DNA from: Candidatus Binataceae bacterium
GTDB lineage: Bacteria; Desulfobacterota; Binatia; Binatales; Binataceae
DNA: 64,000 bases
Assembly (NCBI GenBank): GCA_030038355.1
Contig: JASHPB010000098.1
Coordinates: 586-64,585 of the forward strand
Direction: 5' to 3'
Position numbers and translations under genes: made by a program. The notes below the pieces were generated by a model. It was not told the origin of the DNA. It saw nothing but the letters and a program-made list of their open reading frames with translations, and did not search any database. Within the stretch, counting starts at the first letter, position 1, and each line of letters begins with the position of its first letter. This document shows, piece after piece, positions 1 to 64,000 of the stretch.

Positions 1-440
1 GCAGATCGGCTCGGCGTCACAGGCATCTTTCTTGTTAGCTTTGAAATAAAGCCGCACGAACCGCGGCGCGATCAGCAGAACTTGGTGACCGAGTTTCTCA
101 ATCTCCCGCGCCCAGTAGTGCGCGCTCGCGCGAGCCTCCATCGCCGCCAGGCACCGCGGCAGGTTGGCCAAAAAACCCAGCAGCTGGCGCCGCGCGACTT
201 GCTTGCGCACACCGGCCTGCCATACGCATCGCAGCCGTGAAGGTGGAACACGTCTTTGCCAGATCGATTATGAGCGTAGTAACTTGCGTCTTTAGACTCC
301 CTACTTCGATTGTTGGTGATCGAGCGCACCACCTTGACCCATTGAGGTCTATCCGTAAGGAGCGGTCCATCGCATGAGGTAACAACAATACAGCAGACGG
401 ATATAGCGCCCTCTCAAGCAACACCACAGGCGGCAACAAT
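1..440 (-). pseudogene. IS110-family transposase N-terminal remnant, frameshifted and running off the window edge
   Basis: Minus-strand translation from ~225 to 1 gives ...LLGFLANLPRCLAAMEARASAHYWAREIEKLGHQVLLIAPRFVRLYFKANKKDACDAEPIC. This matches the DEDD_Tnp_IS110 N-terminal domain (mEatG.Yh..la..L...G..v.li.P.....f.....KtD..DAe.I). The expected upstream segment (..TTLIIDLAKTCSTFTAAMRMAGR, GIDlaK-like) lies in a different frame (ORF 98..439), which implies a frameshift near 225-235. No clean start codon was found. Confidence 0.45.
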
Positions 441-483
441 ACCGTGGCCCGATTTCAAGCCCGCTTGGGCGCGACCGGGCGCG

Positions 484-1602
484 TTACCAAGCTATGTTAT
501 CCATCGCTCGTTTCTCACGAGCGCTCCGCTCAGCCGCTGGGCCCATCGCCACCGCCTTCAGGCCATCGTCTGCGGTGACTTCAATCGTATTCCGACCGCG
601 GATAGCCTCCACGAATGCGCCGTGCTGAAAGTATGTCGCGCCATAGTGATAGCCGGCCTTGAGTACTATCTGATCAACCTCGACGTGTTTGCGACCCACC
701 TGCTTCGCCGCAAATCCAACCCGTGGACTGAAGACGATATCGCCGTCGGGTATCAGCACCTCGAGTTTCGCCCGGTCGCCGACCGCCGCAATTTCCTGCT
801 CGTTCTGCGAGCCTTCCGCAAACATGCACAAGTCGAGCATCGCCCGCGCGCCATTGGCAAAGTCGACGATCGTGTAGCTGTTATCAATAATGTCCGGCAT
901 CTTACCGCCGTCTCTTTCTTCTCGATGATTCACATCCATAGCACCGGAGCAGAAAATCCGCACTGGCTCAGCGTGAACGATCAGCCGCATCAGATCAAAA
1001 AAATGGCAACACTTCTCAACCATGGTCCCGCCGGTATTGCGGCTGAAGCGATTCCAATCGCCGACCTTGGGAAGGAAAGGGAAGCGATGCTCACAGATCG
1101 CAAGCATCCGCAGCCCTCCGATCTCGCCACTCTTCACGCGCGCGATGAAATTCGCCACGGGAGGCATGTACCTATATTCCATACCGACCCAGAAGACGGC
1201 CCCGGCGCGCTCGCGATGCGCGTTGGCGGCAGCCGTCAACCGTTGTGCGTCTGCCAGCGTCGTCGCCAGTGGCTTCTCGCACAGAATGTGCAGACCGGTG
1301 CCGAACAGCGGCTCGAGTAGTTGTCGATGAGTATGGTTGGGTGATGAGACAATCACCGCATCGAGCTCCAGGCCACAATTCTTAGCAGCCACCAGTGAGG
1401 CGACATCAGAAAAGGAACTGACCCCGCTCGCATCTACTCCAAGAACCGACTCGGCCTTTTCGAGTGACTTCTGCACGGGATCGCAAAGTGCCACGACCTG
1501 AACATCTGGACGGAGCTTGAGATTTCTGATGTGCTCGACTCCCATCAAGCCCGTGCCGATCACCGCAAATCGAAGTGTCGCGCGATCGTCATCGGCGTTC
1601 AT
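484..1602 (-). CDS. Gfo/Idh/MocA family NAD(P)-dependent oxidoreductase
   Basis: 372 aa ORF. N-terminal Rossmann motif AVIGTGLMG and EKP motif (CEKPLA) are typical of Gfo/Idh/MocA dehydrogenases. ATG at 1602. Confidence 0.85.
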   Translation of the reverse strand: MNADDDRATLRFAVIGTGLMGVEHIRNLKLRPDVQVVALCDPVQKSLEKAESVLGVDASGVSSFSDVASLVAAKNCGLELDAVIVSSPNHTHRQLLEPLFGTGLHILCEKPLATTLADAQRLTAAANAHRERAGAVFWVGMEYRYMPPVANFIARVKSGEIGGLRMLAICEHRFPFLPKVGDWNRFSRNTGGTMVEKCCHFFDLMRLIVHAEPVRIFCSGAMDVNHREERDGGKMPDIIDNSYTIVDFANGARAMLDLCMFAEGSQNEQEIAAVGDRAKLEVLIPDGDIVFSPRVGFAAKQVGRKHVEVDQIVLKAGYHYGATYFQHGAFVEAIRGRNTIEVTADDGLKAVAMGPAAERSAREKRAMDNIAW

Positions 1603-1712
1603 AAAATCCTATTTCCTTCCTCTCGCCGCAGAACATGCGCTGGACCTCGTGCCGCGGCCGCGAATAATCTCACGCCTTCGCATCCATCGGGCAAGAGCAC
1701 GATGATGGCCGC

Positions 1713-2822
1713 GTGCCGGGAACGAACTTTGTGAGCGATGCTCAGCAACTGCCGCGGGTGGAAGTGAGCTGGTTTTCGGCTCTGTGCGACGACGACTATG
1801 AATTTCTCGGGGTCGCGGACGACCGTCTGCGCTCCAGCTACGAACATTGTCGCGACATAGTAATAGGGGCTGAGCGCGGTGGTTTTGACAACATCCTGCT
1901 GCCGTCCGGATACCAACTGGGCATAGATTCAATCGCCTTCGCCGGCGGCATCGCGCCGCTGATCAGTCGCATCCGCCTGTTGGTCGCCATCCGTTGCGGC
2001 GAGATGTGACCACCCCAACTCGCGCGCCAGCTGGCGACCCTCGATCAGATGCTGAGAGGTCGCCTGACCATCAACATCATTTCAAGCGAATTGCCAGGAC
2101 AACCGCTCGAGGCTGGGCCGCGCTACCGGCGATGTGTCGAGGTTATGCATCTCCTGCGGACACTGCTGGACGGCGAGCCCGTCGCACTCGACGGTGAGTT
2201 CTACAAAATCAATCTCACGCCGCCGCGTATCACGACGGAATCGCGGCGCCACCTGCCGATGTATTTCGGTGGTCTCTCTGAGGAAGCTCGCGAGGCTGCG
2301 GCCGAAGCATGCGACGTCTATCTGATGTGGCCCGACACGATCGGAAAAGTCAAAGCGACCATCGATGACCTTGCGGCTCGGGCGACACGGCGAGCGCGCA
2401 GACTCAAGTTCGGGTATCGCGTGCATGTCGTCGTGCGCGAGAGCGAATCGCTGGCGCGTTCTGCTGCCCAACGTCTCTTATCGCGTCTGGATGCAGATCT
2501 CGGCAATCAGATCGGTAAACTATCTCTCGATCATCAATCGACCGGCGTGCGTCCGCAAGCGGAGTTGCGCGAGAGCTCGGCGCGCGACGGCTACATCGAG
2601 GAAAATCTGTGGGCGGGCATCGGTCGAGCGCGGTCGGGCTGTGGCGCCGCAATCGTCGGAGATCCTGATCAGGTGCTACGCAAACTAAACGCTTATCGCG
2701 CGCTCGGTATCGAGGCCTTGATCCTCTCCGGCTATCCGCATGCCAAGGATTGCGACCTGTTTGCGCGTTACGTTTTGCCACGTTTGGAGCATGGGCCCCT
2801 GGAGATTGGCACACAGCGATGA
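1713..2822 (+). pseudogene. LLM-class (luciferase-like) flavin-dependent oxidoreductase interrupted by in-frame TGA at 2007-2009
   Basis: ORFs 1713..2009 and 2049..2822 are in the same frame and together read as one LLM protein (..[34 protein letters not shown].. with the conserved hP..lA.q.atLD.lS.GR segment). A single TGA separates them. The track start 1713 is GTG and the true start may be GTG near 1758 (VEVSWF). Confidence 0.6.
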
Positions 2823-2836
2823 AGGGCTTCTCGGTC

Positions 2837-3694
2837 TCAGTGGGTGCTAGAAGACCGACTTTCTTGGATTGCGGGCGCTGGAACGCGCTCGCCGTTTCGC
2901 ACCACGAAGTATTGCCGCTCCGTATCGTCACAACGATCGTTGTGCTCCACCTTGCACGAGCCATGGCTGGCGTACTGCAGGATGTACGCCTTGCGGACGC
3001 CGTTCGTCAGATTGGGACCGGTTCTGTGGGGTGTCAATGAGGAGAACACGACCATGCCGCCCGCGCGCAACGGCGCCGGTATTGCTTCTGAACCGTCCTC
3101 CTCGCGGCAGGCCCAGCCGAGCTCGGTCAGATGATGCTTTAGGGTTCCGCGCAGATGGCCCCCCGGTATAATCCACGGACAGCCGTTCTCAACGGTGGCA
3201 TCGGTCAGGGCTACCCAGCATGTCAGATACGCCTGTGGCTCGACGAAGTTGTAACCGTTGTCCTGGTGCCAGGGGAACTGCTTCGGATATTCAGGTTTCT
3301 TATAGACGGCCTGATCGTTGTAGAGACGAACGTCAGGTCCGATCAGATCGTGACACAAGTCGGCGAAGATCGGCGCCGCTGATAGGTCACGAAGAAATTG
3401 CGAACGCTTCACCAAATGGGTTGTGAAACTGATCCCGTCTGCCTCTGCAATGAAGTGCCTGCGGTTGGGCTGCTCACGCAGATATTGCTCAACCTTGCTT
3501 TCTCTCGGATCGATCTCGGCGATCGCGCGCTCAACCGTCGAAGCGTCAAGCGCGTTCTCGACGACGAAGAATCCAAGCTGATTAAACGATTGCGCTTGCT
3601 CTTCCGTTAGTCGCCGAAACGGCCGTTTCGGGGCCGACCAGACGAATCCATGATTGAGGTCGTGCAACTCAAACGCTTGTTCCAATAAATCCAT
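2837..3694 (-). CDS. Phytanoyl-CoA dioxygenase (PhyH) family Fe(II)/2-oxoglutarate oxygenase
   Basis: WHQDNGY (HxD) motif plus distal His, about 285 aa, typical PhyH-fold length. ATG at 3694 is preferred over the TTG at 3715 (weak GGAG upstream). Confidence 0.8.
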   Translation of the reverse strand: MDLLEQAFELHDLNHGFVWSAPKRPFRRLTEEQAQSFNQLGFFVVENALDASTVERAIAEIDPRESKVEQYLREQPNRRHFIAEADGISFTTHLVKRSQFLRDLSAAPIFADLCHDLIGPDVRLYNDQAVYKKPEYPKQFPWHQDNGYNFVEPQAYLTCWVALTDATVENGCPWIIPGGHLRGTLKHHLTELGWACREEDGSEAIPAPLRAGGMVVFSSLTPHRTGPNLTNGVRKAYILQYASHGSCKVEHNDRCDDTERQYFVVRNGERVPAPAIQESRSSSTH

Positions 3695-4259
3695 CGCCAA
3701 TAGGTCTCCGATCAACTCGGCGGTCTTCGCACTGGCGATGATTCTATCGCACGAATTGCCCGCGACAATATGTCTGCGTAACAGCGGATTGTTCCGGCGA
3801 ACAATTGGTTCGTTGCGATGCTTCGGTAGCGATCGCCCGTACAGGGTCTGGTATAACCTCGTCCGGACTCACAAAACGTTGCGCGGGTCACCAGCGATGG
3901 ATTGGGGCATGTCGCTTATCCGTTTTCCTTTGAAAACAGATCGGAATGTGGACGAATGGGAAGTGGCGAGCACCCCGAAAACTCCGCCAAATTGAACGAC
4001 CGGATCTTGGTATTTATCTAGATTACATCGCCTCTCGGGTGCCAGTGATCGCGCGCGCGACTTCTGAAAGAGACTTGTAGCGTCGGAGGCGGTAAACAAC
4101 ATCACTTTCCCGCACCGTGATGCTGTGACTCGTGCCTCGCCGTTGGCGGATCAGAACGGTCCCGGCAGGGGCTCCTCGCTGTTATCCGAGCTTTAGACCG
4201 CCTCCGTACCCGCTTCGCAACGCGGTCCAGCATCCGACAAGTTGATGGCTTGAGAACGG

Positions 4260-4460
4260 CTAGCGCTTCTCCTGAAGTCGGTAGGCTATGGCCCTGATCA
4301 TGAAATTACGCCCCAAACCGTGGGAGAGATTGTTGCCGAAGGGCCCTCTCCATCTTTGCTGCAGGGCTTTCGCATCGAGTGTCAGAAGTCGCGCGACCTT
4401 TTGCGCCAACCGGCCTGTACCTTTGACAACCCTCAGCGGCTTCTCGGCTTCATCATGCAC
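4260..4460 (-). pseudogene. DUF2924-like fragment (mobile-element-associated domain), truncated
   Basis: 66 aa ORF ending ..QQRWRGPFGNNLSHGLGRNFMIRAIAYRLQEKR*. This resembles the DUF2924 signature (W...fG..pP......lLiraiAyrlQe) seen next to serine-recombinase elements. No full-length partner gene was found in the 3.7-4.9 kb gap. Confidence 0.3.
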
Positions 4461-4925
4461 CTCCGTCAGGTGTCCATGGGCGCTCGATTTCGGCCATAAG
4501 GCCAGTCGCGGTCTCCGGCGCCAACCTACGAAACGCGAATCTCAGGCGAACCTGTCCCTCTCATTCATCGCGGCTTTTATCGCGTCGAATATCGAGCTAC
4601 GCTTGGGCGCTTTTGCGGCCTCATCGATAAGCATCGGGGGTACCGAGAGTTCGAGTCCACTTCGCGCACCAAATTGAAGAACTTTCGGGCCTGATTTTTG
4701 CCGCCAGGCCGGAATTCGAAAACTCCGATCAAGCTCCCATCCAGATCAGAATTTTGCTCGAGCGCTCGCCATTCCCTGCCACGACTCTACGTTGACGACA
4801 AGTGGCGGCCATTTGTCGACCAATTCGCCCATGTTATAGCCATTGTAGAACCTTCACGCGGTTGCGCAAATCACGGACGATAGTCGCGTGACCGCAAACG
4901 GAGGGACCTCGGAGGATCGATTGCC

Positions 4926-6167
4926 ATGGCAAATGCGCCCAGGATGCTTGAGGGTTATCGCGTTCTCGATTTCACCCAGTTTGTTGCAGGACCGACTTGC
5001 ACGCGATTGATGGCAGAGCTCGGCGCGGAGGTGGTCAAGCTGGAACTGGCGCCCGGCGGCGACCGAATCCGTGACGCGGGTTTCAAGCCGCGCAACGACA
5101 AGTCCAGCAGCCACAGCACCTATTACATGCAACACGATCACAGCAAGCTCAGCTTCGCGATCGACATGAAGCAGCCTGGCGCACGCGAGCTGGTCATGTC
5201 GATGATTCCGAACTTCGACGTGCTGGTCGAGAATTTTGCCCCGGGCGTGATCGGGCGGATGGGCTTTTCGTACGAGGAAGTGAAAAAGGTCAATCCGAAG
5301 ATCATCATGTGTTCGATCTCGATGGCGGGCCAGACTGGACCGCTATCCAGCAAGGCGGGCTACGACACGATCGGGCAGGCCTACGCGGGAGTCACCGATA
5401 ACCTCGGCGAACCGGATCGCGCGCCGATCATGATCGGAATGGCGATCGGCGACATCTCGACCGGCGTTGCCGCGGCGATGGCGGTGTTCGCCACCTTGCT
5501 GCATCGCGAGCGCACGGGAGAAGGGCAGTACCTCGATGCTTCATTGACCGACACCTACTTCCACATGCACGAGCTCAACGTGCCGAAGATCGCACTGGCT
5601 GGCGATCGGGTGCGGCCCAAGCGCTTCGGCTCGCAGTCCGACGGACCGGGGCCGGCGGGCAATTTTCGTTATCGCGACGACCAATACATTATGATCCTGA
5701 TTTCGGCTCATCAGTGGCCGCAGATGGCGCGCGCGATGGGAAAACCCGAGCTCATTAACGATCCCCGCTTCCAGCGTGCGCGTGAGCGACAGAAGAACCG
5801 TTTCGAGCTGCAGGCGATAATCGAGGAATGGCTGGCAACCTTTCCCACGCGCGAGGATGCGATCGCCGCGATGGACAAGGAACGAGTCCCATGCGCTCCC
5901 GTTCTCACCCTTAACGAGGCGATGGCGCATCCCCATCTGAACGAGCGCAAGACTGTGCGCTGGGTCGATGATCCGATTCTCGGTCGCGTGGCGACTCCAG
6001 GGGTGCCGGTGAAATTTTCGGCCTGGCCGGATCGCACTGAGCTGCGTTCGGCGCGGCTCGGCGAGGACAACGAGCGAGTCCTGCGCGATTACGTGGGGCT
6101 TAGCGACGAGCGAATCCGCGAGTTGTACGAGAACGGCACTCTCGTGCGCGACAAGACCATTGGATGA
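4926..6167 (+). CDS. Family III CoA-transferase (CaiB/BaiF family)
   Basis: 413 aa. N-terminal LEGYRVLDFTQFVAGPTCTRLMAELGAEVVKLE is the family III CoA-transferase signature. RBS GGAGGGACCTCGGAGG upstream. Confidence 0.9.
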   Translation: MANAPRMLEGYRVLDFTQFVAGPTCTRLMAELGAEVVKLELAPGGDRIRDAGFKPRNDKSSSHSTYYMQHDHSKLSFAIDMKQPGARELVMSMIPNFDVLVENFAPGVIGRMGFSYEEVKKVNPKIIMCSISMAGQTGPLSSKAGYDTIGQAYAGVTDNLGEPDRAPIMIGMAIGDISTGVAAAMAVFATLLHRERTGEGQYLDASLTDTYFHMHELNVPKIALAGDRVRPKRFGSQSDGPGPAGNFRYRDDQYIMILISAHQWPQMARAMGKPELINDPRFQRARERQKNRFELQAIIEEWLATFPTREDAIAAMDKERVPCAPVLTLNEAMAHPHLNERKTVRWVDDPILGRVATPGVPVKFSAWPDRTELRSARLGEDNERVLRDYVGLSDERIRELYENGTLVRDKTIG

Positions 6168-6226
6168 AGAACAGCGCGCGCTCGATAATCGGCGTCGGCT
6201 AATTGTCACGCTTCCGCTCTGCAAGC

Positions 6227-7768
6227 ATGATGGTCGTCGGAGTGATGGAAGCGGAATCTTCATTCGCAGTCGCTACCGAGCCTGTCCTTAGCGAGCCGCT
6301 CGGGCATCATCAGCCGCACAAGTGGCTGGTGGCCGCCGCGGTCTTGCTCGGCGCTATCCTGACGCTGCTCGATGGCTCAATTGTGAATGTCGCGCTGCCC
6401 TACATGCAGCGCAGCTTCAGTGTCGGCGTCGAGCGGATCAGCTGGGTCGTTACCAGTTATCTGGCCGCGGTCAGCGTGATGATTCCGATGAGCGGATGGC
6501 TGGCGGTGCGGATTGGCCGGCGGCGTTACCTGCTAATTTCGGTCGTGACGTTTGTCGCATCTTCGGCGCTCTGCGGCATCGCACGAAACATCGGAGCGAT
6601 CGTGATCTTCCGGGTGATGCAGGGTCTGGCGGGCGCCGCGATGATGCCGCTTTCTCAGGCGATCATGCTCGAGACCTTCCCGGTCGAGGAGCATACGCTC
6701 GCGATGACGACGTTCGGCATGGGGATGATGGCCGCGCCGGTCATCGGTCCGACGCTTGGCGGATGGATAACTGAGACCTGGAGCTGGCGCTGGATTTTCT
6801 ACATCAATGTTCCCATCGGATTGTTCGCGGCGCTAATGGTGTACAGCTACGTACATGACCCATCTTATCTGCGCGAACAGCGCCGCAGCGGCCGGGTGGA
6901 TTACCTGGGCATCATTCTGATTGTGGCCGCACTTACGACCTTCCAGATCTTGCTCGGACGGGGCGGCAGTGACGGTTGGTTCGCGGCTCCGTGGGTCAGG
7001 TACACCGCCGTGGTCGCGATGCTCTCGGCGGTTGCGCTGATTGTTCATGAGCTGCGCTATCCGGAACCGATCGTCGATCTGCGCCTATTCGGCATCGTTA
7101 GCTTTTCGGTCGCGGTCGTGATGCTTTCGCTTCAAGGCCTTGCGCTCTGGACCATCAACCTGCTGAATCCTTTGTTCCTCGAAAACGTCCTGCATTACGA
7201 CGCGTGGCGCGCGGGCCTCGCGGTCGCACCGCGCGGACTCGGCGTGGTTATCGCGCTGTTTGTAGTCGGCCAGCTATCGCGCCGCCAGTTTGATATGCGT
7301 CCGATCGTCTGCGCGGGATTTCTGGTCGGCGCGTACCAGGCCTATCGGATGTCGCAGTGGACGATACAAACGCCCGAGGCCGAAATCCTGCTTCCGATAT
7401 TGCTGTTCGGGATCGGCCTCGGCGCGATTTTCCCGATTGTCACCGCGCTCGGTATTGGGCAGATCAATCGCGAACGGATCGGCTTCGCGTCGAGCCTGTT
7501 CTCGATGATGATCAACACCGGCGCGGCGGCCGGAATCGCGGTCGCGACCGATCTGCTTGCTGCTGGCCATCGACGCCACGAGGCGCAAATCCTGATGACG
7601 CTGTCATCGCCCACCCTTTACACCGGCATCCTAAAATCGCAGGCGTGGCTCTTTGCCTACAACGACGTGTACCAGGTGACGGCCATCGTGTTGCTGCTAC
7701 TATGCCCTTGGGCCTTCTTCCTCAGGCGAGCGCAGGTCGATACCAACGCGGCGGTTGGCTTCGATTGA
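6227..7768 (+). CDS. MFS transporter, DHA2 (EmrB/QacA) drug-efflux subfamily, 14 TM predicted
   Basis: About 513 aa with multiple hydrophobic segments. LDGSIVNVALPYMQ matches the DHA2 TM1 motif (LD.tIvnvAlP). The track ORF starts at TTG 6203 and the first ATG is at 6227. Confidence 0.85.
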   Translation: MMVVGVMEAESSFAVATEPVLSEPLGHHQPHKWLVAAAVLLGAILTLLDGSIVNVALPYMQRSFSVGVERISWVVTSYLAAVSVMIPMSGWLAVRIGRRRYLLISVVTFVASSALCGIARNIGAIVIFRVMQGLAGAAMMPLSQAIMLETFPVEEHTLAMTTFGMGMMAAPVIGPTLGGWITETWSWRWIFYINVPIGLFAALMVYSYVHDPSYLREQRRSGRVDYLGIILIVAALTTFQILLGRGGSDGWFAAPWVRYTAVVAMLSAVALIVHELRYPEPIVDLRLFGIVSFSVAVVMLSLQGLALWTINLLNPLFLENVLHYDAWRAGLAVAPRGLGVVIALFVVGQLSRRQFDMRPIVCAGFLVGAYQAYRMSQWTIQTPEAEILLPILLFGIGLGAIFPIVTALGIGQINRERIGFASSLFSMMINTGAAAGIAVATDLLAAGHRRHEAQILMTLSSPTLYTGILKSQAWLFAYNDVYQVTAIVLLLLCPWAFFLRRAQVDTNAAVGFD

Positions 7769-7780
7769 GATCGCTCCTAC

Positions 7781-7795
7781 ATCACGCGTCGTGAT
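7781..7795. terminator. Palindrome ATCACGCGTCGTGAT between convergent MFS and AKR genes (possible bidirectional terminator)
   Basis: Perfect inverted repeat ATCACG/CGTGAT with a 3-nt loop, sitting in the 30-nt gap between convergent genes. No strong T-tract. Confidence 0.3.
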
Positions 7796-7798
7796 TAA

Positions 7799-8752
7799 TC
7801 ACGGTAGACTGGCGGCAGAGAGAACATCAAGCTGTCGTTTACCGAGCTCCAATCGTCCGGCGTTGATAATCTCGTTCAGCTGCGCGACGTTTCTGACGCC
7901 AATGATCGGAGCGACAATACCAGCTTGAGCCAGCAGCCACGCAATGGCGACCTCAGCGTGTGTGGCATGCTGTTCCTCCGCGACCTCATCCAGCGCGGTG
8001 AGGATACGCAGCCCACGTTCGTTCAGGTAGCGCTGCTTCACCATTTCCTCCCACTTGCTCTCGGAATTGTCCGCGCCGGGCCGATATTTGCCAGTCAGAA
8101 ACCCCTTGGCCAACACGCTGTAACAGATCACTCCAACCTCGTTCTTGACACATACGTCCTGCACTTCGGTTTCGAAATCGGCGCGGTCACAAAGATTGTA
8201 GCGCGGCTGCAGACTGTCGTAGCGGCACACGCCGTTGTCGTTGCTGACCCTCAAAGCGTCCGACAGTCGCTGGGCATCGTAGTGGGACGCACCAATGGCG
8301 CGTACCTTGCCGGATTTGATCAACCGATCATAAGCCTTCAGGGTCTCGTCCAGCGGCGTTCGGGCATCATCCAGGTGCGACTGGTAAAGATCGACATAAT
8401 CGGTCTGTAGCCGCTTCAGCGATCCTTCAACCGCTTTGACGATGTATGATGCGGAGAGCCCCTCGCCCCAGTTGGGCATCGGCCCGCCGACCTTTGTTGC
8501 CACAACCACCCGCTCACGTCTGCCGCGCGCCTTCAGCCAGTCGCCAATGATCGTCTCGGATTCCCCACCCACATGACCGGGAACCCAGCAGGAATAAACG
8601 TCAGCCGTATCGATGGCGTTGTATCCGGCCGCCACAAAGGCGTCGAGTATGGCGAATGACGTCTTGTCATCCGCTGACCAACCAAAGGTATTCGTGCCGA
8701 GCACGAGAGGCGCTATTTTCAGTTCGGATCGACCAAGCTTGCGCTGTTGCAT
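7799..8752 (-). CDS. Aldo/keto reductase family oxidoreductase
   Basis: 317 aa. The N-terminus RKLGRSELKIAPLVLGTNTFGW and overall AKR (TIM-barrel) pattern match the family. Confidence 0.9.
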   Translation of the reverse strand: MQQRKLGRSELKIAPLVLGTNTFGWSADDKTSFAILDAFVAAGYNAIDTADVYSCWVPGHVGGESETIIGDWLKARGRRERVVVATKVGGPMPNWGEGLSASYIVKAVEGSLKRLQTDYVDLYQSHLDDARTPLDETLKAYDRLIKSGKVRAIGASHYDAQRLSDALRVSNDNGVCRYDSLQPRYNLCDRADFETEVQDVCVKNEVGVICYSVLAKGFLTGKYRPGADNSESKWEEMVKQRYLNERGLRILTALDEVAEEQHATHAEVAIAWLLAQAGIVAPIIGVRNVAQLNEIINAGRLELGKRQLDVLSAASLP

Positions 8753-8763
8753 ATGGCTGTCCT

Positions 8764-9109
8764 TTCATTGGCTAATCGAACTGTCCCACCCGGTGGCTGA
8801 ATTGCCGGCGGGGAACCGCCCGAACGAGCGCGCGGCCATCAGGCCGATGAGCAGAATGCCCCCACGGCGATGAACGTGGTCGACGGCGCGCAGATCGAAT
8901 CTTTCCACACGAACGATGAGAAGGTAGGCGACGACGAGGTACGCAAATCACCAGAGTACGTTCACGGTTGAGGACGAAAGACCTTTGCCAGGCGGCTTGG
9001 TGAACGGGCTCTGAAAGGGCCGTCCCATCATGCCGCGGACGAAATGCGGAACGGCGTTTACGAGAAACGCGCCGCCGAACAGACAAGCTGCGTCGTGAAG
9101 CCAATCCAT
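8764..9109 (-). pseudogene. Small membrane protein in the MarR operon with an in-frame TGA at 8948-8950 (or a 53-aa truncated product)
   Basis: ATG at 9109 lies 2 nt after the MarR stop. The reading frame is MDWLHDAACLFGGAFLVNAVPHFVRGMMGRPFQSPFTKPPGKGLSSSTVNVLW*FAYLVVAYLLIVRVERFDLRAVDHVHRRGGILLIGLMAARSF.. and continues in frame, with TM-like segments, down to a stop 12 nt before the AKR start. TGA>TGG would give LWWFAYLVV. Confidence 0.35.
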
Positions 9110-9111
9110 GC

Positions 9112-9579
9112 TCAGATCGCCTGGGAATCGCCTTCTCCCAGGCGCTTGATCAGGGCGACTGTCGACATCAGCGTTCGTTGCTCGGCGGGATCGAGCTTGG
9201 AGATCGCTGCCAACAGCCATTGCTGCTTCGCGGCACTGCGCTTCCGTCTCGCCGCGACGCCTTCGCGCGTCAGCGCGAACAAGACCTGGCGACCATCCGT
9301 CGGATGAGGGCGGCGCTCGACCAGAAACTCCCGCTCCAGTTCGGCGAGCGTTGCGCCCATCGACTGCGGCTTCACCGACTCCGCGCGCGCGAGATCCGCC
9401 GTCGTCATCGCTCCCACCCGCTCCAGGCGGGCCAACGCCGCAGTCTGCGACCAGGTGAGCCCGTCCGGGTTAGATTCGGCACGCAACCGCCGTAGGACCT
9501 GCCCGATCGCCAGCGACAGTTCAGTGACGAGCGTTTCGACCGCTATGGAACTGACTGGAGAAGCGCTCATGAGCGACAT
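9112..9579 (-). CDS. MarR family transcriptional regulator
   Basis: 155 aa. A winged-HTH segment (LTWSQTAALARLERVGAMTTADLARAESVKPQSMGATLAELEREFLVERRPHPTDGRQVLFALTREG) is typical of MarR. Confidence 0.85.
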   Translation of the reverse strand: MSLMSASPVSSIAVETLVTELSLAIGQVLRRLRAESNPDGLTWSQTAALARLERVGAMTTADLARAESVKPQSMGATLAELEREFLVERRPHPTDGRQVLFALTREGVAARRKRSAAKQQWLLAAISKLDPAEQRTLMSTVALIKRLGEGDSQAI

Positions 9580-10617
9580 ATATATATATGCAGGAAACCT
9601 TGCAAGTTTACCTGTTAATATTGGAACGTTACGCTGCCGACCATAGAGTTTAGGCCCGCTATGTGCTGCTACGCCTCTAATTGAGAATGCTGCAGTACGA
9701 TGATTGGCCAGGCGCCGGAACGATCTACGTGGGCATCAATGCCGCGCTGCTTGCCGTGTAGATACTGGCCTCGCGCGCCGTGTAGGGTGAGTGAGATTGT
9801 AGGACTTCCCGAACAGCCTCCGATGAGCCGAGTCGAGCGATTCGCGAACGTTCGCCCGTACTCTATGTGGCGGGAGCGAAACCCACTTTGCGATACGCCA
9901 CGGCGCCGCGCACAGAATTTGCCAGCGTCAGCATCATTAGGACACTCATTCCTGCCTCGAACAGAAATGTTTTGTGGGCCTTACGCAGCAGGCAAAGTCC
10001 GCTCTCGATACGCATGGCCAGATACAGGCCGAACGGTGCGGTCGCGGTAGCTCTGGAAATTTCGGAGATGCCCCGAGCAAGCGCAAGCCAGATGGCGCCC
10101 TGGATAAACGCCGACCGAAACTGAAAGGCGACCAGCGATGCAGGAACCGACTCGGGCCACGCGAAGTGGGGAAACGGCCACTCGTGAAGCGCGCCGGTAT
10201 TCCGTATTGGGCCGCGCGCCAAGCCGATTCCACATTCGCGATCCGCGGCCAGAGCAGCACCGGCAGCAGCGCCACGACCCGGTCGGCTGGTCGCAGTACG
10301 GAATGGCCGCGCGATCCAAACTGCAGAAATTTAAGCGCAAACCAGAAGGCTCTAAGCAGCTCGTGAAGCATAGAAAAGAACTCCCGGCTCATCGTGCCCT
10401 CTAAAGCCTTAAATAGAAAAAATCTCTCAAAGTCACGTCCACTTCATTCAGTGGAAGCATATCTCCTAATCCAAAAATGTGCGTTGGATAGGTGAGAGGC
10501 AATCGATGTGCCAGTCGATTCAGGGCACGACTACTATTGGCCAAGGGTGGCTTCCGGTTGCACAGCATTCGCAAACTGTGCTCTTTGCCTTCGTAGACCG
10601 AAGGAGAGGTACACGCC

Positions 10618-11655
10618 ATGAAAGCAATGGTGATGGAAGAAATCGGCAAGCCAATGCAGATCAAGGATTGGCCCGAGCCGAAGGTGCCCGCCGACGGCGC
10701 AGTCGTTCGCGTCGAAGCGAGCGGCATCTGCCGTTCGGACTGGCATCTGTGGCAGGGCGACTGGGCATGGATCGGTTTCAAACCGCGGCTGCCAACCATC
10801 CTCGGGCATGAGTTCGCCGGCGTGATCGAAGAGGTCGGCAAGGATGTGAAATCGCTCAAGTCGGGAATGCGCGTCGTGGTGCCTCTCGTTCAGGGATGCG
10901 GCGTGTGTGATGATTGCCGCACCGGCCATTCGAACCATTGCTCGCGCAGCCCGGGCATGGGCGGCTACGCGCGCTATGGCCTGCTTCGCTTTGCCGATTT
11001 CAACTGCGTGCCGCTGTCCGACAATATCGACTTCGTCGAGGCTTCCTCGATGGGATGCCGCTATGTCACCGCGTTCCACGGAATCCTCGATCAGGGGCAC
11101 GTCCAGGCCGACGAGAATGTCGTCGTGTACGGCTGCGGCGGTGTCGGGTTGTCGGCAATCCAGATCGCGACCGCCCTCGGCGCACGCGTCATCGCGGTTG
11201 ATCTGGATGATCGTAAACTGGAGCTCGCAAAGAACGCGGGCGCGGCCGATGTCATCAACGGCAAGAAGACCGATCCTGTCCAAGCGGTGCGGGATCTGAC
11301 CCACGGAGGCGCCGATGTCAGTATCGATGCCCTGGGAATCGCCGTCACCTGTCGCAATGCGGTCGCCAGCTTGCGCCGGCGCGGCCGTCACGTGCAGATC
11401 GGCCTTACCACGCACGACGAGAAGGGCGAGGTTCCGCTGCCAATTGATCAGATTGTGTTCCGCGAGATCCAGTTCATCGGCTCGCTCGCGATTCAGACGT
11501 TCCGCTACCCGGCGATCCTGAGCATGGTCGAGCGCAGGCGTCTCGAACCAAAAAAACTCATCAGCGAGATGATCCCACTGGAGAGGGCGTTCAGCGTCAT
11601 CGAGCAGATGTCGAACTACGAAAACGCGGGCATCAGTGTGATCAACCAGTTCTAG
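10618..11655 (+). CDS. Zinc-dependent alcohol dehydrogenase (MDR superfamily)
   Basis: 345 aa. Catalytic Zn motif GICRSDWH, structural Zn Cys cluster CGVCDDCRTGHSNHC, NAD motif GCGGVGLSA. RBS GAAGGAGAGG upstream. Confidence 0.9.
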   Translation: MKAMVMEEIGKPMQIKDWPEPKVPADGAVVRVEASGICRSDWHLWQGDWAWIGFKPRLPTILGHEFAGVIEEVGKDVKSLKSGMRVVVPLVQGCGVCDDCRTGHSNHCSRSPGMGGYARYGLLRFADFNCVPLSDNIDFVEASSMGCRYVTAFHGILDQGHVQADENVVVYGCGGVGLSAIQIATALGARVIAVDLDDRKLELAKNAGAADVINGKKTDPVQAVRDLTHGGADVSIDALGIAVTCRNAVASLRRRGRHVQIGLTTHDEKGEVPLPIDQIVFREIQFIGSLAIQTFRYPAILSMVERRRLEPKKLISEMIPLERAFSVIEQMSNYENAGISVINQF

Positions 11656-11799
11656 TCGATTCACCTGGAGAGAAGTCGGAATTACTGCGAATCGCACGGA
11701 CAGTTTCGTGATCACGAGCGACTTTCAAATTGAAGATCCACCTGCTATCGAACGAGAATCGTCTGCGATTAATGCTTCGCAGCAAGGAGGCATTCGTCG

Positions 11800-12552
11800 A
11801 TGGATCGGTTGAAAGGTAAAGTGGCGTTAATCTCTGGCGGCGCACGCGGGCAAGGCGCAGCTGAGGCGCGGTTGTTCGTCGCTGAAGGTGCGAACGTGGT
11901 CGTCGGCGACGTGCTCGACGATCAGGCCGCGTCGCTGGCCAAGGAGATCAATGCGAAAGGGCCACGTTCTGTGGTCGCTATTCACCTCGATGTTACCCGG
12001 GGCGCCGATTGGCGTAACGCGGTCGCCACCTGCGAGCGCGAGTTCAGCGGACTCGACGTCCTCGTCAACAACGCCGGCATCTTCAATACCGCTGGCCTCG
12101 AGGACACCAGCGAGGAGCTGTGGGAGGCCATCGTCAACATCAACCAGAAGGGAGTGTGGCTTGGGATGAAAGAGGCAGTCGCCGCGATGCGCAAGCGCGG
12201 CAGCGGAGCAATCATCAATATCTCGTCGGTTGCCGGCCTGACCGGTTCGACGGGATCAACGGCATATCATGGGAGCAAAGGCGCGGTGCGGTTGCTGACC
12301 AAAGCCGCAGCCGTGCAATACGGACCGGATCGCATCCGCGTCAACTCGGTGCATCCCGGCCTCATCAACACGACTATGATCGATATCATTCCCAAGGAAC
12401 AGCGCGATCACATCGTCAAGACCGTGGTGCCGCTCAGACGCGAGGGGACCCCCGAGGACGTTGCGAAGCTGGTGCTGTTCCTCGCCAGCGACGACTCATC
12501 TTACTGCACTGGCGCCGAGTTCGTGGTCGACGGCGGCTTGACGGCGCAGTGA
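11800..12552 (+). CDS. SDR family oxidoreductase, 3alpha(or 20beta)-hydroxysteroid dehydrogenase-like
   Basis: 250 aa. TGxxxGxG (ISGGARGQG), NNAG, catalytic YxxxK (YHGSKGAV). Its overall string resembles the Streptomyces 3alpha/20beta-HSD (..LVNNAGI....RVNSVHPG...SSYVTGAE..VDGG), as recalled from memory. RBS GCAAGGAGG. Confidence 0.85.
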   Translation: MDRLKGKVALISGGARGQGAAEARLFVAEGANVVVGDVLDDQAASLAKEINAKGPRSVVAIHLDVTRGADWRNAVATCEREFSGLDVLVNNAGIFNTAGLEDTSEELWEAIVNINQKGVWLGMKEAVAAMRKRGSGAIINISSVAGLTGSTGSTAYHGSKGAVRLLTKAAAVQYGPDRIRVNSVHPGLINTTMIDIIPKEQRDHIVKTVVPLRREGTPEDVAKLVLFLASDDSSYCTGAEFVVDGGLTAQ

Positions 12553-12747
12553 AGGAGGGCATTTGAACATTCGACGCTTATGAGCCAGCAAGCGGTTCCA
12601 CGAAAGAGTTCGCGAGTCATTTGATTCTCGATTGTGCGGCTCACGACAAGCTTCGCTCGAATCTTCCCTCCGGAAGCAGTCAATCGTGAAGCGCATGAAA
12701 TGCTCGTGGCAAAGATACCAGCTCGCTGATTCTGCCCACCTGGTGGA

Positions 12748-13956
12748 CTATTGAAGAACTTCTGAAGCTACCAATTCGGTGATGCGCGCTTCGTCATAGT
12801 GCAAGATATTCTGAAGTACATACTGATTGTCGCGGCCGACGCTAGGTGCCTGCCGCGGAATTCGCGCAGGAGTGCGGGACAATTTGAAACGCGATGCTTC
12901 AACCACGGTTTTCCCCTGGATGTTGTGATCGATTTCGACCAGGTATCCTCGGCTCGCTAACTGCTTGTCCTCACAGACTTCTTTACTGTCCTGAACCACA
13001 GACGCCGGCACGCCTGCGCTTTGTAGCAATTTCTCGGCCTTTTCAGCTTCAATTCCTCTGCTCCACACTTGGATGATATCGTCCAATTGCATGCGATTCC
13101 TGAGACGACTCGATGCCGTTGAAAAGCTCTCATTGGTCGCGAGATCAGTCCTCTTCATTACGACGCATAGGCGCCGCCACTGTTCATCATTCAAACAGGC
13201 AATAGCTATCCAGCGGTCTTCTCCGGCTGCCGCATAGACCCCATGCGGCGCGCAGTTAAGATCGTCATTTCCCAGGGCCTGGAGCACTCGCCCGTTAACA
13301 GCACAGTCGAGTAAGGCTGGAGTGAGGAAATGCAGAGCAGATTCGGCCTGCGACTGATCGATATACTGTCCCTTGCCTGTGCGCTTTCGATAATCCAGTG
13401 CAGCTAGAATAGAAACTGCACCGAAACGCGGTGCCAGGTAATCGGTATAAGCTCCGAATGGTCCCGAGGGAGACCTGTCAGGCCAACCGCAAAGATTATA
13501 GAACCCCGAGACAGCTGCCGCCATGTTGCCAAACCCGACAAAGCCTGACATCGGACCCGTTTGGCCCATCAAACAAGAACTGAGCATTATGATGTCGGGT
13601 TTGAGCGCACGCAGAGATTCATAATCAAGCTTCCATGAACGCATGGCCTTGGGTGAAAATGATTCGCAGACTACGTCGGCCCATCGTACGAGATCCAACA
13701 CTACTTCCCTTGCCTCAGGCTTATTCAAGTCGAGACCGAGTCCAAGCTTACCGGCATTATAGGTGCCAAACAGACCCGATCCATCGTGAGCAGCTTTGTT
13801 CTTATAAAAAGGCCCGACGGTGCGGGATCCGTCTATTCTGGTGGTGGATTCAATTCGAACGACCGTTGCACCGTAGTCAGCCAGCGCTCTGGTTGTGCCG
13901 GGGCCGGCTAGTGCCCACATGAAATCCAGGATTTTGATATCTTCGAGGGGCAACAT
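12748..13956 (-). CDS. Family III CoA-transferase (CaiB/BaiF), downstream member of a tandem pair
   Basis: 402 aa. LEDIKILDFMWALAGPGTTRALADYGATVVRIE signature. Its start overlaps the stop of the upstream paralog (ATGA at 13956). Confidence 0.9.
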   Translation of the reverse strand: MLPLEDIKILDFMWALAGPGTTRALADYGATVVRIESTTRIDGSRTVGPFYKNKAAHDGSGLFGTYNAGKLGLGLDLNKPEAREVVLDLVRWADVVCESFSPKAMRSWKLDYESLRALKPDIIMLSSCLMGQTGPMSGFVGFGNMAAAVSGFYNLCGWPDRSPSGPFGAYTDYLAPRFGAVSILAALDYRKRTGKGQYIDQSQAESALHFLTPALLDCAVNGRVLQALGNDDLNCAPHGVYAAAGEDRWIAIACLNDEQWRRLCVVMKRTDLATNESFSTASSRLRNRMQLDDIIQVWSRGIEAEKAEKLLQSAGVPASVVQDSKEVCEDKQLASRGYLVEIDHNIQGKTVVEASRFKLSRTPARIPRQAPSVGRDNQYVLQNILHYDEARITELVASEVLQ

Positions 13957-15197
13957 CAGATTATTCCTCTTCGCGTCAGGTCTTGAATCTCGCTCTCTGA
14001 AAGCCCCAGCTCCTCACAATAGATTTCGCGGTTATGTTCACCTACTAGCGGCGGACGACGGTGATAAACGATCGGCACCTCACTGAACTTCGCGAACGGA
14101 CCCGGATAAGAGAATGTTCGCGCCAACTCGGGATGTTCGAGCGCTTGCCAGTAATGTCGAGCTTTGAGTTGAGGACTCGAGAGCACGTCACTAACTGTTG
14201 CGATCGGCGCAATCAATAGGCCCCGCTCGAGCGCGTCAGCGAACAGGTCGGCCTTGGTTCGAGTCGAAACAAAGTCGGCGATGATTGCAACGATTCTTGT
14301 GTATTCCTGCATCGGCTCTTGGCCGCCCGCGAGCAGAGAGCCATATTCGATCCAGTCTTTATCTCGAGTAGCGGCGTCACAAGCCTCCTGCTCGTACAGG
14401 TAGGTCATGAGACGTTTAGTAAAGACTCCAAGTTGCCGACCGAAGAGGAAGAGGAGCGTGACGTAGCCGTCCTTCGCGCGCCACACCAGCGGCACGCGCA
14501 TGGATCCCACTCGCACGCCTCCCGCCATTCGCCGCGCCTCATCGGCGTCCAGACGAAAGGCGAGATTGTTGGCCTGCGTCGCCGGAGTTACCGATTGTTG
14601 CGCTGACACATCGACCTGCTGCCCCATGCCCGAGCGCTGCCGTTCATGATTTGCCACGAGCGCACCTACCGCCGCATCACCGCAAGCGTGGAGATACGCT
14701 TGCGCAATACTGACCCTGATCGGTGCCCGGTCCTCATCTCCACAGAGCAATAGCGGACCGCCTGCAGCGAGGATTACGAGGTCGCTGTCCGCGTAGGATG
14801 CTTTCGGTCCAGCCTGACCGAACGGAGTTATCGATACGTAAATGATTTCACGATTGTGAGTAGCAACATCCTCGTATCCAAGCTCACGATCACTTAGATA
14901 TCCTGGATCATAGGACTCAATCAGGAACTGCGCCCTCGCGGCGAGTCGATAAAGCAAAGCTCGCCCATCATCAGTTTCGATATCGAGAGTGATGCTTCGT
15001 TTGTTGCGGTTGTAGGACCACCAGTAGATCGAACGATCGCGATCAGGTCGATCCTCAAAAAAGGGCGCGAGTTGGCGTGCCGGCGACCCTCCCGGTGGTT
15101 CAATCTTGATAACGTCGGCACCCAGATCCGCCAGAATCTGTCCGCAAAGTAGCCCCCTCTCGGTTGTGAGATCGAGCACTCGATACCGACTCAGCAT
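13956..15197 (-). CDS. Family III CoA-transferase (CaiB/BaiF), upstream member of a tandem pair
   Basis: The internal start ATG 15197 (MLSRYRVLDLTTERGLLCGQILADLGADVIKIE) is preceded by GAGGAGAAGG at about 9-nt spacing. The track ORF start 15224 is rejected because no SD precedes it. Confidence 0.85.
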   Translation of the reverse strand: MLSRYRVLDLTTERGLLCGQILADLGADVIKIEPPGGSPARQLAPFFEDRPDRDRSIYWWSYNRNKRSITLDIETDDGRALLYRLAARAQFLIESYDPGYLSDRELGYEDVATHNREIIYVSITPFGQAGPKASYADSDLVILAAGGPLLLCGDEDRAPIRVSIAQAYLHACGDAAVGALVANHERQRSGMGQQVDVSAQQSVTPATQANNLAFRLDADEARRMAGGVRVGSMRVPLVWRAKDGYVTLLFLFGRQLGVFTKRLMTYLYEQEACDAATRDKDWIEYGSLLAGGQEPMQEYTRIVAIIADFVSTRTKADLFADALERGLLIAPIATVSDVLSSPQLKARHYWQALEHPELARTFSYPGPFAKFSEVPIVYHRRPPLVGEHNREIYCEELGLSESEIQDLTRRGII

Positions 15198-15270
15198 AGC
15201 CGCCTTCTCCTCGCCCTCGAACAACTCGCTTTTCGCAGAACGCTAGATGAATGTCGATCGCGGTCGCCGG

Positions 15271-16512
15271 CTATCGCGACTTTCGTACGGCCGTTTTGGA
15301 GCGCTTCACCTTGCCTTTCGCGGAGGCGGCCTTATGCGCCAGCGTTCGAGACGTCTTGCGCCACAATTCGCGCGAGGCAATCCGTGCGCCGTCTGCCATC
15401 GCTCGGAGCTTGGCCCAAGTAATTTTAGGATCGACGGCGACAAACCCCGCAAAAGTGGAGAAGCCGCAATCACTGCCGGCAATGACGTTCTCGCGGCCGA
15501 TGATCCTTGCGAATCGCACAATCCGTTCCGCTACCAGCTCCGGATGCTCGATGAAATTGCACGACGAGTCGAGTACCCCCGGAATCAATACCTTTTCGCC
15601 GAGCTTCACACCCTGCCAAACGGCAGACTCGTGAGCGTGGCGCGGGTTCGACGCTTCAAAAGAGATCGCCCCGACTTTGGCCTTTAGCACCGTATTCACT
15701 ACGTCCTTGAGCGGGATATCGCGATGGTGCGGACCTTCGTAATTGCCCCAGCATAGATGGAGCCGAACCGAAGCGGTTGGAATGTCAGCCAGGGCATGAT
15801 TGAGAGCCTCAATATGAAGCTCGGCCTTTTTGCGAAAATCCGCGACCGAAAGATCGTCGAATTGGATGTGCCGCCCCATCGCCAGATCGGGGCAATCGAC
15901 CTGCAATAGCAAGCCGGCGCGATGGATCATGTCGTATTCGACTTTCATCGCGTCCGCCAATGCGCCCAGATACTTCTCGTGGCTTCCGTAGTGATGGTCG
16001 GGCAGGAATAGTGATATGACGCCCGGCGATGCGGCACTCATAAAAACTTCTTCGACCTTCACGCCATTGGTCGCCTCCTTCAGATTTGCAATATCAACTT
16101 CAACATCACGCGTGTCGCGGTACGAGATCGTCCCGTTGCACGCGGGAGTCTTTAGGATGGACCTGGTGGAGGGAAACAATCGCGCTGCATACTCGGGAAA
16201 ATCCTTCAGGTCGCCGAGGCTGAGCGCGCCGCCTTCTCCCAGTCCGGCACTTTCGCCGCCAAAGCCGGTCATTCGATCTTTGATGTAGTTCGAGTAACCA
16301 GGCTTGCTCATCTCGCCGTCATTGACCACATCGACGCCGGCACCGACCTGCTTACGAACGATGTCGCTGACCGCTGACCGGATGCTCGATGCTAAAGCCA
16401 CGGAATCGTATGGCTCTCCGGCTTCCTTTGCCACCATCATCGCCAGCAGATCGTCGGGACGCGGCAGACTACCTGTGTGGGTCGTAAGGATTCGTCGAGT
16501 GCTGCGCTTCAT
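15271..16512 (-). CDS. Cobalamin-independent methionine synthase (MetE) C-terminal-domain-like protein (Meth_synt_2 / UroD-MetE fold)
   Basis: 413 aa. ILTTHTGSLPRP (GSfPRp), VNDGEM (dGE), LHLCWGNYEGPHH (H.C.Gn, Zn-binding) are hallmarks of PF01717. RBS GGAGGTG at 7 nt. The substrate is unknown. Confidence 0.75.
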   Translation of the reverse strand: MKRSTRRILTTHTGSLPRPDDLLAMMVAKEAGEPYDSVALASSIRSAVSDIVRKQVGAGVDVVNDGEMSKPGYSNYIKDRMTGFGGESAGLGEGGALSLGDLKDFPEYAARLFPSTRSILKTPACNGTISYRDTRDVEVDIANLKEATNGVKVEEVFMSAASPGVISLFLPDHHYGSHEKYLGALADAMKVEYDMIHRAGLLLQVDCPDLAMGRHIQFDDLSVADFRKKAELHIEALNHALADIPTASVRLHLCWGNYEGPHHRDIPLKDVVNTVLKAKVGAISFEASNPRHAHESAVWQGVKLGEKVLIPGVLDSSCNFIEHPELVAERIVRFARIIGRENVIAGSDCGFSTFAGFVAVDPKITWAKLRAMADGARIASRELWRKTSRTLAHKAASAKGKVKRSKTAVRKSR

Positions 16513-16897
16513 GCCGGTTCACCTCCAGGGCCGGAGGTTGCCACCTCCGAACGGAAACCCCAAAAGTCCATGTCTTGAAATAAAAGATTCAGCGCGCGAT
16601 CTCAACTATCTCGCCCGACGTTTCTGGCGCAGGATGAATGGGTACTAATCCGTTACGGATTTATCTTCGATGTAAAGATCTGCCCGCCTACCTACAGCGA
16701 AGTAAATATCGAAAAGAATCAACAGCGCGCGTCGCATTTGCGGAATGCACGACAAGCTCTCTTCTGCCAGACTAGTCGCAATATCCTGGAGTAGCGAAGG
16801 CTACTCTCGACTTTTCGCGTATCGGTCGCTTCATGCGAGCCCCGTAAACGAGTGTTCGACGCCGATACAGCCTCTTTGGCGTTTCAATCTGCGATCG
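16513..16897 (-). promoter_or_regulatory. 385-nt 5' leader of the MetE-like/CoA-transferase operon ending in alternative SD-sequestering hairpins (riboswitch-like expression platform)
   Basis: The mRNA 3' end of the leader reads GGAGGUGgcaACCUCCggcccUGGAGGUGaaccggcAUG. The middle ACCUCC can pair either with the upstream GGAGGU or with the SD GGAGGU. No SAM-I or B12-box consensus was seen. Confidence 0.4.
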
Positions 16898-17818
16898 CTA
16901 CGCGAATGCCAAATCGGCAAGCCAGTCGCGGAATTGATCGATCCAGCGGTCCGACGGTATTCCCTGCTTCGCCATGCCGAAGCCGTGGTTGCCACGCCGG
17001 TAGATGTGCAGTTCAGCTGACCGTCCGGCGTCGGTCCAGTCGGAATATAGCCCCTCGGTTACGCGATAGAGCAAGACATCATCCTGGGCGATGCAGGTGA
17101 ACAGCGGCGGCGCATCTTTAGGTAGGGGCCTTCCCAGCGTTTCGCCGCCGTAAATCGCCGCCACAAACGCGGGCGGCGGTGCCGTGCGTGGATCAACAGC
17201 GACATCGACCACGAGAAACGCGCCGGCCGAGAATCCAATCATCCCAACTTTGGCCGAATCCAGGTCCCATTCCTTGGCCCGCTCGCGCACAATTGCGAGT
17301 GCGCGACGGCCGTCATCGGCGGCGGCTGCACGCGCGTCGCTGAAAAATTTGGCTGGCACGATGTCGCTCATGGCACGGAAGGCGGTTTTTCCCTTGCGGG
17401 TCGAATCGATCAGCGCGGCCATTTGTGCCATCTCGGCGTCATAGTCGGCCTGCGCCACGGGCGTGCCGCGCACGCGGTATTTCAGCAGGAAAGCCGTATA
17501 GCCATGCGCTGCGAGCCAGTGCGCGACATCGAGCCCTTCGTGCTCCCATGCGAGTATGCGCCAGCCACCACCAGGGCACACGATGACGGCGGTGCCGTTC
17601 GGCTTGCCGTTCGGTGGTCTATACACGGTAAGCGTCGGGTTGGACACATTGCGAAGCATCAGCGCGTCGCCCACGGTACCGACCGGCCCGCGGTACTCTA
17701 CCTCAGGACCCACTCCATTCAGCGTTGTTGGCGGTCCATCGGGCCAGAGGGGAATAATGCCGCCGGGCTGGAATGTCACGGCGGTCTCGCTAATTTGGAA
17801 ATTCCTCTCGTAACTCAT
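16898..17818 (-). CDS. Alpha/beta hydrolase (esterase/lipase, HSL-like family)
   Basis: 306 aa. Oxyanion-hole motif VIVCPGGGW (HGGG-like), nucleophile elbow GFSAGA (GxSxG), and a C-terminal His region. Confidence 0.85.
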   Translation of the reverse strand: MSYERNFQISETAVTFQPGGIIPLWPDGPPTTLNGVGPEVEYRGPVGTVGDALMLRNVSNPTLTVYRPPNGKPNGTAVIVCPGGGWRILAWEHEGLDVAHWLAAHGYTAFLLKYRVRGTPVAQADYDAEMAQMAALIDSTRKGKTAFRAMSDIVPAKFFSDARAAAADDGRRALAIVRERAKEWDLDSAKVGMIGFSAGAFLVVDVAVDPRTAPPPAFVAAIYGGETLGRPLPKDAPPLFTCIAQDDVLLYRVTEGLYSDWTDAGRSAELHIYRRGNHGFGMAKQGIPSDRWIDQFRDWLADLAFA

Positions 17819-18021
17819 TTTCTGTCAGAATCTCTCGATCGCTTCTCTCGCTTCTCTTGCCTTCAACGGTTAGGCTTTCTCTGATCGCCTACTGTACAGT
17901 CATCTGCCGCAGCGCGGCAAAAGAAAAACTAGCACGAGTCTCGTGCGAACCCGCTTGTATCGCTTGCAGGAGGCTGGAATAGTCGGCCTCAATCCCCTTC
18001 GACGCTCGCGAGGTAACCCGC

Positions 18022-18990
18022 ATGAAAGCTGTTGTCTTCGATAAGCTGGGTGGGCCCGAGGTGCTGCGTCTCGCAGACATCCCCAAGCCCGAAGTGAAGC
18101 CGGGCACGGTTGTGATCCGAGTTCGCGCCGCCGGGATCAATTTTGCCGATACTCTGTTTCGCCAGGGACAGTACCTGATTCAGCCGCAACTGCCCGACGT
18201 TCCCGGTGTCGAGGGCGCCGGCGAGATCGAGGCGGCCGGCGCAGGAGTATCGAACCTGAAGCCCGGGCAGCGCGTCGCATTCATCGGCAACAAGGCGTAC
18301 GCAGAGTTCGCGCTCGCGCCCGCAGCGCAGGTGATTCCGCTTCCCGACTCGATGTCGTTCGAGCATGGCGCGGCGTTTCCGATCCAGGTGCTTACCGCAT
18401 GGCACATGCTGCACACCTGCCATAACACCGCACCCGGACAGACCGTGCTCGTGCATTCAGCGGCAGGCGGTGTGGGTATCGTCGCAGTGCAGATCGCAAA
18501 AGCGGCGGGCGCGAAGGTGATCGGCACCGTCTCCAGCGATTCGAAGGCGGCGCTCGTCAAGGAGTATGGCGGCGACGACGTGATCAACTATGCGACCAAG
18601 GATTTTGCCGAGGAAGCGAATCGTCTTACGGGCGGACGCGGTGTCGATCTGATACTCGACGCTGTTGGTGCGACAACGCTTGAGAAGGGTATCGGATGTC
18701 TGGCGCCGTTCGGCCATACGATTCTTTACGGGCGCGCCGGCGGACCTCCCGAGCCGCTGAACCTCTTCCAACTGTTCCCGAGATCAGCGATGGCGAGTGC
18801 CTTCACTCTCAATACGGTGGCGACCTTGCCCGATTTGATGCGGCGCGGAATCGAGGAAGCGCTGCGCCTCGTCATGCATGGAAAGGTGAAGCTGATAATC
18901 GGTAAATCATACCCGCTGGCGGAGGCTGCCGACGCGCATCGCTTCATGGAATCGCGCCAGTCGACCGGCAAGCTAGTCCTCAACGCCTGA
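18022..18990 (+). CDS. NADPH:quinone oxidoreductase-like zinc-binding dehydrogenase (MDR, Qor family)
   Basis: 322 aa. MKAVVFDKLGGPEVL start, GAGEIEAAG and AAGGVG motifs. It lacks the catalytic Zn Cys/His, as is usual for Qor. Confidence 0.85.
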   Translation: MKAVVFDKLGGPEVLRLADIPKPEVKPGTVVIRVRAAGINFADTLFRQGQYLIQPQLPDVPGVEGAGEIEAAGAGVSNLKPGQRVAFIGNKAYAEFALAPAAQVIPLPDSMSFEHGAAFPIQVLTAWHMLHTCHNTAPGQTVLVHSAAGGVGIVAVQIAKAAGAKVIGTVSSDSKAALVKEYGGDDVINYATKDFAEEANRLTGGRGVDLILDAVGATTLEKGIGCLAPFGHTILYGRAGGPPEPLNLFQLFPRSAMASAFTLNTVATLPDLMRRGIEEALRLVMHGKVKLIIGKSYPLAEAADAHRFMESRQSTGKLVLNA

Positions 18991-19001
18991 CGAATGCTCG
19001 A

Positions 19002-19042
19002 TGCCCACTGCACAACTTCCGCGGTGGGCGTCATTTTGCTTT
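19002..19042 (+). terminator. Rho-independent terminator candidate after the Qor gene
   Basis: GCCCAC..(loop)..GTGGGC stem followed by GTCATTTTGCTTT. Confidence 0.4.
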
Positions 19043-19049
19043 AGCTCGG

Positions 19050-19517
19050 GTGACCTCCCGCAATCTTATCGGTGTAGTTTCGGACACCCACGGCCTGATC
19101 CGGCCGGAGGCGGTACAGGCGCTGCGGGACTCGAGCCTGATCATTCATTGTGGCGACATCGGTGACCCTTCGGTTCTGCGGACCCTCCGCAGTATCGCCC
19201 CGCTACGCGCGATCCGCGGCAACAATGACCACGGGGCATGGGCTGATCGTCTTCCTGAGCACGACTTTGTCAGATTCGGTTCTCAAGTGATCTATGTACT
19301 TCACAACCTTGCTGAACTTGAACTCGATTTGCAAGCAAGAGGTGTAACCGTAGTCCTAAGCGGTCATTCACATAAGCCAGTCGTCGAAAGGCGGGACGGG
19401 GTTCTGTTTCTGAATCCGGGCAGTGCGGGACCGCGCCGATTCAAACTGCCAGTGACAGTGGCGACGCTTGCCGAGCGGTCTGGTCATTGGATGCCGACGA
19501 TTGTGCGACTGGCCTGA
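19050..19517 (+). CDS. Metallophosphoesterase, YfcE/MJ0936 family phosphodiesterase
   Basis: 155 aa. GVVSDTHG, CGDIGD, GNND, GHSH (SGHSHKP) metal-binding motifs in the canonical order. GTG start. Confidence 0.85.
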   Translation: MTSRNLIGVVSDTHGLIRPEAVQALRDSSLIIHCGDIGDPSVLRTLRSIAPLRAIRGNNDHGAWADRLPEHDFVRFGSQVIYVLHNLAELELDLQARGVTVVLSGHSHKPVVERRDGVLFLNPGSAGPRRFKLPVTVATLAERSGHWMPTIVRLA

Positions 19518-19573
19518 ACTTCGTCGCGAAAGTTGAAATATGTCCGCGCCGATCGTTCGCAGGTGCTCTGCAA

Positions 19574-20413
19574 CTAAGGTTGGCCGAGCTTCCGGTTCAG
19601 TTCATCGATGCGCAGTTCGCCCTCGCGGGTTTGTCCACCGATCTTTAGAAACGTCTCCATGTTGCGGCGGCCGCTCTGCGTACGGATAAGCTGCTGGAAG
19701 AGATAGCCTTCGTCGCACAATCCCTCGGCCAGCGGCCTCGTTGCTGAATTGATCGCCTGCTTGGCGAGCTTCACTGCCTCGACTGGAAAGGATGCGATGC
19801 GTGTGGCGAGGTTCATCACGTATGGGCCGATTTCTTTCGCATCCAAAGCGCGGTTCAGATAGCCCCATCGCTCGGCTTCGTCGGCGGAAATGTCAACGCC
19901 GGCCAGTATAATCTCGATAGCGCGGTTACGTCCGATCAACCTCGGCAGCTTCTGCGTGCCAGTTCCTCCGGGGAGAATGCCGAGCGGCACCTCCATCTGA
20001 TTGATTTTCGTCTTTCCGAGCACACCAAAGCGCATATCGAAGCCCATCGAGAACTCGCTGCCTCCGCCCCCGACACGCCCCTCAATCTGAGCGATAGTCA
20101 CTTTGTCCATCGTAGTCATTCGGTTGCACATGTCGTGATACTCGTTGCTGGCCGACGCTTCCCGCGTTGCCGGCTGGTCGATAGGGAATCGGAGGATTGC
20201 GCTTACGTCGAAGTGCGCCAGAAAGAATTCGGGGTTCGCGCTCTTCACAATAAAGACCACACAATCCTCATCCGCCTCGACCTCTCGCGACATGCGGCTG
20301 AGTTCGGAGTAGAGCTCGAGTGTTATGAGGTTGATTGGCGGAGCATCTACCGTAGCCGTGACGATCTTGCCGTCACGAGCGAATCTGATCAGTTTGTATC
20401 CGTCGTAAGCCAT
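19574..20413 (-). CDS. Enoyl-CoA hydratase/isomerase (crotonase) family protein
   Basis: 279 aa. Crotonase-fold oxyanion region (IAQIEGRVGGGGSEFSMGFDMRF) and the pattern of a hydrophobic helix followed by a GG motif. Confidence 0.85.
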   Translation of the reverse strand: MAYDGYKLIRFARDGKIVTATVDAPPINLITLELYSELSRMSREVEADEDCVVFIVKSANPEFFLAHFDVSAILRFPIDQPATREASASNEYHDMCNRMTTMDKVTIAQIEGRVGGGGSEFSMGFDMRFGVLGKTKINQMEVPLGILPGGTGTQKLPRLIGRNRAIEIILAGVDISADEAERWGYLNRALDAKEIGPYVMNLATRIASFPVEAVKLAKQAINSATRPLAEGLCDEGYLFQQLIRTQSGRRNMETFLKIGGQTREGELRIDELNRKLGQP

Positions 20414-20626
20414 AATCCCTTCCTTGTAGTTGACGCCTTACTCCAAAAGCTCGTAGAGGTTCAATGGCCAGTATAGTTCCGCGATATTGCCGGGCGCGAA
20501 TAGCACTGCTCATCGCAAAATTCCAGCCGCCGCAGGTTGAGCGTATCAACCCAACGGTGCAATAAGATCGATCGAGCGGCGCACGCCCTGCCCGAACGAA
20601 CGCCGCGCAAAGTTGGGGAGGTTCAG

Positions 20627-21847
20627 ATGAATCAGGATCCCTACATTTTGATCACGGCCGATACTCATGCGGGTGGAAGCCATGCCCAGTACCGCGAATA
20701 CCTCGATCCGAACTGGCGCGAGGCATTCGATGAATGGCGCGGCGGCTACAAGAACCCGTCGCAGGAGCACTACGGCTCCAAGAAGATGCGCAACTGGGAT
20801 TACGGTATCCGCAACAAGGACCAGGACAGCCAAGGCGTCGTCGGGGAGGTCGTGTTCCCCAACACCGTGCCGCCTTTTTATCGCAAGAGTATCGTGACGG
20901 CGCATCCCCCGAAGCCCGAGGATTTTGAGCGCTGCCTCGCCGGAATACGCGCGCACAATCGATGGCTGAAAGATTTCTGCGCCGAGGATCCCATGCGGCG
21001 CGCCGGCATCGGACTGATCCTGCCGAACGACTTTGACGAGGCGATCAAGGACATCGAGTTCATCGCCAATGCGGGGCTCCGCGGCGGCGTGCTGCTGCCG
21101 CTGATCCCACCCGACGCATACTGGCTGAAGCCGCTTTATGATTGCGCATGGGACCGCGTGTTCGCCGCGATCGAGGATCACGGCCTCGTCATGAATCAGC
21201 ATACCGGCCAAGGACTGCCGAACTATGGTGAGGGCGTCGTGCCCGAATCGATTTGGATACAGGATGTCGCTTACTACGGTCAGGCCGGCTATCGGCATCT
21301 GCTGATGGCCGGCGTCTACGAGAAATTTCCGAAGATCAAGCACATCCTCACCGAGTCAGGATGTTACTGGGTCCCGGCGATTCTCAAGCAGATGGACCGC
21401 GCCTACTACGCCATCAAAGCTGGCGCGCTCGGCGAGATGAATTACAAAGGGTTGGAGATGCCGCTCAAGGAGCCGCCGAGCGAGTACGCGAAGCGCAACT
21501 GCTATTACGGCGCCAGCTTTCCAAGCAAGGCTGACCTCGCGGGAATCGAAGAGATAGGCGAAGATCACGTGCTGTGGGGCAACGACTATCCGCACTACGA
21601 GGGCACCTTTCCCTACACTCTCCAGTCCTTGAGGTTGACGTTCGGCGACATGCCCGATTCACGGCGACGCAAGGTGCTCGGGCTCAACGCGGCAAAGCTC
21701 TACAACTTCGACCTCGAGAAGCTGCGCCCCCGTGCGGCTCAGATCGGACCGACTCCGGCGCAGGTCGAGACTCCCCTGCCGCGCGAGGAGATTCCCCGCG
21801 ACACGGCGTGCTATCTCTTCCGCGACGCGCTCCAGGAGGCTTCCTGA
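20627..21847 (+). CDS. Amidohydrolase-2 family (PF04909; ACMSD/LigJ-like metal-dependent hydrolase/decarboxylase)
   Basis: Start ATG 20627 with RBS GGGGAGG 6 nt upstream. ITADTHAG (HxH-like N-terminal metal site), GNDYPHYEG, and a C-terminal D. About 406 aa. Confidence 0.8.
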   Translation: MNQDPYILITADTHAGGSHAQYREYLDPNWREAFDEWRGGYKNPSQEHYGSKKMRNWDYGIRNKDQDSQGVVGEVVFPNTVPPFYRKSIVTAHPPKPEDFERCLAGIRAHNRWLKDFCAEDPMRRAGIGLILPNDFDEAIKDIEFIANAGLRGGVLLPLIPPDAYWLKPLYDCAWDRVFAAIEDHGLVMNQHTGQGLPNYGEGVVPESIWIQDVAYYGQAGYRHLLMAGVYEKFPKIKHILTESGCYWVPAILKQMDRAYYAIKAGALGEMNYKGLEMPLKEPPSEYAKRNCYYGASFPSKADLAGIEEIGEDHVLWGNDYPHYEGTFPYTLQSLRLTFGDMPDSRRRKVLGLNAAKLYNFDLEKLRPRAAQIGPTPAQVETPLPREEIPRDTACYLFRDALQEAS

Positions 21848-21850
21848 GCC

Positions 21851-22711
21851 ATGCCGATGCCCTCGAACATCGGGATCATAGATACGATGATCGGCTTCCC
21901 CGCCGAAGACTTCAAAATGTACGACTTCATCCGGGCGCAGCTCAAAGACCCGTCGGCGAAGTTCGATTTTCCGGTTGAGTACATGTTCAAGAATGTGCCC
22001 AAGGAGCTGTACGGAACCAAGGATCCCATCGCGGTCACGGTGCACGAGATGGATCGCTTCGGCATCGAGTTGGGAGTTATCGGCGTGGGCGGTGAGGTTT
22101 CGAACAGGGCGCTGAAGGATTATCCTGATAGGTTCATTCCGATTGGCCACGTCGATCCGAATCGCGGCATGGAAGGAATCCGCGAGATGGTACGACAGCA
22201 CGAGAAATACGGCGTGCGCGCCTTCGCCTCGTTCAACGCGGGATTCAATCCTCAGGTTGGGATCTCGGACGCGCTGATGTATCCGATCTACGCGAAGTGC
22301 GTTGAACTCGGCGTCCCGATTTTTTCATGCGCGGGCGTTCCGGGGCCGCGCTTTCCGATGTGGCCGCAGGAAGTCCGGCTTATCGACCAGGTGATGTACG
22401 ATTTTCCAGAACTCATTTTCGTGACGAGGCACGGATGCGAGCCGTGGGAGGACCTCGCCGTCAAGCTGATGCTGAAGTGGCCAAATCTTTACTATTCGAC
22501 CTCGGCCTTCGCGCCGAAGTATTACCCTGACGCGATCGTCAAGTACGCCAATACCCGCGGCGCCGACCGCGTTATCTATGGCGGCTACTTTCCAATGGGT
22601 CTCTCGCTCGAGCGGATCATGACCGACATGAAGTCCGTGCCGTTCCACGATAATGTCTGGCCGAAGTTCCTGCGCGACAACGCGCGCAAGGTGCTCAAGC
22701 TCAGCGCATGA
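21851..22711 (+). CDS. Amidohydrolase-2 family protein (second, shorter paralog-type)
   Basis: 286 aa. IGIIDTMIGFP N-terminal, HV..D, GGYFPMG. Starts 4 nt after the upstream gene. Confidence 0.8.
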   Translation: MPMPSNIGIIDTMIGFPAEDFKMYDFIRAQLKDPSAKFDFPVEYMFKNVPKELYGTKDPIAVTVHEMDRFGIELGVIGVGGEVSNRALKDYPDRFIPIGHVDPNRGMEGIREMVRQHEKYGVRAFASFNAGFNPQVGISDALMYPIYAKCVELGVPIFSCAGVPGPRFPMWPQEVRLIDQVMYDFPELIFVTRHGCEPWEDLAVKLMLKWPNLYYSTSAFAPKYYPDAIVKYANTRGADRVIYGGYFPMGLSLERIMTDMKSVPFHDNVWPKFLRDNARKVLKLSA

Positions 22712-22844
22712 ACGACTGGACGCAAGAGCTTCCAGTAGCCGAGCAAAATAATCAGATGCTTTCGTGCGATCGCGCTCCAGGTGAAGTGCCGGCTCAGGCG
22801 CTCGAAGCCGCGCGACGCGAAATCGGTCCGCATCTCGGGCCCGC

Positions 22845-23560
22845 TCAATAGTGAATCGAACGCGCGTCTTTACCCAGCGACATCGTCCTCCGCAACGACC
22901 ATGCTCGCGTCCGCGACCACCGCTTGTCAGCAGAGCACGGGCACATTGACACGCACAGGCCGCGACGATCATGCGGCCGAAAATCTCCGCTAGGTCGGTG
23001 TCGTGTGGCGCGGGCGCATAGCAGCTCGAACCGCTTGAGGTAGTCGGGCACGCGATCATGCACGAGCGCCGGAACGATACGCACGCGACCTCGATGCGTG
23101 ATGACCACGAGTGTAGTTCGTTTTTCTAGCGGCCCGCCGCCAACGAAAATCGCGCGCCACGGCGTCGACACGGGATCGAGCGCGGCGGTGAGGAAGCGAA
23201 GACCCTTCTCCTCGACGAAACTCCGATGTACGCGATGATGGCGCCGCCGAGTTATTCCATCCGAGTCCCCCGCGGATTGTAACGCCGGACTCGCCTGAAC
23301 CTCTCGACGCCGAGCCCAATCGCTTGGTGAGGGTCGTCTACATGACCAGACGCGAGCATCGCGTCCACTCCCAGTTGTCCGCGGGAAGCCATCCAGCCAG
23401 CGCATCGACGAAAGCAATAGCGCATCAGCGCGAAGTGTGGTGGATAGCTTTTGAGGCGAGTGTGTAGGGTACAGAAGAACCAGTCGCGATTCTTTGCGCG
23501 TCCATCATGCAGCCTGTCCGCCGGCCACCACTTACGGTTCTTCCCAGCGATGCACGATGT
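22845..23560 (-). pseudogene. Degraded P-loop (sulfotransferase-like?) gene remnants
   Basis: The minus strand has AIFVGGGPLEKRTTLVVITHRG and ILIGTSCIAGKNRKWW, both resembling decayed P-loop/PSB-loop (PxxGTT / GxxxxGK) N-termini. No intact ORF, and local GC is lower. Assignment is weak. Confidence 0.2.
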
Positions 23561-23999
23561 CCCAATCAGGATTTAACAGCTCGCGAATAGGTGAGTCGCA
23601 AAAGGAAGGTGAGGTGAGCGACTAAGATAGGCAGGTAACATTATTAGAGTGACGCTCTCACCTTCGAAGCTTTCCTGCTCTTATAGCTGCCAGATCACCA
23701 TGGACGAAATCTGGCGCTGCCGCGGTTACTTTCAACACTCCTCGCCTGCCAGCTTTGTCAGCTCGGTCGAGGCGCCGGTTCAACGCGATGCAATAGGAAT
23801 TTCCTATCGACAGGGTTTGGCGACGCTTCACCGCAGCCGAATGGAGTAAGTGGTATCCGAGGAAGCTTTCGCGCAGTTGTGTAACTATCCCGCTGGCGCG
23901 CGCTGACGGGAATGCGAGCGTCATCGCGTTCCACTGCGCCTCAGTAACGTTCGGAGTCGAGTTGCTGAGTGGAGGGAGGCTGTAACCCGGGACAGAGGA

Positions 24000-24617
24000 T
24001 CGAGAGCAGGGCTTCCTTGCTTCTTTGAAGCTCGATCATCAACCTGGGAACGTATCGCAATAGCGTCGCGCCGCCGATTACCTCGAGCTCGGCGCCTTCG
24101 ACATCAATCTTTATGAAATCGGGCGGCGGAAGGTTTATGCACCGGCGAGATCATCGAGCCGGCAAACCTGAACCGTGATGTCCTGGCATATTTGTTCGGC
24201 GCGTCCTGAGCCACCCCTTTGAACTTACCTCAGCTCGGACTCTCAGAGCGCAGAAGAGACCGCTGAACGTTAGCCGCTCCGAGCGCGATCGGAAAAATGC
24301 CCACGTTGCTGAACTGATTTCGCGGCACATTCTCGCGCCGTTTTGAAATGTTCTCATCGATTGGTTTCGAAGCTGAAGACTTCCGCTTCGGGGTCCGCGA
24401 GCCGCACCGCCAGCAGCGAAAGGAATCCGACGTTCGCGCCCACGTCGTAGAAGACGCTTCCCCGCTGCAGATTCAGTTCCATGAATTTCTGCGGATCGGG
24501 CTTGAACGCGGCCAAAACGTAGGCCGCCGAGCTCCCAACGTCGATACGAATGCCTTTGCCGAGACCTTCGCGCACCACGAACGCGTCGTCGCGAAGCGCA
24601 CTCGCGATGAGGCTCAA
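24000..24617 (-). pseudogene. FkbM-family methyltransferase pseudogene (fragmented)
   Basis: ORF 24354..24617 carries ..SVFYDVGANVGFLSLLAVRLADPEAEVFSFETNR* (the FkbM vfDvGAniG SAM motif) and then stops. Further downstream, in another frame, rc(24010-24125) reads IKIDVEGAELEVIGGATLLRYVPRLMIEL, the FkbM C-terminal lKiDvEGaE motif. This implies a frameshift or stop. Confidence 0.45.
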
Positions 24618-24880
24618 AGCGACTTCAAAACCACAACCTGATAGCGCTTCTCAAGAATCCAATCGCGCGCAGCGCGGCACGAGTCCGACCAGCGTCAGCA
24701 AAGCAGCCGAGAAGATCCGTTCAGACGATGTCCGGATTCCGGAAGTGGTCATTTCGAACGAGGCGCCAGCGGCGCTTGCGGCCTACTCGTAGTTTTCTAG
24801 CGGCGAATTTCCGACTGCGTCTGTCGTCGAGGCGCAGCCGCGAAACTTTATGCCGCTGATCCCACGATCCCGCGAGCCGC

Positions 24881-27472
24881 TCACGCATCCTTCTCTCTGC
24901 CCATGGCCTCCAATTTCTCCAGCCGCTCCTGCAGCTTTTTGTTGTCCTCGCGCAGTTTCTCGATATCCTCGCGGAGCCGCTGCCCTTCCTCGATCCTCGT
25001 CCGTCCCTCGCCGATTGCCGCGATCGCGTCGTTGGCGCGCCGCTGAATTCGGCCGTCGAGCTCGCGATCTGCGAGCCGCCTCAGTGCCTCGATTGCGCGC
25101 GCATCGCCGATCTCCTCGAACGCTCCCGGCACGCGCATCCGCACCATGAACTCTCGGTCATCGACCAGCGGCGTCAGCCAATCGAGGATCTCGGGCCGGC
25201 GATTCTCCTTCAAGGCGCCGAACTTGGCGAGGGTGCCGATCGCGGCGACGCGCGCGCGAGCCGGCCGGCCGTACGCAATAAAATCCTTCGCGATCTCCAC
25301 CGCGCGCTCGTCGCGCAGCTCGCCCAAGCCCGCGAATGAGTGGGCTCGGATCGAATCGAGATAGGAATCACGCTTGAGCGCTTCCTTGAGAGCATCGAAT
25401 GCTCGAGTATCACGCGTCTTGCCGAGGGCCAGCGCCGCCTCAGCCTCGACGAAGTAGCTTGCGTCTCCATCTGCGAGCACTTTCGCGAGCGCTGCCGCCG
25501 CGCGCGCGTCGCCGCGAAACTCGCCGAGCGCTCGCACCACTGCACGGCGGGCCTTCGGATGCGCGAGCTTGAGTCCTTCGAGCAGCGCGTCGAGCGCGGC
25601 AGCCGTGCGAATCGTGGCGAGTGCGCGAGCAGCGTCGCCTTGCACACCCCAGAACTTGTCGCCGAGCAAGGCTTCCTTGAGTGCTTCGGTCGCCTGCGGG
25701 CTGCCTTCTCTGCCGAGCTCACGGGCGGCCTCGCCACGCGCGATGGCTTCAGGAGCGCACTTGAGCTCGACTGTAAGAGCTTCGCGCGAGCGCTTGTGCT
25801 TGAGCGATTTGACGATGTCGTGTTCGGGATCGAAGCGGACGGCCTTTGGCGCTTTCTCGCGCGGAAAATTGAAGACCTGCTCCTTCTCCTTGATTTCGAC
25901 TCGGTGACGCTCGTCGCTTCCCTCCGCGTCCATCAGCGCAATCGTCACCGCAAATCGAAAAAGGCCGATCGTGTCGCTCGTCTGCTGCGTCTGCTTGACC
26001 GTGATCGAAGCGAGCTTGCGCTTGTCGTCGAACGAGCTGCTCACCTCGATCTCCGGATGGCCTTCCTTATAGACCCACTGGTCGAAAAAGAAATCGAGGT
26101 TGCGCCCTGTCGCTTCATCGAATGCGCGCTGCAAGTCCTGCGTGATGACGTTCTGTCCTCGATGACCCGTGCAGTAAAGATTTAGCGACTTGAAGAACAG
26201 ACCGTCGCCGACCTCGCGCCTCAGCATATGAAGGATGAGGCTGCCCTTCTCGTAGAGATGGCGATCGAACAACTCGATCGGCGCGCGATAGCGGTTGCAT
26301 ACCACGGGGCGGCGGTAGCGATGCGCATCTTCATCGAAGTAGCCATCGCGGTCCTGCCGCAGGTTCCAGGCGAACTCGTCAGCGCCCAGATTTTCCTCGC
26401 ACCAGAGCGCCTCGAAGTAGGTCGCGAAGCCTTCGTTCAGCCACGCGTGCGCCCAGTCGCGGCAGGTGAGTAGATCGCCCCACCATTGATGCGCCAGCTC
26501 GTGCGCCACCAGCGGGTCGCTCTTGAAGTCCAGGTGCGCGCGCTCATCATGCATGGTGTCTGCGGTCTGCGTTGTGGCAGACGTGTTCTCCATCCCGCCA
26601 AAAATAAAATCGTTTACCGCGACCTGCGCGTACTTCGCGTATGGGTATGGCACCCCGATACGCCGTGCGAAGAATTCGATCATCCTCGGCGTGTTGCCGA
26701 ACGCGCGGCGCGCGTCATCCTCGCGGCCCGGCTGGCAGTAATACTGCACCGGTACCTCGCCCGCCTTGTCCTCGATCACCGCGAATTCTCCGGCCGCGAG
26801 CGTCATCAGGTAAACCGAATGCGGCACATCGTGGCGCCAATGGAAGGTCCGCGTCCTTTTCGCCACGTCGGCCCTGGTGGCGATCAGCGCGCCATTCGAG
26901 ATCGCGGTGAAGTTCTCCGGCACGGTCGCGATCACTTCGCTCGTCGTGCGGTCGTTCGGATAGTCGTAGCAGGGAAACCAGAAGCGCGAATCCTCATCTT
27001 CGCCCTGCGTCCATGCCTGCACGGGCTTGTTCGGATAGCCCTCGTCGGGGCCAACGAAATAAAGCCCGCGGCGCGGGCGTGCGTGATAGTCGATCGCCAC
27101 TTCGACTTCCTCACCGGCTTTGAGAGGCGCCGGCAGGGTAACGAAGAGCTTGCCGTCATCGAGATCGAATGACGCCGGTTTCGAACCGGCTCGCATCCGA
27201 GTCACCGTCATCTCGGCCGCGTCGAACTCGAGCGTCGTGATGCCATCGGTGATTGCCGCCAGGCGATGGCTCGCCGTGCCGGCGATTTCCTTGCGTTCGA
27301 AATCGAGCGCGACCTCGAGCCGCACGTGCTTGATATCGGCTACGCGGTCGCGCGGCCATTTGGGCTCTACGTGTTCGGGTTGGAAGGCGCGGCGGCCGCG
27401 CGCGAACGAGGCGAAGGCATCGTGGTCGCCGAGTTCCAAAGCCATCTGATCGATAAAACGTGGTCTGAGCAT
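24881..27472 (-). CDS. M1-family zinc aminopeptidase (aminopeptidase N-like) with C-terminal HEAT-repeat domain and terminal coiled coil
   Basis: 863 aa. GAMEN-like GGMEN exopeptidase motif, HELAHQWWGDLLT plus downstream E (HExxH-18-E). The C-terminal 280 aa carry repeated ..ALG/ALA.. HEAT/PBS-lyase-like repeats and an EKLREDNKKLQERLEKLE coiled coil. Confidence 0.9.
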   Translation of the reverse strand: MLRPRFIDQMALELGDHDAFASFARGRRAFQPEHVEPKWPRDRVADIKHVRLEVALDFERKEIAGTASHRLAAITDGITTLEFDAAEMTVTRMRAGSKPASFDLDDGKLFVTLPAPLKAGEEVEVAIDYHARPRRGLYFVGPDEGYPNKPVQAWTQGEDEDSRFWFPCYDYPNDRTTSEVIATVPENFTAISNGALIATRADVAKRTRTFHWRHDVPHSVYLMTLAAGEFAVIEDKAGEVPVQYYCQPGREDDARRAFGNTPRMIEFFARRIGVPYPYAKYAQVAVNDFIFGGMENTSATTQTADTMHDERAHLDFKSDPLVAHELAHQWWGDLLTCRDWAHAWLNEGFATYFEALWCEENLGADEFAWNLRQDRDGYFDEDAHRYRRPVVCNRYRAPIELFDRHLYEKGSLILHMLRREVGDGLFFKSLNLYCTGHRGQNVITQDLQRAFDEATGRNLDFFFDQWVYKEGHPEIEVSSSFDDKRKLASITVKQTQQTSDTIGLFRFAVTIALMDAEGSDERHRVEIKEKEQVFNFPREKAPKAVRFDPEHDIVKSLKHKRSREALTVELKCAPEAIARGEAARELGREGSPQATEALKEALLGDKFWGVQGDAARALATIRTAAALDALLEGLKLAHPKARRAVVRALGEFRGDARAAAALAKVLADGDASYFVEAEAALALGKTRDTRAFDALKEALKRDSYLDSIRAHSFAGLGELRDERAVEIAKDFIAYGRPARARVAAIGTLAKFGALKENRRPEILDWLTPLVDDREFMVRMRVPGAFEEIGDARAIEALRRLADRELDGRIQRRANDAIAAIGEGRTRIEEGQRLREDIEKLREDNKKLQERLEKLEAMGREKDA

Positions 27473-27533
27473 GCGCTGATCCTAGGGAGGCGTTTTTGCG
27501 CACGCAATCAAATTTTGCGTGTCAGATGTCTCC

Positions 27534-27568
27534 TTGACAAATGAACATATCACTTGTACAGATGTACA
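27534..27568 (+). promoter_or_regulatory. Sigma70-like promoter (TTGACA-17-TACAGA) with two TGTACA palindromic half-operators overlapping -10 and +1 of a leaderless TetR gene
   Basis: TTGACA at 27534-39, then 17 nt, then TACAGA. TGTACA at 27555-60 and 27563-68. ATG at 27570. Confidence 0.4.
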
Positions 27569-27569
27569 C

Positions 27570-28280
27570 ATGCATTTTGGCGATGGAACCCGCGCTCCCA
27601 CCAACGCTGAGGGACGCCGGCGCGAGATCCTGGCCGCCGCGGTCCGCGTAATTGCGCAGGGCGGCGCCGATGCCGTCACGCATCGCCGCGTCGCCGCCGA
27701 GGCGCGCGTGCCGCTCGGCTCGCTCACGTATTATTTCGAGTCGCGCGTCGACCTGATCCGCGAAGCGTTCCGTTTCTATATTGATGAGGCGACCGCGTTT
27801 CTGCTCGAGGTTGAGCGCGAGATTCCCCCGACCAGCGTGACCGACCTGGTCGACTTGATCGTTGAGATCATGCGCCGCGAGTTCATGCAGCCGGAATTGC
27901 TGCGCGCCGAGTACGAGATGATCCTGCACGCCTCGCGCGATGAGCAGGTATCCCGCGCCTACGCCGGCTGGGAGCGCGAGCTCGAGTCGCGCCTCGCCGC
28001 GCCCCTTGAAGCAATTGGCGCCGAGCGTCCGCTCGCGGCAGCGCGCACTATCCTGCACCTGGTCCGCGGCTACGAGCTCGAACAGCTTTCGCATCACGCT
28101 GAAGACGCGAGCGAGTTCAGGAGTCGCCTTAAGTCCGTCGTCGAGATGCTGCTTGGCTCAAACGCGGCCAGCCTCGACCGCAAAACGAGCTACGCCAACC
28201 AATCGAGCCGCATGCGAGCGGGCGAACCCCGCCGGGCCGCCGCCGCAAAGCATTCCACCCATCGGAGGACTCATCAATGA
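27570..28280 (+). CDS. TetR/AcrR family transcriptional regulator
   Basis: HTH region RRREILAAAVRVIAQGGADAVTHRRVAAEARVPLGSLTYYFESR (TetR_N). The stop overlaps the next gene start (ATGA at 28277). ATG 27570 is preferred over the track start 27519 because the promoter -10 lies between them. Confidence 0.8.
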   Translation: MHFGDGTRAPTNAEGRRREILAAAVRVIAQGGADAVTHRRVAAEARVPLGSLTYYFESRVDLIREAFRFYIDEATAFLLEVEREIPPTSVTDLVDLIVEIMRREFMQPELLRAEYEMILHASRDEQVSRAYAGWERELESRLAAPLEAIGAERPLAAARTILHLVRGYELEQLSHHAEDASEFRSRLKSVVEMLLGSNAASLDRKTSYANQSSRMRAGEPRRAAAAKHSTHRRTHQ

Positions 28281-29092
28281 ACGTGCAGCACGTAGAGCAT
28301 CTGCCGGCAACTGGCAGCGGAGAACAAGTAGCCGCGATCCTCGAGCGCGACGGCGCAGTCGTCGTCGACCAACTCATCTCGCGCGAAGCTATGAACGCGG
28401 TGCAGGCAGAGCTTCGCCCATTCATCGATGCGACGGGATTCGGGCCCGATGATTTCTCCGGCCGGCGCACCAGGAGAACCGGCGCGCTCGTCGCGCGCTC
28501 TCCGAAGTGCCGCGAGCTGGTGATGAATCCGCTGGTGATGGCGACGAATCGGAAGGTGCTCGGCCACGCCACCAGCTTCCAGTTGCATTTGACGCAGGTG
28601 ATTGCGATCGGCCCCGGCGAACCCGCGCAGACGATCCATCGCGACCAGTGGGCGTTCGATTTCTTTCCTTTCCCCAAGGACTACGAGGTCCAGTGCAACA
28701 CGCTCTGGGCGATGACGGATTTCACCGAGCAGAACGGCGCGACCCGCGTAATTCCCGGCAGCAACCATTTCGACGACAAGCTTCGATTCAAGGAAGAGGA
28801 GACGGTACCGGCCGAGATGACGAAGGGCTCGGTGTTGTTCTACACCGGCGCGGTCTATCACGGTGGTGGCGCGAATCGCTCCCATGCCACGCGCATCGGC
28901 ATCAACATCACCTACAACGTTTCGTGGCTTCGCCAGGAGGAGAATCAGTACCTCGCGGTGCCGCTCGATGTGGCGAAGACGCTGCCGATCGATCTTCTGA
29001 AGCTGATGGGCTACCAGCGCGGCGCATACGCGCTCGGCTACGTTGGCGACCTGCTCGATCCGATGGAGATCGTTCATCCCGATTACCGCTAG
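28277..29092 (+). CDS. PhyH-family Fe(II)/2OG dioxygenase (paralog A)
   Basis: 271 aa. HRDQW (HxD), distal H in VYHGGGANRSH. Shares the C-terminal block LGWLRQEENQYLAVP with the gene at 46085..46900. Confidence 0.85.
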   Translation: MNVQHVEHLPATGSGEQVAAILERDGAVVVDQLISREAMNAVQAELRPFIDATGFGPDDFSGRRTRRTGALVARSPKCRELVMNPLVMATNRKVLGHATSFQLHLTQVIAIGPGEPAQTIHRDQWAFDFFPFPKDYEVQCNTLWAMTDFTEQNGATRVIPGSNHFDDKLRFKEEETVPAEMTKGSVLFYTGAVYHGGGANRSHATRIGINITYNVSWLRQEENQYLAVPLDVAKTLPIDLLKLMGYQRGAYALGYVGDLLDPMEIVHPDYR

Positions 29093-29226
29093 AACGGTCT
29101 CGGCGATCTGAAGGAGACCAGCCGGAAGCTTCGCGCCGAGAGCGGACTCGACACGGTACCGAAGAACGAGAACGCGTAGGCCAGCGCGCTCGCGAGCCGC
29201 GACCGAAATGCGATAAGTATCCGGCG

Positions 29227-30303
29227 ATGAAACCGTCGCCGGCGAATCATCGCGCGCGAGCGCGTGACCTCGGTATCCCATTCGACGGCGCAATCGGACC
29301 GCGGAACGCCATCACCGATGTCGCCGGCGTCGAGGTCGGCCACACAACAATCATTCGCGGCAACGATGCGCGCTGCATCCGCACTGGCGTGACTGCGATC
29401 CTCCCGCGCGGCCGGCAGGACCAATCTCCGTGTTTCGCCGCATCTCACGTGCTCAACGGCAACGGCGAGATGACCGGCACCGCCTGGATCGAGGAATCGG
29501 GCTGGCTCACTTCGCCGATCCTGATCACCAATACCCACAGCGTCGGCATCGTGCGCGATGCGGTCATCGAGTGGCGCTTAAAGCGTGGCCCGATGGCGCA
29601 GCCATGGATGATGCCCGTGGTCGCCGAAACGTGGGACGGCATTCTGAACGACACCAACGGCTTTCACGTCAAAGCACAGGATGCGATGGCAGCGCTTGAC
29701 GCGGCCGGGCTGGGACGTGTCGTCGAGGGATGCGTCGGCGGCGGGACGGGAATGATCGGTTACGGCTTCAAGGGCGGAATTGGCACTGCGTCGCGACGTA
29801 TCGATCGGGCGGCGGGGGGATGGACCTTGGGTGTGCTGGTGCAGCTCAATTGCGGGCGGATGCATGAGCTGATGATCGCGGGGCGTCCGGTTGGAAGAAT
29901 GTTATCGTCCGCACGCCGAACGACGCCAAAGCCTGAGCGCGGGTCGATCATAATCGTTGCGGCGACCGATGCGCCGCTGCTGCCACATCAGTTGAAGAGA
30001 ATCGCGCGGCGCTTGACGATGGGTCTTGCGCGCACCGGCAGCATATCCGGCAACAGCTCGGGCGATTTGTTCTTAGCTTTTTCAAGTGCGCGTGTTGCGC
30101 ACGAGGGCCAGGCTAAGACTGCTACCGTCAGGATGGTGCGCGAAGCGCATATCGACCCCCTGTTCGCCGCGACGGTGCAGGCATCTGAGGAAGCGATCAT
30201 CAATGCGCTCGTGGCCGCGGAATCGATGACCGGACTCAATGGCCGCCGCATCGAGGCGATACCTCACGATCGCTTGCGCGAAATATTCGCTGCGAAACTT
30301 TGA
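29227..30303 (+). CDS. DmpA/OAT-family (peptidase S58) L-aminopeptidase/D-Ala-esterase-amidase
   Basis: 358 aa from ATG 29227. The upstream part of ORF 28507.. overlaps PhyH and is out of context. VGGGTGMIGYGFKGGIGTASRR matches the DmpA autoprocessing/nucleophile region (GGGTG....KGGIGT-S-SR). Confidence 0.85.
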   Translation: MKPSPANHRARARDLGIPFDGAIGPRNAITDVAGVEVGHTTIIRGNDARCIRTGVTAILPRGRQDQSPCFAASHVLNGNGEMTGTAWIEESGWLTSPILITNTHSVGIVRDAVIEWRLKRGPMAQPWMMPVVAETWDGILNDTNGFHVKAQDAMAALDAAGLGRVVEGCVGGGTGMIGYGFKGGIGTASRRIDRAAGGWTLGVLVQLNCGRMHELMIAGRPVGRMLSSARRTTPKPERGSIIIVAATDAPLLPHQLKRIARRLTMGLARTGSISGNSSGDLFLAFSSARVAHEGQAKTATVRMVREAHIDPLFAATVQASEEAIINALVAAESMTGLNGRRIEAIPHDRLREIFAAKL

Positions 30304-30374
30304 ATTGCGTCGAACTGTGCGATCCGGCCACGATGATGTGCATCAACCCGATCCTTGACCGATCGAGGTTCATC

Positions 30375-31412
30375 ATGAGCTGGACAGTCACGTCGCTTCG
30401 TATCAGCCTGCTAGCCGCAGTGTTGGCTCTCAGCGCGAACGCGTTCGCTGCGGAGGGCGCCTACACTCCTCAGCCGGCAGGCGCGGCGCCAAGCACGCTC
30501 CGCGAATTTCGCTTCACCTATCACGCTGATATTCCCGTGCAGAACCGCTCGGCGCACAAAGTCGAAGCCTGGGTGCCGCTGCCGCGCGAAGATGCTTTTC
30601 AGCGCATTTCCGATCTGAAGATGGAGTCTCCCGCATTGGTGCGAATCGTGGAGCAGCCCAAGTTCCACAACCGCGTGGCATACGTCTATGCTGAAGCTCC
30701 CCTGCCCGCTTCGATCCCGCTGACGGTGAGCTTTGTAGTGACGCGCGCTGAAGAGGCGCCGAGCATGGTCGTCGCCGCGCGACCGCTTCCAGAGCCTTTA
30801 GGAGGCGCTTTCGCCGACTATCTCGGACCGGACAAGATGGTGCCGCTCAACGGGCGAATCGCCGCGGTGAGCACCAACCTCGAAGAATCCGGAGCAACGC
30901 CGCTCGAGCAGGCGCGCGTGATCTATCAATACGTGACCGACGTGATGAAGTACGATAAGTCAGGCAAAGGATGGGGCCGCGGCGACGCGATCTATGCGTG
31001 CGACGTTCGGCGCGGCAACTGCACCGATTTCCATTCGTTGTTCATCGCGCTTGTTCGCGCCCGCAGCATCCCCGCACGCTTCACGATCGGCTTTCCGCTC
31101 GGCAACGCCAAGGCGGGGACGATACCCGGCTATCACTGCTGGGCGGAATTTTATTCGGGCGGTGAGTGGGTTCCGATTGATGCGTCAGAGGCGTGGAAGC
31201 ATCCCGAGCGCCACGACTACTATTTCGGCCGACTCGACGCCGACCGCGTGGCATTCACGATGGGGCGCGACCTCGTGCTCGACCCTCCTCAGCACGGCCA
31301 GCCGGTAAACTTCCTCGTGTATCCCTATGTCGAAGTCGACGGCGCCGCGATGCCGCAAGGCGAAATCAAGACGAAATTCGAGTACGACGATATCCGAGAT
31401 GTCAGAAAGTAG
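30375..31412 (+). CDS. Secreted transglutaminase-like (papain-fold Cys-His-Asp) domain protein
   Basis: ATG 30375. Signal peptide MSWTVTSLRISLLAAVLALSANAFAAEG. Catalytic triad context GNCTDFHSLF (Cys), GYHCWAEF (His), WVPIDASE (Asp). Confidence 0.8.
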   Translation: MSWTVTSLRISLLAAVLALSANAFAAEGAYTPQPAGAAPSTLREFRFTYHADIPVQNRSAHKVEAWVPLPREDAFQRISDLKMESPALVRIVEQPKFHNRVAYVYAEAPLPASIPLTVSFVVTRAEEAPSMVVAARPLPEPLGGAFADYLGPDKMVPLNGRIAAVSTNLEESGATPLEQARVIYQYVTDVMKYDKSGKGWGRGDAIYACDVRRGNCTDFHSLFIALVRARSIPARFTIGFPLGNAKAGTIPGYHCWAEFYSGGEWVPIDASEAWKHPERHDYYFGRLDADRVAFTMGRDLVLDPPQHGQPVNFLVYPYVEVDGAAMPQGEIKTKFEYDDIRDVRK

Positions 31413-31430
31413 GGAAACTTGCGACAGCGA

Positions 31431-31455
31431 AAAGCGCCGCCGCAGAGGCCGCTTT
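31431..31455. terminator. Bidirectional hairpin terminator candidate between convergent genes
   Basis: AAAGCGCCGCCGCAGAGGCCGCTTT, with an imperfect 8-9 bp stem and T-rich flank on the minus strand. Confidence 0.3.
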
Positions 31456-31478
31456 CGAACACTTTCGCTTTGTAGGAT

Positions 31479-31661
31479 TTAGTGCTTGGTCTCGATTCGA
31501 CGACCGTAGGTCACTTCACCCTTGTCAACGCGGAGACTGAAACCGCAATCAGGATTGGTGCAAACCCAGGCTTTGAACAACACCGAAGCGCCTTCCTGTC
31601 CGTAGTCCGACAGCGGAATCAGTGTACCGTTGTTACACTTCTGGCACTTCGGCCACTCCAT
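31479..31661 (-). CDS. 60-aa zinc-ribbon protein (CxxC ... CxxxxC), function unknown
   Basis: MEWPKCQKCNNGTLIPLSDYGQEGASVLFKAWVCTNPDCGFSLRVDKGEVTYGRRIETKH. Strong RBS AAGGAGGA 7 nt upstream of the ATG. GC3 is typical of native genes. Confidence 0.6.
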   Translation of the reverse strand: MEWPKCQKCNNGTLIPLSDYGQEGASVLFKAWVCTNPDCGFSLRVDKGEVTYGRRIETKH

Positions 31662-31822
31662 CTACCGCTCCTCCTTGCAACCGACCCGAACCACGGCATT
31701 CCCGTCCCGAAATTATCCGACAAATAGGGCTAAAGCAACGTCGCCAAAGACCGTGCGCATCCGCTCCGGGAGCCAGCGTGTAAGTATAAATCGAGGACCG
31801 AACGGGCTAGTATGCTTGTTTG

Positions 31823-32542
31823 ATGCGATCGCGCGCGAACAGAATCGCCGTGCTGATATCGGCGCTGGCGCTGACTTTTGCGGCCGCCGCCCGCGCCCAG
31901 TCTGAAGTGCCATCGTTTCAGCATCAAGGCGGCGCCAACGAGCTCGAGATTCAGCCGCGGTTAGGCTCGCAGCCGCCGCCCGCGATGCCACCGCAGGATG
32001 ACAACACGCGAATCATCCCCGTGATTCCGCACGACCAGCAGGTGCTGGTTCTGCCGCAGGCGAGCCGCGATTTCATCGGCAAATGGGGCGGCCATCTCAC
32101 GCTTGATCATCACAGCGACAACGTTCAACCGCCCGAGTCAACCGTCGTGTCAGTTTTATTCGGCGAACGCGACGGAGGTGTCGTGCTGGCGACCGACGTG
32201 CTGGGCAGCCGCAACACCAACGTCCTGCAGTCAACGGCGGAATCGGACGGCCCTCGGGCCGTCACCGTGACAGTGCAAGCTGTGGACTTTAACCCGAGGC
32301 CGCCGCTACGTCAGGTCAACAAACTCACGCTGAGGCTCGTATCTCATGACGAGGTGGAATGCGATCAGCTCGCGGACTTTTACATCACCGGCATCTCGAG
32401 CCCGATTGCGGAGGTCGAATACACGGGCACGCTCAGGGCGTTGACGCGGCGGGAAGATCGGATGCTCGCGGAAGAAGCGGCTGAGAGCGGCAAAGAGCCG
32501 ATTTGGCACATCGAGCAGGGCAATCCGCCGCCTGACGAGTGA
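31823..32542 (+). CDS. Secreted hypothetical protein (signal peptide, no recognisable domain)
   Basis: N-terminus MRSRANRIAVLISALALTFAAAARAQSE is Sec-type. No motif recognised. Divergent from the zinc-ribbon gene. Confidence 0.55.
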   Translation: MRSRANRIAVLISALALTFAAAARAQSEVPSFQHQGGANELEIQPRLGSQPPPAMPPQDDNTRIIPVIPHDQQVLVLPQASRDFIGKWGGHLTLDHHSDNVQPPESTVVSVLFGERDGGVVLATDVLGSRNTNVLQSTAESDGPRAVTVTVQAVDFNPRPPLRQVNKLTLRLVSHDEVECDQLADFYITGISSPIAEVEYTGTLRALTRREDRMLAEEAAESGKEPIWHIEQGNPPPDE

Positions 32543-33224
32543 TTTCAGGTCATCGAGCTGATCGCGATACGCACGGCCCACGGCGCGGCCCACCAGGTTG
32601 AAATCTCTTCTGACGCCGCTGCATCGCTTCTGCGCGAGCCGAGCCCATCGATAATCGCCATCGCCGTCAGCCGGTAGCGCGCGTTGCCCTCGTCCTCGTA
32701 GCAGTCAGAAAAGCAGAAGGCATGGACTGGGCTCGGCATTCCAGAGCAGTTGATGCAGCGATGACGACTGCTCGACAAGATCGACGTGCCTTCGAGTGCT
32801 CTTATCGGCGGTGAGCGCCGCAGCTGTAGGGTCTACTAGATTAAGCCCCGGGCGACGAAAAAATCGCAGCAGCTTGCGCATTTGCGGCGTCGCCAAATCC
32901 GCCCGCATCGAACGCAGCGCACAAGATCAACGGCCGATCACCGGATGACGATCGAACTCGTGACCTGGCGCTTTGAGCGCCCCGCTCGCGGTGAGAACGC
33001 TATTCACGATGACCAAGTGGAGGATATGTAGTCAGGCCAACCTTGCGCAAACAATCGAGATAAGCAGCGTTCGCCTGGCGGGCCGTCGCGCGTGCTTCTT
33101 TCAGCGCGTCGCCCTCTGTGACGAGGCCCGGTAGAGCAGGACACCTGACGACCTATCCCGCCTTCCTCGGCGGCTCGAAGAGCAACTCTATAGCTGAGCA
33201 ACTTGGCCATCCGAGAACCACTGC

Positions 33225-34688
33225 CTACTTCAGCGCGCGGACCGAAAATCCGCGCTCGTTGCAACACAGCAGCGAGCGTTTGCCGTCAACGCTAGTCTCG
33301 AGCACCACCTCGCGGCCCCAAAGCCGCTGCAGATACGCGATCGTCTTCTCCGCGTACTCGAGCAGCAAATCGCGACCATCGTGGTAGTGCTTCAGGTACA
33401 ACGTTCGCGCCTGTCCGAAGTCGGCGTCCTCGACTTTGATCACCGGGATCGATGCGGTGCCGACGTTCTTGATCAGCGTATCCTTCACCTGCTTCCACCC
33501 TTCGTCGTCGGCAACCTTGCTCACGACGTATTCCTCGCCGCGCGATTCGTATTCGAAGATATCCATCTCGCGGAGCAAATCTTCGGTCAGGTAGCGGCGC
33601 AGGAAAGACGAATCGCGCTCGACTTCGCGCACCTCGAACAGCTTTTCATTGCCGCTCTTGGTCGGTGCGCCGTCACGTCTGATTTCTTCCGGCGTCGGAT
33701 TAGTCCATCGGCGGTAGATGTCCTGCCAAATCTTGAGCCCGAGGTGATACGGATTTATCTGGCCGGGAATCGGGCGCACGACCTGGTTGTGGCGCACGAT
33801 GAACTCGAGGTGGAGGCCTTGCTCGATGCCGAGCGACTCGAGGATGCGATGGTGCCAGTAGCTCGCCCAACCCTCGTTCATAATCTTGGTTTCCATCATC
33901 GGGATGAAGTACTTGGCTTCCTCGTCCACGATAGTGAGCAGGTCGCGCTCCCATTCCGCGAGAAACGGATTGTGATCGCGGATGAAGAGCAACAGGTCTT
34001 CGTCGGGCTCGATCGGCACCTTGTGGAGATCGGCTTCTTTGACTTCCTGCCGTGAATGGATCTTCTGGAACGGGTCGTAACGCGGCTGCGCTCCCTCGAC
34101 CGCACGATCGATCTGCTCTTTGCGATCGAGCTTGCGAATCGCTAGATTGCGGCGGCATTGCCATGACAGCGCATGCGCCGCATCGAGAACGCGCTCGACC
34201 TTTTCAATTCCGATCGACGGATCCTCGACATAGCGCCGCACGCGAAGCGCATGAGCCTTGAAGATCTCGACGGTGAGCTCGGCCCGAGTCGATTTGTAGG
34301 TGAAGTTGTTCTTGAAGAAATCGTTGTGACCGTACACGTGTGCGATCGTCAGGATCTGCAGCAGCAGCGTGTTATCGCGCATGAGATAGGCAATCGCGGG
34401 ATTCGAGTTGATCACCATCTCGTAGGGTAATCCGCTCACGCCGTGATCGTAGAGCGTCTTCAATTTCTCGTACGACTTGCCGTAGGACCAATGCGGGTAA
34501 TGGGACGGCATGCCCGAGTAGGCCATGTAACCGAGCATCCCAACGTGATCGCAGATCTCGAACTCCTGCGGGTAACAGTCGAGTCCGAATTCGTCGACTT
34601 TCTCGCGGATGCGCCTGTCCCAGTCGGCGAGGTCGCGCAGTTCGTAGTTCGACGATCCGAGCGGTCTTTCGATTTGCGGCTGGTTCAT
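33225..34688 (-). CDS. spoVR: SpoVR/YcgB family protein
   Basis: 487 aa, with characteristic blocks (HVYGHNDFFKNN, MNEGWASYWHH) of SpoVR/YcgB. It is the third gene of the conserved prkA-yeaH-spoVR triad. Its start overlaps the yeaH stop by 4 nt. Confidence 0.9.
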   Translation of the reverse strand: MNQPQIERPLGSSNYELRDLADWDRRIREKVDEFGLDCYPQEFEICDHVGMLGYMAYSGMPSHYPHWSYGKSYEKLKTLYDHGVSGLPYEMVINSNPAIAYLMRDNTLLLQILTIAHVYGHNDFFKNNFTYKSTRAELTVEIFKAHALRVRRYVEDPSIGIEKVERVLDAAHALSWQCRRNLAIRKLDRKEQIDRAVEGAQPRYDPFQKIHSRQEVKEADLHKVPIEPDEDLLLFIRDHNPFLAEWERDLLTIVDEEAKYFIPMMETKIMNEGWASYWHHRILESLGIEQGLHLEFIVRHNQVVRPIPGQINPYHLGLKIWQDIYRRWTNPTPEEIRRDGAPTKSGNEKLFEVREVERDSSFLRRYLTEDLLREMDIFEYESRGEEYVVSKVADDEGWKQVKDTLIKNVGTASIPVIKVEDADFGQARTLYLKHYHDGRDLLLEYAEKTIAYLQRLWGREVVLETSVDGKRSLLCCNERGFSVRALK

Positions 34689-35968
34689 TCCTTGATCCTG
34701 TCCTTGGCGAGGAATGCCTTGAACGACGGCCAGATGTCTTCCTTGCGCTCGATCAGCACGGTGTGGAAGTTGGGCGCCTGGATGCGCCGGAACACATTCA
34801 GCATCGAGGATTCGTAGTAGCGCGACCCGAGCGGTTTAATCTCTCCGTAGCCGAACAGGTTGCAGATTTCCGCCAGTTCCTCGGCCGCCTTCAGCGCCGC
34901 TGGATTGTCGGAGTCGAAGTTGTCGCCATCGGAGCAGTGGAAGGCGTAGACGTTCCAGAGCGACGGATGGTAGCGCTCCGCGATGATCTGCAGTGCGCGG
35001 GCATAGCCCGATGAAATGAACGTTCCCCCCGACTCGCCCTTGTGGAAAAATTCTTCCTCGGTCACCTCGTTGGCCTCGGTGTGGTGCGCGATAAAAACGA
35101 TTTCGACGTTGCGATAACGCGTTGAGATGAACTGGTAGAGCAGGAAGAAGAAGCTGCGCGCGAGATACTTCTTCATCGTGTCCATCGAACCCGACGTGTC
35201 CATGATGCAGATCACGGCCGCGTTCGATTCCTCGCGGGTGTCGACCTCGATGTGTTTGTAGCGCAGGTCGTCCTGGTGAAACGGATGGCGGCGGCGCTTC
35301 AGCGCCGGAATCGAACCCACGTTCGCCGATGGAGTCTCATCAAGCTCGTCGAGCGCCGCGTCGTCGTCGGCCTCGAGCTCCTCTGCGCTCGGCGCGGTGC
35401 CCGCGCCGTTGCGCCGTTGTGCCGCAAGCACGCGCATCACGCGCTGGCGGGCGGTGCGCCGCTTGTCGAGCCGCACGCGGATGCCGACCTTGCGGTAGCC
35501 TTTGCGCTTGGTCGAGTAGTCCGACTGAATTTCGCGGAGCGCTCGCCGCTCGAGGTTCGGCAACTCGAGGTCCTCGAACATGATGTCGATGAGCTCTTCG
35601 AGCGTGACGTCAGTTTCGTAATAGTCCACGCCCGGGCGATCGCCGGCGCGCTCGTCGCCTTTGCCCGGACCGTCTTTGCCCGACTTGCCTACAACCTGGC
35701 CGGGTTGCGAATCGCCATCGCCCTGTGCTGCGCCTGGCGAGTTTTCACCGTAAACGAAGCGATACTCCTTAATGCCGCGTAGCGGGACCTTGATAACACG
35801 GTCCCTGTCTTTGCCGATGATCGATTCCTCGGCAATGATGTCGGCGATGTTCTCGCGAATCGATTCGCGGACTTTCTGGCGATGCCTAAGGCGATCGCCG
35901 GCGGAGCGGTCGGATCGTTCGGCATCGGAGGGCCGGTATTCGCGGAAGATTGTGTCGCCAGTCGCCAT
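34685..35968 (-). CDS. yeaH: YeaH/YhbH family protein (DUF444, UPF0229) with vWA-like C-terminal domain
   Basis: 427 aa. N-terminal acidic/Gly-rich region, then a VICIMDTSGSMD (vWA MIDAS-like DxSGS) block typical of DUF444. Confidence 0.9.
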   Translation of the reverse strand: MATGDTIFREYRPSDAERSDRSAGDRLRHRQKVRESIRENIADIIAEESIIGKDRDRVIKVPLRGIKEYRFVYGENSPGAAQGDGDSQPGQVVGKSGKDGPGKGDERAGDRPGVDYYETDVTLEELIDIMFEDLELPNLERRALREIQSDYSTKRKGYRKVGIRVRLDKRRTARQRVMRVLAAQRRNGAGTAPSAEELEADDDAALDELDETPSANVGSIPALKRRRHPFHQDDLRYKHIEVDTREESNAAVICIMDTSGSMDTMKKYLARSFFFLLYQFISTRYRNVEIVFIAHHTEANEVTEEEFFHKGESGGTFISSGYARALQIIAERYHPSLWNVYAFHCSDGDNFDSDNPAALKAAEELAEICNLFGYGEIKPLGSRYYESSMLNVFRRIQAPNFHTVLIERKEDIWPSFKAFLAKDRIKE

Positions 35969-36060
35969 CGGATGGCACCTCGCCTAAGCTCAGATTATAC
36001 GCGCCCGAGCGTCTGTTCGCATCGCCGGCATCAACCCCGTTGGCGGTCCATTTTGGAACT

Positions 36061-36095
36061 CCCCTTCCCGATGCGGGAAGGGGTTGCGGGTTAGG
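36061..36095. repeat. Palindromic repeat element copy 1 (CCCCTTCCCGATGCGGGAAGGGGTTGCGGGTTAGG)
   Basis: Self-complementary hairpin CCCCTTCCCG-ATG-CGGGAAGGGG. About 30 nt are shared with an inverted copy at 36498-36537. Confidence 0.5.
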
Positions 36096-36497
36096 TCGAT
36101 TGGCTTGGGCGCGTTCGTTGCCACGCTCGCAATCCAATCGACGATCGAAATGAAATCTCGTTCGATGCTTTGGTTTGGAATCCTGAGCACTCGAACTCAA
36201 CCTTGTTAAGGCGCGGTCTCGTTGAGGATCGTGATCCGCGCGCAGTACGTGTGACGGCGCATCGAGTTCAATCGCAAGGGGCGCGGCTTCGCAATAGAAA
36301 TCAACGATAAGATTCCCAAGCACTTGCGGGCGGTGAAAATGAAGACCCCAATAGAGTTTCGTCGGAGCGCAGTCCAGAGCTTCTGCTCCTGGCAATGTCG
36401 GTCGGCAGCGGAGCGATTTCGGGGCCCAGGGCGATTTCGCACTGACGGTCTGATTATGAACGTTGGGGCGAGAGGGGAGAAGGATCAGGCACCCGAG

Positions 36498-36537
36498 CTA
36501 ACCCCTAACCCCTTCCCGCATCGGGAAGGCGGATTAG
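36498..36537. repeat. Palindromic repeat element copy 2 (inverted orientation)
   Basis: The reverse complement reads CCTAATCCGCCTTCCCGATGCGGGAAGGGGTTAGGGGTTAG. The core CTTCCCGATGCGGGAAGGGGTT-GGGTTAG is shared with copy 1. Confidence 0.5.
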
Positions 36538-36875
36538 GATCGCGCACGGTTCTGCTTTCAGCTGCCGTTTTTCACCGCGTAAGCGCTGGACGAGTTTATT
36601 TCGAACTTCGAACGCATCGGCGATATGCAGTCTTCGTTGGCTCGTGCCAAAAAAAGGCTTCCATCGGGCAAAGAAGCCGGATTGGCCGCCAATAGCATTT
36701 GTGTTCGCAGCTCTTCCAGGCGCGAATCACGCAGCGCAAGCTGACTCTCGAGACAGTAGATTTCCGAGCCGTCTCTGGAATTGGCAGCGACCGCATAACA
36801 GAGTTGTTCGACTGCCAACCGTTCGGACCGAATCAGCAGGTTCAAGCTTTCCAATCTCGGCTCCGCGTCGCGGCC

Positions 36876-38810
36876 TTAATCCTTCCATAGATTGTTGGCG
36901 GCGTATTTCAGCACCACGTCCACGCACGATTCGCAGTAGCCGTTCTCGAGCAGGTTCTTCACCATTGCGCTGTACTTCTCGCCCTGCTCCTCGTCGCGCG
37001 TGCGCGCCTTGGTGATGATGCGCGAGATGTCGCGCACCGAGGTCATCAACTTCTTCTCGATCGCTTCCTTGAGCGGCTCGTAACTCCGATAGCTGACCTT
37101 GTCTCCACGCCGCGACGTCGCCCACAGGTATGCGATCACTTCCTGGCGGAAGCCGTCGGCCGCCGAGCCGATGATCGCGATCTGCTCCTCGATCGACTTG
37201 AGGAAGCCTTCATCGGGCGGCAGCTCTTCCTTGGTGTTGCGATCGCGAACCTTGGTCTTGTTCACATACGCTTCGGCGTGATCGAGATAATTCTGGAACA
37301 GCGACTCGGCCTGCTCCTGGTAGGAGTAAACGAACGCGCGCGTGATCTCCTTCTCGAGCATGTCGAGATATTCCTTGTGCAGGGTGTCCTGCAAGAATTC
37401 GAGATATTGCTTGCGCGTATCGTCGGGCAGGTCGGCCTCCTTGGTCATCTGGATCAGCGCCTCACGGACGTTGATCGGGTTGATGCAGTTGCCGGAAACG
37501 TTGTCGGAGAGCGCGTTGTCCAGGGCCTTCATGATGAAGCGGGTCGAAATCCCGTTCATGCCTTCGCGCTTGGTGTCTTCCTTCAGCTCCTGCACATCGA
37601 TCTTCTTGGTGCGGCCTTTCTCGACTACTTCCTCGCCGTTGTAGAGGCGGAGCTTGGTCATCAGATCGCACTTCGAGGTCGGCTCGAGCCGCGACAGGAT
37701 CGCGAACATCGAGGCCATCTCGAGCGTGTGGGGCGCAACGTGCGCGCGAAAATCGGAGTTACGGATGATCTTCTGGTAGATCTTCACTTCCTCCGACAGG
37801 CGCAGGTTGTAGGGCACCTTCACGACCACGATACGGTCAAGGATCGCCTCGTTCGTGTGATCGGCTTTGAACTTCTGCCACTCGGCTTCGTTGGAGTGCG
37901 CGATGATGCAGGTGTCAACGTAGACCATGCCATGACGGCCGGGCGCCGGGATCACCTTCTCCTGCGTCGCGGTGATCATCGCATGCAGGTATTCGGTCTC
38001 GTTCTTGAAAACTTCGATAAACTCAACCACGCCACGATCGCCGACGTTGAGCGCGCCGTTGAGCTCGAGTACGCGCGGGTCGCCTTCGGAATACTGATCG
38101 AGCTTCGAGATGTCTTCGGAGCCGATCAGCACCGAGGTGTCCTGGTTGTTGGGATCGACCGGCGGAACCACGCCGACGCCCACGCGGTTGCGCTTCGAGA
38201 AGTTGCGCGTGATGACGGGGAATTCCTCGTAGCGCTGGTTGAACTCCGTCCTCAGCCGATAGCGGCAGACCGGGCAGAGATCACCCTCGACGTGGACACC
38301 TAGCATCTTCTCGAACTCGCGCCGCAGATGGCGCGGGATGAGATGCAGCGGCTCTTCGTTCATCGGACATCCCTCGATCGCGTAGATCGGCGGCGCCTGC
38401 TCGAGACCGCGCTGGACGCGCTCGACCAGCGAGCTTTTGCCCGAGCCGACCGGACCCATCAGGTAGAGCACCTGGCGGCTCTCCTCGCCCTTCAGCGAGG
38501 CGGAATGGAAGTAGCGAACGATTTGCGCGATCGTGCGTTCGATGCCGAAGAACTCGTCCGCGAAGAAGTTGTACACCTTGAGCGGCTCGTCCTTGTACAA
38601 CCGCTTCGTGCGCGGGTCGTCCGTGTCGTGGATGTTTCGCAGACCGGGCGCCATGATCAGGTCGTAGATGCGGGCGTGCGCGAGTTTGGTCGTCGTGGGA
38701 TCGTTGCGCACGACTTCCAGGTACTCGAGCAGTGTGCCACGCCACTGTTTCGATTCACGCGCCGCGCGGTCTTCCTTAATCACACGCTCATACGTGCTGA
38801 GGTCGGCCAT
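36876..38810 (-). CDS. prkA: PrkA family serine protein kinase (AAA+/kinase-like)
   Basis: 644 aa. Walker A GPVGSGKSS and the long conserved PrkA/YeaG N- and C-terminal blocks. It is the first gene of the prkA-yeaH-spoVR triad. Confidence 0.95.
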   Translation of the reverse strand: MADLSTYERVIKEDRAARESKQWRGTLLEYLEVVRNDPTTTKLAHARIYDLIMAPGLRNIHDTDDPRTKRLYKDEPLKVYNFFADEFFGIERTIAQIVRYFHSASLKGEESRQVLYLMGPVGSGKSSLVERVQRGLEQAPPIYAIEGCPMNEEPLHLIPRHLRREFEKMLGVHVEGDLCPVCRYRLRTEFNQRYEEFPVITRNFSKRNRVGVGVVPPVDPNNQDTSVLIGSEDISKLDQYSEGDPRVLELNGALNVGDRGVVEFIEVFKNETEYLHAMITATQEKVIPAPGRHGMVYVDTCIIAHSNEAEWQKFKADHTNEAILDRIVVVKVPYNLRLSEEVKIYQKIIRNSDFRAHVAPHTLEMASMFAILSRLEPTSKCDLMTKLRLYNGEEVVEKGRTKKIDVQELKEDTKREGMNGISTRFIMKALDNALSDNVSGNCINPINVREALIQMTKEADLPDDTRKQYLEFLQDTLHKEYLDMLEKEITRAFVYSYQEQAESLFQNYLDHAEAYVNKTKVRDRNTKEELPPDEGFLKSIEEQIAIIGSAADGFRQEVIAYLWATSRRGDKVSYRSYEPLKEAIEKKLMTSVRDISRIITKARTRDEEQGEKYSAMVKNLLENGYCESCVDVVLKYAANNLWKD

Positions 38811-38880
38811 CGGCTATCTCCTTAGGGACAAAAGGACGTTGCGGAATAAAGGCGTCGGCGGGAACTGAATTTTAAACCGG

Positions 38881-38897
38881 GCTGTTAGCTTTCCAAG
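38881..38897 (-). promoter_or_regulatory. Sigma54-like -24/-12 element (TGGAAAGCTAACAGCC) about 70 nt upstream of prkA
   Basis: GG and GC dinucleotides at the canonical 10-nt spacing (TGGcac-N5-ttGCa). The match is otherwise partial. Confidence 0.3.
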
Positions 38898-38927
38898 CCC
38901 CATCCTGAAAAAAGTATAACCTTCCAG

Positions 38928-38943
38928 ACTTGTTGCAACAAGT
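38928..38943. promoter_or_regulatory. Perfect 16-bp palindrome ACTTGTTGCAACAAGT upstream of the prkA promoter (candidate activator/repressor site)
   Basis: Perfect inverted repeat, about 30 nt upstream of the sigma54-like element. Confidence 0.35.
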
Positions 38944-39013
38944 AACTTAGGCGAAAACACAACGCCTGTGCGATGCGCGATCTATGCACAAGTTAATCAC
39001 ATGCTGGCCGTCA

Positions 39014-39925
39014 TCAGCCTTGAGAGGGTGCCATGGCGTCCGAGAGACGATGCATCCGTGACGGCACGTCGATCGTTTCATCGAGCACCAGCTTTCCCTT
39101 GTCGTTGCGGATCCGTGCCGCAAACGTCGTGTCATCGTGCGCGAATGAGAGCCACCAGCGCCGCTCGAGCGCGAGCCCGAGGTAATGCGCCTTTCGTTCC
39201 ATCGTCACCAGCGCGTCAAGGTCGTACGACTGATTCCACGGCCCGCGCATGTGCGAACGCGTCGGAACGATGTCGGCAAGATGGACGAAGCACTCGTCGC
39301 CGCCACTGACCATCGCGATCTGATGGTCATGCGTATGACCGCCGGTGATCAGCGCGCTCACACCCGCGACTATTTCCCGATCGCCGTCGAGCGTTTCGAT
39401 TTGGTCGCGCACTGTCGCGACGATCTCGCCGGCGTGACGATACGCCGCCCTTAACCTCTCATTTGATGACTGATAGGCGATGTCGAGCTCGCCACGTTGC
39501 ACGAAGATTCGTGCGCGCGGAAACGACGATGCGAGCGCGCCTGATTCACGCCGCCGCACCAGCCCGCCGCAGTGATCGAAGTGGAGATGTGAGGCGATGA
39601 TGTGCGTCACATCGCCGGGCTCCATCCCGAGCGCGTCGAGATGATCAGTGAGCCATCCGTCCTGGTGCGCGAAGATCCTCCGCTCGACGTCGCTCAGGCG
39701 ATTGCCGATTCCGGTATCGACCAGGATCGCGTCGCTGCCGCGCGTGATAAGCGGGCAGGTAAGGTTAAGCCGGATGCGATTTTGTGCATCGGGCGGATAG
39801 TCGCGCTTCCACAGTTCGCGCGGCACCACGCCGAACATGCATCCGCCATCGTTGCGCCAAAGTCCGTCGCTCAAAAACGCGACCGTGAATTCACCGATCT
39901 GAATCTTTGGCGGCGCCTCAGCCAT
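39014..39925 (-). CDS. MBL-fold metallo-hydrolase (lactonase-like)
   Basis: 303 aa. HLHFDHCGG (HxHxDH), downstream H and D ligands, and a TGGHTHDH segment. Confidence 0.85.
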   Translation of the reverse strand: MAEAPPKIQIGEFTVAFLSDGLWRNDGGCMFGVVPRELWKRDYPPDAQNRIRLNLTCPLITRGSDAILVDTGIGNRLSDVERRIFAHQDGWLTDHLDALGMEPGDVTHIIASHLHFDHCGGLVRRRESGALASSFPRARIFVQRGELDIAYQSSNERLRAAYRHAGEIVATVRDQIETLDGDREIVAGVSALITGGHTHDHQIAMVSGGDECFVHLADIVPTRSHMRGPWNQSYDLDALVTMERKAHYLGLALERRWWLSFAHDDTTFAARIRNDKGKLVLDETIDVPSRMHRLSDAMAPSQG

Positions 39926-39946
39926 TGGGCGATCTATTCCCCGCGT

Positions 39947-40411
39947 TCAGCTTCCCACGAGCCATAGCCCTAGCACCAGCGCCACGCTGCCGAGAGCAAC
40001 GATCGCAAAATGCGCGCGCACCATGCGCCGGATCGTGCCCGGGATGCCGTCTTCGTTGCCTTGCGCGAGCATCGTCCGCGTCAGCGCGGCGGTGCGCCAG
40101 GCGGCACCGAGCGCGGCGCCCATGAAGATGAAGATCCCAATCTTGATGAAAAGCACGATCATGAAGCTCGCGCGCAGGTGATAGTGCCGCTGCTCGGCCG
40201 CGATCGCGATATTGAAGGCGCCCGTAATGAGCAGCATTGCCGCTGCCACGATCGCGAGCTGGTTGATGCGCATCACTCCCGTGCGAGCGAAGCTCCGCTG
40301 CTCTTGAGTGCCGTCCTCGAGCGCGAGCCCAGCGATCACGAAGCAGGCGCAGGCTGCAATCCAGATCGCCCCTGCACCGGCATGCAGCCAGAGAATCAGG
40401 TTCCACAGCAA
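39947..40411 (-). CDS. Integral membrane protein (4 predicted TM), function unknown
   Basis: 154 aa with four hydrophobic segments (ILWLHAGAGAIWIAACACFVIAGLAL, LAIVAAAMLLITGAFNIAIAA, FMIVLFIKIGIFIFMGAALGAAW, HFAIVALGSVALVLGLWLV). It ends 21 nt upstream of the MBL gene start. Confidence 0.55.
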   Translation of the reverse strand: MLWNLILWLHAGAGAIWIAACACFVIAGLALEDGTQEQRSFARTGVMRINQLAIVAAAMLLITGAFNIAIAAEQRHYHLRASFMIVLFIKIGIFIFMGAALGAAWRTAALTRTMLAQGNEDGIPGTIRRMVRAHFAIVALGSVALVLGLWLVGS

Positions 40412-40582
40412 CTCAGCGGATTCCTCTCGACTCAGTCTGAAGTGACCGCGCCATTTATACCCGCGTCGCGCGATGGCGCAAGCGATCCATTTGGGCTAAC
40501 AGAAATGCTGTCGATACGGATGGCCGGCCGAATTGTGCGGGTAGCGGGAAACGCTCGATGCTCACGATGGAGGTCTTTTCAG

Positions 40583-41977
40583 GTGCTTAGCCCATGGATT
40601 AGCGCAACCGAACTGCGCGAACTCGTTGTCAAGAAAGAAGTTAGTCCGCGCGAGGTCGCGGACTGCTTCATCGCTCGAATCGAAAAGCTGAACCCACGCC
40701 TTGGCGCTTTCATTACTATCACCGCCGAGCGCGCTCGCGCCGACGCCGATCGAATCGAAAAGATGCCCCCCGAGGCGGCGCGCCACGCGCCGCTCTTCGG
40801 CGTCGCCTACTCGCTCAAGGATCTCACCTGGACGGCGGGCATCCGCACCACGATGGGCTCGAAGAACTACGAGAGCTTCGTACCGCCGATCGACATGGAG
40901 TACGCCGTCAAGCTCCGCAACGCGGGAGGTATCCTGCTCGGCAAGACCGCGACGCCGGAGCTCGGCGGCCGCCCGACCACCGAAGGTGGGCTATGTCCGC
41001 CCTCGCGCAATCCCTGGAACCTGGAGCACACCGCCGGCGGATCGAGCGGCGGCGCTGCATCGGCTCTGGCAGCCGGCCTCGGGCCGTTAGCCGAGGGCAG
41101 CGACGGGGGAGGCTCGATACGCATTCCTGCGGCCTGCTGCGGCGTTGTCGGACTCAAGCCGTCGCGCGGTCGGATCAGCTTTGCGCCCGCGATGGGCGAG
41201 GCGTGGGCCGGATTCGCAACCAGCGGTCCGATGGGGCGCACCGTCAAAGACGTCGCACTGATGCTCGACGTGATGCACGGGCCGGCGGTCGGCGATCCTT
41301 ATTGGGCGCGCGAGCCGATCACGTCGTTCAAGGCCGCCGTCGAAATCCCGCCGCGCAAACTCCATCTCGGCATGATCTCGAAGTCGGCCATCGCGAAGGT
41401 CGATCCCGAGACGACGGCGGCGCTCGCGTCGGCGTGCCAGCTCTTGGAGGACATGGGCCATCGCGTCGAACCGCTCGAGGTCGATCCGGCGGCGATCCTG
41501 GTCGACGTCGTGATGAGGCTAATCGTCGCCGGAATCGCCTCGACGCCGATGGAAAATCCCGCGCTGATGGACCCGGTCGTCCGCCATCCATGGGAAGCGG
41601 GGCAAAAAGTCTCTTCCCGCGAGTACATCGGAATCGTGATGCAGATGCATAACCTCGCGCGCGAGGTCACGCAAAAGCTCGCGCCTTACGATGCGCTCAT
41701 CACGCCAACGCTCTCGCGCCCCGCGGTGAAGCTCGGTACGTTGCCCTCGTCGCCCGACAAATGGCTCTCGGAGCTACCCGAATGGCTGCCGTTTACGTTC
41801 CCATTCAACGCGACTGGGCAGCCCGCATTTTCGCTGCCGAACGGATTCACGAAGGCAGGTTTGCCGATCGGATTGCAGATCGTTGGCCGCCCTGCAGACG
41901 AGGTCACGATCATCGGGCTCGCCGCGCAGTTCGAGAATGCGCGGCCTTGGCACGATAAGCATCCGGCGCTCGATTGA
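40583..41977 (+). CDS. Amidase-signature family amidase (paralog 1)
   Basis: GTG 40583 is preceded by GGAGG at 9 nt. GGSSGG plus catalytic K/S-cisS/S context (..KDL.., GGSSGGAASALAAG, GSDGGGSIRIPAA). The length of 464 aa matches paralog 2. Confidence 0.85.
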   Translation: MLSPWISATELRELVVKKEVSPREVADCFIARIEKLNPRLGAFITITAERARADADRIEKMPPEAARHAPLFGVAYSLKDLTWTAGIRTTMGSKNYESFVPPIDMEYAVKLRNAGGILLGKTATPELGGRPTTEGGLCPPSRNPWNLEHTAGGSSGGAASALAAGLGPLAEGSDGGGSIRIPAACCGVVGLKPSRGRISFAPAMGEAWAGFATSGPMGRTVKDVALMLDVMHGPAVGDPYWAREPITSFKAAVEIPPRKLHLGMISKSAIAKVDPETTAALASACQLLEDMGHRVEPLEVDPAAILVDVVMRLIVAGIASTPMENPALMDPVVRHPWEAGQKVSSREYIGIVMQMHNLAREVTQKLAPYDALITPTLSRPAVKLGTLPSSPDKWLSELPEWLPFTFPFNATGQPAFSLPNGFTKAGLPIGLQIVGRPADEVTIIGLAAQFENARPWHDKHPALD

Positions 41978-42004
41978 CGATTTGAATGAGCTGCACGAGG
42001 AAGT

Positions 42005-43402
42005 ATGAAGATCGATCCGTACATAGAAGCCATTGAACTGCGCGAGCTGGTGGTGAAGCGCGAGCTTCGCCCGCGCGAAGTCGCCGAGTTTTTTCTTGCC
42101 CGAATCGAGAAGCTGAATCCTCGCCTCGGCGCATTCATGACCGTCACCGCCGATCGCGCGCTCGCCGATGCCGACGGTCTCGAACGCTTGAGCCGCGACG
42201 ATGCCGCGAAGCTTCCGCTCTTCGGCGTGCCCTACTCGCTCAAGGATTTGCTCTGGACCAAAGATATCCGCACCACGTTTGGCTCGAAGAACTTCGAGAA
42301 CTGGCATGCGCCCGCGGATGCTGAACTCACGGTCCGCCTCGCCAAGTCGGGAGGTATCCTCCTCGGCAAGACGACGACGCCTGAGTTTGGACTGCGCGCC
42401 ACGACAGAGGGCGGGCTCTGCCCACCTGCGCGAAATCCGTGGAATCCCGAACACACCGCCGGCGGATCGAGCGGTGGCTCTGCATCTGCGGTTGCATCCG
42501 GGATGCATCCTGTGGCGCAGGGCAGCGACGGCGGCGGCTCGATTCGCATCCCGGCGGCATGCTGCGGACTGGTGGGCCTCAAGCCGTCGCGGGGGCGCGT
42601 CACGATGGCGCCAGAGAAGGCCGAGAGCTGGGGCGGCCTTTCAACGCTCGGCCCGATCGGCCGCTCGGTGCGCGATGTGGCGCTGATGCTTGATGTCATG
42701 GCGGGTATGGTCCCCGGCGATCCGTACATGGCGCCACTTCCGCCGATGCCGTTCGCCGCGGCCGCCAGGAAGCGCCCGAAGAATCTTCGCCTCGCGATGA
42801 TCAATTCGACCCGACTTGGAAAAGTTGACCCAGAGGTAATCGCCGGATTGGAATCCGCGTGCGCGACGTTCCGCGAACTCGGCCATAGCGTCGAGCAGAT
42901 CGCGCTCGACCCGGGCGAGCAACTACACAAATATGTGCGCTTCATAATCGGATCGTCGGTTGGCGCACTCGAAATTCCAAATCCTGACCTGCTCGATCCG
43001 ATCGTTCGGCAGAGCTACGAATGGGGCCGCCAATTGAAGGCAACCGACTATCTCCACGCGCTCGCGAACGTTCACAACGCCGCGCGAGACATCGTGCAGG
43101 CTCTCATGCCCTACGACGCGCTGCTCGCGCCGACGACGACGCGGCCCGCAGTCAAAATCGGCACGCTGCCGTCGCGGCTTGAAACTGCGGCCGACGAAAC
43201 CTACGGCTGGATCGCGTTCACCTTCCCGTTCAATTCGACGGGGCAGCCGGCCTTCTCGATGCCCTGCGGATTCAGCAAGGCAGGCCTGCCACTCGCTTTT
43301 CAGATCGTGGGGCGGCCATACGATGAGTGCGGGACAATCTCGCTCGCGGCGCAGTTTGAAGAGGCACGCCCGTTCAAGGACAAGCATCCGCCGATCGAGT
43401 AG
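42005..43402 (+). CDS. Amidase-signature family amidase (paralog 2)
   Basis: 465 aa. Roughly 60% of its string is identical to paralog 1 across the whole length (same motifs, e.g. ELRELVVK..PREVA..IEKLNPRLGAF). Confidence 0.9.
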   Translation: MKIDPYIEAIELRELVVKRELRPREVAEFFLARIEKLNPRLGAFMTVTADRALADADGLERLSRDDAAKLPLFGVPYSLKDLLWTKDIRTTFGSKNFENWHAPADAELTVRLAKSGGILLGKTTTPEFGLRATTEGGLCPPARNPWNPEHTAGGSSGGSASAVASGMHPVAQGSDGGGSIRIPAACCGLVGLKPSRGRVTMAPEKAESWGGLSTLGPIGRSVRDVALMLDVMAGMVPGDPYMAPLPPMPFAAAARKRPKNLRLAMINSTRLGKVDPEVIAGLESACATFRELGHSVEQIALDPGEQLHKYVRFIIGSSVGALEIPNPDLLDPIVRQSYEWGRQLKATDYLHALANVHNAARDIVQALMPYDALLAPTTTRPAVKIGTLPSRLETAADETYGWIAFTFPFNSTGQPAFSMPCGFSKAGLPLAFQIVGRPYDECGTISLAAQFEEARPFKDKHPPIE

Positions 43403-43557
43403 CGCACGCACTGACTCACGAGCTCGAAGATCGATGCTCGATTCGACATGAGGTTTCTAGCAACCCAAAGTGAAACTTGAATTGAAGGTCGCCACGGCGC
43501 GCTTCGTTTTTCTATGAAGCTTTGAACACTGCCATCCAAATCGTCTGTTAGCTTTCT

Positions 43558-43638
43558 CGGCTTCTTCGCCAATAGCGAGATGCTGAAGGGGCATCTCAAC
43601 GGCAACTACGGTTTCATGGATCAGCAGTTCGCCCTCAA
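43558..43638 (+). pseudogene. Type-B carboxylesterase gene fragment (~27 codons)
   Basis: GFFANSEMLKGHLNGNYGFMDQQFALK matches the carboxylesterase-B block (GNyGllDQ..AL.W) and then loses frame. It lies within the 425-nt noncoding gap. Confidence 0.3.
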
Positions 43639-43827
43639 GTGCCGCGCTCGCGACGCTCACGCTCGTCCTCCTCTCGATAAGATAACGGGCGAGGAATTTT
43701 CAAACGCATACGCGGAGTGCCCGTGCCCGCGCCCAAGGTGGATTGAGCCGCCATCCTGTAGCTGATAGCGTAGCGGGATTCGCGCTACGAAAATGCTCCG
43801 AATCTTCACGAGGAGACCCGGCACGTC

Positions 43828-46084
<2,257 letters not shown>

Positions 46085-46088
<4 letters not shown>

Positions 46089-46900
46089 GGGCGAAGCATT
46101 TCGATCGGATCTTGACCCAACTCTCCAGCGAATCCGAGGCCACCGTTTAGTTGATAGCCCACGAGCTTCTGGAGATTCTCCGGAAGTGTGCGCGCGAGCT
46201 CAGGCGGAACTGCCAGGTACTGGTTTTCCTCCTGCCGCAACCATCCGAGAATGTACGCGGCGCCTGCACCGAAGCGCGGAGCGTTGGAGCGATTGGCGCC
46301 TGCTCCGTGCAGTACGTGATCAGTCCAAAGCAGAAGCGAGCCGCGCTCCATCACCGCCGGGATAATCTCGTCCGCGCGCGCAGCTCGATCGTCCCACCAT
46401 AAGTTGCTTCCAGGCACGAGATGGGTGGCGCCGTTTTCGATTGTGAAACCGCTGATCGCCCACATCGTGGCTACCTCGAGCACCGGATGCGGCGAGGGCA
46501 AATTCCAGAGTTGATCCTCGCGATGGAGGGCCTGGGCCTTCGACCCGGGGTCCGGCACCAACGCCGCCGTCGTGCACAACTGGTAGCTCGCGCTGTTCGG
46601 CAGCAGCATCGCGTCGCACACGGCCATGATCACGGGGTGCGTGACCAAGGTGCGGTATGCGCGAGACTTGGCGATCACGCCAACGATGCGCCGGGTCTTG
46701 GCGGGCAAAAAGTCCTCGTCGCCATAGGGCGCGTTGTTTGGCGGCTCGTCTCTCTTGGCGGCAAGATATGGCGCGAGTTCCTTCTCGAGCAGATCGCAAA
46801 CCTTGGATTCGGCCAATGACTTGACAACTACGCATCCATCGCGGTGCAGCACGTCAACTACTTCAGCCGGTGAGGCGTTTACGGACAGAGTTTGAATCAT
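46085..46900 (-). CDS. PhyH-family Fe(II)/2OG dioxygenase (paralog B, sister of 28277..29092)
   Basis: ATG 46900 with RBS AAGGGAG. 271 aa, the same length as paralog A, and shares ILGWLRQEENQYLAVPPELARTLPENLQKLVGYQ. HREDQ (HxD). Confidence 0.8.
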
Positions 46901-46928
46901 GTGCACTACTCCCTTTTCCCAATTTCCT

Positions 46929-47777
46929 TCATCGAAGCTGCTTGAAGCAGGGAGCGCGAAACCGATCGCCGTCCTTGAGATGTCCAAGCTGATCCACGAA
47001 CAAGACCCCAGCCTGCGTGTAGCCGCTATCGCTATGACTCGGCAGCGAGCGAAAGTAAGAATCGTCGCCGAAGAAGCGCAGGACGAGGGTGTGGCGGTTC
47101 CTGAATGTCGAATCGACCGGAGCTCCGCCATGCAGCATGCCAGGATGAAGGACGACGATGTCTCCCGGTTTAGTCGCCCATGAAAGGACCTCGTACTTGT
47201 TCGGATTAATCCTTCGCTCCGCCTCTATATCTGGAAGCCGCGGTAGGGCGCTTCCGCCATGCAGAGGCGCGGTGGGATCCTCGGCATCGAGGAAGTTTGT
47301 GCCGTCGTAGAGAATTCCGCGATGGGAGCCCTTGATGACCTCAAGCGAATTTCGCTGGGGAACTGCCTCGAAACTGATCCAGGCGTTGGCCCAATGCGGT
47401 CCATCCCAGGGAAGATAGGAGGTGTCCTGATGCCACGGCGTGCGACCGCCTTTGCCGTTCTTTTTAAGGAAGACTTCTTCGGCGAAGTACCAGACGTTCT
47501 TAGAGCCCCAGAGATCGGCGAATAATTCGCCGAACGGGATAGAGGAAACCAATGCGTTGAGTTGTTCCAGGGCGCCGGGGTTCGCATTCTCGTTGTGCGT
47601 TTCCTTTTCCGTTCCGGCGAAGAGCTCGAAGGCCAGCGGACCGGGGTTCTCGACGCACCAATCATAAACCGAGCGGCACCTGGCGAGTTGCTCGGGGTTG
47701 AGAAATCCCTCGATCAGGACCGCGCCGTCATCCTCGAATGCTTTCCGCGCGAACACCTTGCGCTTGGATGCGTCCAT
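46929..47777 (-). CDS. PhyH-family Fe(II)/2OG dioxygenase (fourth paralog, distinct subtype)
   Basis: WHQDTSY (HxD), distal HGG. ATG 47777 with GGAGGG at 8 nt is preferred over the track start 47810. Confidence 0.8.
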   Translation of the reverse strand: MDASKRKVFARKAFEDDGAVLIEGFLNPEQLARCRSVYDWCVENPGPLAFELFAGTEKETHNENANPGALEQLNALVSSIPFGELFADLWGSKNVWYFAEEVFLKKNGKGGRTPWHQDTSYLPWDGPHWANAWISFEAVPQRNSLEVIKGSHRGILYDGTNFLDAEDPTAPLHGGSALPRLPDIEAERRINPNKYEVLSWATKPGDIVVLHPGMLHGGAPVDSTFRNRHTLVLRFFGDDSYFRSLPSHSDSGYTQAGVLFVDQLGHLKDGDRFRAPCFKQLR

Positions 47778-47857
47778 TGTTGAGCCCTCCAGTTCGTGCT
47801 TGAAGATCATCTAGCACGGCTGGCAATTTAACACAACAGTTGTTATGTGAATTGGAG

Positions 47858-48535
47858 ATGAGCGTGAAACAACTTCGGCGGCAGGCCTCTCCTTCGCGCG
47901 TCAAATCAGCGCCGACCTTTGAGGCTCGGCCGCACGACCGCGCGAAACGAGGACGGCCGATAGGAGATCGCGAGGCCAAAAGCGGCGAGTTGATCGAAGC
48001 CGCACGCTACGTGATTGCGCGCGATGGATACGCCGGTGCGTCGCTGCGCAAGGTTGCGGCGCGAGCCGGCTGCTCGACGGGGGCAGTCACTTATTACTTC
48101 GCGAACAAAGAGGCGATGATCGCGAGAGTCACGCAAGCGCTGTGGGATGAATTCGATGAATGGCTGAGCGATCAGCCCGCGACGATCGATATCCGCGCGA
48201 TATTCGATCGCATGATCCGCTGGACTACCTCGAGGAAAGGCGACGCGTGGCTCGTCGCCTTTCAACTGCTGGTTCGCGCCGTTTCCGATCCTCCGCTCGC
48301 CGCGATGATTCAGAAGCGCTATGCGCAATTCCGCCGCCAACTTGCGCGTCTGTTGGAAAGCGGGCAGGCGCAAGGCGTGATACGCGCCGACATTGCGGCG
48401 GATCTGCTCGCCGATCAGATGAGCGCGATGGGCGATGGCTGGACCATGATGTTTCCGGTCGAGCCGGAGCGTTTCAGTCGCGGACGCATCGACGATTTGG
48501 TCAATGCGGCGATTGCGATGCTGACGCCGCGCTGA
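47858..48535 (+). CDS. TetR/AcrR family transcriptional regulator
   Basis: HTH region GASLRKVAARAGCSTGAVTYYFANKEAMI. It is divergent from the PhyH gene, and the 80-nt intergenic region carries the inverted repeat ACAACaGTTGT. Confidence 0.8.
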   Translation: MSVKQLRRQASPSRVKSAPTFEARPHDRAKRGRPIGDREAKSGELIEAARYVIARDGYAGASLRKVAARAGCSTGAVTYYFANKEAMIARVTQALWDEFDEWLSDQPATIDIRAIFDRMIRWTTSRKGDAWLVAFQLLVRAVSDPPLAAMIQKRYAQFRRQLARLLESGQAQGVIRADIAADLLADQMSAMGDGWTMMFPVEPERFSRGRIDDLVNAAIAMLTPR

Positions 48536-48570
48536 ATGGCAGCGGTATCGCCGCTTGCCTTCAGCTGATC

Positions 48571-48602
48571 GGCATATCCTATCCCATGGGATAGGATATG
48601 CC
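48571..48602. promoter_or_regulatory. Perfect 32-bp palindrome GGCATATCCTATCCCATGGGATAGGATATGCC overlapping the start codon of the CsoR-type repressor gene (autoregulatory operator candidate)
   Basis: Checked to be fully self-complementary. The ATG of the downstream gene lies inside the right arm. Coordinates are accurate to about 1 nt. Confidence 0.6.
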
Positions 48603-48867
48603 GATCAACGCTACGCATCTTGACGTCGTCAACCGGCTAAAGCGGGTCGACGGTCACCTTCGCTCTATCATCGAAATGATCGCGGCCCGGCGCGAATGCC
48701 TCGAGGTCGCGCAGCAACTCCATGCCATCGAAAAGGCGATCCACAGTGCCAAGCAGATCTACATCCACGATCACATCGACAATTGCCTCGAAGATATGAC
48801 CGGCTTGACCACCCGTGAGGCGCGAAACTCGCTAGCGGAGTTCAAAGAAATCACGAAGTACCTTTGA
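48598..48867 (+). CDS. csoR: CsoR/RcnR/FrmR (DUF156) family metal-sensing repressor, CsoR-like C-H-C ligand pattern
   Basis: 89 aa. Family string ..RLKRVDGHLRSIIEMIAARRECLEVAQQLHAIEKAIHSAKQIYIHDHIDNC... Ligand positions C34, H59, C63 reproduce the CsoR spacing (C-25-H-4-C). There is no His at position 3, so it is not RcnR-type. Confidence 0.85.
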   Translation: MPINATHLDVVNRLKRVDGHLRSIIEMIAARRECLEVAQQLHAIEKAIHSAKQIYIHDHIDNCLEDMTGLTTREARNSLAEFKEITKYL

Positions 48868-48934
48868 CCGTTTCGCTAGCGCGCGACTCGGCGGATGCGA
48901 TCGACCCGAGCTTCTCGGTTTTTGACGAAACTCG

Positions 48935-50087
48935 ATGAGGCAGACACCTCAATTGCTCCTTATCGCTGCCGTGACGGCGGATGGCGTCTTGCACACCGTC
49001 GTGCCCGACCATCGCGTGGCGATCGCCTTGATAGCGCGGCAGCACGGATGGTCAAAGCGCGAGACGGCGCTAGCCTCCTTCCGGGCCGGATTGCGACACG
49101 TCATCTCGACCATGCTCATAGCAGGGACGGTCCGGTTGGGAGGGGTCGCCTTTGCGTCCCGGTTCGGTCGCGTCGTCGACACCGCCACGAGTCTGGCGCT
49201 GATCGGCTTCGGCAGCTGGATCGCCGTCAGCGCACTTAGCGAGATGAATCTTTTCGGATCGAGCGGCAGCGTTCACCACAATCAGCACATCCAGTCAAAC
49301 AACGATGCAAACCACGATCCTATCCATGGTGCGGAGCAGCGACGTTTCGCCACCGACGAAGGCGAGCTCAAGTTGTCAATTTTCGAGCGCGGGTCTGCGC
49401 CCCGTTTTCACCTGTCCGGAGTGCCGATCGATATCGCAAGAGTCGAAACGAGGCACCTCGATGGTAGCACTCAGCTCTTCAGATTCGAGAGTCGTGGGAC
49501 CTATTGCGAATCGACCGAAGAGGTACCCGAACCTCCTGAGTTCGCGGTGTCACTAATGATCGATCACGGCGGCCACCTTCATAGTTTCGCGGGACAGTTT
49601 GTCGAGCATGGCCATGACGGCGGTCCCAATTACGACCGGCTATACGAGCCCTCGGCCAGCCAGGTCTTGCCGGGCGCACGTCCATGTTCATCGACATGGC
49701 TCATCGCCACCCCATGCTCACCGGCATGATCACGACGGAAGGAACTCTGCACGCGGTTTTGGCCGAGCTTGGCTCACCGGCTCCCCTCCACGAGCATCGC
49801 CACAAGGACGCCGGCGCGCACCGCACTGCTGCTGATCCTGGGCTCTTCCCCCATGGTCGAAGGCATACCAGCCTTCTTCGCCGCAGCTAATACGGATTCG
49901 CCCTCTTGATCGTGATGGCCGTGCTCTTCGGGATCAGCACGATCGCGACTTACGTTGTGCTGTGTGTCCTTCCGACCGAGGGCCTGCAGCCGTGCGCCTG
50001 GGCGCAATCGAACGCTACGGTGAAGTTCTGAGTGGTGGAATCATCGCCCTCGTCGGTTTGATCTTTTGGGTCTTCCCCATCCTCTGA
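48935..50087 (+). pseudogene. RcnA/NicO-like nickel/cobalt efflux permease, disrupted by at least 3 frameshifts and an in-frame TAA
   Basis: Frame A (48935-) gives TM1-3 with LHTVVPDHRVAIALIA (compare RcnA LHGLEPGHSK). His-rich loop pieces appear in two other frames (HVHVHRHGSSPPHAHRHDHDG, and HEHRHKDAGAHR). The later TM helices YGFALLIVMAVLFGISTIATYVVLCV and GGIIALVGLIFWVFPIL lie in yet other frames. A TAA at 49888-49890 is in frame with the YGFALL.. helix. Confidence 0.55.
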
Positions 50088-50162
50088 TATTGCCGCGCTG
50101 TTACCGATCGCATTAAATTTCGCCCGCTATCACTTTGACCGTCACTGATGGTCGCGCGATCG

Positions 50163-50906
50163 TCACGGCCTCACGCCGATCACGAGACCGCGGCCCATCA
50201 GGCCGCGATCGTCCCAGCTGGTGGCAAGGCCGAGGCTGGTGAACGATTCCAGGTATTGCTCGCGCGTGAAGAGCCCCAGCTCGTGGCGCTCGTTGAGAAA
50301 CGTAATTCCCTCGGGCGTGCCGATCATGAACTGCTCGTCGAACACCGAGACGTTGTTCTCGACGCAGTGAATTTCCATCCGCGAAATTTTGAGATTCGGC
50401 AAATCGACAAACCTGAATCCGATATTGCCTGGCGTGAAGGATCCGAGCAGCAGCCACGGCTCGACCATCAGCACGCCGCCGGAAGATACGTGACGCGCGA
50501 GGTTGGCAACCGCGAGCCTGAGGCGCGGCGCCGTTTTCACGTAGCCAATCGAGCTGAAGAGGCATGTGACGACGTCGAACTCGCGGCCGAGGTCGAATTC
50601 TGCCAGATCTGCGCGATGAAACAGGACGCCGGGGCACTTCATTTGCGCGATCGCGAGCTGCTCGGCGCTCGCGTCTAGCCCCTCGGCCTCGAACTGCCTG
50701 CTCAGATGCTGGAGATGGCTGCCCGTGCCGCACGCGACATCGAGCAGGCGCCTTCCGCGTGAACGCTTGTGTGCAGCGATGAGCGCAATCAGGCGGGCGC
50801 TCTCGGCGCGGTAATCCTTGAACGAATAGATAGCGTCGTAGAACGCGGCGCTCTTGCTGTACACGACGGCCGTCAGGTTATCAGGCCGCACGGTTCGCCG
50901 CATCAT
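50163..50906 (-). CDS. Class I SAM-dependent methyltransferase (TylM1/DesVI-like fold)
   Basis: 247 aa. SAM motif I LLDVACGTGSH. As far as I can recall, its overall string parallels the sugar N,N-dimethyltransferase TylM1 (..YD.....KDY..E...L..L.......SLLDVACGTG.HL.HL...F..EGL..S...L.IA....P...LH..D...F.LGR.F..VTC.FSSIG....). The substrate cannot be inferred. Confidence 0.8.
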   Translation of the reverse strand: MMRRTVRPDNLTAVVYSKSAAFYDAIYSFKDYRAESARLIALIAAHKRSRGRRLLDVACGTGSHLQHLSRQFEAEGLDASAEQLAIAQMKCPGVLFHRADLAEFDLGREFDVVTCLFSSIGYVKTAPRLRLAVANLARHVSSGGVLMVEPWLLLGSFTPGNIGFRFVDLPNLKISRMEIHCVENNVSVFDEQFMIGTPEGITFLNERHELGLFTREQYLESFTSLGLATSWDDRGLMGRGLVIGVRP

Positions 50907-51807
50907 CTAGTAGCGAGAACCAAGGATCGAACAAAGCGCGGGGCACCACCCTATGGTAACTTTGCTCCTCGTCTTTACCGATGGAAAATCTTCAACGTTC
51001 AGCCGCGGTAAAAAATGGCAAAGCGTCTGCGAGTGACTTGAAGACTCCCTGCTTTGTCGAGTAAGAGCACAGGCTCCATTTTCCTCAATAACCCTAAGAG
51101 CAGGTCGTTGCAGTCTACGGTTCGATCGCTGGATTGGGGGGCTTGGGATTGCAAGCCGCCACGGCCATACATGGTATCGCCATGACGGGTTGCGAAGTAC
51201 ATGCATTCGGTCAGCGGAGACAAAGGCCATAACTTTCGTAGCCGGGATACTCGGCACCCCGATAGATGCGCACCATCTAAGGGTCTCCAGTCCCACTCGA
51301 GTAAACACGTAGCAAAGGTTCCGCATCGGAGAAGTCGGTACACCTATTTGCGCTGGTACACGGGAGCGCTTCGGCTCAAGAACGACCTCAAAAGAGCTCG
51401 ACGGGCGGTCCGTCAACTTGATGATCGCGGGGTGGTTAGAGATCTATCCCGTGTGACCCTACTGCTATCTGTTGATCCCCGACGCCATTAGCGCTCAACG
51501 ATCCGGCTCACGTTCGAGAAGGTTATAGGCTCGCAGAACCCTCTCAGCTCCTCGACGACTTTGGCCTGGAGCTCATTTTGTCGGATTACTGTATGTTCGT
51601 GGGCTTTCGTCTCATCATGAAACCTTGGCCTAAACTGAAATGGCTTCCGCATCTTCTGATCCTGGGCTTGGGCCATTTCGAGCGCTCATTTGAGATCGGT
51701 CCTCCGCTGGATGGGGTTGTAGTGGTGTGCAAGCGTCGAGGAGTGCTTGCTCAAGTACTTGGGCGAGCTGCCGCGTGGCAGGCGACGAGTTATCCAGCGC
51801 AGCTTGG

Positions 51808-52215
51808 TCAGCCCGGCTGCTTGTCGAACCTCGGAAGATCGTCGCGGACGGGCGCCCACGGCGGTGCGCTCTTCATGAAGACCTGCATCATTGGCTTGAA
51901 TAGCGATGGATCGTCGAGGCTGCCGGCCTTGAGCGCGACGAAATCGCCCATCGCCGGCAGCACGGAGACGATCGGCGAGCCGCAGTTCGGGCAGAAGCCG
52001 CGGCTCACCTTGTTGCCGCTGTCTCCCGTCACTTCATAGTGCTTGAGCTGCCCCGTGATCTTGAGCGCGGCATTCGGCACCAGCATCACCGACGCCATCG
52101 CGGTTCCGGTCGAATGCTGGCAATCGGTGCAGTAGCAATTTCCCATGAAGATAGGATCGGCTGAGCATTCGTAGCGCACCGCTCCGCAAGCGCATCCGCC
52201 GGTGATTTTAGCCAT
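51808..52215 (-). CDS. GFA family protein (glutathione-dependent formaldehyde-activating enzyme / CENP-V-like Zn-Cys domain)
   Basis: ATG 52215 with RBS AGGAGGA at 7 nt. Cys pattern CACGAVRYEC...CYCTDC...CPNCG is typical of the GFA domain. Confidence 0.8.
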   Translation of the reverse strand: MAKITGGCACGAVRYECSADPIFMGNCYCTDCQHSTGTAMASVMLVPNAALKITGQLKHYEVTGDSGNKVSRGFCPNCGSPIVSVLPAMGDFVALKAGSLDDPSLFKPMMQVFMKSAPPWAPVRDDLPRFDKQPG

Positions 52216-52366
52216 GGCACTTCCTCCTGATGTCGCAGAGTCGCCTATCGCGCGCGCATGAATCAAGCGCGACTCGATCGTAGCTTTCCATCGTCCAAAA
52301 AGACGATGCCACTAACCCGCCGGATTGTGGCAGCATCGTTATGGACCATCAGGTGGAGGGTCGCTT

Positions 52367-53437
52367 ATGCCGCTGACACACATGATCGATGCAGCGCCGA
52401 TTGCGGATCGCTACGCGCGCGGATGGCATTGCCTGGGACTCGCGGCTGACTATCACGACGGCGAGCCGCATCGAATCGACGCCTTTGGCACGCGCCTCGT
52501 CGTGTTCGCGGGGGAGGATGGCGCTTTCCACGTCCTCGACGCGTTCTGCCCGCACATGGGCGCCGATTTGAGCTGCGGCCAGGTGCGCGGCGATACCATT
52601 TGCTGTCCCTTCCATAACTGGAGCTACGGACCGGACGGCAAGTGCGTCAACATCCCCTACAGCAAGCGCATCCCGCCCAAGGCGCGCGTGCGTTCGTGGC
52701 CGATCAGCGAGCAGAACAAGTTGCTATTCGTGTGGAACGATCCCGAGGGCAACGCGCCGACGCCGGACCTGGATATTCCGCGCATCGACGCGTGTTACTC
52801 AAATGAATGGACCGACTGGGTAATCGAAAAGTGGACGATCAACACCAACTGCCGCGAGTTGATCGACAACGTTGCCGACATGGCGCACTTTCCCGTCGTG
52901 CATAACGCGCCGGTCGATTACTTTGCCAACGTCTTCCAGCGTCACAAGGCGACGCAGATAATGATCGGCAGCGGCGGCGTGGGGACTCAGGGAAGCCTCA
53001 AGACCTGCGCAACTTACTTCGGCCCCGCGTATCAGATCACGCAAATGACGGGCGAAATGGGCGGGTTTCCGGTCGATTCGATCCTGCTGAACTGCCACGT
53101 GCCGGTTCATCTACGATGCTTCGAGCTGCGCTTCGGGATGGTCGTGCGCAAGATGAAGGGCGTGAGCGACGAACTATCGAAGCAGATGACCGAGGCGTAC
53201 ATCAAGGGCATCCAGCAGGGTTTCTACCAGGACGTAGCAATCTGGGATAACAAGATCAGGATCGACAATCCCCTTCTCTGCGAAGGCGATGGGCCGATCT
53301 ACCAGCTTCGCGAATGGTACCGGCAGTTCTACGTCGATGCGGACGACGTGCCCGAGGACACGCGCAAGCGGCAGGTGGTCGAGATTAACCTGGGGCTCAA
53401 GGATCCGCCCGCGCCGCATCACGTATTCGAGGATTAG
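52367..53437 (+). CDS. kshA: Rieske [2Fe-2S] non-heme iron oxygenase, 3-ketosteroid 9alpha-hydroxylase KshA-like
   Basis: ATG 52367 with RBS GGTGGAGGG. Rieske CPHMGADLSCG-x-CCPFHNW (CxH-x16-CxxH). Mononuclear Fe motif NVADMAHFPVVH (D-x2-H-x4-H). The N-terminal string RGWHCLGLAADYHDGEPHRIDAFGTRLVVFAGEDGAFHVLDAFCPHMG closely parallels KshA (RGWHCLGLAKDF..GKPH.V..FGT.LVVFAD..G...VLDAYCRHMG) as recalled. Confidence 0.85.
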   Translation: MPLTHMIDAAPIADRYARGWHCLGLAADYHDGEPHRIDAFGTRLVVFAGEDGAFHVLDAFCPHMGADLSCGQVRGDTICCPFHNWSYGPDGKCVNIPYSKRIPPKARVRSWPISEQNKLLFVWNDPEGNAPTPDLDIPRIDACYSNEWTDWVIEKWTINTNCRELIDNVADMAHFPVVHNAPVDYFANVFQRHKATQIMIGSGGVGTQGSLKTCATYFGPAYQITQMTGEMGGFPVDSILLNCHVPVHLRCFELRFGMVVRKMKGVSDELSKQMTEAYIKGIQQGFYQDVAIWDNKIRIDNPLLCEGDGPIYQLREWYRQFYVDADDVPEDTRKRQVVEINLGLKDPPAPHHVFED

Positions 53438-53500
53438 CGGCCGCGCCGCGCCTCGTCGGCACTATCCGCACGTATCGCAGTCCGGCGCGCCTTGGACTAG

Positions 53501-54688
53501 ATGAATGATGTGGCCGGGCAGGTCCATCGCGCGCGCAAGGTTAACTTATCGAACGGCGGCTTTCCGCTGTCGCTCAATGACTTCAGCGAACTGGTCGCCA
53601 TGATCTACCAGGGCCCGCTCGAGCCCGTGCCCTGGAAGAGCGCGCTCGAGATCCTGCGGCAGCATCTCCGCGCCAACTACGTCACGCTGATGCTCCGCCC
53701 TCCCAGCGCCGAGCGCGAACCGCTCATGGTGAACGCGGCGGGTGATTCACCAATCACACGCCAGGACGAATACAACAAGTACTACTACGCGCTCGATCCT
53801 TTCGTTGATCTGCCCGAGGATCGCGTCGTCACCGTCGAGGAGTTGATCGGCGACGATAACTGGCGCGACAGCGATTTCTACAAGCAGTTTCTCAAGCCGC
53901 TCGACATTCTTCATGCGCTCGGCGCCGATATCCGCACCGAAGAAGGCGTGGAATGCCGCTTCCGCGTCGCCAGGTCGCATCGCGAATCGCCGTTTTCAGA
54001 ACGCGATCGCATGCTCTGCGAGATGGTCCTGCCGCATCTCAAACGCGCCGTGCATCTGCATTCGCAGCTCGAGCAAATCGACTCCGAGCGCCGCCTCTAT
54101 GCCGGCACCGTTGATCGCATGCTGGTCGGCACCCTCATCCTCGATCAGTCCGGCGCCGTGATTCGCCGCAACCGGGTGGCCGACGAGATGTTGCGTGAGG
54201 GCGACGGGCTTGGAATCGTAAATGGCGCGCTTCGCGCCGATCATCCCGCTGAGAATCGCGAGCTGCAGCGCCTTATCAAGCAGGCGATGAGCTGCGCGCC
54301 TGGCGGACGCCCCGCCGTGGTCGAGGCGATCTCGATCAGCAGGAAGTCGGAGCGCGCGAAACTCGGAATTCTGATTCGCAGCATTCCGGCGACTGGATGG
54401 TCTGAGGGCAAGCGGCGCCCTGCCGTCGCGCTCTTCATCCGCGATGCGGTCCGCAAGTCGGAGGCGTCGCGCGAGATGATACGGAGCCTTTTCGACCTGA
54501 CTCCTGCCGAGGCAAGTCTTGCGCTCTCGCTCGCGAACGGGCTCACCCTCGATGAAGCGGCTGAGGAACTCAAGATCCGCAAGAATACGGCGCGAGCGCA
54601 TCTGCGCGCGATCTTTTCGAAAATTGGCGTGACCCGACAGACGACTCTCGTGCGCGTGCTGCTGAGCAGCGTGGTGTGGCTCGGATGA
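53501..54688 (+). CDS. LuxR-family transcriptional regulator (C-terminal GerE/LuxR HTH; N-terminal ~320-aa domain of unknown fold)
   Basis: 395 aa. The C-terminal LTPAEASLALSLANGLTLDEAAEELKIRKNTARAHLRAIFSKIGV is a LuxR-type HTH. The N-terminal region has no motif I recognise. The gene sits between kshA-like and hsaA-like genes. Confidence 0.85.
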   Translation: MNDVAGQVHRARKVNLSNGGFPLSLNDFSELVAMIYQGPLEPVPWKSALEILRQHLRANYVTLMLRPPSAEREPLMVNAAGDSPITRQDEYNKYYYALDPFVDLPEDRVVTVEELIGDDNWRDSDFYKQFLKPLDILHALGADIRTEEGVECRFRVARSHRESPFSERDRMLCEMVLPHLKRAVHLHSQLEQIDSERRLYAGTVDRMLVGTLILDQSGAVIRRNRVADEMLREGDGLGIVNGALRADHPAENRELQRLIKQAMSCAPGGRPAVVEAISISRKSERAKLGILIRSIPATGWSEGKRRPAVALFIRDAVRKSEASREMIRSLFDLTPAEASLALSLANGLTLDEAAEELKIRKNTARAHLRAIFSKIGVTRQTTLVRVLLSSVVWLG

Positions 54689-54812
54689 GCGTCGAGTCCA
54701 TAGTCCTTTCGGACGATTCATGCGGGCGAGTCCCGATGTCACCATCGCGGGCGACCGCATCACGCAAGGTAACGGAGCGAGCGTGGCACTATCGGAAGAT
54801 TCGATCAGGCCA

Positions 54813-56006
54813 ATGAAAGCCAACGGCGAAGCTGGCGAATTGGATCTCGCCGCGTCACTTCGCGAGCGCGCGCGCACGATGGTGCCCACGATCGCCAGCC
54901 GCGCGGCGCTCTGCGAACAGCAGCGGTTCGTCCCCAGGGAAACGATCGCGGAGTTCAAACAGGCCGGCCTCTTCCGCATCATACAGCCGCGACGTTACGG
55001 CGGATACGAGCTGCATCCAAATGTCTTCTTCGACGTGCAGATGACGCTCGCCGAAGGATGCATGTCGACTGGATGGGTTTACGGCGTTGTCGGGGTGCAC
55101 AACTGGCAGCTCGGCCTCTTCGATCAGCGCGCGCAGGAAGACGTCTGGGGCAAGGACGACTCGGTGCTGATCTCGTCAAGCTACATGCCGAAAGGACAGG
55201 TCGAGCGCGTCGACGGCGGATTCAAGTTCAGCGGCCGCTGGGGGTTTTCGAGCGGCGTCGATCACGCCGACTGGCTGTTTCTCGGCGGAATCATCCCGTC
55301 GAAGTCGGGCGTGCCCGACTACCGAACATTCCTCGTGCCCCGCGCCGACATCAGCATCAACGACAACTGGCATACCATGGGGCTCAAAGGAACGGGCAGC
55401 AAGGAGGTCGTCATCGAAAACGCGTTCGTGCCCGAGTATCGAACGCATCGTGCGATCGACGGATTCGCCGGCACCAGCCCGGGCCTCAGCATAAATACAA
55501 CTCCTCTATATAGGCTGCCATTCGGCCAGGTTTTCGTGCGCGCCGTTTCGAGCGCGTCGATCGGAGCGCTGCAAGGCGCGCTGAATGTTTTCCGCGAATA
55601 CGGATCCAAGCGCACCAGCATCAACGACATGGCCCGCACCGCCGAGGATCCTACGGCTCAGCGTGCTGTTGCGGAGGCGGCGCTCGCGATCGATGACATG
55701 CGGCTCGAGCTTCATCGGAATTTCGACGCGATGCTGACGACGCTCACGCGCGGCGACGCGCTCGACGTCAACGATCGAATCCACTACCGCTACCAGTCCG
55801 CCGACGTTGCGCAGCGATGCTGCGATCATATCGATCGTCTGTTTCATTCGTGCGGCGGCCAGGGAGTTTACGCCGACAAGCCGATCGGGCGTTTCCTCGT
55901 CGATATTCACGCAGCGCGCCTGCATTACGCGAACAACGCCGAGAAGTTCGGCCGCAACTATGGCGGTGTGCTGCTCGGTCTCGGCAACACGGACTTCTTT
56001 ATATGA
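54813..56006 (+). CDS. Acyl-CoA-dehydrogenase-fold flavin-dependent monooxygenase (HsaA / HpaB-C2 / DszC-like group D)
   Basis: ACAD-like blocks (..FRIIQPRRYGGYEL.., GWVYGVVGVHNWQ, FSGRWGFSSG) and a C-terminal four-helix region. Start ATG 54813, with an alternative GTG at 54783. Its stop overlaps the next gene start (ATGA). Confidence 0.75.
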   Translation: MKANGEAGELDLAASLRERARTMVPTIASRAALCEQQRFVPRETIAEFKQAGLFRIIQPRRYGGYELHPNVFFDVQMTLAEGCMSTGWVYGVVGVHNWQLGLFDQRAQEDVWGKDDSVLISSSYMPKGQVERVDGGFKFSGRWGFSSGVDHADWLFLGGIIPSKSGVPDYRTFLVPRADISINDNWHTMGLKGTGSKEVVIENAFVPEYRTHRAIDGFAGTSPGLSINTTPLYRLPFGQVFVRAVSSASIGALQGALNVFREYGSKRTSINDMARTAEDPTAQRAVAEAALAIDDMRLELHRNFDAMLTTLTRGDALDVNDRIHYRYQSADVAQRCCDHIDRLFHSCGGQGVYADKPIGRFLVDIHAARLHYANNAEKFGRNYGGVLLGLGNTDFFI

Positions 56007-57724
56007 GCGACGCGGCGAGAGCGGGCGCGGCGAGCGCGAACTGGGACGGCGAATTCGATGTGATCGTCGTCGGCTCAGGCGCGGGCGGACTTACCGCCGC
56101 GATCGCCGCGCATGACCTGGGCCAGTCAGTCGTAGTGCTCGAGAAGAGCGACCAGTACGGCGGCACGTCGGCAATCTCCGGCGGCGGCGTGTGGGTGCCG
56201 TGCAATCATCTGCTCATCGAAGCGGGTGTGAGTGATAGCCACGACGAAGCACTGACGTATCTCAAGGCCGCGACACGCGGGATGGTCGCCGAGGCGCGCC
56301 TGCTCGCGTATCTCGAGCACGCGCCCAAGATGCTCCGCTACTTGGAAGAGAAGACGTGGCTTAAATATCGCTCGATGCTGCAGTACTCGGACTACTATCC
56401 GCATCTGCCGGGTTCGAAGCCCGGCGCGCGCACTCTCGATCCGTTGCCATTCGACGCATCGCGGCTCGGCGAGGAGTTCGGGCATATGCGACCGCCGCAG
56501 CCCGGCACGCTAATCGGCGGCCGAATCACGATGACGGCCGGCGAGGCGCATACGATCCTCTGCAAGGATCGTGGCTGGACGACGCTATTCGCAAAACGCA
56601 TGTTGTCCTACTGGCTCGATCTGCCGTGGCGGCTGCGCACCAAGCGTGACCGGCGGTTAACGCTAGGTAGTTCGCTGATCGGATCGCTACGGCGCTCGAT
56701 GATGGATCGCGCAATCGCGCTCTGGCTCAATGCGCCGTTCGAATCCCTGATCGTGGATTCGCGCCGCATCACTGGCATTGTGGCGAGGCGTGATGGCAAA
56801 CCCGTCCGTATCGGCGCGCGGCGGGGTGTGATCCTCGCCGCTGGCGGATTCGAGCATAATCAACAGATGCGCGATCAGTATCTCCCAAAGCCAACCCGCG
56901 CCGAATGGACGGTCACGCCCGAGGCCAACACCGGAGACGCCATTCGCGCCGGCCTCGAAGCGGGTGCGCGCGTCGATCTGATGGATCACGCATGGTGGGC
57001 GCCTACAGTGTACATCATGGGTCGCGAAAAACGGCGCGCGCTCTTCGTCGAGCGCGCACTGCCCGGATGCGCGATGGTCAATCGCCTGGGCCAGCGTTTT
57101 GTCGACGAAGCCGCGCCCTACAGCGACATCGTGTACGCGATGTACGCCGACAACGAGAAGAGCCACGCCAATCTGCCAGCGTGGCTGATCTTCGATGCCG
57201 AGTTCCGGCGCAAATATCCGTGCGGTCCGCTGCTACCGGGCATGGTGCGTCCCGACAGATCCCTGCCAGCCTCGTGGCTCGGCGCGGTTTTCTTTCGCGC
57301 CGAAACCCTCGCTGCGCTCGCTTCGCAAATCCAGGTTGACGCTGCGGGCCTCAAGCAAACAATCGAGCGGATGAATCAGTTCGCGCGAAGCGGTGATGAC
57401 CAGGAGTTCGGCAAGGGCAGCAATCCGTTCGATCGCTACTATGGCGATGTCAACATCAGGCCGAATCCATGCCTCGGGCCGATCGCGACGCCTCCTTTCT
57501 ATGCGATACGAATCGATGCCGGTGATATCGGGACCAAGGGTGGGCTCCTCACGGATGAATACGCGCGGGTGGTCCGCGAGGACGGCCAGCCGATCCCCGG
57601 CCTCTACGCGATCGGCAACACTTCCGCTGCCGTAATGGGTCCGAGCTATCCTGGTGCGGGCTCGACGCTCGGACCCGCGATGACTTTTGGTTACATCGCG
57701 GCGCATCATCTCGCAGGAGTTTAG
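56003..57724 (+). CDS. FAD-dependent 3-ketosteroid-delta1-dehydrogenase (KstD)-family flavoprotein
   Basis: 573 aa from ATG 56003. GxGxxG FDVIVVGSGAGGLTAA, the FAD_binding_2 pattern (GGTSAISGGGVWVP), and a C-terminal GLYAIGN..GPSYPGAGSTLGPAMTFGYIAAHH typical of KstD/fumarate-reductase-like enzymes. Confidence 0.85.
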   Translation: MSDAARAGAASANWDGEFDVIVVGSGAGGLTAAIAAHDLGQSVVVLEKSDQYGGTSAISGGGVWVPCNHLLIEAGVSDSHDEALTYLKAATRGMVAEARLLAYLEHAPKMLRYLEEKTWLKYRSMLQYSDYYPHLPGSKPGARTLDPLPFDASRLGEEFGHMRPPQPGTLIGGRITMTAGEAHTILCKDRGWTTLFAKRMLSYWLDLPWRLRTKRDRRLTLGSSLIGSLRRSMMDRAIALWLNAPFESLIVDSRRITGIVARRDGKPVRIGARRGVILAAGGFEHNQQMRDQYLPKPTRAEWTVTPEANTGDAIRAGLEAGARVDLMDHAWWAPTVYIMGREKRRALFVERALPGCAMVNRLGQRFVDEAAPYSDIVYAMYADNEKSHANLPAWLIFDAEFRRKYPCGPLLPGMVRPDRSLPASWLGAVFFRAETLAALASQIQVDAAGLKQTIERMNQFARSGDDQEFGKGSNPFDRYYGDVNIRPNPCLGPIATPPFYAIRIDAGDIGTKGGLLTDEYARVVREDGQPIPGLYAIGNTSAAVMGPSYPGAGSTLGPAMTFGYIAAHHLAGV

Positions 57725-57725
57725 G

Positions 57726-58577
57726 ATGCTTATCGATCGGGTATGCCTCGTTACCGGAGCGAGCCTCGGCGTCGGCAAGGGAATCGCTATCGCACTCGGC
57801 GCGGCGGGCGCGACCGTTTACGTGACCGGCCGCAGCAGCAAGAAGAGCGACAATCAGTTCGGCGGCACCGTGTTTGTGACGGCCGAGGACGTCACCAAAC
57901 GTGGGGGACGCGGCGTAGCCGTCGTCTGCGACCATAGTGATGACCAGCAAACACGGGCGCTTTTCGACAAGATCGAAAAGGAATCAGGCCGGCTCGATAT
58001 CCTGGTCAACAACGCGACCGCGATCCCCGATGGCCTCACCGAGGCCGGACCCTTCTGGAAGAAGCCGCTCAGTTTCGTGAAACTGCTCGACGTGGGGCTT
58101 CGTTCCTACTACACGACGACGTGGTACGCCGCGCCGATGCTGACGCGACAGGGCGGCGTGGTCTTCAATTCATCGTCGCCCGGCGCGAAGGGGTACGTTC
58201 ATGGCCCGGCTTATGGCGCCGCCAAGGCGGGTGTTGACAAGATGTCGCACGACATGGCGCACGACTTCAAGCCGTTTGGTGTCACGGTCATCTCGGTTTG
58301 GCTTGGGCTGGTGAAGACCGAGAAGGTCATGACGATCGACCTCAACAAGTCGAAGTACGGGCCGATGCTCGCGATCGCGGAATCGGCAGAGTTCGGCGGC
58401 CGCATTATCGAGGCGATGTACAACGATCCAAACCGGATGGAGCTTAGCGGCCAGACTTTTTTCGCCGCGGAGCTGGCCGAGCGCTACCAGGTGAAGGACG
58501 TCGACGGTAATCAGCCGCCGTCTGGCCGCATGGCCCTCGGTGCGCCTTCCGAGTTTTCTCCGCTCGTCATCGAATGA
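57726..58577 (+). CDS. SDR family oxidoreductase
   Basis: ATG 57726 with AGGAG upstream. TGASLGVGKGIA (TGxxxGxG), NNAT, YxxxK (YGAAKAGV). Confidence 0.85.
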   Translation: MLIDRVCLVTGASLGVGKGIAIALGAAGATVYVTGRSSKKSDNQFGGTVFVTAEDVTKRGGRGVAVVCDHSDDQQTRALFDKIEKESGRLDILVNNATAIPDGLTEAGPFWKKPLSFVKLLDVGLRSYYTTTWYAAPMLTRQGGVVFNSSSPGAKGYVHGPAYGAAKAGVDKMSHDMAHDFKPFGVTVISVWLGLVKTEKVMTIDLNKSKYGPMLAIAESAEFGGRIIEAMYNDPNRMELSGQTFFAAELAERYQVKDVDGNQPPSGRMALGAPSEFSPLVIE

Positions 58578-60294
58578 GAGGACGCGACTTACGGCCAACA
58601 CCGCAGCCGACATAGCGCTCGCATCCAACGCGTCGGGGGCGACGCCGATTGGCGCGCCGCTTCGCGCCGACGGATCGTCGCCAATCGAGTGGAATGACGA
58701 ATGTGACCTCCTCGTCGTGGGCTTCGGCGCCGCGGGAGCAGCGGCGGCGATCGAGGCTGCGCACGCCGGCGCGAGCGTGATCGTCGCCGATCGCTTTGGC
58801 GGCGGCGGTGCGAGCGCGAAGAGCGGCGGCGTCGTGTACGCGGGCGGCGGTACGCGATTCCAAAAAGCGGCGGGGTACGACGATTCGCCCGACGCGATGT
58901 TGGAGTATCTGACTAAGGAGGTCGGCGACGCAGTCGATCGTGCGACGCTTCGGAGTTTCTGCGATCACAGCGTCGAGATGATCGAGTGGCTCGACGCGCA
59001 GGGCATCCAATTCGACTCGAGTGTGCCGCCGCACAAGACCTCTTACCCGGCTGACGGCTTCTACCTTTATTTCTCCGGCAATGAAGCGGTTAAGGAATAC
59101 GCGGGAGCGCATCCACCGGCGCCGCGCGGTCATCGCGTGAAAGGCGCGGGCCTTTCGGGCGCGCTCCTCTTTCATGCGCTCAAGAAAAGCGCGCAAGCCG
59201 CGGGCGCTCGAATCATGACGCAGTCAGCCGTCCGACGACTGGTTATCGACCAAAGCGGCGCGGTGCGGGGCGCAGAGCTTTGGCAGTTTGAGCCCAACAG
59301 CCGCGAGCAGCGGCGTCATCGGCAGCTCAGCCGATGGGCGGAGCGGACGTTCTATGCGGCGCCTGGGCTTTCGGATCGTCTTAGGCGGCGCGCGCTGCAA
59401 GTCGAGCTGACAGGCGCACGGCCGAGGTTCATTCGCGCGCGCGGCGGCGTGGTGCTCAGCACGGGAGGATTCATCTTCAACCGTGAGATGGTCGCGGAGC
59501 ACGCGCCCCAGTACCTGCGCAACTTCCGCCTCGGCACTTCGGGATGCGACGGCAGCGGCGTGCGCCTGGGAGAAACGGTCGGTGCCGCGTCATCACGCCT
59601 CGAACGAATCTCGGCGTGGAGGTTCATCAACCCGCCGCTCGCGTGGGCGCGCGGCATGATTGTCGATACTACGGGACGCCGCTTCTGCAACGAGGAAGTT
59701 TATGGCGCGCGGCTCGGGTTCGAGATGTGCGAGCATCACGGCGGCCGCGCGTGGCTCATCATTGATTCGACCATCAGGCGCGAAGCCTTAATTGAAGCGC
59801 TCTTCGGTGGTCTCTGGGGCTTCCAGAGCGTGCCCGTTCTGGTTCTGACCTTCGCGGGCGCAAAGCGCGCACCCTCGCTGGAACGTCTCGCGGACAGAAT
59901 AGGTGCTGAGCCCTCCGTGCTTAGCGCAAGCTTGAACAACTACAATCGCGCCAGCGCGGATGGTATCGATCCGCTCGGCAAATCGCGCGACCTGCTCGTT
60001 CCCCTCGCCGGGCCGCCCTTCTATGCGCTCGATATCTCAGTCGATAAGCGCGTCTTTCCTTGTCCGGCGATTACCCTCGGCGGCCTGCTCGTTGACGAGG
60101 CGACAGGCGCGGTGAAAAAGAGCGACGGGAGCACAATCGCGGGACTCTATGCCGCCGGCCGCGCCGCGGTTGGAGTCGCCTCGAATCATTACGTGAGCGG
60201 GCTCGCGCTGGCCGACTGCATCTTTTCGGGACGCCGTGCCGGCAGCGCTGCCACGGCGAATCTCCGCGACAGGAAGGCGACAGCGACCGCATAG
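58540..60294 (+). CDS. FAD-binding dehydrogenase, KstD/fumarate-reductase flavoprotein-like (second copy, divergent)
   Basis: GxGxxG LLVVGFGAAGAAAAIEAAHAG, GGGASAKSGGVVYAGGG, and a C-terminal GLYAAGRAAVGVASNHYVSGLALADCIFSGRRAG. The only in-frame start candidate is GTG 58540, which overlaps the upstream SDR by 38 nt. It gives a ~50-aa N-terminal extension. Confidence 0.7.
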   Translation: MRLPSFLRSSSNERTRLTANTAADIALASNASGATPIGAPLRADGSSPIEWNDECDLLVVGFGAAGAAAAIEAAHAGASVIVADRFGGGGASAKSGGVVYAGGGTRFQKAAGYDDSPDAMLEYLTKEVGDAVDRATLRSFCDHSVEMIEWLDAQGIQFDSSVPPHKTSYPADGFYLYFSGNEAVKEYAGAHPPAPRGHRVKGAGLSGALLFHALKKSAQAAGARIMTQSAVRRLVIDQSGAVRGAELWQFEPNSREQRRHRQLSRWAERTFYAAPGLSDRLRRRALQVELTGARPRFIRARGGVVLSTGGFIFNREMVAEHAPQYLRNFRLGTSGCDGSGVRLGETVGAASSRLERISAWRFINPPLAWARGMIVDTTGRRFCNEEVYGARLGFEMCEHHGGRAWLIIDSTIRREALIEALFGGLWGFQSVPVLVLTFAGAKRAPSLERLADRIGAEPSVLSASLNNYNRASADGIDPLGKSRDLLVPLAGPPFYALDISVDKRVFPCPAITLGGLLVDEATGAVKKSDGSTIAGLYAAGRAAVGVASNHYVSGLALADCIFSGRRAGSAATANLRDRKATATA

Positions 60295-60314
60295 GATCGA
60301 TATCGGATAGCCAG

Positions 60315-61049
60315 ATGGAAGGGGTGAAGGGAAAGGTCGTGATCGTCACTGGCGCCGCGAGCGGTATTGGCAGAGAGGACGCGCTCAAGCTCGCGAGCGA
60401 AGGTGCGCGAGTCGTGCTGACGGATTTAAACGAGGACCATGGGCCCGCGGTGGCCCGCGAAATTGGGAAAGACGCACTCTTCGTCCGCCACGACATTTCG
60501 AGCGAGGATGACTGGAAAAGGGCCATCGCCACGACACAAGATCGGTTCGGCCGCATCGATGGTTTGGTGAACAACGCGGGCATCCTGCTAATGGGCTCGG
60601 TCGAGGACACGACGCTCGAGCAGTGGCGCAAGGTCTTGCGCGTCAACGCCGACGGTTACTTTCTCGGATGCAAGTATGGCGTCGCGGCGATGAAAGCGAA
60701 CGGCGGCTCGATCGTTAACATGTCGTCTGTCGCCGCCGACGGTTTGCCGTTCGCCGCTGCCTACAGCGCGTCGAAGGGCGCGGTTGCAGCGCTAACGCAC
60801 AGTGTCGCGGTGCACTGCCGTAGCTGCGGCTACAGAATCCGCTGCAACTCGATTCATCCTGACGGTGTGATAACGCCGATGACGCTGCCGCTGATGGGGA
60901 ATCCTGATCCGGCGACGATCAATTACGCTGCCGATCCCACGTCGCGCTTCTGCGATCCTGGCGATGTCGCGAACCTCGTGTTGTTTCTGATTTCGGATGA
61001 GTCGCGCTTTATTAACGGCGCGCAGATGCGAATCAGCAACGCCTATTGA
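60315..61049 (+). CDS. SDR family oxidoreductase, 3beta/17beta-hydroxysteroid dehydrogenase-like
   Basis: 244 aa. VTGAASGIG, NNAG, YSASKGAV. The string LVNNAGILLMGSVEDTTLEQWRKVLRVNADGYFLGCKYGVAAMKANGGSIVNMSSV...YSASKGAVAALT...IRCNSIHPDGVITPM...LVLFLISDESRFINGAQM parallels the Comamonas 3beta/17beta-HSD, as recalled from memory. Confidence 0.8.
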   Translation: MEGVKGKVVIVTGAASGIGREDALKLASEGARVVLTDLNEDHGPAVAREIGKDALFVRHDISSEDDWKRAIATTQDRFGRIDGLVNNAGILLMGSVEDTTLEQWRKVLRVNADGYFLGCKYGVAAMKANGGSIVNMSSVAADGLPFAAAYSASKGAVAALTHSVAVHCRSCGYRIRCNSIHPDGVITPMTLPLMGNPDPATINYAADPTSRFCDPGDVANLVLFLISDESRFINGAQMRISNAY

Positions 61050-61052
61050 GTA

Positions 61053-62099
61053 ATGGGAAATCCGGCGAATGATGAGACCTGCTATTTGCTCCGTATCCGC
61101 GAGGTGGTCGAGGAAACGGACGAGGCCAAGTCTCTGGTCTTCGAGGTGCCGCCCGCCGCTGCCGAAATATTTCGCTACCGCCCCGGGCAATTCCTGACAC
61201 TTCGTATTCCGCACGAAGGGCGGCATCTGCTGCGCTGCTATTCGCTCGCAAGCTGCCCGCTGACTGATGAAGCGCCGCGCGTAACAGTCAAGCGGGTTGC
61301 CGATGGGCGCGCTTCGAACTGGATCTGCGATCGGCTAAAGGCGGGAGACACGATCGAGGTGAAGGCTCCCGCCGGTCACTTCACGCCCCGTTCGTTGGAC
61401 GGCGATTTTCTGTTCTTTGCCGGCGGCAGCGGTATCACGCCCATCATGTCGATCATCAAGTCCGCGCTGCACGGTGGGTGTGGGCGATTGCTCCTCATTT
61501 ATGCGAATCGAGACGAGCGCTCAGTTATATTCCGCGACGAGCTGAAGGCGCTCGTTCGCGAGCATCCGTCGCGGTTGCAAATCGTTCACTGGCTCGATTC
61601 CGTGCAGGGAATTCCGCTTGCGGCGAACCTCGAGCACTCGGCGAAACCGTTTTCCACCGCCGACTGCTACATCTGCGGGCCTGAGCTCTTCATGGACGGC
61701 GCTCTGAGAGCGCTCCGCGCGCTAGGATTGCCGCCCTCACGTATTCATGTCGAACGATTCGTCTCGCTGCCCGACCAAGAAGACGCAGCAGCAGAGGAAG
61801 CTCCGGCGCCCGCGGCGGATGCTGAGATCCAGCTCGAAGTTGAACTGGACGGAGTTCATCACAAGCTGATATGCAGGCGGAGCGAGCCTCTGCTCAATGC
61901 GATGCTGCGCGCGGGCCTCAAGGCACCGCATTCATGCCGCGCCGGGGCCTGCGCCACCTGCATGTGCACCCTGGAAGCGGGCGAGGTTCATCTGCGCAAC
62001 AACCAGGTGCTCGACAAGAACGATCTCGCGCAGGGCTGGATTCTCGCTTGCCAGGCGATTGCCGACACTCCGTCGGTGAAGGTCAGATTTCCGGATTAA
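61053..62099 (+). CDS. kshB: FNR-type oxidoreductase with C-terminal plant-type [2Fe-2S] ferredoxin domain (KshB / class IA oxygenase reductase-like)
   Basis: RxYS FAD motif (RCYSLAS), NAD motif GGSGITP, C-terminal CRAGACATCMC...C ferredoxin ligands. 348 aa, typical of KshB/PaaE-type reductases. Confidence 0.85.
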   Translation: MGNPANDETCYLLRIREVVEETDEAKSLVFEVPPAAAEIFRYRPGQFLTLRIPHEGRHLLRCYSLASCPLTDEAPRVTVKRVADGRASNWICDRLKAGDTIEVKAPAGHFTPRSLDGDFLFFAGGSGITPIMSIIKSALHGGCGRLLLIYANRDERSVIFRDELKALVREHPSRLQIVHWLDSVQGIPLAANLEHSAKPFSTADCYICGPELFMDGALRALRALGLPPSRIHVERFVSLPDQEDAAAEEAPAPAADAEIQLEVELDGVHHKLICRRSEPLLNAMLRAGLKAPHSCRAGACATCMCTLEAGEVHLRNNQVLDKNDLAQGWILACQAIADTPSVKVRFPD

Positions 62100-62121
62100 G
62101 CGCTTCCGCGCGGAGCGTTTG

Positions 62122-62952
62122 TCAGCCCTCGCGCAGGAAAGTCAGACACTCGCGATTGAACAGCTCGCGATGCTCGACCATCACCCAGTGCCCGCATCGG
62201 TTGAGCAGCACGAAGCGCGCGTTCGGGCAGTTCTCGAGGATCTTCATCGCGCCGCCGACCGGGTTGAAGCGATCGTTGGTTCCCCAGAAGCCTAGCAGCG
62301 GGCATTTGATTTCGCCGAGCCGCGGCGCCATGTTCGGCACGCGCATCGTTGAAAGCACAGTGCGCGGCTGCATCGCGCATACGCCGACCCGCTCCTCGAG
62401 CAGCTCTTCGGTGATGTGCGAGGCGTCGAAAAGCTGCAGCGTGAGCAGGCGGCGCATCGAGTCGGTGTCCATCGGACCGGCCGCAAACACCTGGATCATC
62501 TTGCTGATGCCTTCCATCTGGAGATAGACCGGCAGGTCCTCGACGCCGCCAGGAGCCATCAGGATTAGGCGAGTCACGAGTTGCGGATAGTCCAGCGTGT
62601 ACTTGAGCGCGATCGCGCCGCCCAAAGAGTTGCCGAGCAGTGTGAATCGCGCGAGGCCGATCTTCTCGACGAGCCCGTGCACGCCGGCGACGAAGAAGTC
62701 GAGCGTGTACTGCGCGTCTTCCGGTTTCGATGAAAGCCCGAATCCCGGCAGGTCGGGCACGATCGCGCGAAAGCCGGCGTCCGCAAACACGGGGAAGTTG
62801 CCCTTGAAGTTGCTGTAGCCGCTCGCGCCCGGACCGCTGCCGTGCAGAAAAATCACCGGCGCGCCCTTGCCGGCCTCGTGGTAATGAATAGTCAATCCAC
62901 TCGCGATTTGTGCGTACTTTCCCTGCGGAATCGGGATCTTAGTGCCGCTCAT
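62122..62952 (-). CDS. Alpha/beta-hydrolase, meta-cleavage-product (C-C bond) hydrolase HsaD/BphD-like
   Basis: 276 aa. HGSGPGASG oxyanion region, nucleophile GNSLGG, and a C-terminal His in CGHWVMVEH. Length and motifs are those of the MCP hydrolases. Confidence 0.85.
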   Translation of the reverse strand: MSGTKIPIPQGKYAQIASGLTIHYHEAGKGAPVIFLHGSGPGASGYSNFKGNFPVFADAGFRAIVPDLPGFGLSSKPEDAQYTLDFFVAGVHGLVEKIGLARFTLLGNSLGGAIALKYTLDYPQLVTRLILMAPGGVEDLPVYLQMEGISKMIQVFAAGPMDTDSMRRLLTLQLFDASHITEELLEERVGVCAMQPRTVLSTMRVPNMAPRLGEIKCPLLGFWGTNDRFNPVGGAMKILENCPNARFVLLNRCGHWVMVEHRELFNRECLTFLREG

Positions 62953-63112
62953 AATTCCTCCACGGCGAGCGAGCAGATCCTCGTGGTGGAGGCGCGCCGA
63001 TGCATCGTCCGATCAGACTATCGCACAGATATCGTTTGTCTGACGCGGCAGCCGACGACCATGGAATTGGCAACAGAGTTGCGCAAAGGTCATGAACAAG
63101 GAGAAGAACGCG

Positions 63113-63955
63113 ATGGAAAAACGGATCAGCGTTTGTCTCACCTTCGATTTCGACGCGATCTCGCTCTGGCTCGGTGGCTTTCGAGCGTCGTCGCTGAGCG
63201 CGATATCGCGCGGCGAGTTCGGCCGCGTCGGCGCCGAGCGGCTGCTAAATCTGCTCCACGAACGCGGGATCCGCTCCACCTGGTTCGTGCCGGGGCATAG
63301 CGCCGAGACTTTTCCCGCGATAGTCGAGCGGCTCGCGAAAGACGGCCACGAGATCGGCCATCACGGCTACCTGCACACGCATCCGAAGGACGCGGACGAT
63401 GAGGCCGCGATCCTCGACCGCGGCACCAAGGTGATCGAGCGGATGACGGGAAAGAAGCCGATCGGATTCCGCTCGCCCGGAGCGGGACTCAGCTTCAACA
63501 TGGTGAAGCTGCTCCGCGAACGCGGCTTCTCGTACGATTCGAGCCTGATGGCCGACGATTTCTCAGCGTACTACATGCGCGAGGACGACAATCCGCAGGC
63601 GGACGGGCCGTACCAGTTCGGCAAACCGATCGACCTGGTCGAAATTCCGTTCACCTGGGGGCTCGATGATTTTCCCGCCTTCGAGTACGTGACGAGCCGC
63701 GCCGGAATCCAGCAGGGGCTGTCGTCGCCGTCCGCGGTTTATGAAATCTGGGCAGGTGATTTCGATTACCTCTACCTGCGAATTGGTAAGGGCGTGTATG
63801 TCCTGACGATGCATCCGCAGGTGATTGGCCGCGGGCATCGGATGCTGATGCTGGAGCGATTGATTGACCATATCGCCGGCCATCGCGAGGTCAAGTTCAT
63901 GTCGATGGCGGAGGCGGCCGCCGAGTTCCGACGCGAGCATCCCCTGCCGCGCTAA
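63113..63955 (+). CDS. Polysaccharide deacetylase / NodB-homology-domain (carbohydrate esterase 4-like) protein
   Basis: ATG 63113 with RBS AAGGAGAAGAA. TFDFD (MT1 Asp-Asp), HGYLHTH (MT2 His-His), and the further LTMHPQVIGRG block typical of CE4/LamB-YcsF-like deacetylases. Confidence 0.8.
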   Translation: MEKRISVCLTFDFDAISLWLGGFRASSLSAISRGEFGRVGAERLLNLLHERGIRSTWFVPGHSAETFPAIVERLAKDGHEIGHHGYLHTHPKDADDEAAILDRGTKVIERMTGKKPIGFRSPGAGLSFNMVKLLRERGFSYDSSLMADDFSAYYMREDDNPQADGPYQFGKPIDLVEIPFTWGLDDFPAFEYVTSRAGIQQGLSSPSAVYEIWAGDFDYLYLRIGKGVYVLTMHPQVIGRGHRMLMLERLIDHIAGHREVKFMSMAEAAAEFRREHPLPR

Positions 63956-64000
63956 AATCGCTCCATGAAAATGAAAACGGCGGCGGGCTTTGGCACCCGC

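Follow-up and report, generated by a model that had tools for sequence, protein, structure and literature searches.

A 64,000-nt stretch of DNA from a Candidatus Binataceae bacterium (hereafter the window) carries a gene for a MetE-like protein followed by two CoA-transferase genes, and the question raised by this locus is whether the three genes form one functional unit that is controlled by a riboswitch, as the first-pass annotation had proposed. ORF calls and Pfam searches placed the genes for the MetE-like protein (413 aa, 15271..16512), CoA-transferase 1 (CoAT1, 413 aa, 13956..15197) and CoA-transferase 2 (CoAT2, 402 aa, 12748..13956) all on the minus strand, with base 13956 common to the two CoA-transferase genes in an ATGA overlap, exactly as annotated. 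The ATG start of CoAT1 was backed by homologue alignment and by a GAGGAG Shine-Dalgarno (SD) sequence; its mechanical ORF runs on to a TTG at 15224. Only 73 nt lie between the MetE-like gene and CoAT1, and no terminator-like site was found there, so co-transcription of the two is plausible. On the other side, 385 nt (16513..16897, minus strand) separate the MetE-like gene from an esterase-like gene upstream (16898..17818). The annotation had given this length correctly for its proposed leader, which is seen here as an intergenic gap.

The riboswitch proposal was built on the 3′-end of this gap, where the motif GGAGGT-GGCA-ACCTCC-GGCCCT-GGAGGT (16521..16548, minus strand) can form two mutually exclusive hairpins. 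In detail, GGAGGT occupies 16548-16543 and ACCTCC 16538-16533, followed by the SD of the MetE-like gene, GGAGGTG (16526-16520), and its ATG (16512-16510). The motif was exactly as first described, except that the spacer between SD and ATG is 7 nt (AACCGGC) rather than 8. It is clearly non-random, with a single match in the window vs. none in 100 dinucleotide shuffles. The two hairpins had energies of -13.3 and -10.0 kcal/mol, the second masking the SD, and the best folds containing each of them were -20.7 and -19.1 kcal/mol, that is, within about 2 kcal/mol and nearly bistable. Similar to the expression platforms of translational riboswitches (SAM-II, SAM-SAH and cobalamin), an anti-SD segment has two possible pairing partners, the SD and an upstream repeat of the SD sequence, and the two resulting states are close in energy. 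Moreover, true metE genes are frequently under riboswitch control.

However, the likeness to translational riboswitches did not extend beyond this motif. Rfam searches returned no match in the whole window at the gathering score and none at E≤10 in 16400-17000. Folding of the 385-nt gap gave a minimum free energy of -130.9 vs. -129.3 kcal/mol for shuffles (z -0.27), indicating no excess structure, and the SD was no less accessible than behind shuffled upstream sequence (0.30 vs. 0.38 ± 0.16). Nor could the gap be aligned to those of relatives past about -50; its only similarity to them was a 48-nt segment adjoining the start codon, in locus L136, and no further homology was found in L083 or L136, where identity at four-fold degenerate sites still amounts to 61-64%. 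The gap upstream of the MetE-like gene is only 96 nt in L136 and only 35 nt in L084, too short for an aptamer, and tblastx of the 385-nt gap revealed no shared coding remnant. Among 138 loci, the triple motif was confined to L081 and L082, which stem from the window's own organism. Two further contigs carry all three genes, with an 87-88% identical protein; of the motif, they retained only the SD, and the upstream hairpin was broken in L136, L083 and L084. Upstream of the gene, GAGGTGAAC was the only block that showed no change across the window, L136, L083 and L084.

Consistently, no conserved, covarying structure emerged from the alignment of orthologous leaders: helix P1 was intact in the window alone, with pairing in 56% of cells, and helix P2, with pairing in 75% of cells, showed no meaningful covariation. 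The scans were extended to 17 other members of the MetE-like family in total, and no riboswitch was found upstream of any of them, with no Rfam match in six related loci and no riboswitch in 11 proteobacterial loci. In other clades, the conserved blocks upstream of MetE-like genes were promoter-like hexamers located within 30-60 nt of the ATG. These results indicated that the 385-nt gap is an ordinary, non-conserved intergenic region, which probably holds a promoter, and the annotated riboswitch-like leader was not borne out, being refuted by the criteria that the annotation itself had set. It is therefore extremely unlikely that a new aptamer resides in the gap and uses the alternative hairpins to control how the MetE-like gene and the operon are translated.

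Since one of the two near-isoenergetic folds masks the SD, the hairpins might alternatively act without any ligand, as a translational tuner private to this lineage, for instance by masking the SD in a thermosensor-like or kinetic manner, or as an mRNA-stabilising 5′ stem-loop. Other segments complementary to the SD do exist in relatives, namely GTTCACCT/AGGTGAAC in L136 and, at a distant upstream position in L083, ACCUC; three of the four close relatives also retain a 4-bp anti-SD core, CUCC:GGAG. Yet no compensatory changes were observed, and shared ancestry explains the common core, as only four related sequences are involved. Further, in none of nine leaders did the SD pair more strongly than it did behind shuffled upstream sequence (p<0.05), and the hairpin may even lie outside the mRNA. 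Such a tuner is thus unlikely, although less so than an aptamer. The hairpins, which are private to the organism, would at most tune ribosome access and would not constitute a ligand-sensing switch.

The MetE-like protein itself was matched by Pfam Meth_synt_2 with 41.7 bits, and fell far below the cut-offs of the NCBIfam methionine-synthase models, scoring 92 bits vs. a cut-off of 406 with the best of them (NF003317) and 41-49 bits vs. cut-offs of 258-576 with the others. Nevertheless, the putative Zn ligands H252, C254, E286 and C349 and the putative homocysteine-site residues S15, E67 and D206 were each at least 98% conserved among 118 homologues, and the GSLPRP (S15), DGE (E67) and QVD (D206) motifs aligned to those of 3RPD. 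The corresponding homocysteine-binding residues of E. coli MetE are S433, E484 and D599 (PMC7857596), and 3RPD is MesD, one of the core methionine synthases MesA-MesD that have no folate domain (Price et al., 2021; PMC7857596). An AF2 model of the protein (pTM 0.81) matched MesD 3RPD with a Foldseek TM of 0.78 and the C-domain of T. maritima MetE with 0.67. The fold, the His-x-Cys, Glu and Cys zinc ligands and the Ser/Glu/Asp homocysteine site are thus predicted to be common to this protein, MesA-MesD and the MetE catalytic domain; like MesA-MesD and unlike full MetE, it is a single domain without the N-terminal folate-binding domain. As judged from sequence and model, the protein is a core (C-terminal-domain-only) Zn-dependent homocysteine-methyltransferase-like protein of a large uncharacterised family.

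This family differs from the Mes proteins in several respects. The similarity to MesD amounted to only 29 bits and 20% identity, neither MesX/DUF1852 nor a corrinoid protein was found as a neighbour, and the members are longer (384-413 aa), with a Lys/Arg-rich tail and extra invariant His and Cys residues. No recurrent neighbour was found among 61 same-strand neighbours of the family, and tandem paralogues occurred in L006, L019, L029 and L049. Thousands of members are present in soil Binatia, Rokubacteria/Methylomirabilota and Proteobacteria.

The two CoA-transferases, which the first-pass annotation had likened to the two-subunit BbsEF enzymes, were then compared with BbsEF, the succinyl-CoA:(R)-benzylsuccinate CoA-transferase (PDB 9FN0) that likewise consists of two paralogous CoA_transf_3 chains encoded by adjacent genes. 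Against a gathering cut-off of 23.3, CoAT1 and CoAT2 matched Pfam CoA_transf_3 (PF02515) with 241 bits (profile positions 2-366 of 366) and 338 bits (positions 1-366 of 366), respectively, and they were 23-25% identical to each other. Each had a different chain of 9FN0 as its best match: CoAT1 scored 221 bits with 9fn0_A (37% identity) and 93 bits with chain B, while CoAT2 scored 253 bits with 9fn0_B (38% identity) and 79 bits with chain A. The matches are full-length and chain-specific; the identity of only 37-38% nevertheless exceeds the roughly 25% shared by the two window proteins.

The pairing proved to be conserved far beyond the window. A CoAT1-type gene followed by an adjacent CoAT2-type gene, in the same order, was found in about 31 metagenome loci, and the identities of both genes dropped in step across them (86/88, 71/70, 65/62 and so on down to 43/42%). 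A start/stop overlap (TGATG or GTGA) linked the pair genes in 18 of 18 loci, and in at least ten more distant loci the pair was fused into one ORF of 793-823 aa that no stop codon interrupts. Such fusions, which set these relatives apart from the two-chain BbsEF, point indirectly to physical association of the two types. Genes near the pair in relatives encoded an SDR (eight loci), an acyl-CoA dehydrogenase (five) and a further CoA_transf_3 protein (four). By these sequence criteria, the assignment of CoAT1 and CoAT2 as a putative BbsE/BbsF-type two-subunit family III CoA-transferase holds.

The genomic setting is nonetheless unlike that of BbsEF. The window host is an uncultured soil-type bacterium, and esterase, Zn-ADH and amidohydrolase genes were also seen among the window neighbours. 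A bbs-like β-oxidation operon would comprise acyl-CoA dehydrogenase, hydratase, SDR-pair and thiolase genes, accompanied by a glycyl-radical enzyme that adds fumarate. Of these, the window has an SDR gene at 11800-12552 and, at 19574-20413, one for an enoyl-CoA hydratase; no thiolase, glycyl-radical enzyme, bss or bbs genes were seen among the window genes scanned.

Residues at the catalytic position further distinguished the two chains. Asp172 of CoAT2 aligned to the Asp of the 'TD' motif in 10uh_A, 4ed9 and SUGCT, and an Asp occupied this position in all 28 CoAT2-type homologues. In contrast, CoAT1 has Tyr168 where 10uh_A and 4ed9 have their catalytic Asp in the alignment, and the CoAT1-type homologues carried an aromatic residue here in 25 of 26 cases and an Asp in none. 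Chain A of 9FN0 similarly has a Tyr at this position in the alignment, Asp being confined to the chain-B type. In formyl-CoA transferase, the catalytic aspartate of family III CoA-transferases is Asp169.

The following mode of action is proposed. The start-stop overlap would yield roughly equal amounts of both chains, and these may interlock as a heteromer whose only catalytic aspartate, Asp172, comes from the CoAT2-type chain; by family III chemistry, the acyl-anhydride and then the CoA-thioester intermediate would be formed on this residue. CoAT1, with its aromatic residue at the catalytic position, is predicted to be inactive itself and may instead have a structural role or help to shape the substrate site. 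Probably, the enzyme converts a substituted organic acid into the CoA ester, which would then enter a β-oxidation-like breakdown; by analogy with BbsEF, succinyl-CoA may be the CoA donor.

A conserved non-coding element of 62 nt (15198..15259, minus strand), including the GAGGAG SD, lies directly upstream of CoAT1. Its mean column identity was 81% in the window, L083, L136 and L089, exceeding the 58-64% identity of four-fold degenerate sites, and it is conserved in L089 although that locus has no MetE-like gene. The CoA-transferase module carries a conserved 5′ region of its own.

The annotated unit of three genes was next weighed against their distribution. Three contigs carry the trio, each with a different flank upstream, which could mean that selection keeps the genes together. 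However, adjacency of the MetE-like gene and the CoA-transferases was limited to these three contigs, at ≥87% identity. A MetE-like gene lay within 4 kb of the pair in none of about 31 pair loci, and the pair was absent from about 90 MetE-like loci. Even relatives at the same divergence lacked the adjacency: L089 has a CoA-transferase pair 86-88% identical but no MetE-like gene, and L084 a MetE-like gene 88% identical but no pair. The support for a unit is thus weak, and the adjacency, missing outside a few close relatives, makes the link between the MetE-like gene and the CoA-transferases lineage-specific.

The trio could still represent a real pathway, in which the MetE-like Zn enzyme either alkylates or methylates the thiol of an organic acid or takes such a group off it, and the CoA-transferase then activates the acid, for example when an acid that is S-methylated or thio-substituted is broken down. 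The short, terminator-free gap before CoAT1 and the varied flanks would agree with this, and the tandem MetE-like paralogues hint at substrate diversification instead of a single housekeeping role. Given the distribution above and the pair's own conserved 5′ region, such a pathway is quite improbable.

Most probably, then, the locus comprises a conserved BbsEF-type two-gene module and an unrelated MetE-like neighbour preceded by an ordinary 385-nt gap without a riboswitch. The MetE-like gene would be a stand-alone member of its family that ended up ahead of the module in one narrow lineage only, where the three genes may be co-transcribed while nothing indicates a shared pathway.

A wider reading, to which we give little credence as a whole, would combine three propositions: that the MetE-like protein stands for a fifth and as yet uncharacterised family among the core alkyltransferases of the Zn/homocysteine type, that it was recruited beside the BbsEF-type CoA-transferase in one lineage for a sulfur-containing or methylated organic acid, and that the private SD-masking hairpin pair tunes its translation. 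Because the MetE-like family has no folate domain, MesX or corrinoid partner, its methyl donor or its thiol substrate would, if the fifth-family reading were true, be new.

Three minus-strand ORFs were found exactly where the first-pass annotation had placed them: a MetE-like gene (15271–16512), matched weakly by Pfam Meth_synt_2 (41.7 bits), and two family III CoA-transferase genes, CoAT1 (13956–15197) and CoAT2 (12748–13956), both matched over their full length by CoA_transf_3 (241 and 338 bits, respectively). The reported ATGA overlap joining CoAT1 and CoAT2 was also present. None of the three products reached an NCBIfam equivalog cut-off. Upstream of the MetE-like gene lies a gene for a dienelactone-hydrolase/esterase-like alpha/beta hydrolase (16898–17818), and the 385-nt gap between them (16513–16897, minus strand) is referred to as the leader.

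The G+C content was mostly 0.49–0.58 over the three genes and the leader (12600–16900) vs. 0.60–0.67 in the flanking genes, a difference that recent acquisition or rearrangement of the block could explain. The wider region (6203–22711) resembles a catabolic neighbourhood, with genes for an MFS transporter, an aldo/keto reductase, a MarR regulator, an SDR, a Zn-dependent dehydrogenase, a metallophosphoesterase, an enoyl-CoA hydratase and two Amidohydro_2 proteins. Within it, a minus-strand ORF (10534–11715, 393 aa), used by one public gene call, had no Pfam match, and its 49% match in the comparison locus L084 runs antisense to a gene called Zn-alcohol dehydrogenase there, so the true gene at this site is probably the 345-aa plus-strand ORF at 10618–11655.

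The two CoA-transferases were then compared with the chains of benzylsuccinate CoA-transferase BbsEF (PDB 9FN0). The BbsEF-type heteromer, composed of one catalytic and one non-catalytic chain, is a known architecture of anaerobic toluene degraders. CoAT1 best matched chain A (221 bits, 37% identity; only 93 bits to chain B), while CoAT2 best matched chain B (253 bits, 38% identity; only 79 bits to chain A). Since CoAT1 and CoAT2 share only about 25% identity with each other, the duplication is older than their split from the Bbs proteins. A metagenome scan with CoAT1 yielded 47 loci, in about 31 of which the CoAT1-type gene was followed directly by a CoAT2-type gene, and the identities of the paired genes dropped in step from 86/88% to 43/42%. 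The CoAT1-type stop codon overlapped the CoAT2-type start (TGATG or GTGA) without exception in 18 loci, the most distant of them at 59% identity. Moreover, 10 loci of greater divergence carry both halves fused into one ORF of 793–823 aa with a 20–30-residue linker and no internal stop (L107 4001–6424, L108 4001–6433, L109 1763–4183, L110 4001–6466, L111 83–2515, L113 4001–6460, L114 1759–4218, L115 117–2531, L117 1129–3507 and L120 4001–6469), and such fusion is classical evidence for physical association of the subunits.

Asp172 of CoAT2 lined up with the "TD" aspartate conserved in 10uh_A, 4ed9 and SUGCT, while an ungapped HMMER alignment to solved structures placed Tyr168 of CoAT1 at the catalytic Asp position, where 9fn0_A also carries a Tyr. 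A MAFFT alignment that put His170 of CoAT1 beneath the catalytic Asp was set aside for the HMMER placement; neither gives CoAT1 an Asp. This position was Asp in 28 of 28 CoAT2-type sequences, and Tyr (16), Trp (5), Phe (4) or Val (1), never Asp, in the 26 CoAT1-type ones. At the sixth position past the catalytic site, every CoAT1-type sequence has an Asp or a Glu (Asp174 in the window), which may be a displaced carboxylate or may be irrelevant. Judged from their sequences, CoAT1 and CoAT2 are thus a BbsEF-type heteromer module, as the first-pass annotation had suggested. The bbs/bss gene context of BbsEF is absent around them. In other loci, the commonest neighbours of the pair were SDRs (8), acyl-CoA dehydrogenases (5) and additional family III transferases (4), which fits CoA-dependent acid catabolism. 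The SDR recurs, yet it was rejected as a conserved partner, because the recurring SDRs are just 30–34% identical to that of the window and therefore not orthologous.

The MetE-like protein is a member of a very large family (8000 scored matches, all significant), for which sources give generic names only, and which occurs in Binataceae, Rokubacteria/Methylomirabilota, Chloroflexota, Dormibacterota and Proteobacteria at 56–77% identity. Its AF2 model (pTM 0.81) resembles the catalytic domain of MetE as well as MesD (3RPD; TM 0.78). Across 118 homologues, conservation was 98% or higher for the zinc ligands H252, C254, E286 and C349, and also for S15, E67 and D206, which align with the homocysteine site (residue roles from PMC7857596). 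Identity as one of MesA–D was rejected, as the match to 3RPD scored 29 bits and every methionine-synthase model fell far below its cut-off. H12, H215, H262, H263, H292, H294, H323, C125 and C207 are also invariant in the family. The window clade adds a Lys/Arg-rich tail (residues about 385–413, pLDDT below 50) that is missing in homologues of 377–384 aa. Tandem MetE-like paralogues, 56–62% identical to the query, were found in four genome loci (L006 4802–7143, L019 4757–7143, L029 1–2287 and L049 4794–7164), a hint of substrate diversification. In two alphaproteobacterial loci, a tRNA gene directly follows the MetE-like gene on the opposite strand (L040 7162–7233; L057 7203–7274), and the sRNA mmgR (RF00519) lies about 1.6 kb beyond the tRNA, also on the opposite strand (8723–8799 and 8841–8921, respectively).

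No recurrent neighbour of the MetE-like family was found, and a CoA-transferase pair stood beside the MetE-like gene in 0 of 80 genome loci, nor in L084–L088, L137 or L138. Only two further contigs, L083 and L136, carry the same three genes. Conversely, in L089, whose pair is 86–88% identical to that of the window, the upstream gene encodes a 1244-aa beta-helix protein instead of a MetE-like one, and homology to the window begins exactly at a 62-nt element preceding CoAT1. These results indicated that the adjacency is young and limited to one lineage. Because the gap between the MetE-like gene and CoAT1 is 73 nt and lacks a terminator-like site, co-transcription of the three genes in the window lineage is possible, while the case for a shared MetE/CoA-transferase pathway is weak and such a pathway is not indicated.

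The leader had been proposed as riboswitch-like in the first-pass annotation, a proposal now refuted on its own terms. Rfam 15 gave no match at gathering score in the whole window, and none over 16400–17000, which covers the leader, even at E ≤ 10; likewise, no Rfam riboswitch preceded the family gene in six close relatives and 11 proteobacterial loci. A 398-nt leader sequence showed no folding advantage over dinucleotide shuffles (z −0.27), its 3′ ends of 56 and 69 nt gave z of −0.38 to −1.1, and all these values, together with those of the 70-nt upstream regions of five relatives, were within about 1.2 sd of shuffles. Accessibility of the Shine-Dalgarno (SD) sequence was unchanged when the upstream part was shuffled and the SD kept (0.30 observed vs. 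0.38 ± 0.16), and in none of nine leaders did the comparison reach significance. Searches of the leader with blastn and tblastx, against the window and all loci, revealed neither a coding remnant nor a repeat; its short repeats comprise only two weak inverted ones. A consensus scan of 12000–18500 found no sigma-70 promoter-like site, and no terminator within the cluster. A hand-read TTGAGA-N17-TATTTC about 70–100 nt before the MetE-like ATG is a guess at a promoter. An imperfect inverted repeat (16870–16918; 14 nt, 79% complementary, 21-nt loop) spans the esterase-like stop codon and, as no T-run follows, is not a canonical terminator.

The leaders of relatives supported the same conclusion. 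L083 and L136 are 88% and 87% identical to the window in the MetE-like protein, and 86% and 83% in CoAT1, respectively. Four-fold degenerate sites in these relatives retain 61–64% identity, so orthologous neutral DNA should remain alignable; only about 48 nt beside the ATG aligned in L136 and about 15 nt in L083. The upstream neighbours of the three contigs all differ, and just 96 nt separate the upstream gene from the ATG in L136, and 35 nt in L084, whose 88% identical MetE-like gene stands in another context. As an internal control, the 62-nt non-coding element directly 5′ of CoAT1 (window 15198–15259, minus strand; L083 7255–7316; L136 1729–1790; L089 3939–4000) was 81% conserved over the four loci, even though L089 lacks the MetE-like gene, which shows that non-coding sequence with a function can still be recognised at such divergence. 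A 7-bp helix in this element, UCGUCUC/GAGACGA, overlaps the CoAT1 SD in L083 and L136, has one mismatch in L089 and is decayed in the window; no covariation was seen in the four loci. Elsewhere in the family, clade-specific blocks look like promoters near the start codon, namely GTAAGATGCCGCCC-GGAGG with TAAGAT about 30 nt before the ATG in Methylomirabilota/Rokubacteria (L014, L015, L027, L032, L042) and CTTGACA-N16-GAGGAT about 35–65 nt before it in betaproteobacteria (L041, L045, L046, L058, L074).

The hairpin motif on which the riboswitch proposal was built does exist, as GGAGGT-GGCA-ACCTCC-GGCCCT-GGAGGTG-AACCGGC-ATG, with an SD–ATG spacer of 7 nt rather than the 8 nt described. The pattern matched once in the 64 kb vs. 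in 0 of 100 shuffles. Its two mutually exclusive hairpins (−13.3 and −10.0 kcal/mol; best folds containing each, −20.7 vs. −19.1) are plausible physical alternatives. Outside the window, the motif occurred only in L081 and L082, which are from the same organism (99.4–99.7% identity), and in 0 of 136 other loci. The window alone has the upstream hairpin whole (56% of cells paired). Of the SD-masking helix, a 4-bp CUCC:GGAG core persists in three of the four sequences, and there is no meaningful covariation. A sigma-54 reading of TGGCAA-N5-GGCC within the hairpin was rejected, its spacing being off by one and its position too close to the SD.

In the scheme that we favour, a promoter would lie somewhere within the 385-nt gap. 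Translation of the MetE-like gene would start from its strong GGAGGTG SD, possibly at a rate lowered by the private hairpins; CoAT1 would use a GAGGAG SD of its own, and CoAT2 would be translated through coupling. The heteromer, in which a catalytic chain would be paired with a non-catalytic one, would activate an organic acid by the usual family III Asp-anhydride mechanism, with succinyl-CoA, by analogy, as a possible CoA donor. It seems quite improbable that the uncharacterised core-MetE family has been drawn into a CoA-dependent route at this locus, its translation tuned by a private element.

The analysis clears away a false riboswitch lead. Two findings are of mild use to specialists: the MetE-like family is very large, strongly conserved and stand-alone, keeps its active site intact and has no conserved partner or known donor, and the first subunit type has lost the catalytic Asp throughout its family. 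The two transferase genes are placed in the known BbsEF-type heteromer architecture, which, beyond the anaerobic toluene degraders, now also takes in uncultured soil bacteria and single-chain fusions.

Follow-up and report, generated by a model that had tools for sequence, protein, structure and literature searches.

What kind of system is represented by a metal sensor whose start codon lies inside a perfect palindrome and whose downstream permease gene is broken into several reading frames, and is any part of it still at work? Here, we combined homology searches, alignments, promoter geometry and structure prediction to answer this question for one locus in a window of 64 kb (the whole stretch of DNA analysed, to which all coordinates refer). 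With good confidence, we interpret the locus as a decaying two-gene, self-repressed Ni/Co efflux module of the ncrB-ncrC type, in which the regulator is flanked by a TetR-family gene, an NcrC-like pseudogene and a methyltransferase.

The first of the two genes encodes a repressor of the CsoR/RcnR family, and the preliminary description of an 89-aa protein with C34/H59/C63 is borne out when the positions are counted as well as when the protein is aligned with CsoR, InrS and NcrB. The features concerned are as follows.

48598 to 48867, + strand: NcrB-like CsoR/RcnR-family repressor of 89 aa, with ligand candidates H7, C34, H59 and C63.
48906 to 48923, + strand: weak hairpin resembling a terminator, CCGAG-CTT-CTCGG with TTTTT after it, in the intergenic region that separates the regulator from the dead permease.

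The protein matches Pfam PF02583 over residues 9-85 of 89 (70.5 bits against a cut-off of 22.8, E 1.6e-19), and the aligned ligand columns agree with the x-C-H-C assignment; C34/H59/C63 fall on CsoR C36/H61/C65, on InrS C53/H78/C82 and on the same residues in NcrB, and the earlier label "InrS-like" is a fair one for the ligand pattern. Over its full length and without gaps, the regulator shares 48 of 89 residues (54%) with NcrB (E 4e-36), and in tblastn it matches about 270 Klebsiella/Enterobacter plasmids on which the gene is annotated ncrB. The regulator next to an intact permease at the nearest related locus, L003, is 87% identical. A pattern of H-x-[ST]-H...C...H...C is conserved in 22 relatives, and both N-terminal histidines of NcrB-type sensors, candidate W ligands, are present in NcrB itself and in 22/22 of these relatives, whereas the window and L089 and L090, contigs from two other metagenome assemblies, have N4 and keep H7. 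This H4N replacement is the sole deviation from the 24 columns that are invariant in the 22 relatives, and its loss of a histidine could change or blunt the metal response. L089 carries exactly the same regulator CDS, and L090 differs from it by a single synonymous change. The weak hairpin downstream is missing from the homologous intergenic region of L003.

The second gene lies on the same strand after a gap of 67 nt. Its reading path was reconstructed by tblastn with intact relatives and by aligning the DNA with that of three relatives, of which two were confirmed as intact, and its parts are listed here.

48935 to 50087, + strand: pseudogene of an NcrC-like (remote RcnA/NicO) Ni/Co efflux permease, delimited by tblastn and by DNA alignment to relatives.
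48935 to 49660, 49674 to 49736, 49741 to 49806, 49808 to 49888, 49891 to 49989 and 49992 to 50087, + strand: the coding pieces of the permease.
48989 to 49012, + strand: TM1 metal motif L-H-T-V-V-P-D-H (H-X4-D-H), placed by alignment.
49334 to 49615, + strand: inserted soluble beta domain (PF25971 'CzcB_N' in relatives), with His-rich stretches on either side.

The preliminary description had assigned this gene to the RcnA/NicO family; remote kinship holds, by way of NcrC, and membership as judged by the NicO and RcnA models does not. Neither the window ORF nor the intact relatives P0002, P0003, P0014 and P0045 reach the thresholds of Pfam NicO (PF03824) and NCBIfam RcnA (NF007454), whereas a more distant relative, P0078, passes NicO (29.1 against 27.7 bits) and both E. 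coli RcnA and NcrC pass the NicO/RcnA models easily, the NcrC of pECL_A being a bona fide RcnA-subfamily/NicO protein. The intact relative P0002 aligns with NcrC at E 3e-19 over 234 columns, which comprise TM1-3 and the insert and place LHTIVPDH on LHGLEPGH; the H-X4-D-H of TM1 aligns with the H-X4-G-H of E. coli RcnA and of NcrC. By tblastn the permease family also reaches annotated RcnA (E 5e-10 to 8e-12); hhalign of the family profile against a single E. coli RcnA sequence gave a probability of 6.6%. An internal TM3/TM6 repeat was detected in the family by tblastn, and His-rich stretches are present in the permease alignment. In the AlphaFold2 model of P0002 (mean pLDDT of the whole model 62.8), a beta-sandwich occupies residues 135-222 (pLDDT 70-80) between helical blocks at 4-108 and 295-381. 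A Foldseek search of this model against the PDB returned nothing below E 1e-3, with weak matches for the insert that were CrdA-like or Ig-like; the name PF25971 comes from precomputed Pfam hits on relatives, and the same insert is found in NcrC and in the CDF transporter P0092. As far as these alignments reach, the permease belongs to a divergent family in which, as in NcrC, a beta domain appears to interrupt a membrane core of the RcnA type.

This family is widespread. Among 92 permease homologues the intact ones have 377-400 aa in a single frame and carry the CzcB_N domain, and a genome scan retrieved 324 relatives, mostly in MAGs and isolates of Stellaceae, Acetobacteraceae, Acidocella, Acidiphilium, Binataceae and Paraburkholderia. 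The locus points to a large, highly diverged and uncharacterized family of NcrC-like permeases that the NicO/RcnA models miss. In L003, and at about 21 of the 80 genome loci retrieved, the permease gene is directly preceded by a co-oriented homologue of the regulator; the proposal that a CsoR-type sensor paired with an RcnA permease would be a non-canonical combination is consequently withdrawn, as this is the ncrB-ncrC arrangement. Rhizobial plasmids also carry relatives of the regulator, C-H-C proteins that adjoin MFS or CDF genes, and the CDF gene beside the regulator homologue on R. etli p42e was set aside since its product has no significant similarity to the permease or to the insert.

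For which metal was the intact module built? W-X-Y-Z patterns are unreliable predictors of the sensed metal (PMC4235346), and the Ni/Co specificity that we propose derives from homologues only. A true Cu(I)-sensing CsoR, in which case the intact module would handle copper and not Ni/Co, would be in keeping with the x-C-H-C ligand set, which is that of CsoR, and with a best NCBIfam match to the copper sensor RicR, though this match is far under the cut-off (40.8 against 175 bits); in addition, the RcnR-type DmeR of S. meliloti is also copper-induced (PMC6044271), and the beta insert weakly resembles the copper-binding CrdA (E 0.02, with a low-confidence model). We nevertheless regard copper sensing as very unlikely. 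The closest characterized relative is the nickel sensor NcrB, whereas the strongest matches to solved structures (6ahx, M. tuberculosis CsoR and InrS) reach only E 8e-12 to 8e-9. The second-shell Tyr that precedes the ligand Cys in CsoR is missing: the window has E33 at this position, and none of the 22 relatives has a Tyr there. The glutamates E81 and E84 have the spacing of InrS E95/E98. The relatives, moreover, have the N-terminal H-x-x-H of NcrB and InrS, and the partner gene is NcrC/RcnA-like; a scan of ten nearby ORFs found no copper genes, neither an ATPase nor a chaperone. We retain Ni/Co efflux as the probable function of the intact module.

Compared with intact relatives of 377-400 aa, the reading path of the permease changes frame five times within about 350 bp, as detailed below.

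49655 to 49997, + strand: frameshift zone with all five indels, in one assembly.
Near 49655-49683, + strand: FS1, net +1 or -2.
49731 to 49742, + strand: FS2, +1 in CACGACGGAAGG.
49801 to 49810, + strand: FS3, +1 (an extra G) in CACAAGGACG.
About 49889, + strand: FS4, -1 in GCTAA-TAC.
About 49990, + strand: FS5, -1 in CAGC-CGTG.

The splitting over several frames noted in the preliminary description is thus upheld, and its in-frame TAA (49888-49890) has another standing: it is a product of FS4, which took one base from a Lys codon, and not a nonsense substitution. Programmed frameshifting was rejected, as there are five shifts and they run in both directions. Damage extends beyond the indels. 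Of 94 residues that are invariant in the family, seven are replaced (W27R, P29A, G54R, L60M, W67R, an R-to-H and an S-to-P change), against a median of one in the relatives, and the first two of these fall immediately after the TM1 motif, where the invariant W and P are mutated and DHRVA stands in place of the relatives' DHWVP. W27R and P29A are common to the three assemblies, G54R and W67R are shared by two of them, and the start codon of the permease is CTG in two strains. When the window is compared with L089, 9 of 75 permease codons differ nonsynonymously and 2 synonymously, whereas the operator and regulator have 0 of 298 nt changed (Fisher p = 5e-5); the permease drifts about neutrally.

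Could these frameshifts be local errors of sequencing or assembly, with an intact permease and a working Ni/Co efflux operon in the organism? All five indels are crowded into about 350 bp, and the first 720 bp are free of them (probability of about 0.003 under uniform placement); a problem of local assembly would likewise be compatible with such tight clustering. The indels are, furthermore, seen in one assembly only, since the two independent contigs stop before the frameshift zone; exact-protein look-ups with the 264-aa ORF and the downstream methyltransferase (two starts) yielded no further contigs, and a scan of JGI metagenomes with a 26-mer from the conserved SPMVEG region found only homologues about 74-79% identical, which are not the same strain. 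Against this, the assembly is not indel-rich in general, because neighbouring ORFs keep their Pfam matches: nine of the ten scanned have a match, several of them full-length (e.g. PrkA 2-357/358 and amidases 1-442/445). Four of the five indels lie outside homopolymers of at least three bases, FS4 (AAA to AA) being the possible exception, and sequencing error would leave unexplained the replaced invariant residues, which were reproduced in other assemblies (W27R, P29A, G54R and W67R), the CTG start in two strains and the roughly neutral ratio of nonsynonymous to synonymous changes. We hence consider an intact permease highly improbable, and the suggestion that the region is error-rich, as a general explanation, unlikely. 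On its sequence, the permease is dead and would be unable to encode a full-length protein, the five frameshifts being known from one assembly, and the earlier reading of an intact regulator ORF with dead RcnA/NicO-like cargo agrees with the five frame changes and the replaced invariant residues. A second copy of either the regulator or the permease was not found within the 64-kb window.

We then turn to the control region, whose elements are these.

48566 to 48607, no strand: perfect 42-bp palindrome, made up of a core and lineage-specific 8-bp outer extensions, TGATCGGC and GCCGATCA.
48574 to 48599, no strand: operator core ATATCCTATCC-CATG-GGATAGGATAT, which fits the motif TATCCnnTCC-N(2-6)-GGAnnGGATA.
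48569 to 48597, + strand: putative promoter TCGGCA-N17-TAGGAT, in which the right operator arm serves as the -10 hexamer and no base (0 nt) intervenes before the ATG.

The perfect 32-bp palindrome reported previously, GGCATATCCTATCCCATGGGATAGGATATGCC, was found at 48571-48602, and the symmetry even reaches 42 bp, with a left arm TGATCGGCATATCCTATCCCA and a right arm TGGGATAGGATATGCCGATCA that abut and are 100% complementary. As had been described, the start codon lies within it, the ATG at 48598 falling in the right arm; an ATG at the centre (48586) gives just ATG-GGA-TAG. The palindrome is seen again, from 48570 on, in the independent ENA contig L089. Its 26-bp core, with at most three mismatches allowed, has one site in the 64-kb window and none in 100 shuffles, and the second-longest perfect palindrome found in the window measures 16 bp (arms 2929-2940 and 2933-2944). 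Folded as RNA, the palindrome gives -37.3 kcal/mol (z = -7.8), in a hairpin that covers the AUG. A role as a terminator was rejected, as no T-tract follows, and so was a role as the end of a mobile element, since the motif is conserved at homologous promoters; an Rfam scan of 47500-52500 returned nothing relevant.

The motif of the operator core, in the form TATCCnnTCC-N-GGAnAGGATA, is present at 19 of 22 related loci, directly 5' of the regulator homologues (among them L003, L004, L006, L025, L031, L041, L059, L069, L072, L075, L083 and L084), and a similar ATCC...GGAT inverted repeat lies upstream of ncrB on pECL_A, at the promoter. This conservation suggests that the palindrome is likely the operator of the adjacent CsoR/RcnR-family repressor, as first proposed, and makes it a candidate binding site for that protein. 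What is specific to this lineage is confined to the outermost 8 bp of either arm and to the direct junction with the ATG. The relatives also suggest how the operator could act. In a geometry scan for TTGNNN-N17/18-TA[GC][GC][AG]T followed by an ATG after 5-7 nt, the pattern was picked in 11 of 22 relatives, with 3 more that have weaker -35 hexamers, and in the relatives with the motif the operator would overlie both the -35/-10 spacer and the -10 of the predicted promoter, just upstream of the start codon. A generic sigma-70 scan of 48400-49000 found no promoter at a threshold of 9 of 12 matches. The distance from the -10 to the ATG is 4 nt in L003, which has an intact permease and a poor -35, and 0 nt in the window; because of the short gap and poor -35 of L003, this sub-clade may use another promoter. 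For NcrB-type sensors, we propose a consensus layout in which the operator occupies the spacer and also provides the -10, with the ATG 5-7 nt downstream. This layout yields a candidate operator site for the ncrB promoter, which a 2011 study described as having no GC-rich repeat and at which the site was not identified (PMC3046157).

Drawing on the relatives and on published work on NcrB, InrS and RcnR, we infer the following mechanism for the intact module. A tetrameric NcrB-like repressor would bind the GC-centred inverted repeat, which would fill the -35/-10 spacer and supply the -10 (TAGGAT) of the repressor's own promoter, and the mRNA would begin at, or just ahead of, the ATG (model TTGNCA-N17-TAGGAT-N5-7-ATG). 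Ni(II) or Co(II) at the His/Cys site (H-C-H-C) would release the repressor, and the co-transcribed six-helix permease, with a central loop formed by a CzcB_N-type beta domain and His-rich stretches, would export the metal. In the locus studied here, the permease is dead, with five frameshifts, radical replacements in the TM1-TM2 metal motif and a variable start codon; the regulator ORF is intact and does not vary among the three strains.

How, then, did the palindrome come to be perfect? Relative to L003, differences concentrate in the left flank and the centre, and they produce complementarity to the conserved codons ATG-CCG-ATC-A. The outer arms are most likely the result of a quasi-palindrome template switch, as judged from this single outgroup, by which the coding-side arm would have been copied onto the upstream arm to give the perfect 42-bp palindrome; the remodelled operator now takes in the -35 position as well as ten bases of coding sequence from the start codon on. 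Quasi-palindrome template switching is a documented mechanism (PMC7202029, PMC13100816). Selection for the 42-bp palindrome, either as an extended operator with tighter or two-copy repressor binding or as an mRNA hairpin that hides the start codon, would let an orphan regulator stay tightly autoregulated after the loss of its cargo. Such selection would be consistent with the unchanged operator and regulator amid drifting neighbouring DNA, with the strong hairpin over the AUG and with a TetR-family gene upstream on the same strand, whose stop lies 63 nt before the ATG. The outer 8-bp arms, however, are missing from all relatives, L003 included, and the 64 kb hold no second operator copy; moreover, the conservation carries little weight because, for three such closely related strains, the regulator would be expected to show only about 3 synonymous changes. 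We therefore find selection rather doubtful and favour the template switch. That the regulator is being retained beyond the death of its permease, as an orphan or re-wired sensor with an operator rebuilt by template switching, is likewise a tentative and fairly unlikely proposition; if true, the locus would offer a natural snapshot of the remodelling of a control element during the decay of an efflux operon. The locus alone matters little, as one more decayed metal-resistance module, and the palindrome itself is a tidy candidate case of quasi-palindrome correction at a transcription-factor site.

Among known systems, the closest is ncrB-ncrC, part of the nickel-resistance determinant ncrABCY of Leptospirillum ferriphilum UBK03 (Zhu et al. 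2011, PMC3046157), of which an identical cluster exists on Enterobacter/Klebsiella plasmids, e.g. pECL_A. The NcrB of L. ferriphilum is a Ni-responsive repressor whose binding to ATCCCCCTGGGGGGGAT has been footprinted (PMC3046157). Similarly, the window has an 89-aa PF02583 repressor of the H..H-C-H-C type, here lacking His4, directly upstream of a co-oriented permease of about 380 aa, and that permease is predicted to share with NcrC an RcnA-like core of six helices, interrupted by the same beta domain with His-rich stretches. In contrast to ncrABCY, the window locus has neither ncrA (MFS) nor ncrY; its permease has 28% core identity to NcrC, H-X4-D-H in place of H-X4-G-H, falls below the NicO/RcnA HMMs and is a pseudogene; and its operator, unlike that of ncrB, has perfect symmetry and runs into the ATG.

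The other members of the family resemble the locus in part. RcnR-RcnA of E. coli likewise places a Ni/Co exporter of the NicO superfamily, with a central loop rich in His, under the control of a CsoR/RcnR-family repressor, and the RcnR operator has a G/C tract between AT-rich inverted repeats; however, RcnR is of the H-C-H-H type, scores just 19 bits against the window regulator and is divergent from rcnA, and RcnA has 274 aa and no beta insert. InrS-NrsD of Synechocystis PCC 6803 shares the H-C-H-C ligands and the paired conserved C-terminal glutamates; InrS is a Cys-containing CsoR-like protein that senses Ni (PMC4235346), and its operator overlaps the -10 box (PMC3320959), whereas NrsD is an MFS exporter, the InrS N-terminus is longer and His-rich, and the similarity is modest (E 8e-9). 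In DmeR-DmeF of rhizobia and Agrobacterium, an autoregulated Co/Ni operon with an inverted repeat between -35 and -10 (PMC6044271), the order of regulator and then exporter is the same, yet DmeR is an H-C-H-H protein with the box ATAGGGTACCCCCCTATGCTAT and its cargo is a CDF transporter. Finally, CsoR-CopZA of M. tuberculosis, B. subtilis and Streptomyces has the same fold family and x-C-H-C ligands, and the CsoR operator is a G-tract pseudo-palindrome as here (PMC3902906); unlike the window regulator, CsoR senses Cu(I), has the second-shell Tyr and controls copper ATPase and chaperone genes.

The 89-aa regulator (48598-48867, forward strand) belongs to PF02583 (70.5 bits, cut-off 22.8) and has the C34/H59/C63 ligand spacing that the preliminary description had read from it. 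Its closest characterised relative is NcrB, which serves the ncrABCY determinant as nickel-sensing repressor (PMC3046157), with 48 of the 89 residues identical over the full length without a gap (E 4e-36); matches to solved structures are weaker, 6ahx, M. tuberculosis CsoR and InrS being the strongest (E 8e-12 to 8e-9) and FrmR weaker still. Plasmid pECL_A carries ncrA, ncrB, ncrC and ncrY in this order. In L003 (from JGI), which of the loci with an intact permease is the closest, an 89-aa regulator 87% identical to that of the window lies about 100 nt before the permease, in the same orientation. A scan with one genome per species gave 324 relatives of the permease, and among the 80 loci retained from these a close regulator homologue lies directly upstream of the permease in about 21. 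The pairing had been considered non-canonical and InrS-like; the pECL_A order, L003 and these loci point instead to the known NcrB-NcrC type, here in decayed form, and comparison of the loci indicates that pairing and operator are conserved, not unusual.

The cargo, at 48935-50087, resembles proteins of a family 377-400 aa in length. Both the window ORF and its intact relatives stay below the thresholds of Pfam NicO and NCBIfam RcnA, and a profile comparison of the family with a single E. coli RcnA sequence gave a probability of 6.6% (hhalign); a link to RcnA/NicO is nevertheless clear via NcrC. NcrC of pECL_A scores 503 bits against NF007454, with a Pfam NicO match in two separate stretches, and is a bona fide RcnA-subfamily protein. 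The intact relative P0002 aligns with NcrC across TM1-3 (E 3e-19), with LHTIVPDH opposite LHGLEPGH, and the alignment runs on through an insert in the central loop, a beta domain of about 90 residues (ELSIFEEGQPPHWRL...PEPHSF in NcrC opposite KLSIFERGRAPHFRL...PEPHEF in P0002), which precomputed Pfam hits assign to PF25971 "CzcB_N". Given this alignment, the common insert and tblastn matches to annotated RcnA genes (E 5e-10 to 8e-12), the cargo belongs to the NicO superfamily as a member of NcrC type, in a diverged sub-family whose TM1 carries H-X4-D-H. As a separate observation, this beta domain lies in the His-rich loops of three exporter scaffolds, namely NcrC (RcnA type), the diverged permease family and a CDF transporter:

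P0092 (the CDF transporter), pECL_A locus L088 at 3283-4410, and columns ~150-240 of permease family alignment A2: beta domain "CzcB_N", motif ELSIFE..PP.FRL...PEPH.F

The window permease follows its relatives only with five changes of reading frame, located by aligning its DNA to that of three relatives, of which two are confirmed to be intact:

49655-49683, forward strand: frame change, net +1 or -2, in a variable stretch
49731-49742, forward strand: frame change +1, in CACGACGGAAGG
49801-49810, forward strand: frame change +1 (extra G), in CACAAGGACG
~49889, forward strand: frame change -1, in GCTAA-TAC
~49990, forward strand: frame change -1, in CAGC-CGTG

Thus the permease is indeed spread over several frames, through indels seen in one assembly; the "in-frame TAA" reported with them is not one as such, and the frame reads TAA after loss of one base of a Lys codon. 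Nine of ten scanned neighbouring ORFs have Pfam matches, several of which span the whole domain model (PrkA and two amidases, for example), so the assembly is not generally prone to indels. The five indels are clustered beyond the ends of L089 and L090 (97.6% and 99.1% identical), short contigs from other metagenome assemblies that cover 48570 and 48589, respectively, to ~49150; a search for further contigs spanning the indel zone found none. In two JGI metagenome contigs (L093 and L094) permease homologues are likewise split across more than one frame, L094 carrying two fragmented, inverted copies; this may reflect recurrent decay of the gene or errors in these assemblies.

Substitutions give evidence of decay that does not depend on the indels. 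Seven of 94 columns invariant in 27 intact relatives differ in the frame-corrected window permease, against a leave-one-out median of one for the relatives, and the replacements include W27R and P29A beside H-X4-D-H and G54R and W67R in TM2. W27R and P29A are common to the window, L089 and L090; R50, R54 and R67 occur in the window and L090, and L089 keeps the ancestral Q50, G54 and W67. L089 has its own changes absent from the window, A18 (also in L090) and S42, and the permease start codon, ATG in the window, is CTG in both contigs. Between window and L089 the permease differs by nine nonsynonymous and two synonymous codons in 75, a roughly neutral pattern, against no difference in 298 nt of operator and regulator (Fisher p = 5e-5). 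The earlier reading of an intact regulator ORF beside a dead transporter is therefore upheld by the replaced invariant residues, the near-neutral change and the unchanged operator and regulator.

Several features were noted nearby. The following element separates the stop codon of the regulator from the dead permease; the corresponding intergenic region of L003 lacks it, and in L089 its T-run is one base shorter:

48906-48923: terminator-like hairpin CCGAG-CTT-CTCGG, then TTTTT

Downstream of the methyltransferase gene, a stretch of about 1.4 kb (50907-52325) has just short overlapping ORFs with TTG starts; it may be a further degraded gene or may not code for protein. A tandem pair of ORFs for PhyH-family dioxygenases (46085-47810) overlap by about 200 nt, probably from the ORF caller extending a start upstream, and two amidase genes stand in tandem at 40010-43402; Pfam matches are full-length or nearly so in all of these.

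The 32-bp palindrome described over the regulator start codon (48571-48602) is in fact longer, with perfect two-fold symmetry across 42 bp (48566-48607, TGATCGGCATATCCTATCCCA|TGGGATAGGATATGCCGATCA). It is genuine, because it is present from 48570 on in the independent ENA contig L089. Its 26-bp core occurs once in the 64-kb window and never in 100 dinucleotide-preserving shuffles (up to three mismatches allowed), the second-longest perfect palindrome detected is 16 bp, and the calculated chance expectation for a 21-bp arm pairing with a partner is about 1e-8 per window of this size. The regulator ATG (48598) lies within the right arm; an ATG at the centre (48586) gives merely ATG-GGA-TAG. A search of the 64-kb window found no second copy of the operator. 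An exact half-site, GGATAGGAT, lies at 49317-49325 on the minus strand within permease codons D-P-I-H-G; this 9-mer is not above chance in the window (9 matches against 9.7 expected, at most one mismatch).

The same inverted repeat stands just before the regulator start in 19 of 22 relatives, for example:

Ensifer, L006: operator-type repeat AATATCCTATCCAGGGGGATAGGATATT
Dyella, L072: operator-type repeat TTATCCTATCCAGGAGGATAGGATAA
L003: operator-type repeat TTATCCTCTCCAGGAGGATAGGATAC
L025: operator-type repeat ATATCCCCTCCAGGGGGATAGG

On pECL_A, TTATCCCTTCCACCTGGAGAGGATAA immediately precedes the ncrB ATG (L088 2960-3003) and may be an NcrB site in the ncrB promoter, which the 2011 NcrB paper described as lacking the GC-rich repeat and in which it identified no site; the ncrA promoter carries ATCCCCCTGGGGGGGAT, which NcrB footprints and from which nickel releases it in a one-hybrid assay (PMC3046157). 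A geometry scan picked out a candidate promoter of the form TTGNNN-N17/18-TA[GC][GC][AG]T, then 5-7 nt and ATG, in 11 of 22 relatives, with weaker -35 hexamers in three more. Because of the fixed place of the motif before the ATG, we infer that the operator fills the promoter spacer, its right arm acting as the -10 element, and that transcripts of NcrB-type regulators would be leaderless or nearly so. TTGNCA-N17-TAGGAT, then 5-7 nt and ATG, fits the regulator promoters of L004, L006, L031, L041, L058, L069, L072, L078, L083 and L084. InrS also binds a repeat overlapping the -10 box (PMC3320959).

The window operator differs from this pattern in several ways. Its centre is CCCATGGG, not CCAGGGGG or CCAGGAGG, so that the core is perfectly symmetrical; TAGGAT abuts the ATG with a gap of 0 nt, where L003 has 4 nt and other relatives have 5-7 nt; and the palindrome is extended by eight more complementary bases per side. 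The right extension comprises codons 1-3 plus one base (ATG CCG ATC A), encoding the M-P-I common to window and L003, and the left extension (TGATCGGC) sits at the -35 position, where relatives carry TTGNCA. Conservation lies with the coding arm, so the upstream arm must have been copied from it. A cluster of changes that makes an imperfect inverted repeat perfect and longer is the signature of quasi-palindrome template switching (PMC7202029, PMC13100816), and we propose, from comparison with one outgroup (L003), that the window palindrome may have been so produced. If the family promoter is in use, the transcription start would fall 3' of the ATG; if transcripts enter from the upstream same-strand TetR-family gene, a hairpin of -37 kcal/mol would enclose the AUG.

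Together, the exporter of this lineage is lost to mutation, with five indels from one assembly; the repressor ORF has survived and does not vary among three strains, though it lacks one conserved His; and its putative binding site has been remodelled into a perfect palindrome. Most likely, an intact module would work like ncrB-ncrC and rcnR-rcnA, the apo-repressor occupying the promoter of its own bicistronic operon, binding of Ni(II) or Co(II) at the His/Cys site freeing it from DNA and the permease then exporting the metal. The 22 aligned regulator homologues that adjoin related permeases share an invariant N-terminal H-x-[ST]-H plus C, H and C, and the window regulator departs from 24 invariant columns at one place only (H4N, the first His of the N-terminal pair). 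The H-C-H-C fingerprint of the homologues is that of InrS and NcrB, in contrast to the H-C-H-H of RcnR and DmeR (PMC7055735; PMC6044271). Unlike CsoR, the window regulator has no second-shell Tyr (E33), and its C-terminal glutamates E81 and E84 match the spacing of E95/E98 in InrS.

What the first reader, a model, noticed from the sequence alone, without database searches (positions are those of the whole stretch)
52216..62952. Steroid-nucleus (A/B-ring) degradation-like gene island with an unusual gene order and an embedded LuxR-type regulator
Within 10.7 kb the window encodes most of the enzymes of bacterial steroid A/B-ring opening:
- a KshA-like Rieske oxygenase (52367..53437)
- a KshB-like FNR/2Fe-2S reductase (61053..62099)
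- two KstD-like FAD dehydrogenases (56003..57724 and 58540..60294)
- an HsaA-like ACAD-fold monooxygenase (54813..56006)
- an HsaD-like MCP hydrolase (62122..62952)
- a 3beta/17beta-HSD-like SDR (60315..61049) plus a second SDR (57726..58577)

This is the actinobacterial/Comamonas 9,10-seco pathway toolkit, yet three things are off-pattern. No extradiol dioxygenase (HsaC) or flavin reductase (HsaB) is visible. KshA and KshB are 8 kb apart. The regulator is LuxR-type, not the usual TetR-type KstR/KstR2. Genes are translationally coupled (ATGA overlaps at 56003, tight spacing at 57724/57726 and 61049/61053), which suggests one long operon from the hsaA-like gene to the kshB-like gene. If the host is not a classical steroid degrader, or the substrate is not a steroid (for example a polycyclic terpenoid), this could be an undescribed variant pathway.
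Basis: partly seen in the sequence, partly recalled or inferred. Interest (0 to 1): 0.7.

Follow-up and report, generated by a model that had tools for sequence, protein, structure and literature searches.

The report
Steroid ring-opening genes in Binatota
This is a real, intact gene island for opening the A and B rings of steroids, built like the Comamonas/Burkholderiales "tes" clusters, but it sits in a genome of the uncultured soil phylum Binatota, lacks the ring-cleaving dioxygenase that related Binatota carry at the same spot, and has one 18-bp palindrome in front of each of its three transcription units.

Summary
Window 52.3-63.0 kb encodes KshA, a LuxR-family regulator, an HsaA-like oxygenase, a delta1-KstD, an SDR, a delta4(5alpha)-ketosteroid dehydrogenase (not a second KstD), a 3beta/17beta-HSD-like SDR, a KshB-like reductase and, convergently, an HsaD-like hydrolase.

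The 'off-pattern' reading is mostly wrong:
- The block hsaA-kstD-delta4-SDR-kshB, with a nearby divergent hsaD, is the standard order in betaproteobacterial tes clusters (47-62% identity).
- LuxR-type regulators (TesR/TeiR) are the known proteobacterial pattern.
- In Comamonas the meta-cleavage gene also lies far from these genes.

What is new:
- The host is Binatota; about 25 related MAG contigs share the island.
- About 10 relatives carry hsaC, some also hsaE or ipdAB-ipdC-echA20, exactly where the window has a 22-bp gap. The window therefore holds a 3'-reduced form. It is still under strong purifying selection (dN/dS 0.05-0.13).
- An 18-bp palindrome, ATMGTC-N6-GACKAT, occurs three times in 64 kb, upstream of kshA, hsaA and hsaD. 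The same box sits in steroid-gene promoters of Proteobacteria. It is a candidate operator of the island's LuxR protein.

Verdict: a new member of a known kind, in a new phylum.

The parts
51808..52266 (-). GFA-domain (PF04828) gene, divergent from kshA. It is a conserved neighbour of the island in Binatota. Its role is unknown.
   Evidence: Pfam GFA 7.5e-34. It is adjacent to kshA in about 20 Binatota loci at 75-92% identity and was not detected in any proteobacterial locus. The palindromic box lies 24 nt from its start codon.
52290..52307 (.). Box 1: ATCGTCCAAAAAGACGAT, a perfect 6-N6-6 palindrome 60 nt upstream of the kshA ATG. Predicted operator.
   Evidence: The box matches the pattern exactly in 23 of the 24 aligned kshA upstream regions from Binatota-type contigs (window included); L017 carries a degenerate copy.
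52367..53437 (+). kshA: 3-ketosteroid 9alpha-hydroxylase, Rieske oxygenase component (356 aa).
   Evidence: Pfam Rieske + KshA_C. PDB KshA 4qdc 8.8e-120, with the Rieske CxH...CxxH motif and the DxxxDxxHxxxxH iron motif aligned. Homologues are 356 aa and JGI names them KshA. A GGAGG ribosome-binding site lies 8 nt before the ATG.
53501..54688 (+). LuxR-family one-component regulator (395 aa): two PAS/GAF-like domains followed by a GerE helix-turn-helix.
   Evidence: Pfam GerE at residues 333-386. AlphaFold model, pLDDT 73. Foldseek matches to tandem GAF/PHY modules and to RhlR/SdiA. Conserved at 72-93% identity in Binatota-labelled loci (70% in the unlabelled long-form contig L085) and 57-60% in Cupriavidus/Paraburkholderia.
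54700..54717 (.). Box 2: ATAGTCCTTTCGGACGAT, in the luxR-hsaA intergenic region. Predicted operator of the hsaA-kshB operon.
54813..56006 (+). hsaA/tesA1-like flavin-dependent 3-HSA 4-hydroxylase, oxygenase subunit. The start is uncertain: the ORF opens at 54720, but box 2 ends at 54717, so GTG at about 54786 or ATG 54813 is more likely.
   Evidence: NCBIfam HsaA 403 bits (cutoff 450). PDB 2rfq 1e-84 and 3afe 2e-80. The Alicycliphilus tes-cluster orthologue scores only 362 bits. Homologues are 396-404 aa.
56003..57724 (+). kstD/tesH: 3-ketosteroid delta1-dehydrogenase (573 aa). Overlaps hsaA by ATGA.
   Evidence: PDB 7p18 2.1e-223. NCBIfam delta1-KSTD models score 598-604 bits, below cutoff.
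57726..58577 (+). SDR 'a' (283 aa), DHRS1/PRK08303-like. Substrate unknown. It occupies the slot where a Paraburkholderia-type cluster has the flavin reductase HsaB.
   Evidence: Homologues at 47-52% identity occur in proteobacterial steroid loci L050, L066, L074 and L078.
58540..60294 (+). tesI-like 3-ketosteroid delta4(5alpha)-dehydrogenase. The GTG start at 58540 is the only start codon in this frame near the 5' end of the ORF.
   Evidence: PDB 4at0 2.1e-64. NF005511 754 bits, above its cutoff of 466. Junction read.
60315..61049 (+). SDR 'b' (244 aa), 3beta/17beta-hydroxysteroid-dehydrogenase-like.
   Evidence: Best PDB match is 1hxh, 1.3e-63. Occupies the same position between tesI and tesJ in betaproteobacterial loci, at 43-61% identity.
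61053..62099 (+). kshB/tesJ-like reductase: FNR-type FAD/NAD domain plus a C-terminal plant-type 2Fe-2S domain.
   Evidence: Pfam. The RxYS, GGSGITP and Cx4Cx2C motifs were read. It is 50-59% identical to the gene in the tesJ position of proteobacterial loci.
62122..62952 (-). hsaD/tesD-like meta-cleavage-product hydrolase, convergent with kshB across a 22-bp gap.
   Evidence: NCBIfam HsaD 195.7 and BphD 194.1 bits. PDB BphD 3e-54 and HsaD 1e-44. Catalytic motifs GNSLGG, D and H read. It is 52-62% identical to the hydrolase of proteobacterial tes clusters. It has its own box.
63004..63021 (.). Box 3: ATAGTCTGATCGGACGAT (read on the minus strand), 52 nt upstream of the hsaD start codon.
   Evidence: A box stays upstream of hsaD in 12 other Binatota loci even where the neighbouring gene differs.

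Best explanation
The island is the 'upper' steroid-nucleus module of the aerobic 9,10-seco pathway. It has the proteobacterial (tes) architecture and is carried on the chromosome of a Binataceae (phylum Binatota) bacterium.

Inferred chemistry:
1. The 3beta/17beta-HSD-like SDR, and perhaps the second SDR, oxidise ring hydroxyls to 3-ketosteroids.
2. The delta4(5alpha)- and delta1-dehydrogenases make the 1,4-diene-3-one.
3. KshA, with the KshB-like reductase, hydroxylates C9. The B ring then opens spontaneously and the A ring aromatises, giving 3-HSA.
4. The HsaA-like oxygenase makes the catechol 3,4-DHSA. It needs reduced flavin from a reductase that is not encoded here.
5. After meta-cleavage, the HsaD-like hydrolase splits off the A-ring fragment.

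The meta-cleavage dioxygenase (HsaC/TesB) is missing from this window. Related Binatota encode it, with or without hsaE, or with ipdAB-ipdC-echA20, between kshB and hsaD. The window and its nearest relative therefore carry a 3'-deleted form. The step must be supplied from elsewhere in the genome, or the pathway stops at the catechol.

Inferred transcription: three units, kshA-luxR, hsaA-to-kshB (translationally coupled) and hsaD. Each is preceded by the palindrome ATMGTC-N6-GACKAT. I propose that this box is the operator of the island's LuxR-family protein, a ligand-sensing one-component regulator that probably responds to a steroid.

Shown here: gene identities, synteny, host assignment, box positions and their enrichment, purifying selection.
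Inferred: substrates, operon boundaries, the regulator-box pairing, and whether regulation is activating or repressing.
For: Family assignments.

Synteny:
- About 20 Binatota loci share GFA(-)|kshA-luxR-hsaA-kstD-SDRa-delta4-SDRb, followed by a variable 3' end with kshB or a ferredoxin-only gene and usually hsaD(-).
- Betaproteobacterial tes clusters have the same block at 47-62% identity, and so does a Paraburkholderia-type contig.
- The literature gives TesH, TesI, TesJ (ORF17), TesA1A2 and TesD in one cluster, with TesB about 100 kb away.

Host:
- KstD is 93% identical to a 'Candidatus Binataceae' MAG that shares the upstream flank.
- Named KshA and LuxR homologues at 64-80% identity are all Binataceae, Binatus or Binatia.
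- The island lies on contigs of 0.1-3.8 Mb.

hsaC in relatives:
- A 299-aa Glyoxalase/BphC_D1 protein scores 288 bits against NCBIfam HsaC, and JGI names its homologues 3,4-DHSA 4,5-dioxygenase.
- It always lies directly after kshB or the ferredoxin gene.
- L006 keeps a 33-aa remnant of it.

Boxes:
- Only three sites exist in 64 kb, and all three are in island promoters. None of 100 shuffles reached this count.
- Across the fetched loci there are 59 exact matches against 0-1 in simulations.
- The box is positioned upstream of kshA, hsaA, hsaD and hsaC in Binatota. In Proteobacteria it lies upstream of tesA1-like or kstD genes, including between divergent luxR and kstD in Azospirillum.

Selection: dN/dS against the nearest relative is 0.05-0.13 for all nine genes.

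Regulator fold.
Against: - No activity, growth or expression data exist for any Binatota.
- hsaC, hsaB and hsaEFG, and all C/D-ring and side-chain genes, are absent from the 64 kb. The rest of the genome could not be searched.
- HsaA, HsaD, delta1-KstD and HsaC all score below NCBIfam's curated cutoffs. The accepted Alicycliphilus tes orthologues of HsaA and HsaD score lower still.
- HsaD is not separable from BphD by sequence.
- The regulator-box pairing rests only on co-occurrence. Comamonadaceae loci have the box but no homologue of this LuxR within 10 kb.
- Homology to TesR/TeiR could not be tested. One paper states that tesR-like genes are confined to C. testosteroni.
- The LuxR model has only moderate confidence, and the fold matches have low TM-scores of 0.3-0.47.
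Confidence: 0.8

Rival explanations
1. The pathway is truncated in this lineage. With hsaC deleted, the organism only transforms steroids to 3-HSA or 3,4-DHSA-type seco-phenols or catechols, either as detoxification or with cross-feeding to neighbours. hsaD would then be retained for another meta-cleavage substrate.
For: - There is no extradiol dioxygenase in the 64 kb.
- Every copy of the Binatota hsaC clade whose context was read lies inside an island. No second genomic location is documented.
- hsaC clusters are fewer than kshA clusters, about 13 against about 30.
- About 12 loci lack hsaC at the island, counting L006, which keeps only a remnant.
Against: - hsaA and hsaD, the steps on either side of the missing one, are under strong purifying selection (dN/dS 0.069 and 0.077).
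- hsaD keeps the same box as the other units, which argues for one working pathway.
- Extradiol dioxygenases of other clades could substitute, and they could not be searched for genome-wide.
Confidence: 0.25
2. The true substrate is not a steroid but another polycyclic terpenoid, such as a hopanoid or a plant triterpenoid or diterpenoid, handled by steroid-like enzymes.
For: - The window has no side-chain degradation genes.
- The host is a soil lineage.
- There is an extra DHRS1-like SDR and a conserved GFA-domain neighbour that steroid clusters do not have.
- NCBIfam equivalog cutoffs are not reached.
Against: - The nearest characterised homologue of every catalytic protein acts on steroids: KshA 9e-120, HsaA 1e-84, the 3-oxosteroid 1-dehydrogenase 7p18 2e-223, the delta4(5alpha)-dehydrogenase 2e-64 and the 3beta/17beta-HSD 1e-63.
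- Long-form relatives add ipdAB-ipdC-echA20-like genes, which by established knowledge of the M. tuberculosis KstR2 regulon are specific to the steroid C/D-ring (HIP) pathway.
- Accepted proteobacterial orthologues also fall below the cutoffs.
Confidence: 0.08
3. The island is a decaying remnant of a horizontally acquired cluster and no longer functions.
For: - The 3' end varies between relatives. hsaC is lost in about 12 loci, kshB is cut down to a ferredoxin-only gene in 8, and both kshB and hsaC are missing in 3.
- There is a deletion scar in L006.
- Unrelated genes are inserted in L070.
Against: - All nine ORFs are intact.
- dN/dS is 0.05-0.13.
- The three boxes are conserved to the base.
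- Translational coupling is preserved.
Confidence: 0.04
4. The contig is mis-binned and really belongs to a proteobacterium.
For: - A few related short contigs carry other labels: Acidiferrales, Vulcanimicrobiota, Casimicrobiaceae and Thermodesulfobacteriota.
- The nearest relatives outside the group are Betaproteobacteria.
Against: - More than 20 MAGs from independent studies are labelled Binataceae, Binatus or 'uncultured delta proteobacterium', and some contigs reach 0.6-3.8 Mb.
- Identity to any proteobacterial protein is only 50-62%.
- The island shows no GC discontinuity with the rest of the window.
- The upstream flank is shared with a Binataceae MAG.
Confidence: 0.03

Closest known systems
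The tes genes of Comamonas testosteroni TA441 (tesH, tesI, tesJ/ORF17, tesA1A2, tesD; regulator TesR/TeiR) and the equivalent clusters of Alicycliphilus, Simplicispira, Polaromonas and Paraburkholderia
   Same: - Same enzyme set and the same order, hsaA-kstD-delta4(5alpha)-SDR-kshB, with a divergent or convergent MCP hydrolase.
- The meta-cleavage gene need not be local.
- The regulator is LuxR-type.
- The same palindromic box lies upstream of the tesA1-like gene.
   Different: - Only 47-62% identity, and the host is a different phylum.
- kshA and the regulator are placed at the head of the island.
- There is an extra DHRS1-like SDR and no flavin reductase.
- tesEFG and the scdA CoA ligase are not adjacent.
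- A GFA-domain neighbour is present.
- Homology of the regulator to TesR/TeiR itself was not tested.
Actinobacterial cholesterol/steroid clusters (Rhodococcus, Mycobacterium: kshAB, kstD, hsaACDB, hsaEFG; regulators KstR and KstR2)
   Same: Same pathway chemistry. KshA and HsaA match the solved actinobacterial structures at 1e-80 to 1e-120.
   Different: - No hsaACDB operon.
- No TetR-type KstR/KstR2 in the island.
- The hydrolase is closer to BphD of a proteobacterium than to M. tuberculosis HsaD.
- The KstD is of the long type represented by 7p18 (2e-223), not the KstD1 type (3e-88).
'Long-form' islands of related uncultured bacteria (L084/L085, L087, L088, L090)
   Same: Same core at 60-74% identity. 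The box is present upstream of kshA and hsaC.
   Different: After kshB they continue with hsaC-ipdA-ipdB-ipdC(NMO)-echA20-like genes, followed by an ACAD or SDR gene. This links A/B-ring genes to C/D-ring genes. The window has a 22-bp gap there.

Membership tests
Aerobic 9,10-seco steroid-nucleus degradation cluster (tes/hsa type) | KshA: a Rieske oxygenase with the KshA C-terminal catalytic domain and a mononuclear iron site | tested here: met
   PF19298 8e-74 and PF00355. PDB KshA 8.8e-120 with the metal motifs aligned.
Aerobic 9,10-seco steroid-nucleus degradation cluster (tes/hsa type) | KshB/TesJ: an FNR-type reductase with a C-terminal 2Fe-2S domain, encoded with the pathway | tested here: met
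   Domain architecture, motifs, and 50-59% identity to the gene in the tesJ position. No KshB-specific curated model gave a hit; the best NCBIfam match is PaaE, below cutoff.
Aerobic 9,10-seco steroid-nucleus degradation cluster (tes/hsa type) | 3-ketosteroid delta1-dehydrogenase | tested here: met
   PDB 7p18 2e-223. The NCBIfam delta1-KSTD models are the top hits at 598-604 bits but fall below their cutoffs of 788-789.
Aerobic 9,10-seco steroid-nucleus degradation cluster (tes/hsa type) | HsaA/TesA1 oxygenase of the two-component 3-HSA hydroxylase | tested here: inconclusive
   Top NCBIfam hit is HsaA at 403 bits, below the cutoff of 450. PDB HsaA 1e-84. The orthologue in the Alicycliphilus tes-type cluster scores 362 bits, so the cutoff does not fit non-actinobacterial members.
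Aerobic 9,10-seco steroid-nucleus degradation cluster (tes/hsa type) | HsaB/TesA2 flavin reductase | tested here: not met
   No Flavin_Reduct gene in the island, and no homologue in the window. It is present in Alicycliphilus and in the Paraburkholderia-type contig.
Aerobic 9,10-seco steroid-nucleus degradation cluster (tes/hsa type) | HsaC/TesB extradiol dioxygenase | tested here: not met
   Absent from all 64 kb. Present directly after kshB or the ferredoxin gene in about 10 related contigs.
Aerobic 9,10-seco steroid-nucleus degradation cluster (tes/hsa type) | HsaD/TesD MCP hydrolase specific for 4,9-DSHA | tested here: inconclusive
   The MCP-hydrolase fold and catalytic triad are met. HsaD (195.7 bits) and BphD (194.1 bits) are not separable. 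Synteny and the shared box favour TesD. Substrate specificity is not testable here.
Aerobic 9,10-seco steroid-nucleus degradation cluster (tes/hsa type) | Growth on steroids, or turnover of steroids | not testable with these tools
   The lineage is uncultured. No paper in the library links Binatota or Binatia to steroid degradation.
TesR/TeiR-type LuxR regulators of steroid catabolism | C-terminal LuxR/GerE helix-turn-helix with an N-terminal sensing region; no receiver domain | tested here: met
   GerE at residues 333-386. The model shows two PAS/GAF-like domains and no REC domain.
TesR/TeiR-type LuxR regulators of steroid catabolism | Sequence homology to TesR/TeiR of C. testosteroni, and a requirement for steroid induction | not tested
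One paper states that tesR-like genes are restricted to C. testosteroni. Filed as 'works like', not as a member.
KstR/KstR2 (TetR-type) regulated actinobacterial steroid regulon | A TetR-family repressor encoded with the cluster | tested here: not met
   The only regulator in the island is LuxR-type. The nearest TetR gene (47840-48535) lies about 4 kb upstream among unrelated genes, and its flank is not conserved across Binatota loci.

The most novel reading that the evidence does not exclude
Three linked claims:
1. Binatota, an abundant and uncultured soil phylum, are a third phylum of aerobic 9,10-seco steroid degraders.
2. A single LuxR-family ligand sensor, together with the 18-bp box T[AC]GTCY-N4-RGAC[GT]A, forms a steroid regulon whose operator is shared between Binatota and Alpha-, Beta- and Gammaproteobacteria. 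This would give the first sequence-defined operator for proteobacterial-type steroid catabolism.
3. Within Binatota the island is being trimmed from the 3' end. Lineages like this one would run only the ring-opening half of the pathway and hand over or accumulate seco-steroid catechols.
Probability: 0.3. Interest if true: 0.6.

Novelty: new member of a known kind. Interest (0 to 1): 0.45.

Why it matters
- Genome and metagenome surveys have found the 9,10-seco pathway only in Actinobacteria and Proteobacteria, and reported no hsaC in any other phylum (Holert et al. 2018, PMC5790920). A conserved, selected island in about 25 Binatota-type contigs, with hsaC and C/D-ring genes in some of them, would extend steroid turnover in soil to an uncultured phylum.
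- The cross-phylum palindromic box gives a concrete, testable handle on how proteobacterial-type steroid genes are regulated. That regulation is poorly defined beyond the genetic requirement for TesR/TeiR.
- The enzymes themselves are ordinary. Standard annotation already names them: JGI labels the homologues KshA and HsaC.

Tried and rejected
- Looking downstream of 64000 for hsaC/hsaB/hsaEFG is not possible. The identical LuxR protein is on record on a 64,833-bp contig. Exact-protein look-ups for the window's own contig failed or returned only a 3.9-kb fragment.
- Annotating the rest of the window for steroid genes found none.
- The insertions inside islands L070 and L069 hold unrelated genes: an adenylate cyclase/TPR protein, amidohydrolases, RNase II and a helicase-nuclease.
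- The regions downstream of hsaD in L010 and L031 are unrelated and not conserved.
As a substitute I searched with a Binatota HsaC and read seven contexts. All of them lie inside an island.
- Literature searches for Binatota or Binatia together with steroid, sterol, KshA or ketosteroid found only a paper on sterol biosynthesis in sponge Binatia.
- A search for the box sequence in papers returned only primer noise.
- The sigma-70 promoter and terminator scan was no better than shuffles.
- Rfam and tRNA scans of the window found nothing.
- My first position-weight matrix for the box was mis-centred when I symmetrised it. I rely on the pattern counts instead.

Full report
OBSERVATION

- kshA (52367-53437) has Rieske plus the KshA-specific C-terminal domain, PF19298 8e-74. 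Its three best PDB matches are KshA proteins at 9e-120 to 7e-111. The next family, SxtT, is at 4.5e-18. The Rieske and iron-binding motifs align.
- The ACAD-fold protein has HsaA as its best NCBIfam hit: 403 bits against a cutoff of 450. HPA hydroxylase scores 242 and DszC 48. It matches solved HsaA structures at 1e-84 and 2e-80.
- 56003-57724 is a delta1-KstD. It matches PDB 7p18 at 2e-223. From my own knowledge, 7p18 is AcmB of Sterolibacterium denitrificans.
- 58540-60294 is not a second KstD. It is a 3-ketosteroid delta4(5alpha)-dehydrogenase: PDB 4at0 at 2e-64, against KstD1 at 5e-18. It passes the NF005511 cutoff, 754 against 466 bits.
- The 244-aa SDR is closest to the 3beta/17beta-HSD structure 1hxh, 1.3e-63.
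- The 283-aa SDR is DHRS1-like.
- 61053-62099 has the KshB architecture, FAD_binding_6/NAD_binding_1/Fer2.
- The minus-strand gene 62122-62952 is an MCP hydrolase with an intact GNSLGG/Asp/His triad. Sequence alone does not assign it to HsaD or to BphD.
- The regulator gene is 53501-54688.

SURROUNDINGS

- The rest of the window holds no steroid gene, no extradiol dioxygenase and no flavin reductase. It encodes amidases, four PhyH-type dioxygenases, family III CoA-transferases, amidohydrolases, a PrkA-DUF444-SpoVR operon and similar genes. tblastn with HsaC, HsaB, HsaE, IpdA/B and the NMO-type reductase finds nothing at E<0.1.
- There is no GC break at the island.
- The identical LuxR protein is on record on an NCBI contig of 64,833 bp. 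Practically nothing lies beyond the window.

HOST

- A scan of one genome per species with the KstD returned a 'Candidatus Binataceae' MAG at 93% identity as best hit. That MAG shares the upstream flank as well (methyltransferase, GFA gene).
- The same scan returned about 20 more MAG contigs at 71-82% identity. They are labelled Binataceae, Binatus or 'uncultured delta proteobacterium', and several are 0.6-3.8 Mb long.
- Named KshA and LuxR homologues at 64-80% identity are all Binataceae, Binatus or Binatia.
- Binataceae belongs to the candidate phylum Binatota.
- The next-nearest relatives of every island protein are Proteobacteria at only 50-62% identity: Cupriavidus, Paraburkholderia, Duganella and Pseudomonas for KshA and LuxR; Zoogloea and Thauera for KstD.

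IS THE ARCHITECTURE UNUSUAL? NO.

- tblastn of the island proteins against the fetched loci shows the run hsaA-kstD-delta4(5alpha)-SDR-kshB, with an MCP hydrolase on the opposite strand about 2 kb away. It occurs in about 25 betaproteobacterial loci, among them Alicycliphilus denitrificans, Comamonas faecalis, Simplicispira, Polaromonas, Limnohabitans, Collimonas and Paraburkholderia.
- The TA441 group lists the Alicycliphilus, C. faecalis, Simplicispira and Polaromonas genomes among those with tes-type clusters.
- A Paraburkholderia-type contig reads LuxR ... hsaA-kstD-(flavin reductase)-delta4-SDR-kshB-CoA ligase. The Binatota island has its extra SDR where that cluster has hsaB.
- In C. testosteroni TA441 the enzymes are TesH (delta1), TesI (delta4), TesJ (formerly ORF17, C9 hydroxylation), TesA1A2 and TesD. 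The meta-cleavage gene tesB lies in the other sub-cluster of a 120-kb mega-cluster.
- The regulator needed for induction there, TesR/TeiR, is LuxR-type.
- So a separation of kshA from kshB, a LuxR regulator and a locally missing hsaC are all normal for the proteobacterial type. They look odd only against Actinobacteria.
- The sub-cutoff NCBIfam scores are not a counter-argument. The Alicycliphilus orthologues score lower than the window proteins: HsaA 362 against 403 bits, HsaD 179 against 196 bits.

THE MISSING DIOXYGENASE

- Gene-order comparison across Binatota loci shows an invariant core, GFA(-)|kshA-luxR-hsaA-kstD-SDRa-delta4-SDRb, and a variable 3' end.
- In L004, L011, L015, L082, L083, L086 and L091/L092, a 299-aa Glyoxalase/BphC_D1 protein follows kshB. 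In some of these loci kshB is reduced to its ferredoxin domain. The protein's best NCBIfam hit is HsaC at 288 bits, and JGI names its homologues 3,4-DHSA 4,5-dioxygenase.
- Some of these loci add an NMO-type reductase and a DmpE/HsaE-type hydratase before hsaD.
- More distant relatives (L084/85, L087, L088, L090) continue with hsaC-CoA-transferase pair-NMO-enoyl-CoA hydratase-ACAD/SDR. This is the ipdAB-ipdC-echA20 pattern of C/D-ring degradation. That reading rests on established knowledge of the M. tuberculosis KstR2 regulon.
- L006 retains a 33-aa C-terminal fragment of hsaC right after kshB.
- In the window, kshB and hsaD are separated by 22 bp.
- The simplest reading is that hsaC and its downstream genes were lost from the 3' end in the window's lineage and several others. 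Among loci where the 3' end is visible, about 10 have hsaC and about 12 do not.
- Every hsaC of this clade whose context I could read lies inside an island. I therefore have no evidence for a second copy elsewhere, and I could not search whole genomes.
- The pathway is nevertheless not decaying. Against the nearest relative, which also lacks hsaC, dN/dS is 0.05-0.13 for all nine genes, including hsaA (0.069) and hsaD (0.077).

REGULATION: A NEW LEAD

- Aligning the kshA and hsaA upstream regions of the Binatota loci exposed an 18-bp palindrome that is almost invariant, ATCGTCCAAA(A/G)AGACGAT and ATAGTC(C/T)(T/C)TTCGGACGAT.
- Searching ATMGTC-N6-GACGAT with at most one mismatch in the whole window gives exactly three sites:
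  - 52290-52307, 60 nt before kshA;
  - 54700-54717, before hsaA;
  - 63004-63021, 52 nt before hsaD.
- The expectation is about one strand-match, and none of 100 shuffles reached the observed count.
- In the fetched loci, the symmetric pattern ATMGTC-N6-GACKAT occurs 59 times exactly, against 0-1 in Markov simulations. With one mismatch allowed it occurs 189 times against 2-12.
- Its positions are specific:
  - upstream of kshA, hsaA, hsaD and, in long forms, hsaC in Binatota;
  - 86-112 nt upstream of the tesA1-like gene in Comamonadaceae and Burkholderiaceae;
  - about 39 nt upstream of kstD in Thauera and Zoogloea;
  - between divergent luxR and kstD in Azospirillum;
  - upstream of hsaC, hsaD and SDR genes in several others.
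- The island's only regulator is the 395-aa LuxR-family protein. Its model (pLDDT 73) shows two PAS/GAF-like domains and a C-terminal helix-turn-helix. It resembles tandem-GAF sensors and RhlR/SdiA-type receptors only loosely, with TM-scores of 0.3-0.47.
- I propose it binds the box as a dimer and senses a steroid or a pathway intermediate. This is inference from co-occurrence only.
- Caveats: Comamonadaceae loci have the box without a homologue of this protein within 10 kb, and I could not compare it with TesR/TeiR.
- Box 2 ends 2 nt before the first ATG of the hsaA ORF.

COMPARISON AND NOVELTY

- The thing works like, and is built like, a proteobacterial tes cluster. As a complete 9,10-seco cluster it fails on HsaC, HsaB and HsaEFG, which are not in the window. 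I file it as the upper (A/B-ring) module, in a reduced form.
- The host is what has not been described. Holert et al. found the pathway only in Actinobacteria and Proteobacteria and no hsaC in other phyla. The recent TA441 comparative preprint also covers only those two phyla. No paper in the library connects Binatota with steroid degradation.
- I also could not find the conserved box in the literature, although the search tools are poor for sequence motifs.

VERDICT

This is a new member of a known kind in a new phylum, with a testable regulatory lead. Interest is moderate.

Noticed in passing
window 52290-52307, 54700-54717, 63004-63021; also L063 8597, L078 3321, L037 9897, L074 9778, L084 9992 and many others: The 18-bp palindrome ATMGTC-N6-GACKAT marks steroid-gene promoters not only in Binatota but also in Alpha-, Beta- and Gammaproteobacteria. 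There are 59 exact copies in 1.5 Mb of fetched loci, against 0-1 expected. I found no description of it in the papers searched.
   Followed up: partly
L011 15072-15374, L012 15056-15343, L015 11536-11850, L019 11585-11872, L082 9673-9972, L086 9689-9976: In several Binatota islands kshB is reduced to a free-standing 95-104-aa 2Fe-2S ferredoxin, 78-80% identical to the C-terminal domain of the window's KshB. The FAD/NAD domain is gone, so KshA there must draw electrons from another reductase.
   Followed up: partly
L006 14639-14737: A 33-aa, 82%-identical fragment of the C-terminus of HsaC sits directly after kshB in a locus that otherwise lacks hsaC. This looks like a deletion scar.
   Followed up: partly
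window 51808-52266 (minus strand): A GFA-domain gene (glutathione-dependent formaldehyde-activating family) is the invariant divergent neighbour of kshA in about 20 Binatota loci. Its start codon lies 24 nt from box 1 in the window and 19-26 nt in most of the loci. It was not detected in any proteobacterial locus. No role in steroid catabolism is known.
   Followed up: partly
L082 10981-11241; L087 9509-9856: Toxin-antitoxin genes (a PrlF/MazE-type antitoxin and a PemK toxin) are inserted inside the islands next to hsaC, in the same variable 3' region where genes are gained and lost.
   Followed up: no
window 2837-3715, 28277-29092, 46085-47131, 46929-47810: There are four PhyH-family (phytanoyl-CoA dioxygenase-like) paralogues in 64 kb. 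The last two are adjacent, and their ORFs overlap by about 200 nt as called. Two of the four lie next to TetR-family genes.
   Followed up: no
window 4926-6167, 12748-13956, 13956-15224; 20537-22711: There are three family III CoA-transferases and a tandem pair of Amidohydro_2 genes. A similar Amidohydro_2 pair is inserted inside island L070 (13698-15785).
   Followed up: no
window 33225-38810 (minus strand): An intact PrkA - DUF444 (YeaH) - SpoVR operon, the conserved stress/stationary-phase triad, is present.
   Followed up: no
window 40010-43402: Two amidase genes lie in tandem. The first (655 aa) has an extension of about 200 aa N-terminal to the amidase domain, with no Pfam match.
   Followed up: no
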